Positions 1-32,000 of a DNA stretch of 32,000 bases are shown here, piece after piece. This DNA comes from an uncultured Alphaproteobacteria bacterium (GTDB taxonomy: Bacteria; Pseudomonadota; Alphaproteobacteria; Rhizobiales; Devosiaceae): assembly GCA_963717095.1 (NCBI GenBank), contig CAVQVF010000005.1:360404-392403 (forward strand), read 5' to 3'. The first letter of the stretch is position 1. The number at the start of each line of letters is the position of its first letter. Position numbers and translations under genes: made by a program. Under the pieces are notes generated by a model. It searched no databases, was not told the origin of the DNA, and worked only from the letters and a program-made list of their open reading frames with translations.

Positions 1-1186
1 CAGGAGCTACGAGACCATGCTCTGGCTGGCCGGGCACGATATCAAGTTCGAGCCGATTTTTTCGCGCCAGTCGTTCAAGCGTGACGGCAAGGACGTGTTC
101 TGGGGCGGCTTGACGCTGGCGGCGCAGAACGAGGGCGTTGGCCTTGTCGAGGCCGAACTCGACGCGTTTCTGCGCCTGGGCGGGCAGATACGCTACAGCA
201 CCGAGATGATCGACCTGATGGCCGAAAATGGCCGGGTGACTGGGGTTGTGGTCCGTACTGAGACCGGCGAAACCGATTGGATTGCGGCCGAAGCGGTGGT
301 GCTCGCCTGCGGCGGCTTCGAGGCCAATACCGACTGGCGGCGCGAACTGATCGGCAAGAACTGGGTTCACGCCAAGGTACGCGGCACCCCGCACAATACG
401 GGGACGGGGCTGGAAGTCGCCTTCCGGCTGGGCGCGCGGCGGCACGGGCGGTTCGATGGCTGCCATGCCACCCCGATGGATTACTTCATGCCCGAATACG
501 GCAATCTCGACATACCGCATGGCGAGCGCAAGCATTACCGCAAGATTTGCTACTTCCTCGGCATCATGATCAACACCGATGGCGTCCGGTTTAGCGACGA
601 GGGCGAGAACTTCCGCAACTACACCTATGCACAGCTGGGCAAGGCGGTTATTGACCAGCCGAACCAGATCGCTTGGCAAATCTTCGACGCCAAGGTGGAT
701 GGGCTGTTGTATAGCGAATACAGGTTTTTCGACGCCCATTTCGTCGAGGCTGACACCATTGAGGAACTGATTGCCAGGTTGCAGGGCCTTGAGGCGCCGG
801 AACAGGCCGTCCGGACGATCGGTGCGTATAATGCGGCGGTAGACGAAACCACCCCATTCGATCCCGCCGCGCTCGACGGCAAGGGCACGCTCGGCTTGAC
901 GCCGCCGAAGTCCAACTGGGCCCAACGCATCGATACCGCCCCGTTCCGTGCCTATCCCGTGACCGGTGGCATCACCTTTACCTACGGTGGGCTTGAAGTG
1001 GGTCCCACCGGCGGGGTTGTGGCAGCCGACGGACAGGAAATCCCGGGGCTCTTCGCCTGCGGCGAACTGGTCGGCGGGGTGTTCTTTAACGGTTATCCGG
1101 GTGGATCTGGCCTGACCTCCGGTGCTGTCTTCGGCCGCCGTGCCGGCTATGGCGCCGCCGAGTTCGCCGGCAGCCACAAGGTTTGA
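1..1186 (+). CDS. FAD-dependent oxidoreductase, TcuA-like flavoprotein (tricarballylate dehydrogenase / fumarate reductase flavoprotein family); 5' end lies outside the window
   Basis: The frame is open from base 2 (RSYET precedes the first Met at 17), so the gene starts upstream. Family-typical blocks are ACGGFEANTDWR, KVRGTPHNTGTG and the C-terminal FACGELVGGVFFNGYPGGSGLTSGAVFGRRAG. Stop TGA at 1184-1186. Family call by recognition only. Confidence 0.75.
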   Translation, partial: RSYETMLWLAGHDIKFEPIFSRQSFKRDGKDVFWGGLTLAAQNEGVGLVEAELDAFLRLGGQIRYSTEMIDLMAENGRVTGVVVRTETGETDWIAAEAVVLACGGFEANTDWRRELIGKNWVHAKVRGTPHNTGTGLEVAFRLGARRHGRFDGCHATPMDYFMPEYGNLDIPHGERKHYRKICYFLGIMINTDGVRFSDEGENFRNYTYAQLGKAVIDQPNQIAWQIFDAKVDGLLYSEYRFFDAHFVEADTIEELIARLQGLEAPEQAVRTIGAYNAAVDETTPFDPAALDGKGTLGLTPPKSNWAQRIDTAPFRAYPVTGGITFTYGGLEVGPTGGVVAADGQEIPGLFACGELVGGVFFNGYPGGSGLTSGAVFGRRAGYGAAEFAGSHKV

Positions 1187-1496
1187 CTATCGCGCTTGCA
1201 GCAGTAAGCTGCAGGCCATCATCTCCATCTCCCGTTCGGCGCTGCACCTCTGTCTTGCGTGCAACGGCATCAGCCTAGTTATCGAGGGCCGAAAGGTCGT
1301 GTCGATCTCGATCCCTTCGACGCACGTAGCATTGACGTTGGCGTGACCAGCGGAATCTGATGGCGCATTCCTCTTGAAGTCGCGCCGGGTCACTCCGATC
1401 CATTGCCGAGCGGGCGGCGTCTTCTTAGGGCCGATCCGCAATACCTCAAGTCCATCAGGGGATTGGAGCATTTTACCCGCAACGAAGATGCTCTTC

Positions 1497-1527
1497 TTGC
1501 GTCCTAACACATGCAATGGTATACAAT
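1497..1527 (+). promoter_or_regulatory. Candidate promoter TTGCGT-17 bp-TATACA overlapped by the near-palindrome ATgGTATACaAT (GntR/FadR-type operator shape)
   Basis: Read directly: TTGCGT at 1497-1502, TATACA at 1520-1525, and ATGGTATACAAT (10/12 self-complementary) at 1516-1527. It sits about 75 nt upstream of the ATG at 1601, in the AT-richer end of the 414-bp spacer. Confidence 0.3.
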
Positions 1528-1600
1528 GAAATGAGAGAGGAAATGCGGGGGGTCTCTGTGACCGAAACACGCCACCTCTCATCAAACAAGGAGGAAACAA

Positions 1601-2701
1601 ATGATCCACTCTGTGATGAGGGGCGGACTCGCCGTTTTGGCGACTGCCATGTTTGCCACATCGGTTTCGGCTCAAACGATCGATCCCCAATTGCAAGCCA
1701 GCTGGGACTATATGCAGCAGGCGATGCCTGGCGTTCCCTATTCCGTATTGGAGGCCGCATGCGGCGAGGGTACCGTCATGCTCTATCATGGCACGTGGGT
1801 GGACGCGCAGATGGAGCAGATTGCAGGCTTCAACCAGCACTTTCCGTGCATTAAGGTCGAGACCTATAGCGTCACCATGGGCGAGTTGCGCGAGCGCTTT
1901 CTCGCCGAGCAGCGCGCCGGCCGCTTTGTCACCGACATCATCCAGGATAGCGACGTGAGCTCGCTCGATGAGCATATCGATGAGGGCCTGCTGATGCAGT
2001 ACACCATCGCCAATGCCGGTGCCTTCGCCCCCGAAAATACGCATCCCAATTACTGGTATCCACTGCGCACCGCACTGGTTGGCATCGCCTGGAACACGGA
2101 CCTCGTGACCGATGAGGAGGCCTCGGTGCTGGGCGACTGGAAGGGCATGATCGATCCGCGCTGGGCCGGCCGCGCCGGCATCACCGATCCGGGGGACAAG
2201 GGCGTCGCCTATCAGCACTGGTTCTCGCTGCACCAAATGTACGGCGAGGATTTCCTCCGGCAGATCGGCGAGCTCCATCCGCGTATTCTGTCTGGCGCCG
2301 CCAACGCTATGGCTTCTCTGGCCTCGGGCGACGTCGCCATCGTGTTCAACGCCAGCGAAACCGGCCTGCTACCGCTGTTGGCGAAGGGTGCTCCCGTCAA
2401 ATGGACACTGCCCTCGCCCGGCGTAGGCCCGCTGACCGGGCAGGCCATCGTGGCGTCGGCGCCGCACCCCAATGCCGCCAAGCTCTACCAGGAATACGCG
2501 TTCACCCAGGAAGGATACGGGCTGTGGAACCGCACCGGCGGGGCGCCGGCGACCGACGCTTATCCCGATCAGCGGGACGTTGCCAAGGAGCCCTGGTACA
2601 AGCTGCCTGAAACGCTGTTTGCACTCGATCCCGACAAGGCCGATGCCGATTTCGATGCGCTTATGGCCAGTTTTCACGAGTTCATCGGCGCATCGCGCTA
2701 A
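1601..2701 (+). CDS. ABC transporter periplasmic substrate-binding protein (family-1 solute-binding, Fe(III)/FbpA-AfuA-like)
   Basis: 366-aa ORF with GGAGG 6 nt upstream of the ATG. Signal peptide MIHSVMRGGLAVLATAMFATSVSAQT. Followed by a cognate permease and ATPase. Confidence 0.85.
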   Translation: MIHSVMRGGLAVLATAMFATSVSAQTIDPQLQASWDYMQQAMPGVPYSVLEAACGEGTVMLYHGTWVDAQMEQIAGFNQHFPCIKVETYSVTMGELRERFLAEQRAGRFVTDIIQDSDVSSLDEHIDEGLLMQYTIANAGAFAPENTHPNYWYPLRTALVGIAWNTDLVTDEEASVLGDWKGMIDPRWAGRAGITDPGDKGVAYQHWFSLHQMYGEDFLRQIGELHPRILSGAANAMASLASGDVAIVFNASETGLLPLLAKGAPVKWTLPSPGVGPLTGQAIVASAPHPNAAKLYQEYAFTQEGYGLWNRTGGAPATDAYPDQRDVAKEPWYKLPETLFALDPDKADADFDALMASFHEFIGASR

Positions 2702-2714
2702 CATCTGACAGGCA

Positions 2715-2740
2715 GGGAGTCCGGCCCTGGCCGGGCTCCC
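2715..2740 (+). other. GC-rich intercistronic stem-loop directly after the binding-protein gene
   Basis: GGGAGTCCGGCC (2715-2726) pairs with GGCCGGGCTCCC (2729-2740): 11 Watson-Crick pairs plus one G-U. There is no T-run, and the next cistron starts at 2759. Confidence 0.4.
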
Positions 2741-2758
2741 TTAGCACGGATCATCGCC

Positions 2759-4486
2759 ATGAATGTCGCACCCCCCCTGGAAACGGAAGACGAAAGGGCA
2801 TTCAGGCGCCCCTTCGCACGCTATGGATCGCTGTTGACCTTCCTGGTCCTTGCAACACTCGTGCTGGCACCGGTGGCGCTGGTGATCTACGGCTCGTTCA
2901 GCACCGAATCCCCCGGTCATCCGGGTGCCGCCTTTACGATCGGCAACTGGATCAGGGTCTATAGCTCTCCCACTTATCTCTCGGCATTCTTCAGCACCGT
3001 AGCGATCTCGACGGTCACCGGCGTGCTTTCCGTCCTGATCGGCGGCGTGCTCGCTTGGATCGTCGCCCGCACCGATGCACCCGGCCGCAACCTGCTGGCC
3101 ATTCTGTTTGTCGTGCCGCTGATGCTGTCCAATCTCATCACCACTCTGGCCTGGATCGCACTCGCCGCCCCCAATGCGGGCTTCATCAACGTGATCTTCC
3201 GCACTCTGACCGGCGTCAAAACGCTGTTCGACATCTATTCCTTTTCGGGCATCGTGCTGGTGATGGCGCTTCACTATGCCGCCTTCGCCTTCGTGGCGAT
3301 CCTGGCGGCGCTCAAATCGATGGATGCGAGCCTGGAGGAAGCCTCCTATATGCTGGGCGCCAGTCCGCTGCGTACCGCACTCAACATGACCCTGCCACTG
3401 ATCTGGCCGTCGATCGCGGCGGTATTTCTTATGACCTTCGTCATGGCCGCCGAGAATTTCTCGGTGCCGACGCTCCTCGGCGCCCCTATCGGGCTGCAGA
3501 CGCTGACGACACGCATCTTCCTCGACATGACGGTCGCGCCCTCCGAACCCACGGTGGCGGCTACGTCCGGCACCATGCTGCTGTGGATCGCGTTGCTCGG
3601 CACACTCTGGCAGCGCCGTATTCTGAAGAACGCCAACCGCTTCGTTACCATCGGCGGCAAAGGCGCCCGCAGCCAGCCGACACAGCTCGGCCGCTGGCGC
3701 TACGCAGCTACCGGCGTGCTGGTGCTGTATTTCCTGGTCGCCGTGGTCTTGCCATACCTGACGCTGGTGCTGGGCTCGTTTCTCAACTTCATCACGCCGC
3801 GCATCACGCTGCAGACCCTCACGCTCGGCAATTACGAGGATATGCTGTCGGGGGAAACCTTCAGCGCGCTACAGAATTCGCTGCTCTATTCGGTCCTGGG
3901 CGGACTGGTGTTCAGCTTTGCCTACGTGGTCATCGGCTACTTCATCAAGTCGACCCGAAACGCATTTGGCACGCTTACCGAACTGGTCACCATCATTCCG
4001 ACCGCAATTCCGGCACTGGTGCTGGCACTGGGCGTATTGTGGCTGTTTGTCGGCATGCCACTGCCGATCTACGGCACGGTGGCGATCCTGATGTTCGCCT
4101 ATTTCATTCGCTTCATCGGCTATGGCGTGCGGCAGGCGCGTGTCGCCTTCGTGCAGATATCGGACGATTTGACGGAGGCGGCCCGGGTAAACGGCGCCAG
4201 CCCTGGCCGGGCTTTCATGGATATCTCAATCCCGCTGCTGCGGCCGACGCTGACGGCGCTGTGGACCCTGATGTTCATCAACCTGTTTACAGAAATCAGC
4301 GCCACCATCCTGCTGTACAGCTCCAGCACGCGCACTTTGCCGGTAATCCTGTGGAGCTACATGTCCTCGGGCCATCAACCACGCGCCTTCGCAATCGCCG
4401 TGCTCCAGGCAACCATAATCTTCGTCATCCTCTATGCTGCTGAAAAACGCTTCGGCATGCTCAAGAGCACAATTGGGCAGGGCTGA
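2759..4486 (+). CDS. ABC transporter permease, fused double-TMD type (FbpB/ThiP-like)
   Basis: 575-aa polytopic protein with two EAA-type loops (LEEASYMLGASPLRTAL and LTEAARVNGASPGRAF), indicating two tandem permease modules. Confidence 0.85.
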   Translation: MNVAPPLETEDERAFRRPFARYGSLLTFLVLATLVLAPVALVIYGSFSTESPGHPGAAFTIGNWIRVYSSPTYLSAFFSTVAISTVTGVLSVLIGGVLAWIVARTDAPGRNLLAILFVVPLMLSNLITTLAWIALAAPNAGFINVIFRTLTGVKTLFDIYSFSGIVLVMALHYAAFAFVAILAALKSMDASLEEASYMLGASPLRTALNMTLPLIWPSIAAVFLMTFVMAAENFSVPTLLGAPIGLQTLTTRIFLDMTVAPSEPTVAATSGTMLLWIALLGTLWQRRILKNANRFVTIGGKGARSQPTQLGRWRYAATGVLVLYFLVAVVLPYLTLVLGSFLNFITPRITLQTLTLGNYEDMLSGETFSALQNSLLYSVLGGLVFSFAYVVIGYFIKSTRNAFGTLTELVTIIPTAIPALVLALGVLWLFVGMPLPIYGTVAILMFAYFIRFIGYGVRQARVAFVQISDDLTEAARVNGASPGRAFMDISIPLLRPTLTALWTLMFINLFTEISATILLYSSSTRTLPVILWSYMSSGHQPRAFAIAVLQATIIFVILYAAEKRFGMLKSTIGQG

Positions 4487-4520
4487 CCACGACGGTCACC
4501 CTGGAGCCAGGAGTTCACGT

Positions 4521-5597
4521 ATGTCTGTGCTGCAAGTTCGCAACTTCGAGAAATCCTTCGGCGCCTTCAAGGCTGTCCACGGCATCAGCTTTTCACTCGC
4601 CGAGGGCGAAATTCTGGCGATCATCGGACCGAGCGGATGCGGCAAGACCACGACGTTACGCTGCATCGCCGGCTTGGAGCGGCCAACCGGCGGCGAGATC
4701 ATCGTGGGTGGGCGAACCGTTGCCAGCTCCACGGTGTTCGTACCACCTGAAAAGCGCGATATCGGCATGGTTTTCCAATCCTATGCCCTATGGCCACACA
4801 AGACGGTATTCCAGAACATCGCCTACGGGCTCAACATCAAGAACATGCCCAAGGACCAAATCGCCGAGGCAGTCGCCCGCACGCTGGATCTGGTGGGGCT
4901 GCGGGGGCTGGAACAGCGCTATCCGGCCGAGCTCAGCGGCGGCCAGCAACAGCGCGTCGCCCTGGCGCGCAGCGTCATCGGCGAGCCCCGAATAATCTTG
5001 CTCGATGAGCCGCTCAGCAATCTGGACGCCAAACTGCGCGAACGCATGCGCGACGATATTCGCAGCTTGATCCGCTCGCTCAATATCTCGGCCGTTCACA
5101 TCACCCATGACCAGAGCGAGGCAATGGGCATCGCCGACCGGATCATCTGCATGCACGCCGGCTATATCGAACAGGAGGGATCGGCGCGCGACATCTACCG
5201 CAAACCCCTGACGATGTTCGCTGCGGACTTCTTCGGGACCGTCAGCTTCCTCGATGGCGAGGTCATCGCTGTAGCGCCAGGCCAAGCCAGCATCCGTGTG
5301 GCGCCGCAGGTCGAGTTGACAGTCGCGGTGCGCGATCCGGTCCAGCCTGGCGACAAGGTGACGGTGGCTCTCCGGCCGGAAAGCGTGACAATGTCGACCA
5401 CACCCACGGCTGGCGCCAATGCCCTTACCGGAACGATCGCCTCGGAAACGTTCCTGGGCAGCTATTCGGACTACATCGTCGCCACCGGCGGCCTGTCATT
5501 GCGAGCGCGCACCAATATCGACCTGCCGGTTGGCACCACAGTCTATTGCACTATTGATCCGGCGCAGCTGAACGTCTTTCCCGCCGGCTCGAAGTAG
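4521..5597 (+). CDS. ABC transporter ATP-binding protein (PotA/FbpC-like, with C-terminal TOBE-like domain)
   Basis: Start ATG 4521 (MSVLQVRNF) preceded by GGAGCCAGGAG; the listed ORF start at 4434 overlaps the permease. Walker A GPSGCGKTT, signature LSGGQQQRVALAR, Walker B ILLDEPLSNLD. Confidence 0.9.
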   Translation: MSVLQVRNFEKSFGAFKAVHGISFSLAEGEILAIIGPSGCGKTTTLRCIAGLERPTGGEIIVGGRTVASSTVFVPPEKRDIGMVFQSYALWPHKTVFQNIAYGLNIKNMPKDQIAEAVARTLDLVGLRGLEQRYPAELSGGQQQRVALARSVIGEPRIILLDEPLSNLDAKLRERMRDDIRSLIRSLNISAVHITHDQSEAMGIADRIICMHAGYIEQEGSARDIYRKPLTMFAADFFGTVSFLDGEVIAVAPGQASIRVAPQVELTVAVRDPVQPGDKVTVALRPESVTMSTTPTAGANALTGTIASETFLGSYSDYIVATGGLSLRARTNIDLPVGTTVYCTIDPAQLNVFPAGSK

Positions 5598-5840
5598 CCG
5601 GGCCGCCACTAGAGGGTGTCAGGGACTAATTAACGCTGGTCTGAAGGTTTGTGGGATGCTCCTGTCCCGCAAGCCTTGCCCCCGAGATGTGTCCGATGAC
5701 GAATGGGCGTTTGGCGCTCGTCGATCCCAACGCCATGTCGAGAATTGAGCAGCCATTTTCGCCACAAGCCGCATTTCTTCGTGGTACGTTTGGCGGGCGC
5801 ATGGCGCGATGATAGCGATGGGAGAACCGCGGTGAACGAT

Positions 5841-6596
5841 ATGTCGTCTTTCAGCCTGGCCGGCAAGACAGTGATGGTCACTGGAGCCAATACCGGCATT
5901 GGGCAGGGCATTGCGCTCAGCGTCGGGCGGGCCGGCGGGAAGGTGATCGGCGTGGGCCGTTCGGCCATGGACGAAACGGCGCACTTGCTGGAGGCGATGG
6001 GGGCGGCGTTTGTCGCCGTTCAGGCCGATCTCAGCTCGACCAGCGCGGCGCAGGCGATGTTCGACGCCGCCTGGGACGCGCATGGGCCGATCGACGGCCT
6101 GGTCAACAATGCCGGGATCATCAAGCGCGTCGACGCGGTGGATTTTACCGAAGGCGACTGGGACCAGGTGATGGACACCAATCTCAAGACCATGTTTTTC
6201 CTCTGCCAGTCGTTCGGCAGACGGGCGTTTGGCAGCGGCCGCCAGGGCAAGATCGTCAACATCTCGTCGATGCTGAGTTTCCAGGGTGGGGTTCGCGTGG
6301 CGAGCTATACGGCGTCCAAGAGCGGCGTGCTGGGAATTACCCGGCTATTGGCCAATGAGTGGGCGGCCAAGGGCATTAACGTCAATTCGATCGCGCCGGG
6401 CTATATCGAGACCAACAATACCGAGGCGCTACGCGCCGATCCTGATCGTTCCGCCGCCATACTCGGGCGCATTCCGGCGGGACGCTGGGGTGAGCCGTCC
6501 GATATCGGTGACGCGGCGGTGTTCCTGTTGTCGGCCGCGTCCAACTATATGCATGGCGCGGTCATTCCCGTGGATGGAGGCTGGTTGGCCCGATAA
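5841..6596 (+). CDS. kduD: 2-dehydro-3-deoxy-D-gluconate 5-dehydrogenase (SDR family)
   Basis: 251 aa from ATG 5841 (MSSFSLAGKTVMVTGANTGIGQG). Collinear with E. coli KduD as I recall it: NISSMLSFQGGVRVASYTASKSGVLGITRLLANEWA, IPAGRWGEPSD, C-terminal VDGGWLAR. The listed ORF start at 5703 is an unsupported N-terminal extension. Confidence 0.9.
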   Translation: MSSFSLAGKTVMVTGANTGIGQGIALSVGRAGGKVIGVGRSAMDETAHLLEAMGAAFVAVQADLSSTSAAQAMFDAAWDAHGPIDGLVNNAGIIKRVDAVDFTEGDWDQVMDTNLKTMFFLCQSFGRRAFGSGRQGKIVNISSMLSFQGGVRVASYTASKSGVLGITRLLANEWAAKGINVNSIAPGYIETNNTEALRADPDRSAAILGRIPAGRWGEPSDIGDAAVFLLSAASNYMHGAVIPVDGGWLAR

Positions 6597-6623
6597 GGCT
6601 ATCGCCGCCATCGGGCCAGGCGT

Positions 6624-7466
6624 TCAGCGCAACATGTCCATGGGAATCTTATCCATATCGGTGAAGCTGATATTGTCGCCGGCCATGGCCCAGATGAACG
6701 AATAGCGGCCGGTGCCGGCGCCGGCATGGATCGACCAGCTCGGCGAAAACACGGCCTCATGGCTTTTGACGATGATATGGCGCGTTTCGGTTGGCTCGCC
6801 CATCATGTGGAAGATGCGGGTGTCGGGCTCCATGCCGAAATAGAGATAGGCCTCCATGCGCCGGTCATGCAGATGGGCCGGCATGGTGTTCCAGATCGAT
6901 CCGGGCTCGAACATGGTCAGGCCGACCAGCAGCTGGCAGCTCTCGCAGACATCGGGGTGAATATATTGGTTGATGGTGCGGGCATTGGCCTCGACCGCGC
7001 TGCCACCCTTGACCTTCTTGGCCTGGTCCAGCGTGATATGGACATTGGGAAGCGCGCGATGCGCCGGGGTGCTCACCAGGTAGAATTGCGCCGCGTTGGC
7101 TGCCTGAAGGCTGGACATGACAATGGGGCCGTTGCCCATGCCGACATAAAGGGCTTCCTGGAAGGCGAGCTCGTACGAGGTGCCGCCGACGTCGATGCGC
7201 CCGGCGCCGCCGATATTGACGATGCCCAGTTCGCGTCGATCGAGAAATCCATCGGTGCCGGTTTCCTTGACGCCGGCCAGGGTCAGGCTTTCCGATTGGG
7301 GAACGGCGCCACCGACGATCATCCGGTCGTAGTGGCTATAAGTCAGGTTGATCTGGCCGGGCACGAACAGGGCCTCGACGAGAAAGGCTTCCCGCAACCC
7401 CGACGTGCCCAGATTTGCGGATTCACGAGGCCCGATGGCATGCAGAACGGAAACATTTGTAGTCAT
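6624..7466 (-). CDS. kduI: 5-dehydro-4-deoxy-D-glucuronate isomerase
   Basis: 280 aa, with near full-length resemblance to E. coli KduI: RRELGIVNIGGAG, NTMPAHLHDRRMEAYLYF, HMMGEPTETRHIIV, SPSWSIHAGAGT, FIWAMAGDN. Confidence 0.93.
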   Translation of the reverse strand: MTTNVSVLHAIGPRESANLGTSGLREAFLVEALFVPGQINLTYSHYDRMIVGGAVPQSESLTLAGVKETGTDGFLDRRELGIVNIGGAGRIDVGGTSYELAFQEALYVGMGNGPIVMSSLQAANAAQFYLVSTPAHRALPNVHITLDQAKKVKGGSAVEANARTINQYIHPDVCESCQLLVGLTMFEPGSIWNTMPAHLHDRRMEAYLYFGMEPDTRIFHMMGEPTETRHIIVKSHEAVFSPSWSIHAGAGTGRYSFIWAMAGDNISFTDMDKIPMDMLR

Positions 7467-7544
7467 TGTTTTCTCTTCTTGAATATGGGTAGTCCGGCCA
7501 AAGGCACAGCGCCCCGGCCTGTCTGGCGGTGGTGAAGCGATCGA

Positions 7545-8399
7545 TCAGCCCTTGACGGCGCCACCCGTCAGCCCCGCGATGATCTGGCGCTGCATGATGA
7601 CGAAGACGATCACGGCGGGTACCGTCGCGGTTAACGAAGAGGCCATGAGCTCGCCCCAACTGATGCCGATGCCGTTCTCGTTGAACATCGCCAGACCCAC
7701 GGGCAGGGTGCGCATGGTGTCGTTGTTGGTCATGGTCAGGGCGATGAGGAACTCATTCCAGGCCTCCACGAAGGTATAGATACCCACCGCTGCGATCGCC
7801 GGTCGAGCTGTCGGCAGCGCGATCCGCCAATAGACGCCGAACCAGGAACAGCCGTCCATGCGGGCGCTTTCCTCGATCTCGCGCGGCAGGTCCATGAAAT
7901 AGGCGCGGAACATGAAGACCGCGAAAGGCAAGAAGATGACGACATAGGCAAAGATCAGCCCGGCTGGTGAGTTGACCAGCTTGAGCGCCGTCATCAGGAT
8001 GAAAAATGGGATCAGCAGAACCTGGAACGGAATGGTGGTGGTGCCGAGCATACCCCCGATAACCGCATTGCGGCCGGGAAACGGCAACCGTGCCAGCGCG
8101 TAACCTGCCATCGAGGCGATCAGCAGGGTGACCGCAGTGGTCACGATCGCAACCAGGAAGCTGTTGAAATAGTAGTGGGCAAACGGCGCAGCATTCCAGG
8201 CCGAAACGAAATTGTCGAAATTGATGGATTTGGGCAGCCAGGCCGGCGGGTTCTGGAAAATCTCCGGCTTGGTCTTCATGGCCGTGCTGATCATCCAGAG
8301 GAAGGGCGCCAGCCAGACCAGTGCCACGATGATGGTCAGGGCATTGGTCGCCACGGTTCCAATCAGGGATCGGCGTTCGTAGGGCGCGATGTCGCTCAT
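7545..8399 (-). CDS. Carbohydrate ABC transporter permease (CUT1, MalG/UgpE-like)
   Basis: 284-aa, 6-TM protein with EAA loop IEESARMDGCSWFGVYWRIALP. Its start overlaps the upstream permease stop by 4 nt. Confidence 0.9.
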   Translation of the reverse strand: MSDIAPYERRSLIGTVATNALTIIVALVWLAPFLWMISTAMKTKPEIFQNPPAWLPKSINFDNFVSAWNAAPFAHYYFNSFLVAIVTTAVTLLIASMAGYALARLPFPGRNAVIGGMLGTTTIPFQVLLIPFFILMTALKLVNSPAGLIFAYVVIFLPFAVFMFRAYFMDLPREIEESARMDGCSWFGVYWRIALPTARPAIAAVGIYTFVEAWNEFLIALTMTNNDTMRTLPVGLAMFNENGIGISWGELMASSLTATVPAVIVFVIMQRQIIAGLTGGAVKG

Positions 8400-9319
8400 T
8401 TCTTGCCTCCCTTGAGGATTAGGGCCTGGATGACGCTGAGCGCGCCCACCAGCAGGAAGAACACCACGCCGATCGCGCCGGCATAGCCGAAGTCGAAATA
8501 TTCAAAGCCTTGCCGGTAGAGGTAGATCAGGATGGTTTCGGTGGTGTAGAGCGGCCCGCCGCCAGTCATGATGAAGACCTGATCGAAGGTCTTGAACGAG
8601 CCGATGAGCTTGAGGGTCATCACCACCAGCAGCGTCGGCCGGATATAAGGCAGGGTGATGTAGTAGAAGCGGTCCCACAGGGTGGCGCCATCCAGCGCCG
8701 CCGCTTCGTGCAGGTCCCGCGGCACATTCTGCAGCGCGGCCAGCACCAGCATGGAAGACAGGCCGGTGCCGAGCCACAGATTGACGATGACGATCGACCA
8801 TTTGGCAAAATGGGGAGAATTCAGCCAGGGAATGCCCTTCTCGATCAGGCCCATCGAGGTCAGCGACTGGTTGATGAAGCCGAATTCGGTGTTGAACATC
8901 CAGATCCAGGCCATGGCCGCTACGGCGCTGGAAATGATCACCGGCAGGAAGATGGTCAGCCGCAGGACGCGCGCCAGGAAGGTCGGCCGGTTCATCAGCA
9001 AAGCAAGCCCGACCGACATGGCGGTGCCCAGGATCAGGTTCCAGACCGTGTAGAACGCGGTATTGCCCAGCCCTTGCCAGAAAATCCTGTCGCCAAACAG
9101 GCGCACATAATTGTCCAGGCCGATAAAGGTGCTGCCTGCGGGCTTCCACTGCACGAAGCTGAGCCAGATCGCATAGAGCAGCGGATAGAGCATCAGGCCG
9201 ACCATGATCACCAGCGCCGGGGCCGCCAGAGCGAGCCCCGCCCAGCGGTCCAACAGACCCGAAAAACTATGAGCGCTGGTCGCTCGCTTGATCGGCAAGC
9301 CGACGGAATTTGATTGCAT
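8396..9319 (-). CDS. Carbohydrate ABC transporter permease (CUT1, MalF/UgpA-like)
   Basis: EAA loop LHEAAALDGATLWDRFYYITLP. I place the start at Met49 of the listed ORF (MQSNSVG, 9319) because the longer ORF would overlap the binding-protein gene. The start is uncertain (alternative 9376); no good SD precedes either. Confidence 0.82.
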   Translation of the reverse strand: MQSNSVGLPIKRATSAHSFSGLLDRWAGLALAAPALVIMVGLMLYPLLYAIWLSFVQWKPAGSTFIGLDNYVRLFGDRIFWQGLGNTAFYTVWNLILGTAMSVGLALLMNRPTFLARVLRLTIFLPVIISSAVAAMAWIWMFNTEFGFINQSLTSMGLIEKGIPWLNSPHFAKWSIVIVNLWLGTGLSSMLVLAALQNVPRDLHEAAALDGATLWDRFYYITLPYIRPTLLVVMTLKLIGSFKTFDQVFIMTGGGPLYTTETILIYLYRQGFEYFDFGYAGAIGVVFFLLVGALSVIQALILKGGKK

Positions 9320-9390
9320 TGCGGTGGGCACGACTGGGTCTCCCGGCAAAAACAGGGCCAGCGGGCCCCGTTGCATTTTGACGATCAGGC

Positions 9391-9419
9391 CCGGCGAGGT
9401 CAGTATCTGGCCTCGCCGG
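9391..9419 (-). other. GC-rich intercistronic stem-loop directly after the binding-protein gene
   Basis: CCGGCGAGG (9391-9399) and CCTCGCCGG (9411-9419) are perfect reverse complements with an 11-nt loop. The hairpin lies 7 nt downstream of the SBP stop on the minus strand. Confidence 0.4.
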
Positions 9420-9425
9420 ATGCGG

Positions 9426-10703
9426 TCACGGAAGGTTGGTGCGAACCAGCAATTCGTCACCACGCGTCTTGGCTTCGGTCAAAGCCTCCTGCGGGGTCGC
9501 CAGCTCGAACGAGACTTTTTCGAACGCATCGCGCAGATATTGCTGCACTTCCACATAATGGCTGGTCTGGGGCGGTTCATGGGCGTTGATGAAGGCGTTG
9601 AGGAACGTCTTCTCGTTGGGGTGCGTATCGTAATAGGGGTCTTCAAGCAGTTCCTTGCGGACCGGCAACTGCGCCGAGGTTTCGAACCAGGTCCGCTGGC
9701 CCTCCACCGAGGTCAGCCATTCGATCGCCTTGGTCGCCACGGGAATCTTGGCGGGGTCGATATTGGCCATGATGGCGATATTGTCGCCACCCGCGAAACT
9801 CACGGCCGGCCCGTCCGCGGTCATGCGTGGATGCGGCATGATCCCCAGCTCGAAGTCGGGGGCATCGCGCTTGGTGCGCTGGATGACGCCCGGACCGTCG
9901 AAGATCATGGCGACGCGGCCCTGGAGCAGTTCGATCTGCCGGTCGGCTTCAGCCGGAGCGCCGATTGCCGATGGCGGAATGACGTGGTCCACCAGCTGCA
10001 TGTCCATGAGATAGGTCAGCGCCTTGACGCCGGCTTCGCTGTCGAAGGTATATTTCATGGCGGCGCGATCATTGAACTCGCCACCGGCCATCCAGAAATA
10101 AGGCAGCCAGTGGAATGTCGTCAGCGAAGGCTGCGATGGCACGAAGAGGAAACCATAGACATCGGGCTGTCCGTCGCCATCGCGGTCGATGGTCAGCTTC
10201 TTGGCCGCTTCGCGGAATTCGTCCCAGGTCGCTGGCGGATTTTCCGGATCGAGCCCGGCTTCGCGGAACAAGGCCTTGTTGTAGATGACGGCCGACGCGT
10301 CACCGCCGAAGGGCAAGGCATATTGGATGCCTTCGAACTGTCCGGTCTTGAGTGGGCCGGGCGGGAACAGGTCAGTGGAGAGGTTGGGATTTGCGGCGAT
10401 GATGTCGGTGAGTGGCAGCAGCGCATCGAGACGCACGAAGGCCTCGGTGGCCACGACGTCCAGGGCGACCACATCGGGGGCGTTGCCGGCGGCCACCGCG
10501 GCGATCAGCTTGTTGATCTGGTTCTTGCCGCCGGGAATGTATTCGACCTGCAGATCGATATCGGGGTTGGCCGTCTCGAAGGCGTCGAACATCGGTTTTG
10601 CCGCTTCTTCGGCCATGCGCGTCCAAAGCGTAAGCGTGGTCTGTTGCGCCAATGCTGGCGTCGCAATCAGGAGCGTGATGGCTCCCACGATAAGGCCCTT
10701 CAT
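9426..10703 (-). CDS. Sugar ABC transporter periplasmic substrate-binding protein (CUT1 family)
   Basis: 425 aa. Signal peptide [29 protein letters not shown] upstream. Adjacent to two CUT1 permeases. Confidence 0.9.
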
Positions 10704-10742
10704 TCATTCCTCCCTTAAGGAATTTGTTGATATTGGACTTGT

Positions 10743-11858
10743 CTACCGGCTCGCCACCGCAAAGCGGCGAACCAATTCTTCGTTGACTGTCACGCCGAGC
10801 CCGGGGCCCTGCGGAATGGGGACGCAGCCGTCCTTGTCGAGAGCAAGCCGGTCGCCCAGCAATTCGTCGCGGAGCGGATTGATCGAGATGTCGTATTCCA
10901 GCGGAGCCGCCGGATAGGGGTTCTGCGCTTCCGGCCAGCCAGGACGGGCGGCCAGAAAATGCAGGGTAGCCACCCGGACCAGCTGACCATCGAAGATATG
11001 GGGCACCAGGCGCACGCCATTGGCCTCGGCCAGCGTCCACAGCCGGCGCAAGCGTTCAAAGCCGCCATGCCCCACCAGGTCGGGATTGATGATGTCCATC
11101 GCCCGCATGGCGATAGCCTGTTCGATCATGGCGAAGGGGATGGATTCGGCGCCGGCTACCGGCACGTCGATGGAATTGCGCAGATCGATATGGGGCGGCA
11201 GCGAGGTATTGGGCAGCGGCTCCTCGAACCAGGAAATGCGCTCGAGATTGGTGATGCCACGGATGAAGGTGCGCGCGGAGTGCAGGCTCATGGCGCGATT
11301 GGCATCGACCGCCAGGCGCACGCCCTTGGGCAAGGCCGCGATCACCGCGTTGACCCAGGCGATATCGGCTTCCACCGAGTGCCAGCCGACCTTCATCTTG
11401 AGCGATTTGAAACCCAGGTCCATGGCGCGCATGGCCTCGGCGATCGCATCATCAATGACGTTTTCGGCCTCGGTGACATTTTGCAATGATGCATAGGCAG
11501 GCTGTGCCGGGCGATAGGCGCCGCCGAACATATTCGCCAGGCTCATGCCTGCAGCCTTGCCCTTGATATCCCATAAGGCGATGTCGATGCCGCCGGCCAA
11601 CTGCAGATCGAAGCGGGCGATAGCGTCTACGAGGCTGAGCGCCTCCTGGAAGCTGCTGCCTTCCAGCAGGGTTGCAGCTTCATCCCAGGATTGGGAAACG
11701 GGACGGTAACCGAAGCTCTCACCCCAACCGACCAGGCCCGATTCTGTCTCCAGCCGGATGAGGACACAAGCCCGGTGCGTTTTCAGCCCATTGGCATCGC
11801 CGTAGCGCTTTTCCAGCGGGTAGCGCAGATGCCAAAAATTCACGCGTGCGATCTTCAA
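10743..11858 (-). CDS. Enolase-superfamily enzyme, mandelate racemase subgroup (acid-sugar dehydratase or lactone cycloisomerase-like)
   Basis: 371 aa. KxK motif in SLKMKVGW, metal-ligand contexts AVDAN / FEEP / GAES, and a His in LVPHIF. TTG start at 11856-11858 with GGAGG 5 nt upstream; the N-terminus MKIARV is typical of the family. Confidence 0.85.
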   Translation of the reverse strand: MKIARVNFWHLRYPLEKRYGDANGLKTHRACVLIRLETESGLVGWGESFGYRPVSQSWDEAATLLEGSSFQEALSLVDAIARFDLQLAGGIDIALWDIKGKAAGMSLANMFGGAYRPAQPAYASLQNVTEAENVIDDAIAEAMRAMDLGFKSLKMKVGWHSVEADIAWVNAVIAALPKGVRLAVDANRAMSLHSARTFIRGITNLERISWFEEPLPNTSLPPHIDLRNSIDVPVAGAESIPFAMIEQAIAMRAMDIINPDLVGHGGFERLRRLWTLAEANGVRLVPHIFDGQLVRVATLHFLAARPGWPEAQNPYPAAPLEYDISINPLRDELLGDRLALDKDGCVPIPQGPGLGVTVNEELVRRFAVASR

Positions 11859-11911
11859 GTGGACCTCCCTATTTTTTATAGATCCCTAAGCGAGACCGTG
11901 ATTTTCAGTGT

Positions 11912-12002
11912 ATGGTAGTATACGAAGCCATCCCGTCAACCCGATTTATCGCGAGGGTGCCGGATTTTTCCGGATTGCTGGATGTTCTTCGAATGGTAGT
12001 AT
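11912..12002. promoter_or_regulatory. Divergent promoter region with two identical ATGGTAGTAT 10-mers, each overlapping a candidate -10 element
   Basis: ATGGTAGTAT occurs at 11912-11921 and 11993-12002. Minus-strand promoter candidate: TTGACG (complement of 11934-11939), 16-17 bp spacer, then TACCAT/ACCATA over copy 1. Plus-strand candidate: TTGCTG 11975-11980, 16 bp spacer, then TAGTAT 11997-12002 over copy 2. Confidence 0.35.
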
Positions 12003-12017
12003 GGGCTGATATGCATT

Positions 12018-12800
12018 TTGGGCGGTCGGGCCGACGACGCCTCAATTGCGGCGCAGCCGATCGTGCTGCCAAACTTGCCGCTGGATTGGATCCGAGCCGT
12101 GAACAGTCAAATAACCGCCGAGCCGACCTTCAAATTCGCCGATGGGGGTTCGTCGGTGGCTATTCAGCTGCGTGCCGAATTGCTGCGGGCCATCATCTCG
12201 CTGGAGATGCGGCCCGGCACCAGAATCTCGGAAAGCGAAATTGCCCAGCGCTATGGCGTGTCGCGGCAGCCGGTCCGGGAGGCGGTGATTTCGCTGGCGC
12301 AAACCGGATTGGTCAAGACGATGCCGCAGCGCGGCACCACTGTGGTGCCGATTTCGGTGCGTCAAATGCTTGATGCGCGTTTCGTGCGCGAGGCGATCGA
12401 GACGGCGGTGGCACGCCAGGCGGCGGAGTTTTGCGCACCGCAGGCACGGCGCCAGCTCGACAATATCATCATGCAGCAGGAGCTGGCGGTGGCCAGTTCC
12501 GATCGCGACACGTTCTTCCGCTATGATGAGGCATTTCACTACACACTCTGCGTCGGCGTCGGCTCGGAGATTGCCTGGGAAAGCATCAAGAACGTCAAGG
12601 TGCATATGGATCGCGTCTGCAGCCTGACGCTGAAGAATACTCAGTCGATGGCGCCGCTGATCGTCGAGCACAAGGCGATCCTGGCGGCCATCGATGCCCG
12701 TGACCCGGTACTGGCAGGGGAGAGCATGAGCCTGCATCTGCATGGCATATTGAGCTCACTGCCCAAGGTGGAAGCCGAACACCCCGAACTGTTCGAGTAG
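12018..12800 (+). CDS. GntR-family transcriptional regulator (FadR/FCD subfamily)
   Basis: wHTH ESEIAQRYGVSRQPVREAVISLAQTGLVKTMPQRGTTV followed by an all-helical FCD-like C-terminal domain. The start is uncertain: 12018 is a TTG without SD, and in-frame GTGs at 12063, 12099 and 12159 (the last preceded by GGGGG) are alternatives. Stop at 12798-12800. Confidence 0.85.
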   Translation: MGGRADDASIAAQPIVLPNLPLDWIRAVNSQITAEPTFKFADGGSSVAIQLRAELLRAIISLEMRPGTRISESEIAQRYGVSRQPVREAVISLAQTGLVKTMPQRGTTVVPISVRQMLDARFVREAIETAVARQAAEFCAPQARRQLDNIIMQQELAVASSDRDTFFRYDEAFHYTLCVGVGSEIAWESIKNVKVHMDRVCSLTLKNTQSMAPLIVEHKAILAAIDARDPVLAGESMSLHLHGILSSLPKVEAEHPELFE

Positions 12801-12854
12801 CAGGGTCGAGCCGAATAATCGCCAGTGCCAAGCTGGCCCGGATTGGAGGATCCC

Positions 12855-13913
12855 ATGTCGCGCGTGATCATCGAGAACATCAAGAAAAGCTATGGCGCCG
12901 TCGAGGTGTTGCATGGGGTTTCCATTGACATAGCGGATGGAGAATTCGTCGTTCTGGTCGGTCCGTCCGGCTGCGGAAAGTCCACGCTGCTGCGCATGAT
13001 CGCGGGACTGGAAGGCATATCGGGCGGCGATGTCATCATTGGGGACCGGATCGTCAACGATCTGCCGCCCAAGGAGCGCGATATCGCCATGGTGTTCCAG
13101 AGCTACGCGCTTTATCCGCACATGACCGTGGCGCAAAATATGGGCTTTGCCCTCAAGCTGGCCCGCGCCAGCCGCGCCGAAGTGGACAAACGGATCGGCA
13201 ACGCCGCCGAAATTCTCAGCCTGACGCCGTACCTGGAGCGCTATCCCCGCGAGCTTTCGGGTGGGCAGCGCCAGCGCGTGGCGATGGGGCGGGCTATCGT
13301 GCGCGATCCGCAGGTGTTCCTGTTCGATGAGCCGCTGTCCAATCTGGATGCTAAACTGCGGGTGCAGATGCGCGCCGAAATCAAGGAACTGCACCAGCGC
13401 CTCAAGACCACCACGGTTTATGTCACCCATGACCAGATCGAGGCCATGACCATGGCGGACAAGATCGTGGTGATGAACGCTGGCATCATCGAGCAGATCG
13501 GCACGCCGCTTGAGCTGTATGACCGGCCAAAAAACCTGTTCGTGGCTGGTTTCATGGGGTCGCCGGCGATGAATTTCCTGTCCGGCACAGCCAAGGTTAA
13601 TGGTTCTGTTGGCGTCTCCACCAATGGCGTAGACCTGCCCTTGACCCAGACCGGGGCGGCAATTGATGGCCAGGCGGTAGTCTACGGCATCAGGCCGGAA
13701 CACCTGGAGCTTGCAGACTCAGGCATTCCCGTTACCGTCAGCGTGGTGGAGCCGACCGGATCGGAAACCCAGGTTTATCTCAAATTTGGCGGCACCGATT
13801 TGATGGCAGTGTTTCGCGACCGGCACGATTTCCGCCCTGGGCAGGCAATCTATGTTAAGCCGCGAATGGAAAAAGCTCATCTCTTCGACGGCGCCAGTGG
13901 CGGACGGCTTTGA
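12855..13913 (+). CDS. Sugar ABC transporter ATP-binding protein (MalK/UgpC-type)
   Basis: Start ATG 12855 (MSRVIIENIKK) with GGAGGA upstream. Walker A GPSGCGKST, signature LSGGQRQRVAMGRA, Walker B FLFDEPLSNLDA, and a MalK-like C-terminal regulatory domain. Confidence 0.9.
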   Translation: MSRVIIENIKKSYGAVEVLHGVSIDIADGEFVVLVGPSGCGKSTLLRMIAGLEGISGGDVIIGDRIVNDLPPKERDIAMVFQSYALYPHMTVAQNMGFALKLARASRAEVDKRIGNAAEILSLTPYLERYPRELSGGQRQRVAMGRAIVRDPQVFLFDEPLSNLDAKLRVQMRAEIKELHQRLKTTTVYVTHDQIEAMTMADKIVVMNAGIIEQIGTPLELYDRPKNLFVAGFMGSPAMNFLSGTAKVNGSVGVSTNGVDLPLTQTGAAIDGQAVVYGIRPEHLELADSGIPVTVSVVEPTGSETQVYLKFGGTDLMAVFRDRHDFRPGQAIYVKPRMEKAHLFDGASGGRL

Positions 13914-14237
13914 GGAGCCCATTCCGATGGGATTGAGCCCGGGCTGAAGAGGTACAACAGGATCCACGCCCGTTTCGCTCTGATCATCGCCTTGGCCTTT
14001 GCCCCTTGCGGTTGGCTTCGTCCTAGACGACGACATGCGCCTTGGCGGCCCAGCCGGTACGTTTAGTGAATGCATCCCAGGGAATAGCCCTCCCCACCCT
14101 GGTGCCGGTGTCACCCTCACCCACCATTCCCTCGAACAGAGCATTGAAGAGGCGTGCCAGTGGCCGTGATATAGAAATCGGCGCTGGACCGCCTCGCGTG
14201 GCGAATCTATGGGTAACTGCTGAAATGAAGGCGCAGG

Positions 14238-15299
14238 ATGTCCAAAGACGTTAGCTACAAACGGCCAAAACTCAGCGACGTTGCCCGCGAAGCCGGGGTT
14301 TCTCCGGCGACTGTGTCGCGTGTATTGAACCATCCGGGAATCGTTCGCCCCGATTTGCAGGCCAAGGTACGGCGGGCAATCACGGCGCTCGGTTATGCCC
14401 CCGATGCGGTGGCGCGCGCCCTCAGCCTGGGGCGCAGCAGCACGATCGGCGCGGTGATTCCAACCCTGGGCATGACCGTTTTCGCCAATGGCACCGCCGC
14501 GTTGCAGTCGCGGCTGCGCGAGCATGGCTATACCCTGCTCATCACCAATTCGGAATATGATGGCGACCGGGAGCTGGAAGAGATCAAGGTCCTGCTCGAA
14601 CGCGGCGTGGATGGTCTCGTGCTGGTCGGCGACATGGTCAGCGCCGCCGCCGTGACCCTGGCCGGGCAATACCGCGTGCCGGTCATCACCACCTATGTCA
14701 ACGAGTCGCAATTCGCCGTGCCGGCTATCGGTATCGACAACGCTGAAGCCATGAACCGCGTGCTGCAACTGCTGCTCGACCTGGGCCACCGCGAATTTGG
14801 CGTCATCACCGATGTGGCCCCCCACAATGACCGTCAGCGGGCACGGCGGCGCGGCCTGTTCGCGGCGTTCCAGACCGCCGGCATTTCACTGGCGCCGCGC
14901 CGCATTGCCGAAGTTCCCTATTCGGTGGCCAATGGGCGCTCGGCATTCCGTCGCCTGATGACCATGGAGCCCGATGTCACCGCCGTCATCTGCAGCTCCG
15001 ACGCATTCGCCATCGGTGCTCTCGCCGAGAGCCGGGTGCTCGGCCTCAACGTGCCACGCGACGTCTCGGTGACGGGGTACGATGATGTCGATATTTCCCT
15101 CCACACCGATCCACCGCTGACCACGGTCAACGTGCCGGCTGCGATGATCGGTCGGCTGGCGGCCGATCATATTGTGGCGGCGCTCAATGGCTGGACGCCG
15201 CCTGCGACCACCAAGCTACCCACCCAGATCATGATCCGGGGCTCCTCCGCGCCGCCCCGCCAATCGCCCCCTAAAGGGCTGCGCTCAACCGAGCGCTGA
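14238..15299 (+). CDS. LacI-family transcriptional regulator
   Basis: N-terminal HTH KLSDVAREAGVSPATVSRVLN, followed by a periplasmic-binding-protein-like effector domain. 353 aa. Confidence 0.9.
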   Translation: MSKDVSYKRPKLSDVAREAGVSPATVSRVLNHPGIVRPDLQAKVRRAITALGYAPDAVARALSLGRSSTIGAVIPTLGMTVFANGTAALQSRLREHGYTLLITNSEYDGDRELEEIKVLLERGVDGLVLVGDMVSAAAVTLAGQYRVPVITTYVNESQFAVPAIGIDNAEAMNRVLQLLLDLGHREFGVITDVAPHNDRQRARRRGLFAAFQTAGISLAPRRIAEVPYSVANGRSAFRRLMTMEPDVTAVICSSDAFAIGALAESRVLGLNVPRDVSVTGYDDVDISLHTDPPLTTVNVPAAMIGRLAADHIVAALNGWTPPATTKLPTQIMIRGSSAPPRQSPPKGLRSTER

Positions 15300-16458
15300 G
15301 CGCATGCAGCCGCCCCGGGAAAGCCAGCCGGGTCAAGGCTTCGGCGAAATAATAGTCGCCAAACAGCACCGCGCTATCGGTGCCGATATTATGCGGCTTG
15401 GAATAGCAACCGTGCAGCAGAATGCCGCGATGGGCCGGATCACGGGCCAGATAATGCTCACACAGCGCGCGCAAGGTCTTTTCCGCCTCCTGCCGCCAAT
15501 ATGCGGCGCGGCCGCTGTCGGGATGCAGGTCCGCCATGTTCAGATAGGCTGACGCGATGATGGCAGCGGTCGCTGAATCGCGCGGCGCATTGGGGATTGC
15601 GGGATCGTCGAAATCCCAGAACGGGATCGCGTGCTCCCCCAGCCGGGCTGCATAATAGGCGGCCAATTGCTCGGCCAGTGCCAGGTATTCGAGCTTGCCG
15701 GTCGCGTCCGCCGTAGCCGCATAGCCATAAATGGCCCAGGCTTGGCCCCGCGACCACGCCGATTCATCGCCATGGCCCTGGAACGTGAAGCCCCGCTGCC
15801 GCGTGCCGCTGGGCAGGTCATATTCCACCGCATGATAGGTCGAATTATCCGGGCGGATGAAGCTGCCCCGAGTGGTCCTGGCATGGGCTTCGCCGGCCAG
15901 CCGGGAGCTGCCGTCATCGGCATAATCGGCGGCCCAATACAACAGCGACAGGTTCGCCATGGTGTCGATGGCCGAACTGCGCCGCCCGCGCGGATCGGAG
16001 AGCGGACCCCAGGATGAAATGTACCCACCCTGGTCCGTAGTAACGAGGCGGCTGCGCAGGCGGTCCGCGGCGCAAAGCGCCACATCGGCATAATGTGTGT
16101 CACCGGTCAGCGTGAACAGCGGAACGGCGCTGCTCCAGAACAGGAAGCCGATATCGTGGGTATTGCCGTCCTTGGCGCGCGGCACCAGCAGTTGGAAGCG
16201 TTCCCTTGCCAGTTCGAGATGCCGGCTATTGCCGCTCTGCAGATGGCCGGCCAGCAGCAGCCCGATCCAGAAACCGGAAAACCAGTTGCCGTGGCTCCAT
16301 CCCGTCTCGGAATAGCCGGCGGACAGCGATGCCGGCATGAGCTGCCAAGTGCCGTCCGGCGCGGTGACATAAGGAAAGGCCGAACCGAGGACTGCTTCGT
16401 CCTCCAGGGTCTTCTGCGCGATCAGGGCGAGGGCTTCGGCCTGCCAGGGCTCGGTCAT
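15271..16458 (-). CDS. Glycoside hydrolase family 88, unsaturated glucuronyl hydrolase (cytoplasmic)
   Basis: 395 aa with no signal peptide. The block GWSHGNWFSGFWIGLLLAG resembles the UGL WTDGFWSG block. The alpha/alpha-barrel-type sequence contains DIGFLFW, AIDTMANL and RGQAWAIYG. Context with kduI and kduD. Confidence 0.87.
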   Translation of the reverse strand: MTEPWQAEALALIAQKTLEDEAVLGSAFPYVTAPDGTWQLMPASLSAGYSETGWSHGNWFSGFWIGLLLAGHLQSGNSRHLELARERFQLLVPRAKDGNTHDIGFLFWSSAVPLFTLTGDTHYADVALCAADRLRSRLVTTDQGGYISSWGPLSDPRGRRSSAIDTMANLSLLYWAADYADDGSSRLAGEAHARTTRGSFIRPDNSTYHAVEYDLPSGTRQRGFTFQGHGDESAWSRGQAWAIYGYAATADATGKLEYLALAEQLAAYYAARLGEHAIPFWDFDDPAIPNAPRDSATAAIIASAYLNMADLHPDSGRAAYWRQEAEKTLRALCEHYLARDPAHRGILLHGCYSKPHNIGTDSAVLFGDYYFAEALTRLAFPGRLHALSARLSAAL

Positions 16459-16493
16459 TGGTCGTACTCCATTGGGTTTGTGCGCGATGCCGG

Positions 16494-16525
16494 TTGACAG
16501 AGCGGACGCGATTGCCCCTTATAGT
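16494..16525 (+). promoter_or_regulatory. Candidate promoter for the 16578-25609 operon (TTGACA ... TATAGT)
   Basis: Perfect TTGACA at 16494-16499 and TATAGT at 16520-16525, but the 20-bp spacer is longer than optimal. The palindrome starts 2 nt after the -10. Confidence 0.3.
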
Positions 16526-16526
16526 T

Positions 16527-16542
16527 CTGAAAGCGCTTTCAG
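16527..16542. promoter_or_regulatory. Perfect 16-bp palindrome CTGAAAGCGCTTTCAG, a LacI-family operator candidate
   Basis: Fully self-complementary with a central CG. It matches the generic LacI/GalR operator pattern TGnAAnCGnTTnCA. It lies in the 119-bp spacer between the divergent GH88 start (16458) and the CoA-transferase start (16578). Confidence 0.55.
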
Positions 16543-16577
16543 GCAACAATTGGAAAGCGAACGAAAGGGTTTGAAAC

Positions 16578-17774
16578 TTGGTTCTGGACGGTTTGAAGGT
16601 CATCAATTTCTGCCACTACCTTCAGGGCCCGGCTGCGATGCAGTACCTGGCCGATATGGGCGCGGACGTCATCAAGATCGAGCCGCGCGGCGGTGCCTTC
16701 GAGCGGGAATGGGCCGGGGCAGGGGTCGCCAGGGTCGGGGGTGTCAGCGCGCTCTATCTCTGCGGCAACCGCAATGTGCGCAGCCTCTCCATGGACCTCA
16801 AGCATCCCGAAGCCAAGGAAGTGGTTTACCGCCTGCTGGACCAAAGCCACGTGCTGGCGGAGAATTTCCGCCCCGGCGCGCTCGATCGTCTCGGCTTCGG
16901 CTATGACGCGGTCCGCCGGCGCAAGCCCGATATCATTTATGCCTCCGCATCCGGCTTTGGCTCCACCGGCCCGTTCGCTCGCCGTCCGGGGCAGGATCTG
17001 CTGGTCCAGGCCATGTCGGGCCTGACCACGGTCAGCGGCGACGGCCGCACGCCGGTGCCGGTCGGCCTGGCCGCTGCCGATCAGCATGGCGCGGCGCTGA
17101 TGGCGCTGGGCATAGCCGGTGCCTATGCGCGCTGGCAGTCCAGCGGCGAAGGCACGCGCGTCGAGGCCACGTTATTCGGTGCCGCGATCGACCTGCAGAA
17201 CGAGTCCATCGTCACCTATCATGCCGCCAACCAAGGCCGCGAAGCCCTGATGCGCGATGCCCGGCTGGCCACCTGGTATCACGAGGCGCCCTATGGCGTT
17301 TACCCGATCAAGGACGGTTTCCTCGCTCTGTCCATGACGACACTGGAAGCGCTTTCAGAAGCGCTTGGCGATCCAGGGCTCAAGGCCCTGGTGGGCTGCG
17401 ATCCCTATGTCGAGCGCGACCGGGTTGCGGCTGCGACCGCCGCGGCGCTTGCCGGGCGCGGCTATGCCGATCTCGCCGCGGCCCTGGAAGTCGGCAAAAT
17501 CTGGTTTGCCCGCGTCGAGGATTATGACGACCTGATGGTCAATCCCCAGGCAATCCACAATGGCGCCTTCCAGTCCGTGCCGGTCAACGGTGCGACGGCC
17601 ACCCTGGTCAGCCACCCCGTCAGCTATGACGGCGTCGTTCCGCCGGTGCGATCCATGTCGCTATCCGCCGGCTCGGACACGCTCTCGATCCTTGAAGACG
17701 CCGGTTTCGATCCCTCGGAGCTGAACGATCTTCTGCGCAACCAGGTTATCTTCACCGCGGAGCAGGCAGCGTGA
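16578..17774 (+). CDS. Family III CoA-transferase (CaiB/BaiF/Frc family)
   Basis: 398 aa. N-terminal LDGLKVINFCHYLQGPAAMQYLADMGADVIKIEP and ENFRPGALDRLGFGYD are family hallmarks. The TTG start at 16578 is the first start codon after an in-frame TGA at 16572, with AAAGGG 8 nt upstream. Confidence 0.87.
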   Translation: MVLDGLKVINFCHYLQGPAAMQYLADMGADVIKIEPRGGAFEREWAGAGVARVGGVSALYLCGNRNVRSLSMDLKHPEAKEVVYRLLDQSHVLAENFRPGALDRLGFGYDAVRRRKPDIIYASASGFGSTGPFARRPGQDLLVQAMSGLTTVSGDGRTPVPVGLAAADQHGAALMALGIAGAYARWQSSGEGTRVEATLFGAAIDLQNESIVTYHAANQGREALMRDARLATWYHEAPYGVYPIKDGFLALSMTTLEALSEALGDPGLKALVGCDPYVERDRVAAATAAALAGRGYADLAAALEVGKIWFARVEDYDDLMVNPQAIHNGAFQSVPVNGATATLVSHPVSYDGVVPPVRSMSLSAGSDTLSILEDAGFDPSELNDLLRNQVIFTAEQAA

Positions 17775-18214
17775 GTGACACCGAATTTTTCGTGGCGATC
17801 GGCGACGAAGTCAGCTTTTCCAAAACCGTTGGCGAGTCCGACGTTTACATGTTTGCCGGCATCACCGGCGATCTGTCGTCCAACCACGTCAACGAGCAGG
17901 CCATGAGCCGCTCCAAATTCGGCCGCCGCGTTGCCCATGGCGCCTTGCTGGTCGGCTTCATGTCCACCGGTTCGACGCGCCTGATCGAGACCTTCGGTCA
18001 ATCGGCGCTGGGCACCGCGACCGCCGTGTCGCTGGGCTATGACCGGGTCCGTTTCGTGGCGCCGGTGTTTTTCGGCGACACGATCACAGTTCGCTACCGA
18101 GTTAACCGGCTGGAGCCGGAACGGCAGCGCAGTTATGGCGAGATAACCGTCGTCAACCAGAATGGAACGGTCGTGGCCGTTGCAGAGAACATCCTCAAGT
18201 GGGTGGCCGATTAG
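17771..18214 (+). CDS. MaoC-like (R)-specific enoyl-CoA hydratase/dehydratase, single hot-dog fold
   Basis: 147 aa. Variant hydratase-2 motif FAGITGDLSSNH. The GTG start overlaps the upstream stop (GTGA). Confidence 0.83.
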   Translation: MSDTEFFVAIGDEVSFSKTVGESDVYMFAGITGDLSSNHVNEQAMSRSKFGRRVAHGALLVGFMSTGSTRLIETFGQSALGTATAVSLGYDRVRFVAPVFFGDTITVRYRVNRLEPERQRSYGEITVVNQNGTVVAVAENILKWVAD

Positions 18215-18246
18215 TTCGGCAAGTTCGTAAAAAGGGAGACTACCAA

Positions 18247-19275
18247 ATGAAAAATCGTGCTGTATTGCCTACCCTGAATGTCGGTTTGGGCATTCGTGCC
18301 GTGGCTCTGGCCAGCCTGCTCGGCGCAACCGCTCTGGCGACGGCCCCGTCCGCCATTGCCCAGGAACAGAAGTCGATGGCCGTCGTGGTCAAGGTGGCGG
18401 GCGATCCGTGGTGGAGCCGGCTGGAAGAGGGCCTGAACGAATATGCCGCGGCCCATCCGGGCATCAAGGTGTTCATGCAGGGCATCTCGCACTCCGACGC
18501 GGCCCTGCAGGCCCAGCTGATCGAAGATCTCGTGGCCCAGGATATCGACGCCATCGGCATCATCCCGATTTCCCCGCAAACGCTTGAGCCGGTCATCGCC
18601 AAGGCCCGGGCTCAGGGTATCGTCGTCGTCACCCATGAGGGTGAAACCCAGCCCACCAAGGACTACGATATCGAAGCCTTCGACAATGCCGAATATGGCG
18701 TTCACCTGATGGATCAGCTCGCCGAGCGCATGGGCGAGGAAGGCGAATACGCCGTCTATGTTGGCAAGCTGACCAATGTGTCGCAGAATATCTGGGTCGA
18801 TGCCGCCATCGCGCACCAGAAAGAAGCCTATCCCAAGATGACCCTGGTCGGCGACCGGATCGAAACCGGCGAAGACGCCGCGACCGCCTATCGCAAGACG
18901 CTCGAACTGCTGGTGGCCTATCCCAATATCAAGGGTTTCCAGGGCTCCTCGTCCAATGACCCGATCGGTATCGGCCAGGCCATTGAGGAAGCGGGCCTCG
19001 AAGAGGCCACCACCGTCGTCAGCACCAGCCTCGTGTCGCTGACCCAGGATCTGCTGCAAAGCGGTGCTGTCGATATGATCAGCTTCTGGGATCCCAAGCT
19101 CGCGGGTGAAGCGATGATGGAAGCCGCCGTTCGTGCCATGGACAAGAAGCCGATCGTGACGGGCGACGATCTGGGCATCGAAGGCTACAACAAGGTCACC
19201 GTGAAGGGCGATGTCGTCGTCGGCGCCGCCTGGGTCGACGTCACCGCCGAGAATATGGATCAGTACGACTTCTAA
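18247..19275 (+). CDS. Sugar ABC transporter periplasmic binding protein, LsrB/RhaS-like (type I PBP)
   Basis: Start ATG 18247 (MKNRAVL) with GGGAG upstream, followed by a signal peptide ending AIAQEQ. The C-terminal ENMDQYDF resembles the LsrB C-terminus. Followed by RbsA- and RbsC-type components. Confidence 0.87.
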   Translation: MKNRAVLPTLNVGLGIRAVALASLLGATALATAPSAIAQEQKSMAVVVKVAGDPWWSRLEEGLNEYAAAHPGIKVFMQGISHSDAALQAQLIEDLVAQDIDAIGIIPISPQTLEPVIAKARAQGIVVVTHEGETQPTKDYDIEAFDNAEYGVHLMDQLAERMGEEGEYAVYVGKLTNVSQNIWVDAAIAHQKEAYPKMTLVGDRIETGEDAATAYRKTLELLVAYPNIKGFQGSSSNDPIGIGQAIEEAGLEEATTVVSTSLVSLTQDLLQSGAVDMISFWDPKLAGEAMMEAAVRAMDKKPIVTGDDLGIEGYNKVTVKGDVVVGAAWVDVTAENMDQYDF

Positions 19276-19297
19276 GTCGGCGATTTTACGCAACTAC

Positions 19298-19321
19298 GAT
19301 GCCGGGTCATGGCCCGGCATC
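19298..19321 (+). other. GC-rich intercistronic stem-loop directly after the binding-protein gene
   Basis: GATGCCGGG (19298-19306) and CCCGGCATC (19313-19321) are perfect reverse complements with a 6-nt loop. No T-run follows. Confidence 0.4.
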
Positions 19322-19341
19322 ATTTGAATCGAGGGGGTTTC

Positions 19342-20880
19342 ATGGCTGACAGTGCGGACAATCAAGGGGCGAACTCCGGCGCTTCGCCACTCTTGCGCGT
19401 CGTCGATATCGCCAAGTCCTATGGCGGCGTCAGGGCATTGTCCGGTGTCAGCCTGGACGTGGCGGCGGGCGAGGTCATTTCGCTGGCCGGCGAAAACGGC
19501 TCGGGTAAATCGACCCTTATCCGCGCCATTGCCGGGGTCGAACGGCCCGATTCCGGCAAGATTTTCATCGATGGCGTCGATTGGTCGGAACAGCCGCCAT
19601 CCGCTCGTATCCATGCCGGCGTGCAGATCATCTATCAGGATTTCGCCCCTTTCCCCAATCTGACGGCGGCCGAAAATATCTGGTTGCCACGCCAGATCAG
19701 CCAGGGGCGCCACATCGTCAGCCGCGCCAAAGGCCGCGCCATGGCCCGCGCCGTGCTGGATGATATGAAGGTCAGCATCGATCTCGATCGGGACCTGAGC
19801 GAATTGCCGGTCTCCCATAAGCAACTGGTGGCCATCGCGCGGGCATTGGCCCATGACGCGCGCCTGCTGATCATGGACGAGCCGACCACCGCGCTGACCC
19901 ACCGCGAGGTCGACCAATTGTTCACCCTCATTCGCCGCCTGGCCGGGGAGGGGATGGGGTTCATCTTCGTCAGCCACAAATTGCAGGAAGTCGCCGATAT
20001 CGCCGAGCGCGCCGTGGTGCTGCGCAGCGGCTCGGTAGTACTCTCCGCGCCGCTCAAGACCTTGAGCGAAGCCGACATCCAGCGCGCCATGACCGGCCGG
20101 GAAATTTCATCCGATCGCTACGAGCGCCCGGTCCGCCCGGTGCCGGCGCAACCGCGTCTGTCTCTCAGCGGATTGTCGGACGGCACCCAGTTCCACGATG
20201 TCAGCTTCGATTTGGCCCCTGGCGAAATCCTCGGCCTGGCCGGGCTGATGGGCGCTGGCCGCACCGCTTTGGCGAAAGCGATTTTCGGCATCGAGCCTGC
20301 CACCAAAGGGCGGATCAGCATCGATGGGCGCGATATTGCGGTGCGCAGCGTGGCCGATGGCCTGCGCGGTGGCATCGCCTATGTTCCCGAGGACCGGCTG
20401 AGCGAGGGCCTGTTTCTCAATTTCAGCATCCGCGACAATATCGTGGTGCGCGCCGCCGCGCAGTTGACCGACCGGTTTGGCTGGCTCACCGGCCAGCGCA
20501 AGTCCAAGGAGGCCATGCAGTGGATCGACCGGCTGTCGATCAAGGCATCCTCGGATCGCGCCCCGGTCACCAGCCTTTCGGGCGGTAACCAGCAACGCGT
20601 GGTGCTTGCGAAGTGGATGGCCAGCCACCCCGCCGTGCTCATCCTCAATCGCCCTTCGGTCGGCGTCGATGTGGGCTCGAAAGCCGGCATTCACGATGTC
20701 ATCGTCGATCTGGCCAATCAGGGCGTCGGCATCATCGTCATCTCCGATGATCTGCCCGAGTTGATGCAGCTTTGTGACCGCCTGCTGGTCGTGCGCAATG
20801 GCCGGATCGCGGCGGAACGGATGGTGGCGCAAAGTTCGGCTGCTGAAATCGTGGCCATCATCAATGAGAGCAAGTCATGA
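19342..20880 (+). CDS. Sugar ABC transporter ATP-binding protein, duplicated NBD (RbsA/LsrA-type)
   Basis: Start ATG 19342 with GAGGGGG upstream. 512 aa with two NBDs (GENGSGKST and GLMGAGRT Walker A motifs; LSGGNQQRVVLAKW signature). Confidence 0.9.
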   Translation: MADSADNQGANSGASPLLRVVDIAKSYGGVRALSGVSLDVAAGEVISLAGENGSGKSTLIRAIAGVERPDSGKIFIDGVDWSEQPPSARIHAGVQIIYQDFAPFPNLTAAENIWLPRQISQGRHIVSRAKGRAMARAVLDDMKVSIDLDRDLSELPVSHKQLVAIARALAHDARLLIMDEPTTALTHREVDQLFTLIRRLAGEGMGFIFVSHKLQEVADIAERAVVLRSGSVVLSAPLKTLSEADIQRAMTGREISSDRYERPVRPVPAQPRLSLSGLSDGTQFHDVSFDLAPGEILGLAGLMGAGRTALAKAIFGIEPATKGRISIDGRDIAVRSVADGLRGGIAYVPEDRLSEGLFLNFSIRDNIVVRAAAQLTDRFGWLTGQRKSKEAMQWIDRLSIKASSDRAPVTSLSGGNQQRVVLAKWMASHPAVLILNRPSVGVDVGSKAGIHDVIVDLANQGVGIIVISDDLPELMQLCDRLLVVRNGRIAAERMVAQSSAAEIVAIINESKS

Positions 20881-21875
20881 GCATTTCACGATTTCTATTG
20901 CGGCAGGAGACCATGCTGCTGCTGGTCCTGATCCTGCTGGTGGCTGTCGTCGGGCTCATCAATCCGGGCTTCCTGACCTTCTTCAACCTGTTCTCCATGC
21001 TCAAGAGCAGCACCGTGGTCGGCCTGTTCGCCATCGGCTTCTTCATCGTTCTGGTGATCGGCGGGCTCGACGTATCCTTCGCCGCCATTGCCGTCGTGGC
21101 CATGTACGGCACCGTGGTTCTGGCCAATGCCGTGTTCCCGGACCTGTCGATTTGGGCGCTATTCGCCATAGCCGGGCTGATCGGGGCCGGGCTCGGCGCC
21201 ATCAATGGCGTGCTGGTCACCGTGCTCAAGGCGCCATCGCTGATCATCACTTTGGGCACCACCAGCCTGTTCCGTGGCTTCCTGCTCTATTTCGTCGGCA
21301 CCGATACCATCCGCAAAGTGCCTTCCGGCATGGTGGAGTTCTCGCGCATCAATGTCCTGTCCATGACCGCCGATAACGGCGCCAGGGTAGGGCTGCATGT
21401 CTCCGTGCTGATCTTTCTGGTCATTGCCGCACTGGTGTTTTTCGTGATGCGCTACACCACGATTGGCCGAAGTCTCTATGCCATTGGCGGCAATCGTGTC
21501 GCAGCGGCGCGCATGGGCATCAATGTGCAACGCATCGAAATCCTCGCCTATACGGCGGCCGGGCTGCTCGCCGGTATTGGCGGGCTGACCGCCGCCGGCG
21601 TGATCCGTCTCGCCAATCCGCAGACCCTGGTCGGCGGCGAGCTGGACGTCATCGCCGCAGTCGTCATCGGTGGCGCTGCAATCACTGGCGGACGCGGCAG
21701 CGTGATCGGCGTCCTGCTGGGCACGCTGCTGATCGTCACCACCAATAACAGCCTGATCGTGCTGGGCGTATCGACGGTCTGGCAGAAGGTTGCCATCGGA
21801 GCCCTGCTGCTGCTGGCCATCGGCCTGCCGCTGCTTGGCCGGCTCCTCCAGGGGCAGAAGGGAACGCAGCCATGA
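20877..21875 (+). CDS. Sugar ABC transporter permease (RbsC/LsrC-type)
   Basis: 332-aa polytopic membrane protein. ATGA start/stop overlap at both ends. Confidence 0.9.
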   Translation: MSISRFLLRQETMLLLVLILLVAVVGLINPGFLTFFNLFSMLKSSTVVGLFAIGFFIVLVIGGLDVSFAAIAVVAMYGTVVLANAVFPDLSIWALFAIAGLIGAGLGAINGVLVTVLKAPSLIITLGTTSLFRGFLLYFVGTDTIRKVPSGMVEFSRINVLSMTADNGARVGLHVSVLIFLVIAALVFFVMRYTTIGRSLYAIGGNRVAAARMGINVQRIEILAYTAAGLLAGIGGLTAAGVIRLANPQTLVGGELDVIAAVVIGGAAITGGRGSVIGVLLGTLLIVTTNNSLIVLGVSTVWQKVAIGALLLLAIGLPLLGRLLQGQKGTQP

Positions 21876-22930
21876 GCACCGCCAGCCAGGCCAGGGAAAA
21901 GCAGCCCATGAGATTGCCCGAATATCTGAGCCCGCATGTCATCGTGCTGTTCGTCGTCGCTGTCCTCGTCGCCGCCGGGCTGGGATTGGCGCGGCCCGAT
22001 ATTTTCCTCAGCGCCCAAAACCTTCAGTCCATGCTGCTGCAGACCAGCGTCATCGGCCTGCTATCCCTGGCCGTGGCCCTGACCTTGCTGACCGGCGGCA
22101 TCGATCTTTCGGTCAATGCCACCGCCAATCTTGGCTCGATCATCGCCGCTAATTTGATGGCCGGCATGGTCGCCAGCCAGTTCGGCCTGCCTCCTGAATT
22201 GGTGGCGGTTGTCGGCCTGGCAATAGGATTGGGCGTCGGCGTGCTGTGCGGGCTGTTCAATGGCGTGCTGATCGCCGTCCTCGGCTATTCACCCATTCTG
22301 GCAACGCTGGGCACCATGACGCTGTTCGTCGGCATCGGCACCGTGATTACCGGCGGCAGCACGCTGTTCGGCATCGAGGCCTTTGCGGCAGTCGGGCGCG
22401 GAACCTTGCTCGGCCTGCCCGTGCCGGCGCTGATCTTCGTGCTGGCGGCGATTGCCCTGGCCTTCATGCTGCATGGGCGCCGGTTCGGCTTCAACGTCTA
22501 TCTCTACGGCGCCAATCCCGTTGCCGCGCGCTATTCCGGCATCAACACACGGCGCCTGCTCTTGGCGGTCTATGCCCTGAGCGGGGCGCTGGCCGGTCTG
22601 GCCGGCATGATCAACCTGGGCGTGACCAATTCCGCCAATGTCGATTTCGGTTCCTCCTATGTGCTGATGGCCATTCTGGTTGCCGTTCTGGGCGGCATTT
22701 CGCCCCTGGGCGGCGCGGGCAAGATCGTCGGCGTGATCTTCTCCGTCGTCATCCTGCAGCTATTGTCCACCGGCCTCAATCTGGTGTTCCAATCGAGCGG
22801 CAGCAATTTCCTCAAGGACTTTGCCTGGGGCGCGACCCTCATCCTGGTCCTGGCGGTTGGCGCCGTGCAGCCCAAATATTTCCGAACGCTGCTGAGCCTC
22901 GGGCGAACAACCAAACAACGGGGCCTGTGA
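21872..22930 (+). CDS. Sugar ABC transporter permease (RbsC/LsrD-type)
   Basis: 352-aa polytopic membrane protein. ATGA overlap with the upstream permease. An alternative start at Met13 is possible. Confidence 0.88.
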   Translation: MSTASQAREKQPMRLPEYLSPHVIVLFVVAVLVAAGLGLARPDIFLSAQNLQSMLLQTSVIGLLSLAVALTLLTGGIDLSVNATANLGSIIAANLMAGMVASQFGLPPELVAVVGLAIGLGVGVLCGLFNGVLIAVLGYSPILATLGTMTLFVGIGTVITGGSTLFGIEAFAAVGRGTLLGLPVPALIFVLAAIALAFMLHGRRFGFNVYLYGANPVAARYSGINTRRLLLAVYALSGALAGLAGMINLGVTNSANVDFGSSYVLMAILVAVLGGISPLGGAGKIVGVIFSVVILQLLSTGLNLVFQSSGSNFLKDFAWGATLILVLAVGAVQPKYFRTLLSLGRTTKQRGL

Positions 22931-22932
22931 TC

Positions 22933-23127
22933 ATGCAGACCAAGGACGACGCCGTACTCCTGGCCTGCGACGCCATGCTGCGCGAAGTTGGCAATATGCC
23001 ATTGACGCCCGAGCGCCTGGACGATGCCTCCGGCGTCATCCGCAGCATCGTCGCGGCGATCCGCGCCATGGATGAAGTCGATGTCGACGAAGTCGAACCC
23101 GCCTTCGTCTTCAGGGCGCAGCCATGA
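22933..23127 (+). CDS. GatC/AtzG-like small protein (64 aa), probable obligate partner of the downstream amidase
   Basis: Not listed as its own ORF; it forms the last 64 codons of the spurious 22246-23127 ORF. Translation: MQTKDDAVLLACDAMLREVGNMPLTPERLDDASGVIRSIVAAIRAMDEVDVDEVEPAFVFRAQP. It shows the GatC pattern (helical segment, then acidic D-x-D/E-x-V-E-P). The ATG lies 2 nt after the permease stop, and its stop overlaps the amidase ATG (ATGA). Confidence 0.65.
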   Translation: MQTKDDAVLLACDAMLREVGNMPLTPERLDDASGVIRSIVAAIRAMDEVDVDEVEPAFVFRAQP

Positions 23128-24530
23128 CCCCTGCACCCCTGAGCATTCGCCAAGCCGGCGAGCAGCTGCGTGCCCGCACGCTGAAAGCCACCCAGCTGGT
23201 GGGCCAGGCTATCGCCGCCGCAGACCGCTCGGACAAGGCGCTCAACGTCTTTGCCGCGCGGGCCGATAGCCAGCGCCTGCTGGACCAAGCCGGACAGATC
23301 GACCGCCGCCTCGATGCCGGTGACGCCGTCGGCCCCCTGGCCGGCATTCCGCTCGCCATCAAGGATCTTTTCGACACTTACGATCTGCCCACCACGGCCA
23401 GCTCCAAGGTTCTGGCCGGCCGCCAGACCGAGGGCGATGCCGTCGCCGTGGCGCGCCTGCGGGCTGCCGGTGGCGTCGTGGTCGGCAAGTCGCAGACCCA
23501 TGAATTTGCCTATGGCCCCACCACCAACAACGACTATGCCGGCCCCTCGCACAATCCGTGGAACCCCGAACACGTCCCGGGCGGCTCCAGCGGCGGTTCC
23601 GCCATCGCGGTCGCCACTGGCATGTGCATGGGCGCGACCGGCAGCGATACCGGCGGCTCCATCCGCACGCCCAGCGCGCTCTGCGGCATTTCCGGCCTCA
23701 AACCCACCTATGGCCTTGTCAGCAAGCGCGGCGTGCTGTCGCTCGCCTGGTCGCTCGATCACGCCGGCCCCATGGCGCGCAGCGTCGATGACCTCGCCTT
23801 CCTGCTCGAAGCCATGGCCGGTTTCGATCCCGAAGACCCCGGCTCGGCCCAGGTGACGCTGCCACGCTATAGCGAAGTCGCCGCCCAGCCCCCCGAAGCC
23901 CTGCGGATCGGCGTTCCCGCCCACTATTTCCTCGATACCATCGACCCCGAAGTGCGCGCTGCCTTCGAGACTTCGCTCGATACCCTTCGCGCCCTCGGCC
24001 ACAGCGTCGAAACCGTCGTGCTGCCGCATCTCAAATACGCGCTAGGCGCGGAACTGGCGATCCTGGCCTCGGAAGCCTCCGCCTATCACCGCGACCGGAT
24101 GCGGATGCAAGCCAACGACTTCTCATCCAACGTGCGGCGCGAACTCGATGCCGGCATGACCGTGCTGGCCACCGACTACCTGCTCGGCCAGCGCGTCCGC
24201 CGCCTGATTTGCCGGGATTTCGCCGAGGTCTTCACCAAGCTCGATGTGCTGGCAACGCCCACCATCCCCATCGTCGCGCCCCGCATCGGCGCTGCCACGG
24301 TATCGATCGAGGGCGTCGACTATCCGGCGCTGAACGCGATCTGGCGCAATGTGTTTCCCACCAATCTCACCGGCTCACCGACCCTGTGCCTGCCCAACGG
24401 TTTCTCGCGCTCGAACCTGCCGATCAGCCTGCAATTGATCGGCCGCAATTTCGACGAAGCCACCCTGCTGCGCCTCGGTGTCCAGTTGCAGAACCACACC
24501 GACTGGCACCGCCAGACCCCACCCGTCTAG
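23124..24530 (+). CDS. Amidase-signature family amidohydrolase (GatA/AtzE-like)
   Basis: 468 aa. Ser-cisSer-Lys triad contexts PLAIKDLF, GGSSGGSAIAVA and GSDTGGSIRTPS. Confidence 0.9.
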   Translation: MTPAPLSIRQAGEQLRARTLKATQLVGQAIAAADRSDKALNVFAARADSQRLLDQAGQIDRRLDAGDAVGPLAGIPLAIKDLFDTYDLPTTASSKVLAGRQTEGDAVAVARLRAAGGVVVGKSQTHEFAYGPTTNNDYAGPSHNPWNPEHVPGGSSGGSAIAVATGMCMGATGSDTGGSIRTPSALCGISGLKPTYGLVSKRGVLSLAWSLDHAGPMARSVDDLAFLLEAMAGFDPEDPGSAQVTLPRYSEVAAQPPEALRIGVPAHYFLDTIDPEVRAAFETSLDTLRALGHSVETVVLPHLKYALGAELAILASEASAYHRDRMRMQANDFSSNVRRELDAGMTVLATDYLLGQRVRRLICRDFAEVFTKLDVLATPTIPIVAPRIGAATVSIEGVDYPALNAIWRNVFPTNLTGSPTLCLPNGFSRSNLPISLQLIGRNFDEATLLRLGVQLQNHTDWHRQTPPV

Positions 24531-24556
24531 CCCTTTTGAATTCGGAGTTGCTGCCT

Positions 24557-25609
24557 ATGCCGCGCTATGACGCCGGGGAACTGATTGCCTTCGCCGCCGC
24601 CCTGCTGGTTCGCCACGGCATGCAAGCAAACCGCGCGCAGCCTGTAGCCGAGATCCTTGTCGAAGCCGATATGATGGGCCACGACACCCACGGCCTGCAA
24701 TTGCTGCCCGCCTATCTGGCCGATTTGACATCCGGCCGCATGGCCGCCGATGGCGAACCGACCGTGGTCAGCGACCGCGGCGCGGTGGCAGTCTGGGACG
24801 GCGGCTGGCTGAGCGGGGTATGGCTCACCCTGCAGGGGCTGGAAACGGCTGCGGCCAAGGCAAAGGCCTTCGGCATCGGCGCCGTCGCCATCCGGCGCAG
24901 CCATCACATCGCCTGCCTGCAAGCCTATCTGCCCCGCATCACCGAGCAGGGGCTGATGGCCATGATTACCTGTTCGGACCCGTCGGGGGCCTCCGTCGCC
25001 CCCTTCGGCGGGCTCGATGCGGTCTTCACGCCCGATCCAATCGCTCTGGGCATTCCCACCGAGGGCGAACCGATCCTGATCGACATGTCCTCCTCCATCA
25101 CCACCAATGGCATGACCGGACGGCTCGACCGGAACGGCGAGCGGGCAGGGGGCCTGTGGATGCAGGATAGCGAGGGCAGGGCCACCGACGATCCCAAGGT
25201 GCTCAGCCAGGTTCCCCCCGGCACGCTGCTGCCCACCGGCGGCCACGACCACGGCCACAAAGGCTATGGCATGGCGCTGATGGTTGAAGCTCTCTCCCAG
25301 GGCCTGAGCGGCTATAGCCGCGATACCGCGGAAAAACGGTGGGGCGCCGCCACCTTCATCCAGGTCTTCGATCCCGAACTTTTCGCCGGCGCCGGCGCCT
25401 ATCAGGAAACAACTTCGGCCCTGGTCCGCCTCTGCCTGGGCTCGCGCCCCCATCCCGATATGGGCGCCGTACGCATGCCTGGCCAAAAGGCCCTCTCCCG
25501 CCGCCGCGACGCATTGGAAAACGGCGTGCCGCTCATCGATGGCGTGGTCAAAGCCCTCACCAACATTCCCACCCGCGACGGCATCGACCTCCCCACGGCA
25601 CGGCAATAG
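24557..25609 (+). CDS. Ldh_2 family oxidoreductase (malate/L-lactate dehydrogenase family 2; AllD/DpkA/YiaK-like)
   Basis: 350 aa from ATG 24557 (MPRYDAGELIAF). The block EADMMGHDTHGLQLLPAYL is typical of the family. The longer listed ORF (24209) overlaps the amidase and is rejected. Confidence 0.87.
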   Translation: MPRYDAGELIAFAAALLVRHGMQANRAQPVAEILVEADMMGHDTHGLQLLPAYLADLTSGRMAADGEPTVVSDRGAVAVWDGGWLSGVWLTLQGLETAAAKAKAFGIGAVAIRRSHHIACLQAYLPRITEQGLMAMITCSDPSGASVAPFGGLDAVFTPDPIALGIPTEGEPILIDMSSSITTNGMTGRLDRNGERAGGLWMQDSEGRATDDPKVLSQVPPGTLLPTGGHDHGHKGYGMALMVEALSQGLSGYSRDTAEKRWGAATFIQVFDPELFAGAGAYQETTSALVRLCLGSRPHPDMGAVRMPGQKALSRRRDALENGVPLIDGVVKALTNIPTRDGIDLPTARQ

Positions 25610-25652
25610 GCCCGAAACGGGAACCGACTATCACCGATGACCACCACCGACT

Positions 25653-25809
25653 GAGAGCCCCAATCTGATCCCCTCCCCCTTGAGGGGAGGGTTAGGGTGG
25701 GGGTTCTGACCCCTCAGCAGGGTTCATCCAGAGGTATAGGCCTGTTTGAAAGCCCAGAACCCCCACCCTAATCCTCCCCTCAAGGGGGAGGGGACCGATT
25801 GGGGCTCCC
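25653..25809. repeat. REP/MITE-like nested palindromic element, copy 1 (arms about 56 bp, loop about 46 bp)
   Basis: Left arm 25653-25708 is GAGAGCCCCAATCTGATCCCCTCCCCCTTGAGGGGAGGGTTAGGGTGGGGGTTCTG. The right arm 25755-25809 is its near-perfect reverse complement. Each arm contains its own hairpin, CCCCTCCCC-TTGA-GGGGAGGG. The element lies 44 nt after the Ldh_2 stop. Confidence 0.8.
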
Positions 25810-25901
25810 AAAAACCACGGCAAACCAGAATCTCGATTCAGCCTGCCCCTGCTGTACAACCCGAAAATCCAGGTGTGAGGGCCGCCCCCTAGGCTAAACC
25901 G

Positions 25902-25918
25902 CTTATGCTTTCCTTATA
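25902..25918 (+). promoter_or_regulatory. Candidate KdpE (OmpR-family) binding site: direct repeat CTTATG-N5-CTTATA with 11-bp period
   Basis: CTTATG at 25902-25907 and CTTATA at 25913-25918, followed by CCGCCCGCCCG. It resembles the E. coli kdp site as I recall it (TTTATA-N5-TTTACA followed by CCCCGCCCG). A possible -10 TTTAAT lies at 25945-25950, with no good -35. Confidence 0.35.
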
Positions 25919-25993
25919 CCGCCCGCCCGCAATTCATATGGCGATTTAATGCGGTAAAGCGCGATGAACGGCCTTCGGATCATGGAGGCAATC

Positions 25994-26077
25994 ATGCTCG
26001 ATCTCGTCTTTTTACTGTTGGGAGCCGCGCTGTTCCTTGGGCTGGCGCTGTATGCGCGCAGCCTGAACCGGCTGTGA
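25994..26077 (+). CDS. Unlisted 27-aa hydrophobic micro-ORF upstream of kdpF (single predicted TM helix)
   Basis: ATG 25994 preceded by GGAGG with a 5-nt spacer (an in-frame ATG at 25982 is also possible). Translation: MLDLVFLLLGAALFLGLALYARSLNRL. The stop TGA at 26075-26077 overlaps the GAGG SD of kdpF, 8 nt before its ATG. Confidence 0.4.
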   Translation: MLDLVFLLLGAALFLGLALYARSLNRL

Positions 26078-26084
26078 GGCCCAG

Positions 26085-26171
26085 ATGATCATTCCCATCA
26101 TCGCATTCGTGGTGGCGCTCGCGCTCGCCGTCTATCTGCTCGTCACCCTGCTCGCGCCCGAGCGGTTCTGA
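26085..26171 (+). CDS. kdpF: K+-transporting ATPase subunit F
   Basis: 28-aa ORF MIIPIIAFVVALALAVYLLVTLLAPERF. It has the canonical single TM helix plus a C-terminal PE(R/K)F, and sits immediately upstream of kdpA. It is too short for the ORF track. Confidence 0.75.
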   Translation: MIIPIIAFVVALALAVYLLVTLLAPERF

Positions 26172-26189
26172 GCTATTGGAGTTTTTCTC

Positions 26190-27899
26190 ATGTCCTTCAC
26201 CGGCTGGGTACAGATCGCGCTTGTGCTGATCGTCACCCTGCTCACGGTCAAGCCTCTCGGCCTCTATATGGCCAAGGTTTTCTCCGGCGAGCGTAATTTC
26301 CTCTCTCCCGTCCTCGGCCCGGTCGAGCGCGGGTTTTATGCCATCGCCGGGGTCGATCCGAAAAAGGGCCAGGGCTGGCTCGCCTATGTCTTTGGCGTGC
26401 TGCTGTTCTCGCTCGTCGGCTTCGTGCTGCTCTATGCCATTCTGCGCCTGCAAAATGTCTTGCCGTTCAATCCGTTGAACCTGCCGGCCGTGGCGCCGGA
26501 TCTGGCCTTCAACACCGCCATGAGCTTCGTCACCAATACCAATTGGCAGGCTTATAGCGGCGAAAGCACCATGAGCAATTTCAGCCAGATGGTGGGCCTG
26601 ACGGTACAGAACTTCGTCTCCGGCGCCACCGGCGTGGCTGTCGCCATCGCCCTGACGCGCGCCTTTATCGGCTCCGGCGTCAAGGAACTGGGCAATTTCT
26701 GGGTCGATCTGACCCGCGCCACGCTTTACGTGCTGCTGCCACTGGCTATTGTCGTGGCCCTGGTCTTCGTCGCCATGGGCTTGCCGCAAACGCTCACTGC
26801 CGCAACGGCTGCGACGACGCTCGAAGGCGCCAACCAGACCATCGCGCTGGGCCCCGTTGCCAGCCAGGAAGCCATCAAGCAGCTTGGTACCAATGGTGGT
26901 GGCTTCTTCAACGTCAACGCCGCCCATCCGTTCGAAAATCCCAACGCGTTCTCGAACTACCTCAACATTATCTCGATGCTGCTGGTCCCCATGGCGCTGG
27001 CCTTCACTTTCGGCCAACTGGTCGGCAATCGCCGCCAGGGTTGGGCGTTCATCTCCGTCATCCTCATCCTGCTGGTCGTGGGCACCGGTGCCATCTACTG
27101 GGCCGAAACCTATGGCAATCCGCTGGTCAGCGCCTTGGGCGTCGATCCGTCCATGGGCAATATGGAAGGCAAGGAGATTCGCTTCGGCCAGCCCATGACC
27201 GCGCTCTATGCAGCCGTCACCACCGGCATCTCCGATGGCGGCGTCAATGGCATGCTGAGCTCGTTCACCCCCCTGGGTGGTCTCGTGCCGATGTTCTTCA
27301 TCCAGCTCGGCGAAATCCTGCCCGGTGGCACTGGCTCGGGCCTCTATGCGCTGGTGGTCTTCGCCATCCTCGCCGTCTTCATCGCCGGCCTGATGGTGGG
27401 CCGCACGCCCGAATTCCTCGGGAAGAAGATCGAGGCCCGCGAGATGAAATATGCCGTTCTGGCAGTGATCATCCTGCCACTGACCATTCTTGGCTTTACC
27501 TCGATCTCGGTGGTGCTGCCCTTTGGCGTCTCGCAAATCCTGAGCGCCGGGCCGCATGGCCTCTCGGAAATCCTCTACGCCTATACCTCGGCAGCCGGCA
27601 ATAACGGCTCCGCCTTCGCCGGTCTCTCGGCCAATACCCCTTGGTACAATACCACCCTGGGCATTGCCATGCTGCTCGGCCGCTTCGCCTACCTCGTGCC
27701 GGTCCTGGCCATTGCCGGCTCGCTGGCCGCCAAGACCAAGTCGGCGCCTTCCGCCGGCACTTTCCCCACCGATCGGCCGCTCTTCGTCGGCTTGATGATC
27801 GGCGTCATCCTGATCCTGGGCGGGCTGCAATTCTTCCCGGCCCTAGCCCTCGGGCCCATCGTCGAGCACTTCGTCATGCTCGCCGGCCAGACCTTCTGA
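26190..27899 (+). CDS. kdpA: K+-transporting ATPase subunit A (potassium-binding channel-like subunit)
   Basis: 569 aa. N-terminus [34 protein letters not shown] and the [10 protein letters not shown] and TNGGGFF selectivity-filter-like blocks are typical of KdpA. Confidence 0.95.
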
Positions 27900-27910
27900 G
27901 TGAGATAATC

Positions 27911-29972
27911 ATGTCAACCAAAACAGCCGCTGCTACTTCGCTGTTCGACCCGGCGATCATCTTCCCGGCCCTGCGTGATGCCTTCATCAAGCTCGACCCT
28001 CGCCAACTCCTGCGCAATCCGGTGATTTTTGTCACCGAGGTTGTCGCGGTCCTCGTCACGGGGCTCTGGGTGCAGGAACTGGTCTCCGGCACTGGCTCGC
28101 CTTTGTTCTCGGGCCAGATCGCCATCTGGCTCTGGTTCACCGTGCTCTTCGCCACCTTCGCCGAAGCCGTGGCCGAAGGGCGCGGCAAGGCCCAGGCCGA
28201 AAGCCTCAAGCGCGCCAAGTCCGACCTGTTCGCCAAGCGCCTGAAATTCCCCGAAGACCGGAGCAGGACCGACCACGAGGTCATCCCGGCCGCGTCCCTG
28301 CGCATCGGCGACATCATCTATGTCGAAACGAACGACCTGATCCCCGGTGACGGCGAAATCATCGATGGCGTCGCCTCGGTCAACGAAAGCGCCATCACCG
28401 GTGAATCCGCCCCGGTAATCCGTGAATCGGGTGGCGACCGTTCTGCCGTCACCGGCGGTACCCAGGTCATCTCCGATTGGCTGAAAATCCGCATCACCAC
28501 CAAGCCCGGCGAAACCTTCGTCGACCGCATGATCGCGCTGATCGAAGGCGCCAAGCGCCAGAAAACCCCCAACGAGATCGCGCTATCGATCCTGCTGTCG
28601 GGCCTGACGCTGATCTTCCTCATCGCCGTGGTCACGCTCTACGGGCTCGCCGCCTATTCCGGCACCGACCTGTCCGCCGTCGTCCTGGCCGCCCTTCTGG
28701 TGACGCTGATCCCCACCACCATCGGCGGGCTGCTCTCGGCCATCGGTATTGCCGGCATGGATCGGCTGATCCGCTTCAACGTCATCGCCACCTCCGGCCG
28801 CTCGGTCGAAGCAGCCGGCGACGTCGATACCCTGCTGCTCGATAAGACCGGCACCATCACCTACGGCAACCGCATGGCCACCGAGTTCCTGCCGGTGGCA
28901 GGCGTCGCCGAACGCGATCTCGCCGAAGCCGTGCTGCTCGCCAGCCTTGCCGACGAAACCGCCGAAGGCCGCTCCATCGTGGCGCTCGCCAAAGCCGATT
29001 TCGGCCTGTCCGAACCGTCCATCACTGGCAAGGGGACGACCAGCATCCCCTTCACCGCCCAGACCCGCATCTCCGGCATCGATATCGAAGGCCGCCAGAT
29101 CCGCAAGGGCGCCATCGACTCGGTTCTCAAGTTCGCCGGTCTCACTCGTGACGACGCTCCGCGCGAATTCCTCGCCGCCGTCGATAAGGTCGCCCGCACT
29201 GGCGGCACGCCGCTTGGCGTCGCCGATAGCGGCCGCCTGCTCGGCGTCGTCCACCTCAAGGACGTGGTCAAGCCCGGCATCAAGGAGCGTTTCGCCGCTC
29301 TGCGCGCCATGGGCATCAAGACGGTGATGGTCACCGGCGACAACCCGGTCACCGCCGCCGCCATCGCCTCGGAAGCCGGCGTCGATGACTTCATCGCCGA
29401 AGCCACGCCCGAACAGAAGCTCGACTATATCCGCAAGGAACAGGTCGGCGGCCGCCTCATCGCCATGTGCGGCGACGGCACCAATGACGCGCCCGCTCTT
29501 GGCCCAGGCCGACGTTGGCGTGGCCATGCAGACCGGCACCCAGGCCGCCCGCGAGGCCGGCAACATGGTGGATCTGGACTCCAGCCCCACCAAGCTCATC
29601 GAGATCGTCGAGATCGGCAAACAGATCCTGATGACGCGTGGCTCGCTGACCACCTTCTCCATCGCCAACGATGTGGCCAAATACTTCGCCATCATCCCGG
29701 CTTTGTTCCTGGTGACCTATCCCCAGCTTGGCGCGCTCAACATCATGGGCCTGCACAGCCCGCAATCGGCGATCCTGTCGGCGGTTATCTTCAATGCCCT
29801 GATCATCATCGCATTGATCCCGCTGGCCCTGCGCGGCGTCAAATACCGCCCCGTCGGCGCCGCCGCCCTGCTGTCGCGCAACCTGCTGATCTACGGTGTC
29901 GGTGGCCTCATCGCCCCCTTCATCTTCATCAAGCTGATCGACATGATCATCACCGCGATCGGGATCATCTGA
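27911..29972 (+). pseudogene. kdpB: kdpB (P-type ATPase catalytic subunit) interrupted by a 1-nt insertion at 29501/29502
   Basis: The span is 2062 nt (3n+1). Frame A runs 27911-29500 and encodes [10 protein letters not shown]...[10 protein letters not shown]...[12 protein letters not shown]. After CTT G GCC the conserved continuation [47 protein letters not shown]...ends at TGA 29970-29972 in the +1 frame. Without correction, frame A reads Arg/Pro/Gly-rich junk to 30010. Confidence 0.9.
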
Positions 29973-29994
29973 TGTCACGGAGTTATCCACGCCG

Positions 29995-30115
29995 CCTCCC
30001 TCCTCCTTGAGGGGAGGGATCGAGGGTGGGGGTTCTGCAGTCTCAGTCGAGCACCAAGTTTGCTGAGACACCAGAACCCCCACCCTAACCCTCCCCTCAA
30101 AGGGGGAGGGGATTG
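29995..30115. repeat. REP/MITE-like nested palindromic element, copy 2, in the kdpB-kdpC spacer
   Basis: Left arm 29995-30037 is CCTCCCTCCTCCTTGAGGGGAGGGATCGAGGGTGGGGGTTCTG. Right arm 30072-30115 is CAGAACCCCCACCCTAACCCTCCCCTCAAAGGGGGAGGGGATTG. The arms are homologous to copy 1. The loop has its own stem, GTCTCAG...CTGAGAC. Confidence 0.8.
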
Positions 30116-30165
30116 CTCCGGTGAACTTTGCTTCATCGCGCCATACCCAATTTCAGGAGCCCACC

Positions 30166-30729
30166 ATGCTCAGCCAACTCCGCCCCGCCATCGCGCTCAC
30201 CATCATCTTCACCCTGCTGCTCGGCCTGGCCTATCCCCTCGCCATCACCGGCGTTGCCGGTGCGGTCTTCCCGGCCAAGGCCCAGGGCAGTCTCATCGAA
30301 AAGGACGGTGTCGTCATCGGCTCGTCCCTGATCGGCCAGAACTTCACCAGCGACACCTATTTCTGGCCACGTCCCTCCGCCACCGGACCAGACCCCTATA
30401 ATGCCTCCGGTTCCACCGGCTCCAACTATGCCCCCACCTCGGCGGCCCTGATGGAGCGCATCAAGGGTTCCGTGGCCGCACTAGGCCAAACCACCCCGGT
30501 TCCCGCCGATGCGGTGACTGCTTCGGGCTCGGGCCTCGACCCCGATATCTCGCCCGCCTATGCCGCCCTGCAGATCGCCCGCGTCGCCACGGCTCGCGGT
30601 CTCGACCCTGCCGCCGTCACGACCTTGGTTGCCTCTGGCACCGACCAGCCAATCCTGGGTATATTCGGCGAACCGCGTGTTAATGTTCTTGCTCTCAACT
30701 TGGCGTTGGACGCGCTGCCAACCAACTAG
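30166..30729 (+). CDS. kdpC: K+-transporting ATPase subunit C
   Basis: 187 aa from ATG 30166, with CAGGAG SD at 30154-30159. N-terminal TM helix MLSQLRPAIALTIIFTLLLGLAYPL, plus typical SGSGLDPDISP and EPRVNVLALNLAL blocks. The GTG at 30121 used by the track lies next to the repeat and is rejected. Confidence 0.92.
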   Translation: MLSQLRPAIALTIIFTLLLGLAYPLAITGVAGAVFPAKAQGSLIEKDGVVIGSSLIGQNFTSDTYFWPRPSATGPDPYNASGSTGSNYAPTSAALMERIKGSVAALGQTTPVPADAVTASGSGLDPDISPAYAALQIARVATARGLDPAAVTTLVASGTDQPILGIFGEPRVNVLALNLALDALPTN

Positions 30730-30736
30730 GACCGCA

Positions 30737-32000
30737 ATGGCCCGAACTGCCGATACCAGGCCAGATCCAATGGCCCTTCTTGAGCTTGCCGCTGGCGAAG
30801 GCCGTGGCAAGCTCACGATTTTTCTCGGCGCCGCGCCCGGCGTCGGCAAGACCTATGCCATGCTTGCCCGTGCTGCCCGCCTCAAGGCCGAAGGCACCGA
30901 TATAGTCGTCGGCCTGGTCGAAACCCACGGCCGCAGCGAAACCTCGCAATTGCTCGACGGTCTCGATATCCTGCCCCGGCGCAAGATTGCCCGCGATGCC
31001 GAACTTTACGGCGAGTTCGATCTGGACGCGGCCCTCGCGCGCAAGCCCGCCATCATCATCGTCGATGAACTGGCCCACACCAACGATGCCGACGCGCGCC
31101 ACCCCAAGCGCTATCAGGACATTGCCGAGCTGGTTGGCGCCGGCATCAACGTCTGGACTGCGCTCAATGTGCAGCACCTTGAAAGCCTTGCCGATCTGGT
31201 GACCCAGATTACCGGCGTGCCGGTGCGCGAAACCGTTCCCGACGTGGTGCTGCAACGGGCCGATGAAGTCGTGCTCGTCGATCTTCCCCCGGCCGAACTG
31301 ATCGCCCGCCTGCATGAGGGCAAGGTCTATCTGCCCGCCAATGCCAAGCGTGCCGCCGATGGCTTTTTCAAGCCCTCCAACCTCACCGCCTTGCGTGAAC
31401 TGGCCTTGCGTCGCGCCGCCGACCGCGTCGATGACCAGATGGTCGATATCCTGCGCCAGCAGGCCGTCGAAGGTCCCTGGGCCACCGCCGAGCGCCTCCT
31501 GGTCTGCGTTGGTCCCGACCAGCTCTCCCAAAGCGTCGTGCGCACCGCCTCGCGCCTCGCCACCGGTCTCAACGCCCGCTGGATGGTGGTCTCGCTCGCC
31601 CGCACCAATGCCGCCACGCCCGATGCCGAAAGCGCCTCGCGCCTCGAAGCGACGCTCGCCCTTGCCGAACGGCTCGGTGGCGAAATCCGCCGCCTCACCG
31701 CCGATGACTACGTCACCGAAATCATTCGCCTGGCGCGCAAGGAAAACGTCACCCAGATCGTTATCGGCCGGCCCAAGGCCAGGCTGCGCGATCGCCTCTT
31801 CACCCGCTCCTTGCCCGATGCCCTGATGCGCTCTGCCGGTGATATCGGCATTTACCTGGTCCCCGGCGACGCTGCAAAGCCTCGGCGTCCAACTTTCCTG
31901 CGCCGCCGTACCCCGCCCGAATGGGTACAAACCGTCGTCATTCCCACGCTGTCCGTCGTCGCGATCACCATGATCGGCAAGGGGCTCTCCCAGGTCGTCG
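30737..32000 (+). CDS. kdpD: Sensor histidine kinase KdpD, N-terminal part (3' end outside the window)
   Basis: Not in the ORF track because there is no stop before the window end. My own translation from ATG 30737 is open to 32000: MARTADTRPDPMALLELAAGEGRGKLTIFLGAAPGVGKTYAML...VDELAHTN...NVQHLESL. That gives a KdpD N-terminal P-loop domain, a Usp-like domain and the start of the TM region. Confidence 0.92.
   Translation, partial: MARTADTRPDPMALLELAAGEGRGKLTIFLGAAPGVGKTYAMLARAARLKAEGTDIVVGLVETHGRSETSQLLDGLDILPRRKIARDAELYGEFDLDAALARKPAIIIVDELAHTNDADARHPKRYQDIAELVGAGINVWTALNVQHLESLADLVTQITGVPVRETVPDVVLQRADEVVLVDLPPAELIARLHEGKVYLPANAKRAADGFFKPSNLTALRELALRRAADRVDDQMVDILRQQAVEGPWATAERLLVCVGPDQLSQSVVRTASRLATGLNARWMVVSLARTNAATPDAESASRLEATLALAERLGGEIRRLTADDYVTEIIRLARKENVTQIVIGRPKARLRDRLFTRSLPDALMRSAGDIGIYLVPGDAAKPRRPTFLRRRTPPEWVQTVVIPTLSVVAITMIGKGLSQVV

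Follow-up and report, generated by a model that had tools for sequence, protein, structure and literature searches.

In the 32,000-nt stretch of DNA analysed here (the window), from an uncultured Devosiaceae bacterium, a nine-gene operon was recognized which, judged from its sequence, is conserved and repressor-controlled, and which may serve a new, CoA-dependent way of degrading sugar acids. Within this locus, a family III CoA-transferase and a MaoC-type dehydratase form a triad with a GH88-like protein encoded divergently from the operon. This trio of CoA-transferase, dehydratase and GH88-like hydratase is previously undescribed. The preliminary description of this DNA had held that no described pathway joins the modules of the operon, and indeed the full-text literature search returned nothing relevant. 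No uronyl-CoA intermediate was found in the literature searched.

The full reading is proposed tentatively, at less than even confidence: a LacI-repressed locus of three modules, likely acting on a small neutral sugar-like carboxamide through deamidation, dehydration at the CoA level, vinyl-ether hydration and an Ldh_2 step. A small sugar-acid amide would be imported by the CUT2 ABC importer, and the two-subunit amidase (GatA-like plus 64-aa GatC-like) would convert it to the free sugar acid and ammonia or an amine. The CoA-transferase would then thioesterify the carboxylate beside the ring oxygen, corresponding to C6 of a uronate-type acid. MaoC would remove the beta-hydroxyl (C4-OH) to yield an alpha,beta-unsaturated (4,5-ene) acyl-CoA, and CoA would pass to the next substrate molecule, with the CaiB/CaiD carnitine dehydratase cycle as the model. 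The cytoplasmic GH88-like enzyme would hydrate the vinyl ether, leading through ring opening or aglycone release to a 4-deoxy-5-keto acid. Ldh_2 would reduce or oxidize an alpha-keto/alpha-hydroxy acid position, and the product would enter sugar-acid catabolism. MaoC, crotonase and acyl-CoA dehydrogenases each make a C=C bond conjugated to a thioester, and the C=C bond that GH88 enzymes hydrate is conjugated to a carboxyl whose alpha position carries the ring oxygen. The observed basis of this reading is the content and order of the genes, their conservation by module, a common operator and retained catalytic residues. What kind of substrate is used, how the steps follow one another, which way MaoC works and what Ldh_2 does are predictions.

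Nine plus-strand open reading frames span 16578-25609. They are joined by 4-nt overlaps (GTGA at 17771; ATGA at 20877, 21872 and 23124) or separated by gaps of 32, 33, 2 and 26 nt, of which the 33-nt gap becomes 66 nt if the ATPase starts at 19342. The preliminary description had proposed this coupled layout, and the overlaps lie exactly where it placed them; its family calls, including the GatC/GatA-like pair, all hold on profile search of the products. Gene-neighbourhood conservation was also confirmed, with identical genes and order in Aureimonas fodinaquatilis and several metagenome contigs. The coupled nine genes do not constitute a single indivisible set, the locus being a mosaic of three modules, and two members were overlooked. 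The LacI gene (14238-15299) and the divergent GH88-like gene (15271-16458) are predicted parts of a unit larger than that described earlier. Position 16459 is not a gene start, but the first base of a 119-nt intergenic region beyond the GH88-like gene. Co-transcription of the nine genes is suggested by the way they are coupled, by the presence of just one operator/promoter region, upstream of them all, and by the absence of internal signals. Terminator and promoter scans gave chance-level results, uninformative in either direction.

The LacI-family transcriptional regulator (14238-15299, plus strand; Pfam LacI, Peripla_BP_1 and Peripla_BP_3) is the probable repressor of the locus. Its orthologues, with 54-90% identity, adjoin the GH88-like gene or the CoA-transferase gene in the homologous loci L001, L002, L005, L007, L091 and L093-L098. 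A divergent promoter region was assigned putatively to 16459-16577 by reading TTGACA at 16494-16499 and CTTATA/TATAGT at 16518-16525 from the sequence; the consensus sigma-70 scan gave no flag there. The sequence and the motif scan also revealed a putative operator of the LacI-family type, O1 (16528-16541), which is the perfect palindrome TGAAAGCGCTTTCA. The operator motif TGAAAnCGnTTTCA, whose control rate is 14 matches per 2.0 Mb, is present directly 5' of the CoA-transferase gene in L002, L005, L007, L091, L093, L095, L097 and L098. Two copies are found in Devosia sp. 2618 (L001), at 4137 and 4940. In the window, the motif scan detected a candidate auxiliary operator, O2 (TGGAAGCGCTTTCA, one mismatch; 17344-17357), inside the CoA-transferase gene. 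The best explanation is that the LacI gene, the GH88-like gene and the nine-gene operon are one LacI-repressed catabolic locus: the genes are coupled, and the divergent promoter contains a LacI-type palindrome whose position is shared by at least eight homologous loci.

The CoA-transferase gene (16578-17774, plus strand) has a TTG start, and its product matches PF02515 (CoA_transf_3) with 260 bits. Every NCBIfam equivalog scores far under its cut-off, and the top PDB matches show just E~1e-39. The following gene (17771-18214, plus strand) encodes a single hot-dog MaoC-type (R)-specific enoyl-CoA hydratase/dehydratase of 147 aa (PF01575, 64 bits), which contains GDLSSNH with an Asp-His separation of five residues. 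The MaoC protein could also run in the hydration direction, a point that counts against the proposed route. The GH88-like protein (15271-16458, minus strand) is a homologue of unsaturated glucuronyl hydrolase (UGL), recognized by phmmer with E=1.8e-53 for the Bacillus UGL 1vd5; it shows no Pfam match at E<=0.01 and no signal peptide. It sits in a large subfamily with >60% identity, and this subfamily shares just 34-41% identity with canonical GH88. Among contigs of at least 9 kb, CoA_transf_3 and MaoC co-occur with the GH88-like subfamily in 14 of 15, versus 0 of 35 for canonical GH88 (Fisher p=1.6e-11). It is to the GH88-like gene, rather than the amidase, that the CoA-transferase and MaoC are linked in evolution.

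The triad without the amidase recurs in Bradyrhizobium and many soil metagenome contigs. In locus L092, the CoA-transferase and MaoC are fused, and the stop of the fusion overlaps the start of the GH88-like gene. Locus L099 has no amidase, and its triad is accompanied by another CUT2 importer, which counts against the proposed route. Recurrent partners at triad loci are acyl-CoA dehydrogenase (six loci), crotonase (four) and the DHDPS family (four); FAH-family and NagB-like proteins are further partners, and a hot-dog thioesterase is present at L175. The substrate of the triad is probably a carboxylate, since some triad loci use TRAP (DctPQM) transporters, while loci with the window-type CUT2 importer always have the amidase.

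Two known systems resemble the CoA-transferase/MaoC pair. In the itaconate/mesaconate routes (Ict/Ich/Ccl), a family III CoA-transferase is likewise followed directly by a MaoC-type hydratase. However, the window proteins score only 19 versus 340 bits for RipB/Ich and 131 versus 700 bits for mesaconate transferase, and the window locus has no citramalyl-CoA lyase, its partner being the GH88-like protein. The cai operon of Escherichia coli also pairs a family III CoA-transferase with a (de)hydratase, and CaiB and CaiD dehydrate a beta-hydroxy acid as its CoA ester, the CoA of the product being passed on to new substrate (PMC2131755). Of the NCBIfam models, CaiB alone aligns to the full length of the window CoA-transferase (residues 2-389), although its score of 86 bits is under the cut-off of 413. 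The acyl-CoA dehydrogenase and crotonase at some triad loci are reminiscent of CaiA and CaiD. In contrast to cai, the window hydratase has the MaoC hot-dog fold rather than that of crotonase, the context is of the sugar type rather than the betaine type, and the CaiC ligase and CaiT antiporter are absent from the window locus.

In a manual count on the UGL alignment, the GH88-like protein keeps D88, D149, H193, Q211, R221, W225, Y338, W42 and W134, and the UGL catalytic and uronate-binding residues are retained. The GH88 UGLs of Bacillus sp. GL1 and Streptococcus, with KduI/KduD downstream, are homologous to it (E=2e-53) and have both catalytic Asp and the uronate-binding residues in common. 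However, its subfamily is separate, and its consistent neighbours are CoA-thioester enzymes and a LacI regulator, not polysaccharide lyases. The retained residues would also suit the reverse order of steps, in which the GH88-like protein acts first, on unsaturated glycuronides released by extracellular polysaccharide lyases, and the CoA-transferase and MaoC then take the liberated acid or aglycone, the substrate of the amidase being unrelated or loosely related. KduI, an SDR, an MR_MLE enzyme and a CUT1 importer are encoded a few kb upstream in the window, and several triad loci have CUT1 oligosaccharide importers, which speaks for this order. Nevertheless, it is considered rather unlikely. 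The established GH88 product is an alpha-keto acid without a beta-hydroxyl, which would be a poor substrate for CoA-transferase and MaoC; CoA enzymes are found in 0 of 57 canonical GH88 loci; no polysaccharide lyase is among the recurrent families of the triad loci; and the other triad loci compared do not share the upstream KduI/CUT1 region. As for the proposed route with CoA-level dehydration first, the GH88 step would not be strictly required for a free monosaccharide uronate, which counts against it.

The importer has the same four components as the CUT2 monosaccharide importers (Rbs, deoxyribose-type, Lsr and Rha): a Peripla_BP_4 protein, a fused double ATPase and two BPD_transp_2 permeases. 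Unlike those systems, the window operon includes no kinase, mutarotase or aldolase genes, and has the amidase pair instead. The periplasmic binding protein (18247-19275, plus strand) carries a signal peptide and matches PF13407 (Peripla_BP_4) with 197 bits. Profile search identified the ABC ATPase with two nucleotide-binding ABC_tran domains (19309-20880, plus strand), whose true start is probably the ATG at 19342, with the Shine-Dalgarno sequence GAGGGGG ahead. Permeases 1 (20877-21875) and 2 (21872-22930), both on the plus strand, follow. The binding protein is far under the equivalog cut-offs for RhaS (118/342 bits), LsrB (94/384) and RbsB (24/337). Its nearest structure is 5bra, labelled a 'ribose' binding protein (E=6e-74), its closest relatives are pentose/deoxyribose binders, and relatives at 42-46% identity are found in deoC/rbsK operons. 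This kinship would fit a monosaccharide-sized ligand and gives direct support to neither an amide nor a uronate.

The affinity to ribose/deoxyribose-type binders agrees with another cyclic-ether carboxamide or carboxylate as the substrate, such as a 2,5-anhydro-aldonate, a pentofuranuronamide or a natural product of the nucleoside-5'-carboxamide type. The chemistry would be unchanged: deamidation, thioesterification, dehydration and hydration of the vinyl ether. The orthologous amidase group is rare, in 1 of 185,579 species-representative genomes scanned, which fits a specialized substrate. However, the GH88-like protein retains the hexuronate-binding residues of UGL, and the DHDPS-family, FAH-family and NagB-like partners point to common sugar-acid or amino-sugar metabolism. 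Such a substrate is regarded as improbable.

For the preferred sugar-acid amide, the deamidating enzyme would be the amidase-signature protein (23124-24530, plus strand; PF01425 Amidase, 398 bits), which is GatA/AtzE-like. Its closest PDB matches are GatA 4wj3 (2e-78) and AtzE 6c62 (1e-77). The catalytic Lys-Ser-Ser triad is intact, with Lys80, Ser155 and Ser179 invariant. The residue aligned to the Asp of the GatA MYLxD motif, which binds the amino group of glutamine, is replaced, and five residues are deleted in the EVKRRI...YDAYY region. The amide could sit elsewhere than on the carboxyl that is later CoA-activated, a possibility that counts against the proposed route.

Directly 5' of the amidase gene at every orthologous locus is a small ORF with 40-84% identity. 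In the window (22933-23127, plus strand) its product is a 64-aa truncated-GatC-like protein, a putative small subunit of the AtzG type, assigned by position, Pfam and hhalign. The match to Pfam GatC is weak (E=0.0024), as it is in the 5 of 7 family members in which it is seen. The profile of the small protein aligns to true GatC with a probability of 89% (E=2e-6) and to small ORFs 5' of other stand-alone amidases with 98% (E=4e-13); no PDB chain has a detectable sequence match. AtzE and AtzG, the 1-carboxybiuret amidohydrolase of Pseudomonas sp. ADP, form an obligate complex evolved from the GatCA of the transamidosome (PMC6219798). There, too, a small (~65 aa) non-catalytic GatC-derived gene is directly 5' of, and coupled to, a GatA-like amidase gene, and among the NCBIfam models the window amidase matches AtzE best. 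However, the score is 363 bits against a cut-off of 461, AtzH, AtzD and AtzF are absent from the window locus, and the window pair is part of a LacI-controlled ABC operon of the sugar type instead of a cluster for nitrogen compounds.

The operon appears as a mosaic of an invariant core (CUT2 importer, small ORF and amidase), the triad, and Ldh_2, which is confined to the Devosia/Aureimonas clade. Amidases with at least 58% identity always have the small ORF 5', and also the full CUT2 importer, except for an IS-truncated copy on an Aminobacter plasmid; amidases with at most 47% identity lack this arrangement. The operon of A. fodinaquatilis shows 61-81% identity per protein with the order kept. 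In Devosia sp. 2618, the GH88-like gene and MaoC have been lost and just a decayed CoA-transferase remnant (42% identity, 260 aa) is left, while the importer, amidase and Ldh_2 are kept at 80-90% identity; therefore, the core and Ldh_2 would be able to function without the triad, which counts against the proposed route. These differing distributions, together with L009, which has the importer and amidase only, and the lack of the amidase at most triad loci, speak for two separate pathways on a common transcript. In that case, a self-sufficient scavenger of amide N or C, made up of the importer, the small subunit, the amidase and optionally Ldh_2, would have landed 3' of a pre-existing LacI/GH88/CoA-transferase/MaoC unit. 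There is precedent in Mesorhizobium, where the amide-selective periplasmic binding protein MeAmi_SBP is co-transcribed with an unmasking FmdA_AmdA amidase (bioRxiv 10.1101/2024.02.22.581678). The concept is common to both operons, but the families are unrelated (SBP_bac_5 and FmdA_AmdA) and the Mesorhizobium ligands are amino-acid amides. Against such a separation, the joint order of triad and importer/amidase has persisted in different genera although identity is just 60-80% (window, Aureimonas, L005, L007 and L097/L098), and in L009 the LacI-type motif TGAAAnCGnTTTCA still precedes the binding-protein gene with no triad nearby. On the Aminobacter plasmid pMDW2, the CoA-transferase, MaoC and an acyl-CoA dehydrogenase lie a few kb from the amidase module despite IS21 scrambling. 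A separate scavenging unit is therefore not favoured, though it retains some plausibility.

The last gene (24557-25609, plus strand) encodes an NAD(P)-dependent 2-hydroxyacid/2-oxoacid oxidoreductase of the Ldh_2 family (PF02615, 285 bits), a clade-specific accessory. Among the orthologous loci it was limited to those of the window, Devosia sp. 2618 and Aureimonas, and its lack at most of them weighs against the proposed route as well. It scores 173 bits against the YbiC-type cut-off of 336, and 97-138 bits for AllD, DlgD and ComC against cut-offs of 316-500. Relatives at 48-52% identity are found in acid-sugar clusters with TTT transporters, DHDPS-family enzymes, altronate dehydratase and four-carbon acid-sugar kinase. 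The preliminary description had suggested either an opine or Amadori glutamine conjugate, with C-N oxidation by Ldh_2 and CoA-dependent processing, or a ureide/oxalurate route. In their favour, the amidase resembles GatA, which deamidates glutamine, and its top NCBIfam match, AtzE, acts on a ureido compound; the Ldh_2 family includes imine reductases and ureidoglycolate dehydrogenases. Nevertheless, both suggestions are very unlikely to be correct. Against the glutamine conjugate speak the replaced MYLxD Asp and the five-residue deletion beside EVKRRI, the lack of Ldh_2 at most orthologous loci and the pentose/deoxyribose kinship of the binding protein. Against the ureide route speak the low AllD score, the absence of ureide, allantoin, urea and AtzH genes nearby, and the sugar-type regulator and transporter. 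Neither explains the tie of CoA-transferase and MaoC to the GH88-like enzyme.

Downstream, 60 nt beyond the stop of the Ldh_2 gene, lies a 40-nt inverted repeat with 98% complementarity and a 46-nt spacer (25669-25794). It may be the 3' end of the transcript, as a putative terminator, or a repetitive extragenic element. The kdp genes begin at ~26190.

The nine plus-strand open reading frames between 16578 and 25609 encode, in this order, a CoA-transferase, a MaoC hydratase, the binding protein, ATPase and two permeases of a CUT2 importer, a 64-aa protein, an amidase, and an Ldh_2 oxidoreductase. This operon is a triad, whose third member is a divergently transcribed GH88-like gene, fused to an importer/amidase module, with Ldh_2 in addition. 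The third-position G+C content of the nine frames is high, in a window of ~62% G+C. The coupled layout reported in the preliminary description was reproduced at each junction, with 4-nt overlaps at 17771 (GTGA) and at 20877, 21872 and 23124 (ATGA), and remaining gaps of 32, 33, 2 and 26 nt. For the ATPase, the ATG at 19342, with GAGGGGG in front of it, is the more probable start, and the gap of 33 nt then becomes 66 nt. Position 16459, from which the operon had been said to run, is the first intergenic base, and no gene begins there.

The family assignments made earlier were all upheld with Pfam and NCBIfam: CoA_transf_3, MaoC, Peripla_BP_4, a double ABC ATPase, two BPD_transp_2 permeases, a 64-aa ORF with a weak GatC match, an amidase-signature enzyme, and an Ldh_2 oxidoreductase. 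No operon product reaches the curated score of any characterized NCBIfam equivalog. The components belong to known families, and their combination is absent from the papers that could be searched, in agreement with the earlier statement that no described pathway joins these modules; the observation is confirmed and extended. There is a substantial chance of new chemistry here. Two features above all are undescribed in those papers: the coupling of this GH88 subfamily to CoA enzymes, and the presence of an AtzEG-type amidase within a sugar-type operon.

The GH88-like gene (15271–16458, minus strand) is transcribed divergently from the operon. Its product is a clear homolog of the solved unsaturated glucuronyl hydrolases (UGLs), with the e-value 1.8e-53 for 1vd5. 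Counted off the alignment with the Bacillus UGL, the catalytic D88 and D149 are conserved, together with H193, Q211, R221, W225 and Y338; the catalytic and uronate-binding roles of these residues are those known from UGLs. The protein has no Pfam match at E ≤ 0.01, PF07470 included, and several homologs at 62–75% identity carry a precomputed match to PF07470. Homology and the conserved catalytic and uronate-binding residues mark it as GH88-like, and hydrolysis of delta-4,5-unsaturated glycuronides would be the activity expected of a GH88 enzyme. It lies within a subfamily of more than 120 clusters at >60% identity, Bradyrhizobium included, which is frequent in Bradyrhizobium and soil metagenomes and is currently annotated automatically as "unsaturated chondroitin disaccharide hydrolase".

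The CoA-transferase belongs to family III (PF02515, 260 bits against a cut-off of 23, profile positions 1–351 of 366). An Asp in AAADQHGAAL is found where the catalytic Asp, which forms the aspartyl-CoA anhydride intermediate, is expected, and this presumed catalytic Asp is replaced in a decayed copy from Devosia sp. 2618. The MaoC protein (PF01575, 63.7 bits against a cut-off of 27) contains GDLSSNH, with Asp and His five residues apart, which is taken to be the hydratase motif. The pair does not represent CaiB/CaiD: the CaiB score is 86.5 bits against a cut-off of 413, the partner is MaoC with no crotonase CaiD, and the transporter is of the sugar type and not one for betaines; the likeness is that of a mechanistic analog only. 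The itaconate route (Ict/Ich/Ccl) was likewise rejected, with a RipB_Ich score of 19 bits against 340 and no citramalyl-CoA lyase gene in the locus.

The genomic context of the GH88-like subfamily was examined by metagenome scan and presence matrix. CoA-transferase/MaoC homologs were found within 10 kb in 14 of the 15 contigs of at least 9 kb that carry this subfamily, and in none of the 35 such contigs that carry canonical GH88 genes (≤41% identity); Fisher's exact test gives p = 1.6e-11 for samples that are partly non-independent. In the sole exception (L094), the contig stops 650 bp beyond the LacI gene. On one metagenome contig (L092, 8361–11194), CoA-transferase and MaoC are fused into a protein of 547 aa, and the stop codon of the fusion gene overlaps the start of the GH88-like gene. 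In Bradyrhizobium canariense, the GH88-like gene is accompanied by LacI, CoA_transf_3, a CUT1 importer, MaoC, a second GH88-like paralog, and DHDPS-family and FAH-family genes. The linkage, the fusion and these contexts together indicate that the CoA-transferase/MaoC pair is tied in the first place to the GH88-like gene rather than to the amidase. Acyl-CoA dehydrogenase, crotonase, DHDPS-family and hot-dog thioesterase genes are recurrent extra partners of the triad. The transporters recurring at triad loci are TRAP, CUT1 or EamA, and the TRAP transporters in some of them point to a carboxylate as the triad substrate.

Many triad loci have two paralogous GH88-like genes (L091, 18581–19747; L100; L109; L175, 8408–9574; L177, 12499–13689), and in several of these loci there is an additional CoA-transferase, or MaoC is replaced by crotonases and a FlK/4HBT-type thioesterase. 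Such paralogs and partner swaps suggest that a number of CoA-dependent pathways, related but differing in substrate, form a family.

UGLs of family GH88 hydrate a C=C bond conjugated to a carboxyl group, with the ring oxygen on the alpha carbon. The partners of this subfamily, MaoC, crotonase and acyl-CoA dehydrogenase, all form C=C bonds conjugated to a thioester. A uronate is an alpha-alkoxy, beta-hydroxy acid, and a sequence of thioesterification, elimination and cleavage is therefore chemically consistent. It is possible, if doubtful, that the triad is a new intracellular way to break the ring-oxygen/glycosidic bond of saturated uronate-type acids, a CoA-dependent counterpart, in function, of a polysaccharide lyase plus UGL, which in this operon would be fed by the importer and the AtzEG-type amidase, both dedicated to the amide form of the acid. 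The CoA-transferase would thioesterify the C6 carboxylate, and MaoC would eliminate the 4-hydroxyl group to give a 4,5-unsaturated uronyl residue; in some loci the double bond would come from an acyl-CoA dehydrogenase in place of MaoC. The GH88-like enzyme would then hydrate the resulting vinyl ether, cleaving the unsaturated uronyl residue. CoA would pass from the product to the next substrate, as it is recycled in the CaiB/CaiD carnitine dehydratase system (PMC2131755). The reverse order, with lyase products taken first by the GH88-like enzyme and the CoA enzymes working further downstream, would suit the conserved UGL residues; no polysaccharide lyase family recurs at the triad loci, and this order is considered unlikely.

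The importer/amidase module was traced by neighborhood comparison and a tblastn presence matrix. The amidase orthologs form a tight group at ≥58% identity, below which identity drops to ≤48%. They are found in Devosia sp. 2618 (84%), Aureimonas fodinaquatilis (72%), an Aminobacter plasmid (58%) and ~45 metagenome clusters. A profile scan of 185,579 species-representative genomes detected one true ortholog, that of Aureimonas, and the other matches were ≤47% identical and came without the importer. Every amidase ortholog is preceded by a small ORF and, except for the IS-truncated copy on the Aminobacter plasmid, by a full CUT2 importer. The gene neighborhood is conserved in Aureimonas and the comparison loci L005, L007 and L097/L098, in which LacI, the divergent GH88-like gene, CoA-transferase and MaoC are also found, ordered as in the window. 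One locus (L009) retains the importer and amidase only. Among the loci in the matrix, the window, Devosia sp. 2618 and Aureimonas have Ldh_2 and no others do.

The locus of Devosia sp. 2618 represents a recent loss of the triad. The GH88-like and MaoC genes are gone, and the CoA-transferase is a decayed remnant of 260 aa (L001, 4185–4967) at 42% identity, with neighbors at 80–90%; the importer, amidase and Ldh_2 are kept. An IS21-scrambled version of the system is found on the conjugative plasmid pMDW2 of Aminobacter sp. MDW-2 (NZ_CP060199.1: 1–4000 and 150360–154923), a strain taken to be a methomyl degrader. One block contains a TRAP permease fragment, acyl-CoA dehydrogenase, CoA-transferase and MaoC, and the other, lying across the record origin, contains a sugar ABC ATPase, one permease, the small ORF and the amidase. 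The two blocks are a few kb apart, with IS21 copies between them.

The amidase is a member of the amidase-signature family (PF01425, 398 bits against a cut-off of 27) with the Lys/cis-Ser/Ser triad; K80, S155 and S179 are invariant among 16 orthologs and align with the GatA motifs. It is about as similar to GatA as to AtzE. The AtzE family gives the best NCBIfam match and is the closest family with a name, but the amidase falls outside it (NF006631, 363 bits against a cut-off of 461; TIGR02715, 354 against 426). A GatCAB function was rejected, with 319 bits against a cut-off of 481 for GatA (TIGR00132) and no GatB in the operon. In addition, the amidase has another residue in place of the Asp of the GatA MYLxD motif, the presumed contact of the glutamine amino group, and lacks five residues next to the EVKRRI motif.

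The 64-aa ORF shares 4 nt with the beginning of the amidase gene and is kept in all orthologous loci. Among the small proteins of the seven loci compared, five match Pfam GatC weakly and in the N-terminal half only. With hhalign, their profile aligns to genuine 95-aa GatC with a probability of 89% (E = 2e-6), and to 60–70-aa ORFs located 5' of other stand-alone amidases with 98% (E = 4e-13). The link to GatC is given by Pfam and hhalign. Searches against PDB with the single sequence and the profile gave nothing meaningful (best E 0.12, an unrelated reductase), and AtzG was not matched by sequence search with the small protein. The small ORF and the amidase constitute an AtzG/AtzE arrangement, and their products would be expected to form a heteromeric complex. 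AtzG derives from GatC and is non-catalytic, and AtzE is insoluble in its absence (PMC6219798). AtzH (DUF3225) is absent among the window genes scanned, and the gene next downstream of the amidase pair is Ldh_2. In sister-clade loci (L015, 11185–14691; L025, 12827–16006), an amidase at 41–45% identity is preceded by a small GatC-like ORF and followed by a gene for ~1,060–1,170 aa, which could be a carboxylase-type partner by analogy with urea amidolyase systems.

The binding protein is closest to 5bra, labeled ribose binding protein (E = 6e-74), and plasmid-borne relatives at 42–46% identity are found in deoC/rbsK/rbsD operons; on this basis the ligand is probably monosaccharide-sized. A literature search on PDB entry 5BRA returned nothing relevant. 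The neighborhoods of amidases at 41–47% identity are heterogeneous and give no hint of a substrate. A non-canonical cyclic-ether amide is a quite unlikely substrate. The label "autoinducer 2", given by PGAP to relatives of the binding protein, is unsupported by scores. AI-2 import of the Lsr type was rejected, with 94 against 384 bits for LsrB, 397 against 586 for LsrA, 127 against 388 for LsrC, and 110 against 500 for LsrD; no lsrK, lsrF, lsrG or lsrR is present among the operon genes and the window genes scanned.

The Ldh_2 protein is a member of the Pfam family Ldh_2 (285 bits) and falls in no characterized subfamily: scores are 173 against 336 bits for the YbiC type, 138 against 500 for sulfolactate dehydrogenase (ComC), 97–108 against 356–496 for AllD, and 98 against 316 for DlgD. 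Relatives at 48–52% identity come from acid-sugar clusters that also encode TTT transporters, DHDPS-family enzymes, altronate dehydratase and a four-carbon acid-sugar kinase. The interpretation given in the preliminary description is partly supported: the layout and families stand, and the two readings, processing of an opine- or Amadori-type conjugate and a ureide route, are judged highly improbable.

The best reading, a tentative one, is that an imported amide is deamidated and that the resulting uronate-type acid follows the CoA-transferase/MaoC/GH88-like route, with Ldh_2 last. A neutral amide would enter through the sugar-type importer, the amidase would unmask its carboxylate, and Ldh_2 would act on the alpha-keto acid formed after cleavage. 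Against this reading, Devosia sp. 2618 has no intact triad but keeps the importer, the amidase and Ldh_2, the presence of Ldh_2 varies among loci, and no report of uronyl-CoA chemistry was found in the papers searched. Literature searches on GH88 with CoA enzymes, uronyl-CoA compounds and uronamide amidases returned nothing relevant. It is improbable, though in keeping with separable modules as in Devosia sp. 2618, that the modules share a transcript and not a pathway; in that case this would be an ordinary mosaic operon of uncharacterized enzymes.

Bacteria are known to cleave uronic-acid glycosides with hydrolases, with lyases acting ahead of GH88/GH105, and by oxidative elimination. CoA-thioester chemistry would join these routes, should the triad work in the way proposed. 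The triad linkage would give a function to a large unannotated GH88 subfamily, and AtzG/AtzE-type two-subunit amidases would extend from clusters for xenobiotic and nitrogen compounds to carbohydrate catabolism. The operon also gives an experimental entry to amidated sugar acids, among them glucuronamide and the amidated uronic acids of bacterial polysaccharides. Glucuronamide has been tried as a growth substrate in several strain descriptions, and no genes for the catabolism of amidated sugar acids are described in the literature found.

A LacI-family gene (14238–15299), with the Pfam LacI HTH and sugar-binding domains, converges on the GH88-like gene. The divergent promoter region of 119 nt contains a perfect LacI-type palindrome, TGAAAGCGCTTTCA, at 16528–16541, which is a candidate operator of this protein. 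At least eight homologous loci have the motif TGAAAnCGnTTTCA at the corresponding place in the promoter, against 14 matches in 2.0 Mb of control loci; the domains and this conserved promoter palindrome mark the protein as a probable LacI-family repressor with a palindromic operator. A perfect candidate operator is also found upstream of the locus with importer and amidase only. A copy with one mismatch, TGGAAGCGCTTTCA, lies ~816 bp downstream of the first, at 17344–17357 within the CoA-transferase coding region, and Devosia sp. 2618 also has two copies (L001, 4137 and 4940). By analogy with the lac auxiliary operators, the paired candidate operators suggest repression by DNA looping.

The region upstream of the locus (5703–13913) resembles a uronate or oligosaccharide utilization cluster, with an SDR (5703–6596), KduI (6624–7466, minus strand), a CUT1 ABC importer (7545–10703, minus), an MR_MLE-family dehydratase (10743–11858, minus), a GntR/FCD regulator (12018–12800) and a MalK-type ATPase (12825–13913). 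The KduI/SDR/MR_MLE/CUT1/GntR region (5.7–13.9 kb) is not conserved beside the triad or the amidase module elsewhere, and was rejected as part of the system. No Rfam family was matched in the window, and promoter and terminator scans gave results at chance level only. An inverted repeat with 40-nt arms, 98% complementary and separated by a 46-nt spacer, is located 60 nt past the Ldh_2 stop codon (25669–25794). Within each arm lies a separate G/C-rich palindrome (CCCCTCCCCCTTGAGGGGAGGG), and the structure is flanked by a weaker pair of outer repeats at 25652–25810. It resembles a repetitive extragenic palindrome and might work as a terminator or an mRNA stabilizer. The unrelated kdpFABC/kdpD genes follow downstream of the operon. 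Just 5' of kdpA, at 26000–26190, are two hydrophobic ORFs of very small size, MLDLVFLLLGAALFLGLALYARSLNRL and MIIPIIAFVVALALAVYLLVTLLAPERF, the second of which looks like KdpF.
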